Of a stretch of 19,925 nt of DNA, positions 1 through 19,925 are shown piece by piece. Below the pieces are notes generated by a model. The model did no database searches and was not told where the DNA came from. It was given only the letters and a program-made list of their open reading frames with translations. The first letter of the stretch is position 1. Every line of letters begins with the position of its first letter. The translations under genes and the position numbers were made by a program. The DNA comes from Candidatus Heimdallarchaeota archaeon. GTDB lineage: Archaea > Asgardarchaeota > Heimdallarchaeia > Heimdallarchaeales > Kariarchaeaceae. Location: contig WAKA01000198.1 of assembly GCA_015523565.1 (NCBI GenBank), positions 1 through 19,925 on the forward strand. The letters are read 5' to 3'.

Positions 1-7
1 ATATTTA

Positions 8-155
8 TTATGTTTCTTTGAAATGTTATGTGTTCTTTGAAGATATAATCAATAGATAACCTTTAATTAGCTAGTAAGATAGGTATTGATAGGAAGTCCG
101 TAGTAACACAAAAAAAGAAATGCTAAGATAATGGGACTTTCCAAATAAAGGGGTT
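8..155 (+). promoter_or_regulatory. Putative promoter and RBS region of the top6B-top6A operon
   Basis: AT-rich non-coding DNA with a TATA-like TTTAATTA at 62-69. An imperfect direct repeat TTATG(T/TG)TTCTTTGAA lies at 8-22 and 26-41, and GATAGG occurs twice at 78-83 and 88-93. An SD-like AAGGGGT at 148-154 precedes the TTG start at 163. Confidence 0.35.
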
Positions 156-162
156 ACAAAAA

Positions 163-3100
163 TTGGTGAAGACAAAAGAAAAACGTTCGGATTCAAAAGC
201 AAGATCTGCAAGCGCTGCAGTGTTCTTTAATGACAACAAAAGCATTGCTGGATTTGGAAACCCTTTACGGGCTGTTTTCACATCAATTCGTGAATTGGTG
301 GAAAATGCCCTTGATGCGGCAGAGAAAAGAAATGTAACTCCAAACATTTTGCTGCGACTCCGACGGATGACTGTCGATGAGGTATCCAATTTAATGGACA
401 TGGACTCAAGAAAGCTTTCCAACAAAAAACTTGACTTCCTTCAACTTTCCTGCCGGGATAACGGTGTTGGTGTGCCTCGTGAGTTAATCCCCCAACTTTT
501 TGGAACTGTCTTGGCAGGCACAAAATATGGCGCTCAACAAACTCGTGGAAGATTTGGTCTTGGAAGCAAAATGGTACTTCTATATTCCATGTCCACTTTG
601 GATTTGCCAATTCAAATTACAACTCGACCTATGGGCTCAAATGTTACTTATCGGGTCAAGTTGATGATAAATCTTGAGAAAAACAAGCCAATAATCATAT
701 CGGATGAAGAAATTCATGAAGGCGACCCTGAGTGGTTTGATGATTACGGAACAGAAGTCAAGGTATCTTTCACAGGAAATTGGGGACAAGCAAAAAATTA
801 TGTCCGTGAATACTTTAAACAATTGGCAATAATTACACCTTATGCAGATATGCATATTTTCCTTCCAGGTGATGAACCTGGTACTGAAGACGAATTGGTT
901 TTCAAAAGAGTGGTCGATGATCTTCCAAAACCACCAGAAGTTGTCCCTGTTCATCCTTGGGGGACGGACATTACCACGTTTAGAAGGGAAATGGCGCTTG
1001 CAGATCCCAATGATACCGTAGTCGAATTTTTGTCTAAAAATTTCATGGGTGTCACCCCTCAGGCTGCATTGGCATTCTTTGAAGAAGTTGGTGTTGATCC
1101 AAACAAAAAGCCCTCCGAACTGACTGAGAAAGATATACGCCGTATTGTGCATGATGGTTTTCAAAGGGCATTACGTGAAGCAAAAGAGGTAAAACGTAAA
1201 CGTGACAGGGTATTCAAGTTCGATGAACCCCGAGGTGATGCCCTTTCTCCTCTAGGGGCAGATAGACTCCGAAAAGGGATTGAGAAGGAACTTGAACCTC
1301 TTTTTGTTGAAGCAGTCACACGACCACCAAAAGCATATGAAGGACATCCATTTATCATTGAAGCCGCTATTGGATATGGGGGTGGCGTAAACAAGGCTGC
1401 ATCCTCTAAAGGGGTGACTGTCACAGACAATAAAGTCATCTACAGATATGCAAACAGAATCCCTCTAATTTTCGGTGCAGGAAATGATGTAATCACTCAA
1501 GTTGTCAACTCAATCAAATGGAATGAATATGGTCTGACGAGGCAGTCCGACCCATTGGCTATTGCCGTCTCCCTTGTCTCCACAAAAATACCATTCCCTG
1601 AAACATCAAAGGAATACATTGATAAGGTTGATGAAATTGCAGAAGAAATAAAGCTGGCATTGCATCAGTTGGGGAGAAAACTCAAGTCCTTCCTAAGTAG
1701 ATCCAGAAGAAAACAAAGAGAGCGTCAACGCCGTTCACGTTTCGAAAAGTATGCCCCAAAAACTGCCAGAAATCTTTTGGAAATACTTGCACGAGCAAAC
1801 CGATGGGATCCCGAAACAGGGGTGAAACCTGAACGCCTTATCGCAGCCCTTTCATCTGGTGAGCCAAGAATTGGACGATTTGACTTGCCAAGAGGTAAGT
1901 CTGTATTTATGGAACCTATATGGATGCCTGAAAAGTGGATCGAAAAATTGACACAAAATGAGATCTTCACTGTTGAGGATTTCTTGAGAACTCCAAACAA
2001 TAAATTAGCCAAAATATTGAGAAAAAAGGCAGATATAATTGACCAATATAAACGTCAGACTATCTTGATTTTCGGCGAATACGGCGATATCCCTAGTTTA
2101 CCTCTTGAGTTGCTTGTTCCTCCCGAAGTAGAGAAGAGATTTCATTCACGTGACGCAAATGTACAACTCCCCCATCTCTCAAAAGCGTTACCTCGACGTT
2201 GGATAAGGAATTCATGGGATTATTTGGTCACTCCTCCAAGTCTCTTGGATAAAGTCCAAGGATTGCTTCCTAAGTTAATTGAAGAAAAAAAGCTTGAATT
2301 GCTTTATGAAATCCAATCATTCAGGAAGAACCCTGTTGATGAAAATGTTGAGAACGTGCTTTCTCAACTTGAAAATTTTGAAAATGGTCAAGTCATAGAT
2401 TATAAAATAACCAATGAAGATATGGATACACTGGCAGAAATTATTACTCTTGAAAATGAGGAACCTGATCTTGAAGAACCTCAAACAGTTAAATTAGATC
2501 AAATCATGAAACCAGAAAACTTCCTTCCAACAGAGGAAGAATTGTTGGCTTTCCCTGACATTAAAAAACGAAAAGTCTCTGACTATATTGAGTTTCTTGT
2601 TGAAACAACCCATCCCTCAAATCCATTGAACGTTGATGCAATAGGTTCCGATCTAATAAAAATTTATGTGGAAAAGTTGAAACTGAAAAGTGAGGAATTT
2701 CCTGAAATTTTGGAACTTCGAATAGACACCCCCCAACCATGGCTGGACGGATATACCAGAAATGCGTTCAAAAGAAGAAAATTAGCTAAAATTAAAGATT
2801 TACTGGATTCTCCACAAGATATTGTCTTGGAAATCAAAGAATTCCAAAGATACATCTATGGAAAGCTAATTGATCTGTTTTTGTCATATGAAACCCCGCT
2901 GGACCCATTTTATGGAATGTCTGAGAATACTCATGAATTCTTCCCATTCCTTGAAAAATTAGGCATTGAAACATTGGAGGATTTGGCAACCATTAATTCC
3001 AATGAATTGGCAAAGCATCCCAAGATTGATCCATTACGAACTAAACTCTTTGAACAAAGTAAATCCCAACTTATATCTTATCTGATGGAAAGAAACAAAG

Positions 3101-6100
3101 TTAATTCTCTTCAAAATCTGAAGATTGTTCCTGCTGAGATCAAATCCTATATCCATGAGAATAATCTGGAAGACTTATACAGGTTCCTTTCAATCATCCC
3201 TAAAGACGAAAAGATCAAAGAATTGTTGTCGCCCTACAAGAAAAAATACAGCTACAAATTGGGCATGATTGGAAGTCCATATCAAAACTTATTGAAAAAA
3301 TACGGTATTTTTACTTTAGAGGAGTTTTATTATAATTTTGACACGATTTTCTCTTTCGTCACTGACTCCAATGACAAAGAGAAACTGTCTGATCTATTTG
3401 CAATTCTTGCAGAATCTGTTCACTTACTTTCCGAAGAATTAATTCCAAACCTTAATTTCCTTTATGATGCAGGAATTAATACTGTCGGAAAATTCTTGAT
3501 CTGGTCAAAAGAAGAAGTTTCTCGAATAACTGGCTTGTCTGAAGAATGGGTCTTGCTTATTGAAGAGGGCTTCAAAATTAAGACTATCACATTAAACAAA
3601 AAGAAGGATCCATTGATCAAAGACTGCACTATTTTCAATGAATTGGAAATTAATGCACTTCTCGCTTACGGGATTGAGAGGGTTGGACAATTGGCATCAA
3701 TCCTTTGGAAGGATTATTTGCCGCAATCCCTTTCTGGTTCTAAATTATTCAAGCATATGGAAATTAACGAACAGCTATATATGCCATTGGAAAAAATAGA
3801 ATCTTTCTTCAAGGATGACACTTTGAACAAAAACTTGAAGTCTGCCTTTTCCAAATTAACCAAAAAAGGCATTCATAATTTCAAGCAAATAATGGAAAGA
3901 CCCAACGCCCATATTTCATCAATGGTGACTGGCAAAAAGGCTAAAGAGGCAATAGATCTCTTTCTTTATCTCATTGATCATCCAGATCTAGAAGAAATCA
4001 ATAGTGACAGCCCGCTGTTCCAAGTATCCCAAATCTACAATGCAAAAAGGAAACTGGAATTGTCACTTGTTCACTTAAGCGAATTCACAAGTCCTGAGAT
4101 TGAAACATTGGGTAAAGAAGGTATTCGAACCATCTATCAGTTCTACCTATTGCCTATGTCCAAAAAAGAAAAAATACTCGGCATTTCAAGCAAAACAATC
4201 AAAAGCAAACTTCAAAGATCAACCCTTAAGCTTCATGGTACTCCAATTGCCATTGAGACCCAAAAAGGCAAATTCAGAAGTGCTTTTGAATTTGAAGTTG
4301 ACGGAATTTCACATTTTACCACCGTTGAAGTTGATTCATTGATACAGGCAGGATATGATACCATTGAAAAACTCTATTATCTCACTGACGTGAAAACATT
4401 CGAGGTATACGGCTTACAATGGAATGTCATTTCACAAATGAAATCATTGCTGAGGTCTCCTGCAATACTTCTTTCATGGAAACAAAAAATAATTGATGAA
4501 GCAACCTCAGATGAAAAACAGGAAAATGAGGAAGGCAAGACTGAAGAAACTCCTGAAAAATTCATTTACATAACATTGACTGCGGATGAACTTAAAAAAT
4601 TGTCAAAGGCTAAACTGACTAGGGTCTTTGACTTCCTAACTGCTCCTAGCGAATATCTTTCACAAATTTTGGGTTGGGACATTGAAAAAACAAAAGAAAG
4701 ACAAACAACGGCTATCTTGCAAGAAGTGGGAATTGAACTTGAATCTCTAAACCTCTTCAGACCAATACAGATTGAACATCTTAAACATGCAAATCTGTTG
4801 ACTGTGGAGGATCTCTATTTCTCCACTTTTGAGGAAAGCTGGTTTTCTGACCTTGTCCCATGGGAGGCGATTGCCACAATCAAAAAGCTATTGCAATTGC
4901 CTATTTCTTTTGCAGAAGAAGAATTGGGTGAAGAAATAATTGAAACACTTCAATCAAGTGGAATTAAGACAATAATTGATTTCTTGTTGACTGGGGATAA
5001 GATCCTTGAACAAAAAACATCCCTTCCAGCAGAAAGGTTTGAAAATCTGAAACATGCATTGGAGTTTTCATCACTTGTCGAGGCCTATGACAAGACAATA
5101 TTCTTCACACCAAATCTCAAATATTTTACTGCCAAAAAACTTCACCAGGCTGGAATTACAAAAATACTGGATCTATTGTCCACTCCCGTCTCTCAAATTG
5201 CCAAAATAACTGGACTGTCCAAGAATGAAATTAAAATCATTCTTGCAAACATTTCAAGAGAAACTGTCAATGAAGCAGAACAGGAAAACGGTATTCCTCT
5301 CAAGGACATTCGTCTTTTCTCAAAAAGTGAAATTCGAATAATCTCAAAATCGGGTGTGTTTGAAAGCAGTGATATCGACACTCTACAGGAACTGAAATTT
5401 CAACTCAAATCTAATTCATTCATAGATGACCCCCTTTTGGCGGCTCTTATCATGGATGCACAAAAAATACTGGATCTGAATTTGAAGTATTTCCCATCCA
5501 TTCCGACAGTACAACTTGAAAAGCTTGCAAGTGTTGGAATACAAACACTTTCCGATTTGCTTTTCGTTTCAGAGGAAGACCTTCCTGAAACCGATAAAGA
5601 AATTGATACACTGGTAACAAGATTAACCAACAGGTTTATCGATTTTAGACCATTTGTTGCAATGGAAAAAATACCTGCAAAAGCAATCTCTTCATCTGTT
5701 ATTGACGAATCAATTTTGGATGCATGGTTAAATAATCCCGAATTGTTGAACGCAGAAGCCCTAAGAAGATTGCCTTCCATGCTCTTGCTTGAATTTAATC
5801 AATCTCCTTTTGCAGAAGTCATTAAAACCCCACAAGAATTCATCGGTGAAGAAATTGTCGCCGAAATTCTGATCAGGTATGACCCAAATCAAGACACTTG
5901 GCTGATGCCCCTGTTTCAAAAATTCAATGAAGTGGGTTATCTAATTAATTTAAGCCAGATCTCCAATATCCCAATAACTGTTTTGAAACTTGATCCAATA
6001 AGTTTCAGGGCATTGATTAAGGCAAATCTTGTCAGCGTTGAAGAACTAATTCTTAGGGATCCCTATGAACTCTCTGAAAAAACCGGTCTTTCACTTAGGT

Positions 6101-9100
6101 TCTTTAGAGATCTAAAAGAAGATTTCTCAACTCACAAATATCGGGAAATTTTTGAAAAAATTGCCCTGCCAATACACTTGATACCTGACAATGAGGTGTT
6201 GCAACACCTTGAAAATGTAGGTATTCGATTTTTGGATCAGGTACTTCTCTATTCATCATCCAATGATGAACATATAAAGAGGATTTATGATTTCCTGTTT
6301 TCTGGAATTCTATTTCTTTCAGCATTTCCAGGTGAAATGGAACTTGCCTTGGAAGGGAAATCAAAAAACATTATTGAAGGAATACTTTATCTACGAAATC
6401 AAGGTCTGGAATTGGATATACTTAAAGATATTGTAAATCTTGGATGGTATTCTTGGTCTAACCTTGCAATTCCATTGCAAATAAATAATGAATGGACTGA
6501 ACAAAATCATGTATATTCAGTTCAGGATTTGCTCTATTATGTATTAAATGAAACTGTTCCTGAAAATATAATGTCTCATGTCTCTACATACTTCGATAGT
6601 CCCTTATTCCTTCCACTAAATGGGTCTCTGCTTGTTGATCTAGTCTACACCTATCGTTGTTTTTCAATTGTCCAAATATTCAGTAATCCCCTCCTTATTT
6701 CACTGTTGCCTGCTGATTTAAGAAAAAACATCAAAGAAACCCCTCCAAAATTAGTTAAGGAAGTCACTCTTGGAGTCGATCTTTTCAACAATATTTCAAG
6801 TAACGTATGGAGGTTCCTCAAAAAAGAAAATGAAAAAATCACTGTCCAAGAAATAATATCATCTCCAAGATTTCTCTCCAATTACAAGGGCATTCGCCAA
6901 TCAATTCTTAAATCTGCAAGAGATGCCCTAAAAGTTCCATTAAGCAGGATTGTGCATGAAAATGGCAGGTTGTCACATACTTATTCCAGTGTTTGGCTTG
7001 ATGAATTGATTTTCTTGTTGCCTTCCCTTTACACCAGTGATGAAGAAAGAGAGAAAATAAAACAAATCATCTCAATATTGAATGGAAAATTCAGTCTTGT
7101 TGCTGAACCTCAATTCAATGAGGATGTCATGTCAATTGTCTCAACTGCATTTGGTGAAAAGATAACTGGATTCCATCAATTTTGGGCAGTTTCTTGGTCG
7201 AAGGCAAAAGCCATCAGAAATTCGAACACCGAATTTGCTAAATTTGTACAGGGAATCATCAATAAGGCATTCCTCTCACTTTCATCAATCGTTGAAATTT
7301 CCAAAGAGGAAGTCTGGAATTTCTGGAAACTTGGGATCATTACAATTGCAGACCTTTTGCTGACCCCTCCTGAGTCCTTGTCAACTCCATACTTCTCAAA
7401 AAGACGACTCAAGGAAATCCAAGAATACGCAATGAATTTTATCTGTTCTTCTGATATTTCTGAAGAATTACCTGCAATTGATGTGTCCTTAATGGAAGAA
7501 CTTACTTTCATTGAAAAAGACGGCTTTGCAAAATTGCCTTTGCTTTATGCGACAACTTCGCATCCATTGGGGCGAAAATTCCATTCCTTCAACCAAATAC
7601 ACTTTACTTTGGCCCAACCGATTTATTTGACCAAACTGGCAGAAGTCTTATCCCTTGAAGAGGTTAAATCCTTATTCAAGCTACGGATTGTCTCACTGAT
7701 TGACTTGTTGGTTTACAATCAAACTGAAAGACTTCCAAACAAACTTCAGGATTTCAGTAAAAGAATTAAATTTGTCTCTGAAAATATATTGCCAATTAAA
7801 CAGGAAATTCAAATCAATCACCTTTCACCTCCAGACAAATTATCCCAGTTCTTCAAGGAGAACGAACTTAATTCTGTTACTGATGTGATTGAGTATTATT
7901 CCATCAATGAGGATTCATTTGGTGCTGAATTAATATATGCAAATCTAAGATATCTTCCTTTCAATCCAAAAACAAAAATGGAACTGAAAAATGCAGGTAT
8001 AAAATCGCTGATGGATATTCTGTTAATCCCTCCCTCTAAAATTGAAGACATATTCAACTATTCTGATTTCATTGAGCAACTATCTCTTAGACATGTTTCC
8101 AATGAAATAGAAAAAACCCCTCTGAAAATCAAGGAACTCGACAACTTAAGCTCCAAAGGTATTGAACGACTGTTATCAAATCACTATATTTCTGTTATGG
8201 ACATTGAAAACATTCCAAAAGGTCTTAGCAAAGCAGACGAGAAAATATTGTCAAAAATACTTGATGTCTTAAAGCTCCCAGCATATGTATTGCTGCATCT
8301 TAATGAATTTAATGAATTTGCTTCATTTTTGTTAAACATTAAAGACAATACCATTCAGGATATTATTGACCGATTAGTTGAAACCCCTGAACAACTGCAA
8401 GAAAAACTGAAACAAATAGACAATGAAATGCTCAATTCAATACCCAGTAACCTGAGACCATTGAACATGTTGGAGGCAATTAAGGCTCCAGAAGCTAGAA
8501 AACTTAATGCAAACGGTATTTTCATGTTTAACGAGCTATTGAAGAATAAACCAATTGTTGTCCAAATTCTTGGTGAAACTGCATATTCCGAAATTGAAAG
8601 AAGTCTGAAAGCTCCTGTTACAAATATCGTCAATCTTCCAAAAGAAATATTGGAAAAGTCTAAAAATATGGGTATAACAACCGTTGCAGACTTACTTGAC
8701 GATCCAAGGTCCAGGAACGAATTTGAAGATATTACACTCGTAATTGCCAAAGAAATTAAAATTAAAGACCTCTTTGATTCTGCATTGACAGAAGCTTTGG
8801 AGAAAATAAATGTCTATACTTTTTCAGATCTCATGGAAAATACAGATATTTCTGGACTTGGAGAAAATGGACTGAAAATTGTTCAACTGCTAAATCTCAA
8901 CATTGGTAGGCTAAAGTCTTTTAATTCACAATGGGTTAAACAACTGGCCTCAGAGAATATCTTTCGCGTTTGGCAGTTCCTCACCACTGATGAAGGACAC
9001 ATGGCAGATATTCTTGGAAAGAATGTCAGTTCAATCCGACAATTCAAAGAAAGCCTTACCCTGAAAGAATCCAATTTGAATTTAACACCAAACCCGTTGT

Positions 9101-10617
9101 TCAATGAATTAAAACAATTTGAGGAAATGCTTAATCTAGGCATCTTCGATTTCCAAGATTTCTTTGGTGACTTGACCCCCCATTCAAAAAGCTTTATTGA
9201 ACTAAAAGAAAAATACCTATGGCTGTCACAGATTCTTAGCCTTCCCATTTGGAAATATGAGGAATTTTGGAAACTTTCGAAGGACGAACGGGAAAAAATT
9301 GCATCAAAATCAGAAAAAGATGCAACGCTTTTGTCTCTTGCAATAAGAAACACAGATCTAATTGCTAAATTACTCATGAAAATCATCAATAATGCAAACA
9401 GAATCATCTCCCAAAATTTTGAACCTCTTCAATTCCCTGAAGAAATAATTCTAGAACTTCAAGACATGGGGATTCTTGAATTCCATCAATGGATGTTCGA
9501 ATTTATTAGGGGAAATGAATTCACAATTGAACATAAGGCATCCAGAAACTATTTCAGAAAATCTCTTCTATCTACTGGGTTATCTTCCAAACAAATCAGA
9601 CGTGCATTTAAAGAAGGTTATTCTCACATATCAGATATTCTTCTTAACGGAATAGACACATTCACCAAAAAGTTAAGACTAAAGAATCCTCTGGATATTA
9701 CTTATAATGCCCTAAAATCAACAATGCAACTCTATCCCATTGGATATTTCCCAAGAACAGTTCTTCAAGCATTGGATCAAAGTGAATTCAACGATTGGTT
9801 ACAATTATTGGGAACAATTTATAATTCTGATCTGATAGATGTTCAAGGGCTTACACCAAAAGCAATTGCCAATGCAAATGAACTCTTCTCCATCGGTATT
9901 TGGGAAACCACAGTTCTCAGAGGACTTGGATTACAAAAACTCAAGAAATTGGCTTCTGAAGGAATAATGACCATTGGAGACATACTTATCTCCAAAATGG
10001 AGGATATTTTGACTTTACTGTCCATGAGTCAGGAAGATTTCTACAAACTAATGAGTTCTTTAACAAAAGCAACTATAAATAAAGCAAGAAAAGAAGACAT
10101 AACAAGACTTTCGTTGTCACGAAAAATCAAGGTCAGTGAACTGGAAACCTATCAACATCATGGTATTCGATCTGTACTCCAAATTGCTATTAGGGCTTAT
10201 AAAAAACCAAAAGATGAAAAAATGATTGCAGGCATCAATGATATCTCCAGAATTTTGGATATGCCCCTGGAAGTTGCAGAACTTCCAGAAAATGTTAGGA
10301 AGAAAGCAATTGAAGCTGGAATAAAAACAATAGGACAGTTTTTGGTCTTGCCAGATGATACTCTAAAAACCTTAACAGGCATAACTCCAAAACAAATCCA
10401 AGCATTCAGAAAAGATATTCCATACGATGCATCTAAATTGAAAAAATTGGATAAGAAAGCATCATCAAAGAAACAAAAATCAAGTGGAAAGGCTAAAAAG
10501 AAAACGACTGGATCTACCCCTCCTCCAAAGGAGAAAGCAAAACAAAAGAAAAGTGATAAAAAAACCACCTCTTCAAAAAAAGGAAAGAAGGGTAGCAAAA
10601 GGAGTGTGAAGAAATAA
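163..10617 (+). CDS. top6B: DNA topoisomerase VI subunit B with giant C-terminal HhH-repeat extension and Lys-rich tail (3484 aa)
   Basis: GHKL motifs: RELVENALDA (N box), CRDNGVG (G1), GTKYGAQQTRGRFGLG (G2) and YGTEV. These are followed by an H2TH domain (GVTPQAALAFFEEVG), transducer motifs RYANRIPL and STKIPFPETSKEYI, and a basic stalk ending near nt 1800. The ORF continues without a stop to 10617 and overlaps the top6A start (TAATG). The start must be non-ATG (TTG 163 or GTG 166) because the first ATG falls after the N box. Confidence 0.95.
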   Translation: MVKTKEKRSDSKARSASAAVFFNDNKSIAGFGNPLRAVFTSIRELVENALDAAEKRNVTPNILLRLRRMTVDEVSNLMDMDSRKLSNKKLDFLQLSCRDNGVGVPRELIPQLFGTVLAGTKYGAQQTRGRFGLGSKMVLLYSMSTLDLPIQITTRPMGSNVTYRVKLMINLEKNKPIIISDEEIHEGDPEWFDDYGTEVKVSFTGNWGQAKNYVREYFKQLAIITPYADMHIFLPGDEPGTEDELVFKRVVDDLPKPPEVVPVHPWGTDITTFRREMALADPNDTVVEFLSKNFMGVTPQAALAFFEEVGVDPNKKPSELTEKDIRRIVHDGFQRALREAKEVKRKRDRVFKFDEPRGDALSPLGADRLRKGIEKELEPLFVEAVTRPPKAYEGHPFIIEAAIGYGGGVNKAASSKGVTVTDNKVIYRYANRIPLIFGAGNDVITQVVNSIKWNEYGLTRQSDPLAIAVSLVSTKIPFPETSKEYIDKVDEIAEEIKLALHQLGRKLKSFLSRSRRKQRERQRRSRFEKYAPKTARNLLEILARANRWDPETGVKPERLIAALSSGEPRIGRFDLPRGKSVFMEPIWMPEKWIEKLTQNEIFTVEDFLRTPNNKLAKILRKKADIIDQYKRQTILIFGEYGDIPSLPLELLVPPEVEKRFHSRDANVQLPHLSKALPRRWIRNSWDYLVTPPSLLDKVQGLLPKLIEEKKLELLYEIQSFRKNPVDENVENVLSQLENFENGQVIDYKITNEDMDTLAEIITLENEEPDLEEPQTVKLDQIMKPENFLPTEEELLAFPDIKKRKVSDYIEFLVETTHPSNPLNVDAIGSDLIKIYVEKLKLKSEEFPEILELRIDTPQPWLDGYTRNAFKRRKLAKIKDLLDSPQDIVLEIKEFQRYIYGKLIDLFLSYETPLDPFYGMSENTHEFFPFLEKLGIETLEDLATINSNELAKHPKIDPLRTKLFEQSKSQLISYLMERNKVNSLQNLKIVPAEIKSYIHENNLEDLYRFLSIIPKDEKIKELLSPYKKKYSYKLGMIGSPYQNLLKKYGIFTLEEFYYNFDTIFSFVTDSNDKEKLSDLFAILAESVHLLSEELIPNLNFLYDAGINTVGKFLIWSKEEVSRITGLSEEWVLLIEEGFKIKTITLNKKKDPLIKDCTIFNELEINALLAYGIERVGQLASILWKDYLPQSLSGSKLFKHMEINEQLYMPLEKIESFFKDDTLNKNLKSAFSKLTKKGIHNFKQIMERPNAHISSMVTGKKAKEAIDLFLYLIDHPDLEEINSDSPLFQVSQIYNAKRKLELSLVHLSEFTSPEIETLGKEGIRTIYQFYLLPMSKKEKILGISSKTIKSKLQRSTLKLHGTPIAIETQKGKFRSAFEFEVDGISHFTTVEVDSLIQAGYDTIEKLYYLTDVKTFEVYGLQWNVISQMKSLLRSPAILLSWKQKIIDEATSDEKQENEEGKTEETPEKFIYITLTADELKKLSKAKLTRVFDFLTAPSEYLSQILGWDIEKTKERQTTAILQEVGIELESLNLFRPIQIEHLKHANLLTVEDLYFSTFEESWFSDLVPWEAIATIKKLLQLPISFAEEELGEEIIETLQSSGIKTIIDFLLTGDKILEQKTSLPAERFENLKHALEFSSLVEAYDKTIFFTPNLKYFTAKKLHQAGITKILDLLSTPVSQIAKITGLSKNEIKIILANISRETVNEAEQENGIPLKDIRLFSKSEIRIISKSGVFESSDIDTLQELKFQLKSNSFIDDPLLAALIMDAQKILDLNLKYFPSIPTVQLEKLASVGIQTLSDLLFVSEEDLPETDKEIDTLVTRLTNRFIDFRPFVAMEKIPAKAISSSVIDESILDAWLNNPELLNAEALRRLPSMLLLEFNQSPFAEVIKTPQEFIGEEIVAEILIRYDPNQDTWLMPLFQKFNEVGYLINLSQISNIPITVLKLDPISFRALIKANLVSVEELILRDPYELSEKTGLSLRFFRDLKEDFSTHKYREIFEKIALPIHLIPDNEVLQHLENVGIRFLDQVLLYSSSNDEHIKRIYDFLFSGILFLSAFPGEMELALEGKSKNIIEGILYLRNQGLELDILKDIVNLGWYSWSNLAIPLQINNEWTEQNHVYSVQDLLYYVLNETVPENIMSHVSTYFDSPLFLPLNGSLLVDLVYTYRCFSIVQIFSNPLLISLLPADLRKNIKETPPKLVKEVTLGVDLFNNISSNVWRFLKKENEKITVQEIISSPRFLSNYKGIRQSILKSARDALKVPLSRIVHENGRLSHTYSSVWLDELIFLLPSLYTSDEEREKIKQIISILNGKFSLVAEPQFNEDVMSIVSTAFGEKITGFHQFWAVSWSKAKAIRNSNTEFAKFVQGIINKAFLSLSSIVEISKEEVWNFWKLGIITIADLLLTPPESLSTPYFSKRRLKEIQEYAMNFICSSDISEELPAIDVSLMEELTFIEKDGFAKLPLLYATTSHPLGRKFHSFNQIHFTLAQPIYLTKLAEVLSLEEVKSLFKLRIVSLIDLLVYNQTERLPNKLQDFSKRIKFVSENILPIKQEIQINHLSPPDKLSQFFKENELNSVTDVIEYYSINEDSFGAELIYANLRYLPFNPKTKMELKNAGIKSLMDILLIPPSKIEDIFNYSDFIEQLSLRHVSNEIEKTPLKIKELDNLSSKGIERLLSNHYISVMDIENIPKGLSKADEKILSKILDVLKLPAYVLLHLNEFNEFASFLLNIKDNTIQDIIDRLVETPEQLQEKLKQIDNEMLNSIPSNLRPLNMLEAIKAPEARKLNANGIFMFNELLKNKPIVVQILGETAYSEIERSLKAPVTNIVNLPKEILEKSKNMGITTVADLLDDPRSRNEFEDITLVIAKEIKIKDLFDSALTEALEKINVYTFSDLMENTDISGLGENGLKIVQLLNLNIGRLKSFNSQWVKQLASENIFRVWQFLTTDEGHMADILGKNVSSIRQFKESLTLKESNLNLTPNPLFNELKQFEEMLNLGIFDFQDFFGDLTPHSKSFIELKEKYLWLSQILSLPIWKYEEFWKLSKDEREKIASKSEKDATLLSLAIRNTDLIAKLLMKIINNANRIISQNFEPLQFPEEIILELQDMGILEFHQWMFEFIRGNEFTIEHKASRNYFRKSLLSTGLSSKQIRRAFKEGYSHISDILLNGIDTFTKKLRLKNPLDITYNALKSTMQLYPIGYFPRTVLQALDQSEFNDWLQLLGTIYNSDLIDVQGLTPKAIANANELFSIGIWETTVLRGLGLQKLKKLASEGIMTIGDILISKMEDILTLLSMSQEDFYKLMSSLTKATINKARKEDITRLSLSRKIKVSELETYQHHGIRSVLQIAIRAYKKPKDEKMIAGINDISRILDMPLEVAELPENVRKKAIEAGIKTIGQFLVLPDDTLKTLTGITPKQIQAFRKDIPYDASKLKKLDKKASSKKQKSSGKAKKKTTGSTPPPKEKAKQKKSDKKTTSSKKGKKGSKRSVKK
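1900..10420 (+). repeat. Protein-level tandem array of ~40 degenerate HhH-like (Rad51 N-terminal / RNAP alphaCTD-like) repeats within Top6B
   Basis: Recurring motif Lxx(A/x)GIxT(I/V)xD(L/F)L, often followed by xxxxLxxITG(L/I)S. Examples: FLEKLGIETLEDLA, LYDAGINTVGKFL..ITGLS, KLHQAGITKILDLL..ITGLS, LKNAGIKSLMDIL, AIEAGIKTIGQFL..LTGIT. Manual count is about 30 clear plus about 10 degenerate copies. No nucleotide-level identity between copies was seen. Confidence 0.8.
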
Positions 10618-12029
10618 TGACCAAGATAGAAATTCCCGTTAGAAATTCAACCATTTTACCCCCTGATAAAGGTGTTGTCGAAATTGACCTTGATTGGAGC
10701 GTAAAAGACCTGAAAAGTTTCTTGAAAATTGAATTTGGATTGCCAAGCTTGAAGTTTATCCCATTCCTCAGATCAAATAAGAAATGGTTCAGACTTGAAG
10801 GCAACAAACTGCTTTCTGATTATCCATTTGATGGAAAACGATTGGAAATTGACTTGAAGAGAGAAATTGACTTAACCAACTTCAAGGAATATTTCAAAAC
10901 CATGGTAAGTAGATATGACAAAGACAAAACCCTCCCATATGGAATTCTCTCTGTTGATAATGTCAGTGCAGAGGAAACAAGAAGAAGATTGGTCAATATT
11001 GTTGAAAAATTTGTTGTGGATGCATTGAAAAATCCTAATGATGCAAAACTCTATATCCCTTCAAGAGGTGGAGACAATATAGGCTTTGATGAGGATTCTG
11101 AATACGTGTTACTTGGAAGGCAAAAGATTGAAAGGGCATTCCGGAATCTCTCTTCCGTAAAATCATTTGCCCAATTAACCCAGCTCATGTTGATAATTGA
11201 AGAAATTCTCAGCAGAAACATCCATAACACAAAAAGGGATATTTTCTACAACGATGTCAACACATTCGAAACTCAAAGCACCTCTGATAACTTGATTGAA
11301 GATCTTAGTGCATTGCTACAAGTGACAAGACCATCTTTACATGTAACCGCAACATCCAAAGGCATTGTAATCGGAAGACTTCAGTTTGAAGAAAAAGGAG
11401 ACTTCATTGATTGCACAAAAATAGGGACTGGAAAATCCATTGCACCTGCAATAGATGATATAGAGAATATGCAGAGTGACGCTGAATTTGCCCTTGTCAT
11501 AGAAAAAGATGCAGTATTCAATAGACTTGCTGAAGATCAATTTTATGACTACGTTCCCTCAATATTGATCACCGCAAAAGGACAACCTGACATGGCCACA
11601 AGAATGTTCCTCAAGAAAATTGACGAGGAACTGCAGATCCCAATCCTTGCCATAATGGATGCTGACGTATATGGAATAGAAATCATGAGGGTGTATACCG
11701 TCGGTTCAAAATCTCTTAGCTTTGAAGCAGCCAATCTTGCAGTCCCTAACATGAAATGGCTGGGTCTCCTTCCAAGCGATCTGACAGAAGAATCTGGTTT
11801 CAATATTCCTGCATCCACTCACATCAAATTGACAAAAAATGATGAAAACAAAATCAAAATCATGTTGGAGGAGGAATTCGTCAAAAGAAAACCCGAATGG
11901 AGAAAAGAACTGGAAATCCTTCAACAGCTTGGAGTCAAGGCAGAAATACAGGCCTTAAATGCCAAGGATCCTCAATTCATAACTAACCAATATCTACCTG
12001 ACAAATTGGAAAGTGCAAGCTTCATTTAG
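10617..12029 (+). CDS. top6A: DNA topoisomerase VI subunit A (Spo11 family) with N-terminal ubiquitin-like domain (470 aa)
   Basis: Winged-helix catalytic motif TKRDIFY (Tyr211, nt 11247-11249) and TOPRIM motifs VIEKDA, TAKGQPD and MDADVYG, plus C-terminal KAEIQAL. The ATG overlaps the top6B stop, with SD-like AGGAGTG at 10600-10606. Residues ~1-80 show a ubiquitin-fold pattern. Confidence 0.96.
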   Translation: MTKIEIPVRNSTILPPDKGVVEIDLDWSVKDLKSFLKIEFGLPSLKFIPFLRSNKKWFRLEGNKLLSDYPFDGKRLEIDLKREIDLTNFKEYFKTMVSRYDKDKTLPYGILSVDNVSAEETRRRLVNIVEKFVVDALKNPNDAKLYIPSRGGDNIGFDEDSEYVLLGRQKIERAFRNLSSVKSFAQLTQLMLIIEEILSRNIHNTKRDIFYNDVNTFETQSTSDNLIEDLSALLQVTRPSLHVTATSKGIVIGRLQFEEKGDFIDCTKIGTGKSIAPAIDDIENMQSDAEFALVIEKDAVFNRLAEDQFYDYVPSILITAKGQPDMATRMFLKKIDEELQIPILAIMDADVYGIEIMRVYTVGSKSLSFEAANLAVPNMKWLGLLPSDLTEESGFNIPASTHIKLTKNDENKIKIMLEEEFVKRKPEWRKELEILQQLGVKAEIQALNAKDPQFITNQYLPDKLESASFI

Positions 12030-12594
12030 CGGGATTCCATCCTTTGTGTCCACAGTAATGGCATGTATAAAGCAACCTTTCGTTTCTCATGATTATCTGG
12101 TCTTTCTTTCCAAGAATGGTTCCACAATTTTTGCATAGGTCAACTCTTCTATGACCAACTCTTTTCAAAACTAACTGCCATGGAACAAATGAACTGATTC
12201 TGTTTGTGATACAGGTCTCACAGGTAATGTCTTTGCACTCATCAAAAAATTCCTTCAAGGGTGTTCTTGCACAGGTAATGGTCATTTCAAACTTCGTTGG
12301 CTTCCAATCACCTCGAACACTTAATATTTGCTCATCTTGATCTGCATTGGATAATGAATTGAAAATAGACATGTCAACCGGTTCTATCTCAATCAAGTTC
12401 TTGAATTCTGAAAGCCTGTTGTCTCGCTTTTCTGCCAAATCCTCCGCAGTTGACCTCAAACGCATGGGCTTTGCCTCTGGAAACAATCGAGACAGTACAT
12501 GGAAAATCTCTTCCTTTCCCTGCCCAGACAATCTAATGACTATCCTGTCAATTAACGGCTCTGTTTCTGGTGTGATTTCTATTCTTTCGTACAT
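12022..12594 (-). CDS. Hypothetical Cys-rich protein with C-terminal Zn ribbon (190 aa)
   Basis: ATG start; fills the gap between top6A and a divergent promoter. Contains a CKNC-x20-CHYC Zn ribbon plus a second Cys cluster C108/C120/C125/C128. A TATA-like TTTAAAATA lies ~25-30 nt upstream on the minus strand. Confidence 0.8.
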   Translation of the reverse strand: MYERIEITPETEPLIDRIVIRLSGQGKEEIFHVLSRLFPEAKPMRLRSTAEDLAEKRDNRLSEFKNLIEIEPVDMSIFNSLSNADQDEQILSVRGDWKPTKFEMTITCARTPLKEFFDECKDITCETCITNRISSFVPWQLVLKRVGHRRVDLCKNCGTILGKKDQIIMRNERLLYTCHYCGHKGWNPAK

Positions 12595-12821
12595 GTTATA
12601 ATCAATTCATTACACAAGTATTTTAAAGATATTCCTTTCATTATTTAAAAAATATATTTGCTTTTTTCGCGTTTTTAGCTCATTCACTTGAAACCACCAT
12701 ATTGATATCACTCAAACTTTCCTTCATTATGTAAAATATAGTCGCAAGCACTTGAGCAAGTTAAAAAAAATTTATTAAATTTGAAATGAATAAGCTTTCA
12801 AAAGCAAAAGAAAAAAAGTAG
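12595..12821. promoter_or_regulatory. Divergent promoter region
   Basis: AT-rich intergenic DNA between divergent genes. Minus-strand TATA-like element at 12619-12627; plus-strand A-tract followed by TTTATTAA at 12771-12778; short palindrome ACTTG-AG-CAAGT at 12750-12761. Confidence 0.5.
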
Positions 12822-14711
12822 TTGGCGGTAACTACATTTGCATCCCGCCAAAAAATAATGGAGGCTCCAACAATAGTGACAGTAACAACCTCTTATACTG
12901 ATCTTGCAAGAAATGCAGAGGAAATCCTGAAACAAGCCATTAGCGCTGGTGATCCCGCGGATTTCATTAAAGGATACAATCTATATGAAAAGGCAATCTT
13001 ATATTTTGAAGGTGTAGGCAAAACCAAAGAGGCTAATATCCTCCTCGGTCGACTCGAAAAAATATTACAGGTTGTCATTGATCGTGGTGACCTTGAAGCA
13101 CCTTTCTATGCAAAACTTGGACCATTTTTCGTCTTATATGCCTATCACTTCAAAGCACGGATCTTGGAGGCGTTAAATCAGGATCTAAGCTCTGCCGTAA
13201 AAGCAAGGGTCGGCGCCCTTGAAATTGCTCAAGGTATCGAATGGATTGAACAAATCATTAACATAATTGTTGACCTATTGTTGGAAGATTTTGACGACTA
13301 CTGCTTACGATACCTGAAATATGCAAAGGACAAAAAGGCAGAACTTTTGGATGAACTGGAAATGCAGATTTCACAAATGCAATCCTCCAATAATAGAGGA
13401 TGGCTCTTCAAAAAGAAAGTCGATCCAAGAACAAAAGCTGAAAAAATCTATGATTCATTCCTCCATCTTATTGGTTTGATGGTTGAAAGATATTCAAAAG
13501 GAGAGTCCATTCTTAAGGACGCATTTGAAATATTACGGACTCTTAAAGAGTATTCCAATGATGATTTTGATTATTTGGATACTCGTATCATGGCTCTTGA
13601 AGCACATATCAGAGGATTTGCCACAGAGGACATTGATTCTTTTGAAGAATCCCATGTACGGTCAAAAATCCTTCCGTACACTCTGATGGATAATCCTAAC
13701 TTGAATGAACTTGAAAACTTAATGAGGGCATATGCCAGGAAAATGGGATTGGACATCCCTGTCTCCATTTCAGAAGTGCCCATCTTGGGTGCTAACCCAG
13801 CAGGATCCCCGCATTTGGCTGTGGTGGGACAAACGGGTGTTGGAAAAACAACTCTTACAAAACATATACTCAAAGAAAACAAAAGAGTCCAAGATACCAC
13901 CGTCTTTGTCTTTGATCATCACTTGGAATATTCCGATATCGCAGATCAAATAATTCAAATTGGCGGTGAGCAAAAACCAGAAGCAACACTTTTCTTCCCT
14001 GTTGAAGAAATTGGAGAGACATTCAAAACAGCTCAACAATTGATCCGTGACCAACAAAAAGTGTTTTCACAGGAAGGGGCCTCTCCTGAGGATCTTGCCA
14101 AAAAAATCCAAGATATTGAAGAACAAACCCGACCGAATGTCATGCGTTTCGTTATTGAAACAATTGAAGGGCTCCTTGATAAAGAGGAAGAAAGAATCCT
14201 GCCAACCGATTCATTGGACACCGTAGTTTTCTGGATTACCATGGATGAACCATGGATTACCACAACAATCATTTCAACAATCCTAAAACGACTTTTGAAC
14301 ATGGCTATCCAAGAAAAAATAACCAACAATGTCATTATTGTCACTGAAGAGGCACAAAACCTTTCCAATGATAAATGGCTGAAAAATCTGGCATCTGAAG
14401 GCAGAAAATTCGGTCTTTATTTGGTGGCAATTTCACAGGCTCCTGAATTTGATCCTTGGGTTGTCAGCAATTCTGAGCTTCTCATATTCAAATTAAGGAA
14501 ATCATTTAGCGTTAATTCAGACCTCCATAACCTATTTACCCCCCCAATCATGAAAATGATTCCTGTACTTGATGTTGGCGAATATTTGAGCTACCATCGA
14601 GACTTAAGGTCTTGGGTTTTAAGCTATAACCCTGAAATTCTGTCTCCTGTACATGCAAAGCAGGCGGTAGAAGCCAAAATTGAACAATTAAGAAAAATTG
14701 TGGGGTCTTAA
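12822..14711 (+). CDS. HerA/FtsK-superfamily P-loop ATPase with alpha-helical (MIT/TPR-like) N-terminal region
   Basis: Walker A HLAVVGQTGVGKT (GQTGVGKT at 13827-13850), HerA-type VFDHHLEY (cf. DxHGEY), Walker B IIVTEEAQ, Arg-finger SEGRKFG and sensor ISQ. The start is uncertain: TTG 12822, ATG 12858, or GTG 12876 behind GGAGG at 12860-12864. Confidence 0.85.
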   Translation: MAVTTFASRQKIMEAPTIVTVTTSYTDLARNAEEILKQAISAGDPADFIKGYNLYEKAILYFEGVGKTKEANILLGRLEKILQVVIDRGDLEAPFYAKLGPFFVLYAYHFKARILEALNQDLSSAVKARVGALEIAQGIEWIEQIINIIVDLLLEDFDDYCLRYLKYAKDKKAELLDELEMQISQMQSSNNRGWLFKKKVDPRTKAEKIYDSFLHLIGLMVERYSKGESILKDAFEILRTLKEYSNDDFDYLDTRIMALEAHIRGFATEDIDSFEESHVRSKILPYTLMDNPNLNELENLMRAYARKMGLDIPVSISEVPILGANPAGSPHLAVVGQTGVGKTTLTKHILKENKRVQDTTVFVFDHHLEYSDIADQIIQIGGEQKPEATLFFPVEEIGETFKTAQQLIRDQQKVFSQEGASPEDLAKKIQDIEEQTRPNVMRFVIETIEGLLDKEEERILPTDSLDTVVFWITMDEPWITTTIISTILKRLLNMAIQEKITNNVIIVTEEAQNLSNDKWLKNLASEGRKFGLYLVAISQAPEFDPWVVSNSELLIFKLRKSFSVNSDLHNLFTPPIMKMIPVLDVGEYLSYHRDLRSWVLSYNPEILSPVHAKQAVEAKIEQLRKIVGS

Positions 14712-15160
14712 CTCAAATCTGGAATTTTCTTGACTAATAAAAACTTGCTAAACCTATCATATCCGATACCGTTGGAAAAATCTGTCCAACACCACCTGTA
14801 ATTAATTTCATAGCATTCATTGGCGGTGTCAACAGTCATTTCTCCTGAAAAATAATTGCAACCTATCCTCATGGATTTCAAATAAATTTTTGCAATTTCC
14901 TTTGAAAATTCCAAATCTGATAGCTTTGCTATGAGTCTAATGATATTTCTCAATGGCAATCGATGAGACGGACTTGAGGAAACAATAATGGAAAGAAGCC
15001 TTACTCCCTCTTTTTTAAGAATCTGCCTTATGTCTGTCAAAGGGGAATAAATTCGCATAAAGGAAATTATCTGAAGTATGTCAGTCTGTAATTGACCCGA
15101 AAATTCTGGATGCTTGATCAATTGCTCAATCCTTTTTTCGGTTTCCACCGAATAAAACAT
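14708..15160 (-). CDS. Hypothetical protein (150 aa)
   Basis: ATG-started ORF filling the gap. Its stop shares TTAA with the convergent ATPase gene, and a TATA-like CTTTATAA (minus strand, 15183-15190) lies ~25 nt upstream. No recognisable motif. Confidence 0.7.
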   Translation of the reverse strand: MFYSVETEKRIEQLIKHPEFSGQLQTDILQIISFMRIYSPLTDIRQILKKEGVRLLSIIVSSSPSHRLPLRNIIRLIAKLSDLEFSKEIAKIYLKSMRIGCNYFSGEMTVDTANECYEINYRWCWTDFSNGIGYDRFSKFLLVKKIPDLS

Positions 15161-15284
15161 AAATGTTTATTGATATTTTCACTTATAAAGAAACGGTAAT
15201 TGAAATCTAAGTATCCCCCATATTTTTTCTGAATGTCCAAATAGAAAAGAGAAGAGATTTAACTTTACGAATTTTAATCGGAAT

Positions 15285-16166
15285 GTGGAAAGTAAAAGAC
15301 GTATTAGGCAAAATCTAAGGCTGGAGATTGAATCAACTGCCCGTGAAATTCAAGAGCTTGAGGAGGAACTCAGCTCCAATCCCTCACCAGAAAAAGAACA
15401 AAACTTGGAAAAACTAAAATCATACTACGACAAACTACAAAAGCAATATGAAAGTATTTCTGGAATGGATCTTGAAACCGCATCGAAGCTAAAATCAATC
15501 AAGGTCACCAATAGTTCCTCTTCCAGTTGGACGAAAAAACTCATTCTTTCTATTTCTGCATTGCTGATGGCAGGCGGATTTTATAACATGATGTTACAGG
15601 CTCTGCAGGGATATACCATTAATGAGGTGATCATCGATATATCATCTGGATTTTTGGTCAGTGATTTTGACAAGCTAATTGCAAAAACTTTGACTGATCC
15701 TGCATTGACAATCATAGTTGCTACAGTTCTTTCTGGATCTATACTCAATCTAATTGGTGAACTTCTCCCCTCATCCAAACAAATTGATTGGATTGAAGCT
15801 GGAATGATTTTTATTGTGGGAATTGTCATGAGTTATTCCCTTCTTGGAAATCTCTTAGGTTTAATGTCTGAAGGCGATATTCGATGGATTTTCATTGATT
15901 TTGCATTTACCGTTGCCTTCATTCTTCTCTTGGCGGGAATTGCAGTGGGCTTTGCAAGCTTATTGTCAACTCCTGAATGGAATGATTATAAGGTATTGGG
16001 AATAATTGAAGCCTTGTTCATTATTGCCGCATCCGGTTCCTATTTCTTGGGAATCATCCTTGGTGGTGATCAAAATATCCTTTACCAATGGCCAAACATC
16101 TTCCTTTTGCTTTTGACCGCAATGTCAATTCGTACAATTCGTATGCTAATCAGAAAAGAAAGCTAG
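15285..16166 (+). CDS. Hypothetical membrane protein, N-terminal coiled coil plus ~6 TM helices (293 aa)
   Basis: Charged heptad-like N-terminal ~60 aa, a Ser-rich linker, then six hydrophobic segments. GTG start. Confidence 0.8.
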   Translation: MESKRRIRQNLRLEIESTAREIQELEEELSSNPSPEKEQNLEKLKSYYDKLQKQYESISGMDLETASKLKSIKVTNSSSSSWTKKLILSISALLMAGGFYNMMLQALQGYTINEVIIDISSGFLVSDFDKLIAKTLTDPALTIIVATVLSGSILNLIGELLPSSKQIDWIEAGMIFIVGIVMSYSLLGNLLGLMSEGDIRWIFIDFAFTVAFILLLAGIAVGFASLLSTPEWNDYKVLGIIEALFIIAASGSYFLGIILGGDQNILYQWPNIFLLLLTAMSIRTIRMLIRKES

Positions 16167-16225
16167 TGGAATGTTTCGCAGTAGTTACATTATTATTTCC
16201 CCATTCTTTTGACAAGTAAGTAAAT

Positions 16226-17527
16226 ATGAGTGCTCGCCCTGATGTGATCTGTTGGTCCTGTTTGCAACGGTCTCCCCTTGGCAAGTGTATCCATTGCGGG
16301 GAAACATTGACACTCCCTGTTGCCAAAAAAGAACCCACTGAAGAAGATATCAAAAAAAAATTTATCATTCAACTGCAACAAAAGGATGGCAGTACAACTG
16401 AATTTTACTATACCGACCTATTGAAAATCGTCAAAAAACATTTCATGGTTTTAAAAGAAATAATTGTTGCGTCACCTCAATTCATCGTGTCAATGAAAAA
16501 TGAAAATGACAATGTTGATGAAAAATTTCAAAACCTTTACGAGGAAAGCCAACAGTTTATTCCAGGATTGGTTCCAATACTCCAAAGGGACACTAGATTG
16601 GGAATTAACCAATATTTGATCTCATATTCATTTCTGCCTCAAACAAAACCATCCACAGGTCTAGTGAGGAATATCTTTTATTTTCTCTCCATTTTCAGTG
16701 TTATAATATCTGGTCTTCTTGTTTCGATCAAATACTTCAATATCATGAACCAAACAAATTATGGCTATCTAATGATCCAAAATTTTTACAATCCATGGGT
16801 TTGGGTTAATACTGCAATTTTCTCTTTAATCATCTTGGGTGTATTGCTGATAAGAATGAAAATCATTGAATTGGACTTTTTGAAACTCTCTGGCTATAGA
16901 CCAAAATTCCTTTGGATATTTGTCCCTCCCTTTTATGAAATGGGAACGCTTGGGTATCTCGTTATCGAACATAAACCTCATTTCAATAAACATGCCGCAA
17001 TAGTCTCCTCATTTCGGGGAAATTTCATAAGTTGGATAATATCGTCAATTCTTCTTGCAGTAACATCCTTCTTGAATTATCGAAATCCAGAAATGGCCAC
17101 TCAATTCGGCAAAACATCCATTGTTGCATCTGGATACTATGAACCGCTGATTTTTCGATTGCTTGAAATGCTTTTCTCATCAGAGGTTTACGTGAAATCA
17201 TTTTTGTTTCATCCCGCCTTTATTGCCTCCCTTATCACCTTTTATATAACTGGTCTCTCTTTTCTGCCTGCAATTCAACTATTCGGCGGATCAATTGTCC
17301 AATCTTCATCAAATAGGCTGATTGCTTATTTCACAACTTTCCTTGTCGTCATTGCTCTGTTCTATGTTGGATTGATTTGGTTAGCCATCCTGATTTTTCT
17401 TTTCCAAGACAGGTTCGGAAAAATTTATGTGCTGAATGGGGCAAGCACAAAACCTAGATATTGGAAACTGATTGTTGCCTTAATTCTTGTTGTCTCAATT
17501 CTTACATTTCCTCTTCCTTTAAATTAG
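16226..17527 (+). CDS. Site-2 protease (M50)-like membrane protein with N-terminal Zn ribbon, catalytic motifs absent (433 aa)
   Basis: N-terminal CWSC-x8-CIHC. M50-type scaffold motifs FVPP..MGTLG, FHPAFIA and FLPAIQLFGG (cf. NLLPxxxLDGG) are in the expected order, with multiple TM helices. No HExxH anywhere in the protein. Confidence 0.75.
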   Translation: MSARPDVICWSCLQRSPLGKCIHCGETLTLPVAKKEPTEEDIKKKFIIQLQQKDGSTTEFYYTDLLKIVKKHFMVLKEIIVASPQFIVSMKNENDNVDEKFQNLYEESQQFIPGLVPILQRDTRLGINQYLISYSFLPQTKPSTGLVRNIFYFLSIFSVIISGLLVSIKYFNIMNQTNYGYLMIQNFYNPWVWVNTAIFSLIILGVLLIRMKIIELDFLKLSGYRPKFLWIFVPPFYEMGTLGYLVIEHKPHFNKHAAIVSSFRGNFISWIISSILLAVTSFLNYRNPEMATQFGKTSIVASGYYEPLIFRLLEMLFSSEVYVKSFLFHPAFIASLITFYITGLSFLPAIQLFGGSIVQSSSNRLIAYFTTFLVVIALFYVGLIWLAILIFLFQDRFGKIYVLNGASTKPRYWKLIVALILVVSILTFPLPLN

Positions 17528-17571
17528 ATGAATACAAACAAGGTTATAATCTGGCGAAAAAAAAATAATGT

Positions 17572-18693
17572 GTGAAGATTAAAAAAGATTATTTGGAATA
17601 TGCCCTAATTGCAATTCTCCTTCTTTTAGTCATTTCCTTCACTACGGGATTCCTTGGAAACACATTGGGCTATAACTTGGTGGTCATACAAAATCGGGAT
17701 CCAAACTCCATGAACCCCACTTATGTTCAGGGGGATATTTTTGTCATCAAGAAAATGGCCCCAGATCAAATAAATCTTGGAGACGTCATTGTATACAAAA
17801 ACAGTAGGAACGAATTAATTATACATAGGGTCATCCTGATAAAAATAATAGAGGGGGAATACTTTTATGTTGTAAAAGGAGACAACCCAATCACCAATTA
17901 TAGACCTGATATTGATATCAACGGATTCTTTATCTCCTATAACCAAATATTGGGTGTCACAAAATATCGTGTTCCCATGGTCGGTCATATCAGCCTTGCA
18001 ATGCAAAAGAACCCATCTATTCAAATCATGATCTATTTCTTGGCCGCAATTGCAGGACTGGCAATCATCTTTTGGCCAGAAGAAGAAAAACAAGAGGAAG
18101 AGGAATTCGTGGATATCAGCTCTTCACAAATTCGAAAATATTTCTCTGAAAAATTCTCATCAATCCTTAACGCAATTCCGAACCCCAAAAATCCAAAAAC
18201 AATCTCCAAATTCAATATAATCCGATTTGTCACAATTTTCACTATTGTTGTGTTATTGACATTGACATACTTCAATCCTGGATTTTTCTATTCCGATGGC
18301 ATGGATCATTCAACAGGATTTGTTGCCCTGAAAGTTGAAACTGAAACCCGAAGGATCTCAAATGAGACAATAAACGGACAGTTGGTTACCGTTGTCTTTT
18401 ATCAACTCCTTGTCCAATTATATGATGAAGGAAAATTCCTCCAATCCATCAAAAGCTTTTCTGTTGATGTATACAACCAAGACAACGAAATTGTATCCCA
18501 TACGATTTGGAACCAAAAAGGAAAAATTACTGGATTGTTTACCGTTGGAGCCTCAATCATCTTCGAAACGTCCAAATATGGAAATTCAACACAGGAAATG
18601 CTTGTATTTGTCACCCTTAAAATAAATAAGGGATTCTCTACCATGGAAACAAAAGGATCAACGAATTTCACTTATGTCCCACCTACCCAATAA
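17572..18693 (+). CDS. sec11: Signal peptidase I, archaeal/ER type (S26B, Sec11-like), with C-terminal extension (373 aa)
   Basis: N-terminal TM, then NSMNP (Ser46), GDVIVY, IIHRV (His85) and KGDN (Asp104). Two further TM segments and a ~140-aa beta-rich domain follow. GTG start. Confidence 0.88.
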   Translation: MKIKKDYLEYALIAILLLLVISFTTGFLGNTLGYNLVVIQNRDPNSMNPTYVQGDIFVIKKMAPDQINLGDVIVYKNSRNELIIHRVILIKIIEGEYFYVVKGDNPITNYRPDIDINGFFISYNQILGVTKYRVPMVGHISLAMQKNPSIQIMIYFLAAIAGLAIIFWPEEEKQEEEEFVDISSSQIRKYFSEKFSSILNAIPNPKNPKTISKFNIIRFVTIFTIVVLLTLTYFNPGFFYSDGMDHSTGFVALKVETETRRISNETINGQLVTVVFYQLLVQLYDEGKFLQSIKSFSVDVYNQDNEIVSHTIWNQKGKITGLFTVGASIIFETSKYGNSTQEMLVFVTLKINKGFSTMETKGSTNFTYVPPTQ

Positions 18694-18766
18694 AATTTTG
18701 AAATGAATTAAAATAGAATTGTCCTTGTTTCAAAAAAGCTTTAATTGACTTGAAAATCATTTAAAT

Positions 18767-19261
18767 GTGAATACTGTACAACAACTTTACCATTACTGCC
18801 GAACCCCTCATCTTGGCGATGTAGAGGAAATTGTCCAAATAAATAGATTGGCGCTCCCCGAAAATTATTCCATGGGTTATTTCATCCAGTTAATCAAGCA
18901 ATGGAAGGATACAAGCGTTGTCTCAATAAGAAACGGGAAAATTATCGGCTACATCATTTGCAAAGTTGAAAAGAAATCCTTGATCGCATTTAAACGCCGA
19001 AATTTCCCAAGGGGACATATCATGAGCGTGGCGGTTCATCCAGAGTATAGAAGGCAGGGTATAGCCAGCGAAATGATGAAATTCGTCCTCAATCGGCTTA
19101 AATATATCAAGAACCTTAAAGAAGTCATCCTCGAAGTAAGGGAGTCCAACCGATCCGCCATAAGGTTATACCAAAAATTCGGTTTCAAAAAGGAATCTGT
19201 CCTAAAACGATACTACATCGATGGGGAATCTGCAAACCTGATGGTATTGAAGAAATTGTAA
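18767..19261 (+). CDS. ard1: GNAT N-terminal acetyltransferase, Ard1/Naa10/RimI family (164 aa)
   Basis: Motifs LPENY, GHIMSVAV, acetyl-CoA motif RRQGIA, LEVRESN..AIRLY and YYIDGESA. A-rich BRE-like stretch plus CTTTAATT at 18739-18746 lies just upstream of the GTG start. Confidence 0.9.
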   Translation: MNTVQQLYHYCRTPHLGDVEEIVQINRLALPENYSMGYFIQLIKQWKDTSVVSIRNGKIIGYIICKVEKKSLIAFKRRNFPRGHIMSVAVHPEYRRQGIASEMMKFVLNRLKYIKNLKEVILEVRESNRSAIRLYQKFGFKKESVLKRYYIDGESANLMVLKKL

Positions 19262-19359
19262 CTGTTTTATTGATTCATTAACAGATTAAAGTATTGTCAT
19301 AAAAAAATAAAATTGTTAACAAACGGACTCTTTTATTATTTTTCACCGTAACCATTCGC

Positions 19360-19436
19360 GATAAAGATTAAATACTACAACAATCATACAATGGGTTAGT
19401 TACTTAATTCTCTGAGTTAAGTATGATAAAGGTGAG
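19360..19436 (+). promoter_or_regulatory. Pilin promoter, inverted repeat and RBS
   Basis: GATAAAG followed by ATTAAATA (BRE/TATA-like, 19360-19374). Inverted repeat TACTTAATTC-tct-GAGTTAAGTA at 19401-19423. Archaeal SD AGGTGA at 19430-19435, 6 nt before the ATG. Confidence 0.55.
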
Positions 19437-19441
19437 AAATC

Positions 19442-19870
19442 ATGCTGAAATTAATTAGAAACAACAAAAAATCAGTTTCTCCTGTTATTGCGGTTGTCTT
19501 GCTGATCGCTTTGACAGTTGCCGCTGGCGCAATCATTTGGACCATCGTTTTGCCATTGCTCCAGCCCAAGGAAACTTTGACTTTGACCAGTACAATCCAA
19601 TCGACATATAATTCTGCTGGAATTGTGTGGAAAGGAACATTGGAAGCTTCTACCACAGGTACAATAAATAGTGTAAAGATTACACTTGCAAATGGTACTG
19701 AAATTACTGCAACAACAAATTATACAAACTCCATTAGTCAAGGTGCAAATACATATACTTTCTATTTTCTTTCAAAGAATTTATCTGCGGGTTCTGGTAC
19801 TATTACAATTACATGGACCCCAACAAGTGGGACTTCAACAACATATTCATTCGATATCAATTATTCATAA
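19442..19870 (+). CDS. Archaeal type IV pilin with class III signal peptide (142 aa)
   Basis: Basic leader ending KKS followed by VSPVIAVVLLIALTVAAGAIIW, a PibD/FlaK cleavage pattern. The Thr/Ser-rich beta-type C-domain carries N-glycosylation sequons NGT, NYT, NLS and NYS. Clear SD. Confidence 0.9.
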   Translation: MLKLIRNNKKSVSPVIAVVLLIALTVAAGAIIWTIVLPLLQPKETLTLTSTIQSTYNSAGIVWKGTLEASTTGTINSVKITLANGTEITATTNYTNSISQGANTYTFYFLSKNLSAGSGTITITWTPTSGTSTTYSFDINYS

Positions 19871-19925
19871 AAGTTTAACTTATCAATATTATAACTTGGA
19901 ATTATAGACGAAAGCAATGTTAGAT

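Follow-up and report, generated by a model that had tools for sequence, protein, structure and literature searches.

A topoisomerase VI with a giant B subunit and a ubiquitin-like domain on its A subunit in Heimdallarchaeia

The window analysed here, 19,925 nt of the forward strand of contig WAKA01000198.1 from Candidatus Heimdallarchaeota archaeon (GCA_015523565.1), encodes the genuine and apparently only topoisomerase VI of this organism, a type IIB A2B2 enzyme of roughly 0.9 MDa. Both subunits are enlarged. Top6B continues for ~2940 residues after its core, and Top6A begins with a ubiquitin-like domain. This design is inherited throughout Heimdallarchaeia and is class-wide, not peculiar to this locus. 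The initial annotation of the sequence had pointed to ~2900 extra residues in B and a ubiquitin-like domain in A, and both additions are real. The locus contains the following features:

163..10617, + strand: top6B gene, 3484 aa, ~400 kDa, a single unbroken open reading frame
163..1797, + strand: canonical Top6B core (aa 1-545), with GHKL ATPase, probable H2TH region and transducer
283-660, + strand: GHKL ATPase (aa 41-166), Pfam HATPase_c
1228-1731, + strand: transducer (aa 356-523), Pfam PF09239
1798..2328, + strand: neck (aa 546-722), the best-conserved part of the extension, with its first two HhH-type units
2329..2490, + strand: acidic, indel-rich linker (aa 723-776), predicted disordered
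2491..10362, + strand: train of RAD51-N-terminal/(HhH)2-like domains of SAM-like fold (aa 777-3400), from profiles and a structural model
10363..10614, + strand: Lys/Ser/Thr-rich basic tail (aa 3401-3484), the last 84 residues, net charge +26, pI 10.7
10615..10619, + strand: TAATG stop/start overlap of top6B and top6A, with a shared A
10617..12029, + strand: top6A gene, 470 aa
10617..10916, + strand: ubiquitin-like beta-grasp domain (aa 3-82) and helix (aa 87-100) of Top6A, from a structural model and profiles
11160..11345, + strand: 5Y-CAP / TP6A_N domain (aa 182-243) with invariant Tyr211, Pfam 72.8 bits
11487..12008, + strand: Toprim domain (aa 291-464) with invariant E296, D348 and D350, PF21180, 200.5 bits

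The two genes are translationally coupled through TAATG. Translation of top6B begins at TTG 163 or, as in the database copy (3483 aa), at GTG 166; databases label the giant Top6B proteins either "Top6B" or "hypothetical protein". Where relatives have both genes on one contig, top6A starts 5-11 kb downstream of the transducer, and in some fragmented assemblies of relatives the genes lie on separate contigs. A scan for sigma-70 promoters and terminators, with a model ill-suited to archaea, found sites no commoner than in shuffled sequence.

The core of each subunit is that of a conventional topoisomerase VI. The NCBIfam Top6B equivalog PRK04184 matches aa 5-545 with 467 bits (cut-off 274), TIGR01052 matches with 394 bits, and the transducer profile PF09239 aligns over its full length (1-159 of 159) with 186.7 bits. 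HATPase_c scores 25.6 bits, slightly below its gathering cut-off of 26.4, and the H2TH stretch is covered only within the PRK04184 alignment (aa 5-545 against model positions 4-494 of 539). The translation contains ELVENALDA, DNGVG and GRFGLGSK, which we take to be the N-box, G1 and G2 motifs of the Top6B family. In Top6A, Y211, E296, D348 and D350 are invariant among 35 homologues, and Y211 is probably the catalytic tyrosine, given its position in the motif. Compared with canonical reference structures (S. shibatae 2ZBK; M. mazei 2Q2E and 9O0G/9O8P; M. jannaschii Top6A 1D3Y), the Top6A model gave Foldseek E values of 1e-24 to 1e-17, with 9o0g, 1d3y and 2zbk at 1e-24 to 1e-22. The enzyme shares with canonical topoisomerase VI the GHKL and transducer parts of the B core, probably with the H2TH region between them, the 5Y-CAP/Toprim core of A, all catalytic motifs and overlapping genes in a B-A operon. 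With intact catalytic motifs in both the ATPase and the cleavage subunit, it appears functional, as the initial annotation had proposed.

The length of top6B is not an error of assembly. Its 3484 codons contain no stop, and an open frame of this length in DNA of 36% GC cannot have arisen by chance. An identical protein is on database record, on a 133.8-kb contig. Frames of 2300-4300 aa that include the Top6B transducer are present in nearly all sampled Heimdallarchaeia, including those with single-contig genomes, and in families f1-f5 and f20 of our survey giant open frames surround the transducer. Seven family proteins (the query and six orthologues) are 35-57% identical and collinear; gaps amount to 0-5% per 100-residue window over most of the alignment and 7-17% in two windows and the tail. 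There are no DNA-level repeats in the gene that could mislead an assembler. Unusual size alone would suggest a chimeric assembly, several genes read through as one or a pseudogene in decay, an explanation of negligible probability that is effectively refuted by the open frame, the collinearity and the recurrence of the same fusion in dozens of genomes from several families. The stop, frameshift or misassembly that had been considered as an objection is excluded by conservation of the fusion in >60 genomes, single-contig ones among them.

We assign the repeated units of the arm to a five-helix SAM-like fold with two hairpins, of the RAD51-N-terminal/(HhH)2 type. In an AF2 model of aa 546-1745 (mean pLDDT 83.9, pTM 0.66), five-helix units recur, with small beta inserts near aa 1363-1384 and 1437-1471. 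One unit superimposes on the N-terminal domain of RAD51C (VIA-align Z 8.7, rmsd 1.9 Å, 62 of 64 residues), with RAD51D, RNAP alpha-CTD, NusA AR2 and SAM domains ranking below it; helical domains as small as these give modest Z values. Pfam matches within the arm are RAD51D_N (83 bits, cut-off 27.3), HHH_5 (35.4 bits, cut-off 27) and RNA_pol_A_CTD; PF26169 is among the precomputed Pfam matches of homologues. A Foldseek search with the 1200-residue arm model, whose length puts it at a disadvantage in such a comparison, returned nothing at E up to 0.001, and local matches to RadA/RAD51 N-terminal domains had probabilities of 0.90-0.99 with weak E values. No PDB sequence matched the extension at E up to 1 (phmmer). 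Among 1.84 billion representatives, the arm has just 36 relatives, most of them giant Top6B proteins or apparent fragments of these.

The number of units depends on how they are counted. About 16 are visible in the model, and profiles pick out ~31 along the full arm, with single-unit HMMs and hhalign profiles recovering just 16-31. The region aa ~2013-2380 escapes profile detection and shows, by eye, the same "h..x.h.s/tV.-hh" pattern. Extrapolation from ~16 units per 1200 modelled residues gives an estimated total of ~40 domains.

Charge along the extension follows a pattern common to all seven family proteins. The junction region (aa 501-600) is basic, at +7 to +15; the window at aa 701-800, which includes the linker, has a net charge of -11 to -26; and the tail carries +12 to +56. 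The linker coincides with pLDDT <50 (model residues 178-231) and with alignment gaps. The tail keeps its composition, not its sequence, in all full-length homologues. The arm as a whole has a net charge of -71 and a pI of 5.3, and it is acidic in all seven proteins. Canonical GhG motifs number 2 in 2810 arm residues, compared to 5 in the 594-residue extension of a shorter Top6B from the sister Heimdallarchaeia family f7. Canonical hairpins thus appear to have been lost along the arm, and most units retain a single-glycine "G-I/L-x-T/S" hairpin. The net acidity and degenerate hairpins make DNA binding over the full length of the arm doubtful. Known proteins contain DNA-binding hairpins of the RAD51/RadA N-terminal type with a single glycine, however, so acidity alone is insufficient to exclude DNA contacts along the arm.

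The explanation we prefer, to which as a whole we give somewhat less than an even chance, is a tethered decatenase with spacer arms and a docking ubiquitin-like domain. Because positive potential is confined to the neck, beside the DNA gate, and to the distal tail, with an acidic arm between that has all but lost canonical GhG hairpins, the two arms are most likely long, semi-rigid spacers; the only indication of rigidity is the pTM of 0.66 of the model. The tails would fasten the enzyme to DNA or chromatin, with the neck stabilising the G-segment. The tethered enzyme would be specialised for chromosome unlinking (decatenation), leaving supercoiling to gyrase. The ubiquitin-like domain would most likely serve as a docking handle for a partner. 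Of the initial interpretation, the A2B2 enzyme with both additions stands; its "chromosome-organising or repair-coupled machine" is a conjecture, and none of the features described here shows repair chemistry.

Alternatively, all ~40 (HhH)2-type domains could contact the DNA backbone and wrap or line extended tracts of duplex, conferring high affinity, salt tolerance and processivity. Precedents for a DNA-coating HhH arm are Methanopyrus topoisomerase V and engineered HhH-polymerase chimeras. The unit fold itself is consistent with this possibility, as is the presence of Topo V chains (8df9, 5hm5, 2csb and 4gfj) among the long, low-confidence Foldseek alignments. The GhG motifs kept in the shorter f7 relative (HHH_5, 95 bits) suggest DNA binding by the ancestral extension. 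Those Topo V alignments have probabilities of only 0.02-0.05, however, and the acidity of the arm in all seven proteins, the near absence of GhG and the lack of any PDB sequence match also argue against it. We consider a DNA-coating arm doubtful though credible, and less likely than a tethered decatenase with spacer arms. The type IC topoisomerase V of Methanopyrus kandleri resembles the protein described here in placing a long train of tandem (HhH)2 domains, 12 in its case, behind a topoisomerase core (PMC9489208). Its catalytic module is unrelated to the type IIB enzyme described here, in which the N-terminal module is Top6B. In Top6B the arm has ~40 domains instead of 12, is acidic, carries degenerate hairpins and shows no significant match to Topo V in sequence or structure. 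It has no sequence similarity by which to align it to the Topo V repair domains and their AP-lyase lysines, and it gives no sign of AP-lyase sites.

A second alternative is that the SAM-like/RAD51-N-like and ubiquitin-like domains form a scaffold that docks replication, repair or segregation factors, or self-associates, without binding DNA. Many SAM domains are among the structural neighbours of the arm units, as are protein-binding modules such as RNAP alpha-CTD and NusA AR2. In the orthologues the units are each conserved in place, most strongly at aa 1400-1800 and 3300-3400, as would be expected of distinct binding sites. Free ubiquitin-like proteins are encoded in the same genome. In the family with Top6B proteins of 4200 aa, the tails share a conserved KQTTLLD motif similar to a PCNA-interacting peptide. 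This motif is absent, however, from the query Top6B and from the tails of its own family; moreover, the analysis brought out no partner and no conserved neighbouring gene beyond top6A. We regard a pure scaffold as unlikely.

On the A subunit, the evidence for a ubiquitin-like domain comes from both profiles and structure. A profile of Top6A residues 1-125 matches ubiquitin chains in the PDB, and among 28 Top6A homologues Pfam finds ubiquitin in 8/28, Rad60-SLD in 3/28 and UN_NPL4 in 10/28. In the AF2 model, DSSP assigns the order E3-10, E17-24, H29-39, E47-53, E56-59, E76-82 in a block with pLDDT 83-90, and the domain aligns with ubiquitin variants at TM 0.63-0.74 and rmsd 2.5-3.4 Å. The fold ends without GG and runs on into the helix at aa 87-100 and the Top6A core, with a low-confidence linker at aa 102-107. 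Lacking a free C-terminal di-glycine, the domain is non-conjugatable. A complex prediction of Top6A 1-105 with the Top6B neck (aa 546-930), both with alignments, gave a score of 0.00, which is uninformative either way. Beta-grasp domains integral to larger proteins are familiar from the FERM F1 lobe, RA/RBD and UBX/NPL4-type domains; unlike those, the domain described here is fused to the DNA-cleaving Spo11/Top6A subunit.

Comparison with known systems sets the two additions apart. Top6B is ~6 times longer here than in canonical enzymes because of the ~40-domain arm and basic tail, and canonical Top6A has no N-terminal ubiquitin-like domain. The C-terminal extra of M. mazei Top6B is an Ig-like domain of only ~100 aa (PMC9348778). 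The N-terminal domains of RAD51/RadA and their paralogues, RNAP alpha-CTD and NusA AR share the fold of the arm units. Domains of this type occur singly or in pairs within a protein, whereas here a train of ~40 is fused to a topoisomerase. The closest simpler form is the f7 Top6B (L014:479-3823), which at 1114 aa has an orthologous core with the same GHKL insertion, a C-terminal HhH extension and top6A directly downstream. Its extension is only ~600 aa, and its 403-residue Top6A has no ubiquitin-like domain that we could find. The Top6B core of the query is 42% identical to this long f7 protein and 34% identical to the short Top6B of the same family. In the literature searched, we found no account of a giant Top6B arm or of a ubiquitin-like-Top6A fusion, in agreement with the suggestion that the architecture is undescribed.

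We surveyed 251 Asgard genomes, grouped in families. Top6B frames in other Asgard families are ~400-680 aa, and within Heimdallarchaeia the protein falls into steps of ~1100 (where no ubiquitin-like domain was found), ~2300, ~3500 and ~4300 aa. The ubiquitin-like profile matched in f1 (8/8), f2 (25/26), f3 (1/1), f4 (3/3), f5 (17/18), f6 (2/2) and f20 (2/2), and gave no match in f7 (0/8), f11 (0/65) or f14 (0/61). The domain is thus found almost only with an enlarged Top6B (>2000 aa in every complete frame), so the two additions, whose co-occurrence the initial annotation had proposed to test, do occur together across genomes. Such co-occurrences are weak as statistics because they probably go back to a single evolutionary event or very few.

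A second, conventional topoisomerase VI, which the initial annotation had raised as a possibility, was not found in this genome: there is a single Top6B match, and in a MAG that is 90% complete another could be missed. GyrA is encoded instead, as in 10/11 genomes of f1, 31/31 of f2, 1/1 of f3, 3/3 of f4, 21/22 of f5 and 2/2 of f6. Family f7 has no GyrA (0/12) and has a second canonical topoisomerase VI instead; f20 has no GyrA and two Top6B matches. Each sampled lineage with an extended Top6B therefore has a second type II enzyme, gyrase or canonical topoisomerase VI. A strict link between gyrase and giant Top6B was rejected, since f20 combines a giant B and a ubiquitin-like A with no GyrA. 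Top6B C-terminal extensions have also been noted in gyrase-bearing archaea (PMC9348778).

A bolder reading, which we consider quite improbable, is a megadalton two-armed machine for handling chromosomes instead of a soluble decatenase. The arms, which by an order-of-magnitude estimate from ~40 domains of 2.5-3 nm would measure some 100 nm when extended, would be anchored by their histone-H1-like tails to two different duplexes and feed crossings to the core. The ubiquitin-like domain would let a Cdc48/proteasome-type segregase take hold and extract trapped covalent Top6A-DNA complexes. If such a handle exists, it would foreshadow the ubiquitin/SUMO-dependent pathway by which eukaryotes clear trapped Top2. 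Among known archaea, Heimdallarchaeia are the nearest kin of eukaryotes.

For the topoisomerase and eukaryogenesis fields, these findings reveal stepwise growth of the B subunit, from ~1100 to 2300, 3500 and 4300 aa. Together with the ubiquitin fold on A and the presence of a second type II enzyme, this growth points to an unrecognised specialisation of a strand-passage enzyme. Plant Topo VI partners BIN4/RHL1 offer a possible parallel (PMC9665070); the C-terminal domains of GyrA/ParC and the C-terminal region of Top2 are further possible parallels. As a sensor of DNA crossings, canonical topoisomerase VI works slowly and distributively, and its affinity for a G-segment on its own is poor (PMC8837201). 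The design described here offers a direct route to understanding how such a sensor is tuned by accessory modules that bind DNA or partners.

A giant Top6B and a Top6A carrying an N-terminal ubiquitin-like domain are encoded by two open reading frames (ORFs) joined by TAATG, an overlapping stop and start. The initial annotation read the pair as a functional-looking topoisomerase VI (Topo VI), and every element that it listed was found in the window, namely both ORFs, the overlap, the catalytic motifs and the added parts.

Features of the window
163-10617, forward strand: top6B, an uninterrupted ORF of 3484 codons
10617-12029, forward strand: top6A, an ORF of 470 codons
12022-12594, reverse strand: 190-aa ORF with no family match, between top6A and the HerA/DUF87 gene, its end overlapping the top6A stop
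12822-14711, forward strand: HerA/DUF87-type P-loop ATPase, 629 aa, just downstream of top6A
15285-19870, forward strand: run of same-strand ORFs
18767-19261, forward strand: GNAT acetyltransferase
19442-19870, forward strand: 142-aa protein with an archaeal type IV pilin N-terminus

Residues 5-545 of Top6B match the NCBIfam equivalogs PRK04184 (467 bits, cut-off 274) and TIGR01052. Pfam matches the GHKL ATPase and, at 187 bits, the transducer (aa 356-523). The translated sequence directly shows the N-box as well as the G1 and G2 motifs. Top6A contains TP6A_N (aa 182-243) and Toprim (aa 291-464), with Tyr211, Glu296, Asp348 and Asp350 invariant in 35 homologues; the AF2 model of this subunit, with a mean pLDDT of 83.6, matches the Top6A structures 9o0g, 1d3y and 2zbk at E values of 1e-24 to 1e-22. 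Within the run at 15285-19870, possibly a surface or pilus module, one ORF of 373 aa gives a faint signal-peptidase S26 match, a 293-aa ORF has just one chance family match, below the cut-off, and a 433-aa ORF has no family match.

Misassembly or a frameshift after the Top6B core, which the initial annotation had allowed for, is contradicted by homologous fusions and collinear alignment. In relatives' genomes, the open frame around the transducer measures about 3470-3590 aa in members of the window's family and about 3570-4305 aa in three other families of the same order, with frames of 4185 and 4305 aa in two single-contig genomes. An identical protein is recorded in the protein database on a 133.8-kb contig, and database homologues span 3468-4341 aa, one of them named as the Top6B of 'Candidatus Heimdallarchaeota archaeon'. 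The window's Top6B and six orthologues, which share 35-57% identity, can be aligned collinearly, with gaps mostly of 0-5% per 100-residue interval that climb to 7-17% in two intervals and the tail. Among them the core is 60-98% identical, the neck 46-80% and the arm 11-79%. Neither tandem nor dispersed repeats were found at the DNA level. Given giant frames across the class, the identical copy and the collinear orthologues, we reject an artefactual origin; the fusion of core and extension is therefore an old gene kept by selection. In one family member (G006:C4:6169-6732) the transducer frame is only 629 aa; the start of the ubiquitin-like Top6A (15827) lies 9.6 kb downstream of it, which points to a sequencing error or a frameshift in that MAG and not to a short gene. 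A second, conventional Topo VI was not found in the window's genome (3.57 Mb, 90% complete), where a profile search gave a single match to the transducer family.

Beyond the core, Top6B runs through a conserved neck (aa 546-722), a variable acidic linker and a train of domains to a Lys/Ser/Thr-rich tail. Pfam matches in this extension are RAD51D_N (83 bits), HHH_5, RNA_pol_A_CTD and DUF4332. An AF2 model of aa 546-1745, made from an alignment of 18 sequences (mean pLDDT 83.9, pTM 0.66), has about 16 repeated five-helix units and is disordered in two places, at aa 723-776 and at 1448-1464. Sequence profiles recovered 16-31 units over the whole arm, and extrapolation from the modelled part gives an estimate of about 40. 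The unit at aa 1575-1641 is closest to the RAD51C N-terminal domain (VIA-align Z 8.7, rmsd 1.9 A, 62/64 residues), followed at lower rank by RAD51D, AF1548, NusA AR2, RNAP alpha-CTD and SAM domains. Short beta inserts are modelled between helical units at aa 1363-1384 (window about 4249-4314) and 1437-1471 (4471-4575); these non-HhH elements flank the disordered acidic loop at aa 1448-1464, inside the arm's best-conserved block. Only 36 relatives of the arm segment were found among 1.84 billion representative proteins, most of them giant Top6B proteins or apparent fragments thereof, so the train probably diversified within its own gene family.

Canonical GhG hairpins number 2 in 2810 arm residues, compared to 5 in the 594-residue extension of the long Top6B of f7, a sister Heimdallarchaeia family; the f7 protein scores 95 bits on HHH_5. 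The core of the f7 long form is orthologous to that of the window (42% identity, GHKL insertion in common), and the short f7 form is 34% identical to the window's core. A plausible history is early gain of a DNA-binding HhH extension, then expansion and degeneration. Tails (C-terminal 90 aa) of the 4200-aa family (homologues P0011, P0012, P0014-P0018 and P0020-P0022) carry a conserved K/R-Q-T/I-T-L-L/F/M-D motif that resembles a PCNA-interacting peptide; it was not found in the tails of the window's Top6B or its own family.

The added domain of Top6A (aa 3-82) is modelled as a beta-beta-alpha-beta-beta-beta fold (block pLDDT 83-90). Below Top6A and Spo11, structure search with the Top6A model returned ubiquitin variants (TM 0.63-0.74), FERM F1 lobes and RA domains, and a 28-sequence profile of the domain matches PDB ubiquitin chains. 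Pfam ubiquitin, Rad60-SLD and UN_NPL4 match 8, 3 and 10 of the 28 homologues, respectively; none of the three matches the window's own copy. Because the domain is embedded in Top6A and lacks a C-terminal di-glycine, it is not a conjugatable modifier. The simplest role to propose for it would be that of a docking handle. The window's genome also has three small free matches to the ubiquitin family, two as neighbours (G000:C97:19952-20131; G000:C104:1344-1900). A ubiquitin-type system may therefore exist there, and with it possible readers of the domain.

Across the class, Top6B sizes fall into discrete steps. Besides the giant frames, a family whose genomes are 4-6 Mb has frames of about 2312-2346 aa, family f6 of at least 1323-1359 aa, and f7 of 1108-1123 aa; f7 carries in addition a canonical second copy, 498-523 aa long. 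The remaining families among 251 Asgard genomes have frames of about 400-680 aa, except f20 (2286-2293 aa) and f27 (1353 aa). Searched against this set of 251 genomes, the ubiquitin-like profile matched f1 (8/8), f2 (25/26), f3 (1/1), f4 (3/3), f5 (17/18), f6 (2/2) and f20 (2/2), and did not match f7 (0/8), f11 (0/65) or f14 (0/61). Every complete Top6B frame in the positive families exceeds 2000 aa; those of f6 measure at least 1323-1359 aa. The two additions thus co-occur, a pairing that the initial annotation had proposed to check, and the domain is found almost only with enlarged Top6B, barring one marginal match with internal stops. The ubiquitin-like domain of these families lies 5-11 kb downstream of the transducer when on the same contig, and on a separate contig in some fragmented assemblies.

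GyrA was found in f1 (10/11), f2 (31/31), f3 (1/1), f4 (3/3), f5 (21/22), f6 (2/2) and f27, and in the window's genome on a different contig; none was found in f7 (0/12) or in f20, which has two Top6B matches. With GyrA in most and a second Top6B in f7 and f20, each sampled lineage with an extended Top6B has another type II topoisomerase as well. The co-occurrence patterns are not independent observations and probably go back to a very small number of evolutionary events. In many relatives (genomes G015, G020, G035, G046, G028, G002 and others) the GyrA match is split (profile 1-41 or 1-93, then 37/92-431) within open frames of about 1270-1726 aa, a pattern that would be expected for intein-containing GyrA.

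Canonical Topo VI works slowly and distributively as a sensor of DNA crossings, prefers decatenation and binds a lone G-segment poorly (PMC8837201). Archaea with gyrase tend to have C-terminal extensions on Top6B, and this has been interpreted as a division of labour (PMC9348778). In the window's Top6B, the arm (aa 591-3400) has a net charge of -71 (pI 5.3) and the last 84 residues +26, and all seven family proteins have a junction of +7 to +15, a linker of -11 to -26, a mildly acidic train and a tail of +12 to +56. Since positive charge is limited to neck and tail, we tentatively favor, at a little under even chances, a tethered enzyme specialised for unlinking. Anchorage to DNA or chromatin would come from its tails and added grip on the G-segment from the neck, and the acidic train would serve as a long spacer. 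An arm that binds DNA over its entire length, as in Topo V, is unlikely. Slightly more doubtful still is an arm that acts as a protein-docking scaffold. Foldseek with the arm model gave local RadA/RAD51 matches, and Topo V alignments were of low probability only.

Neither a giant HhH-bearing Top6B nor a Top6A with a ubiquitin-like domain was found described in the Topo VI and Asgard papers searched, in agreement with the earlier view of an undescribed architecture; on Asgard Top6B, published surveys mention only a 'globular CTD' and extra helices. What the window contributes is the 3484-aa variant of its own family, the conserved charge pattern along Top6B, the canonical hairpins lost in comparison with the f7 form, and the constant presence of a second type II enzyme.
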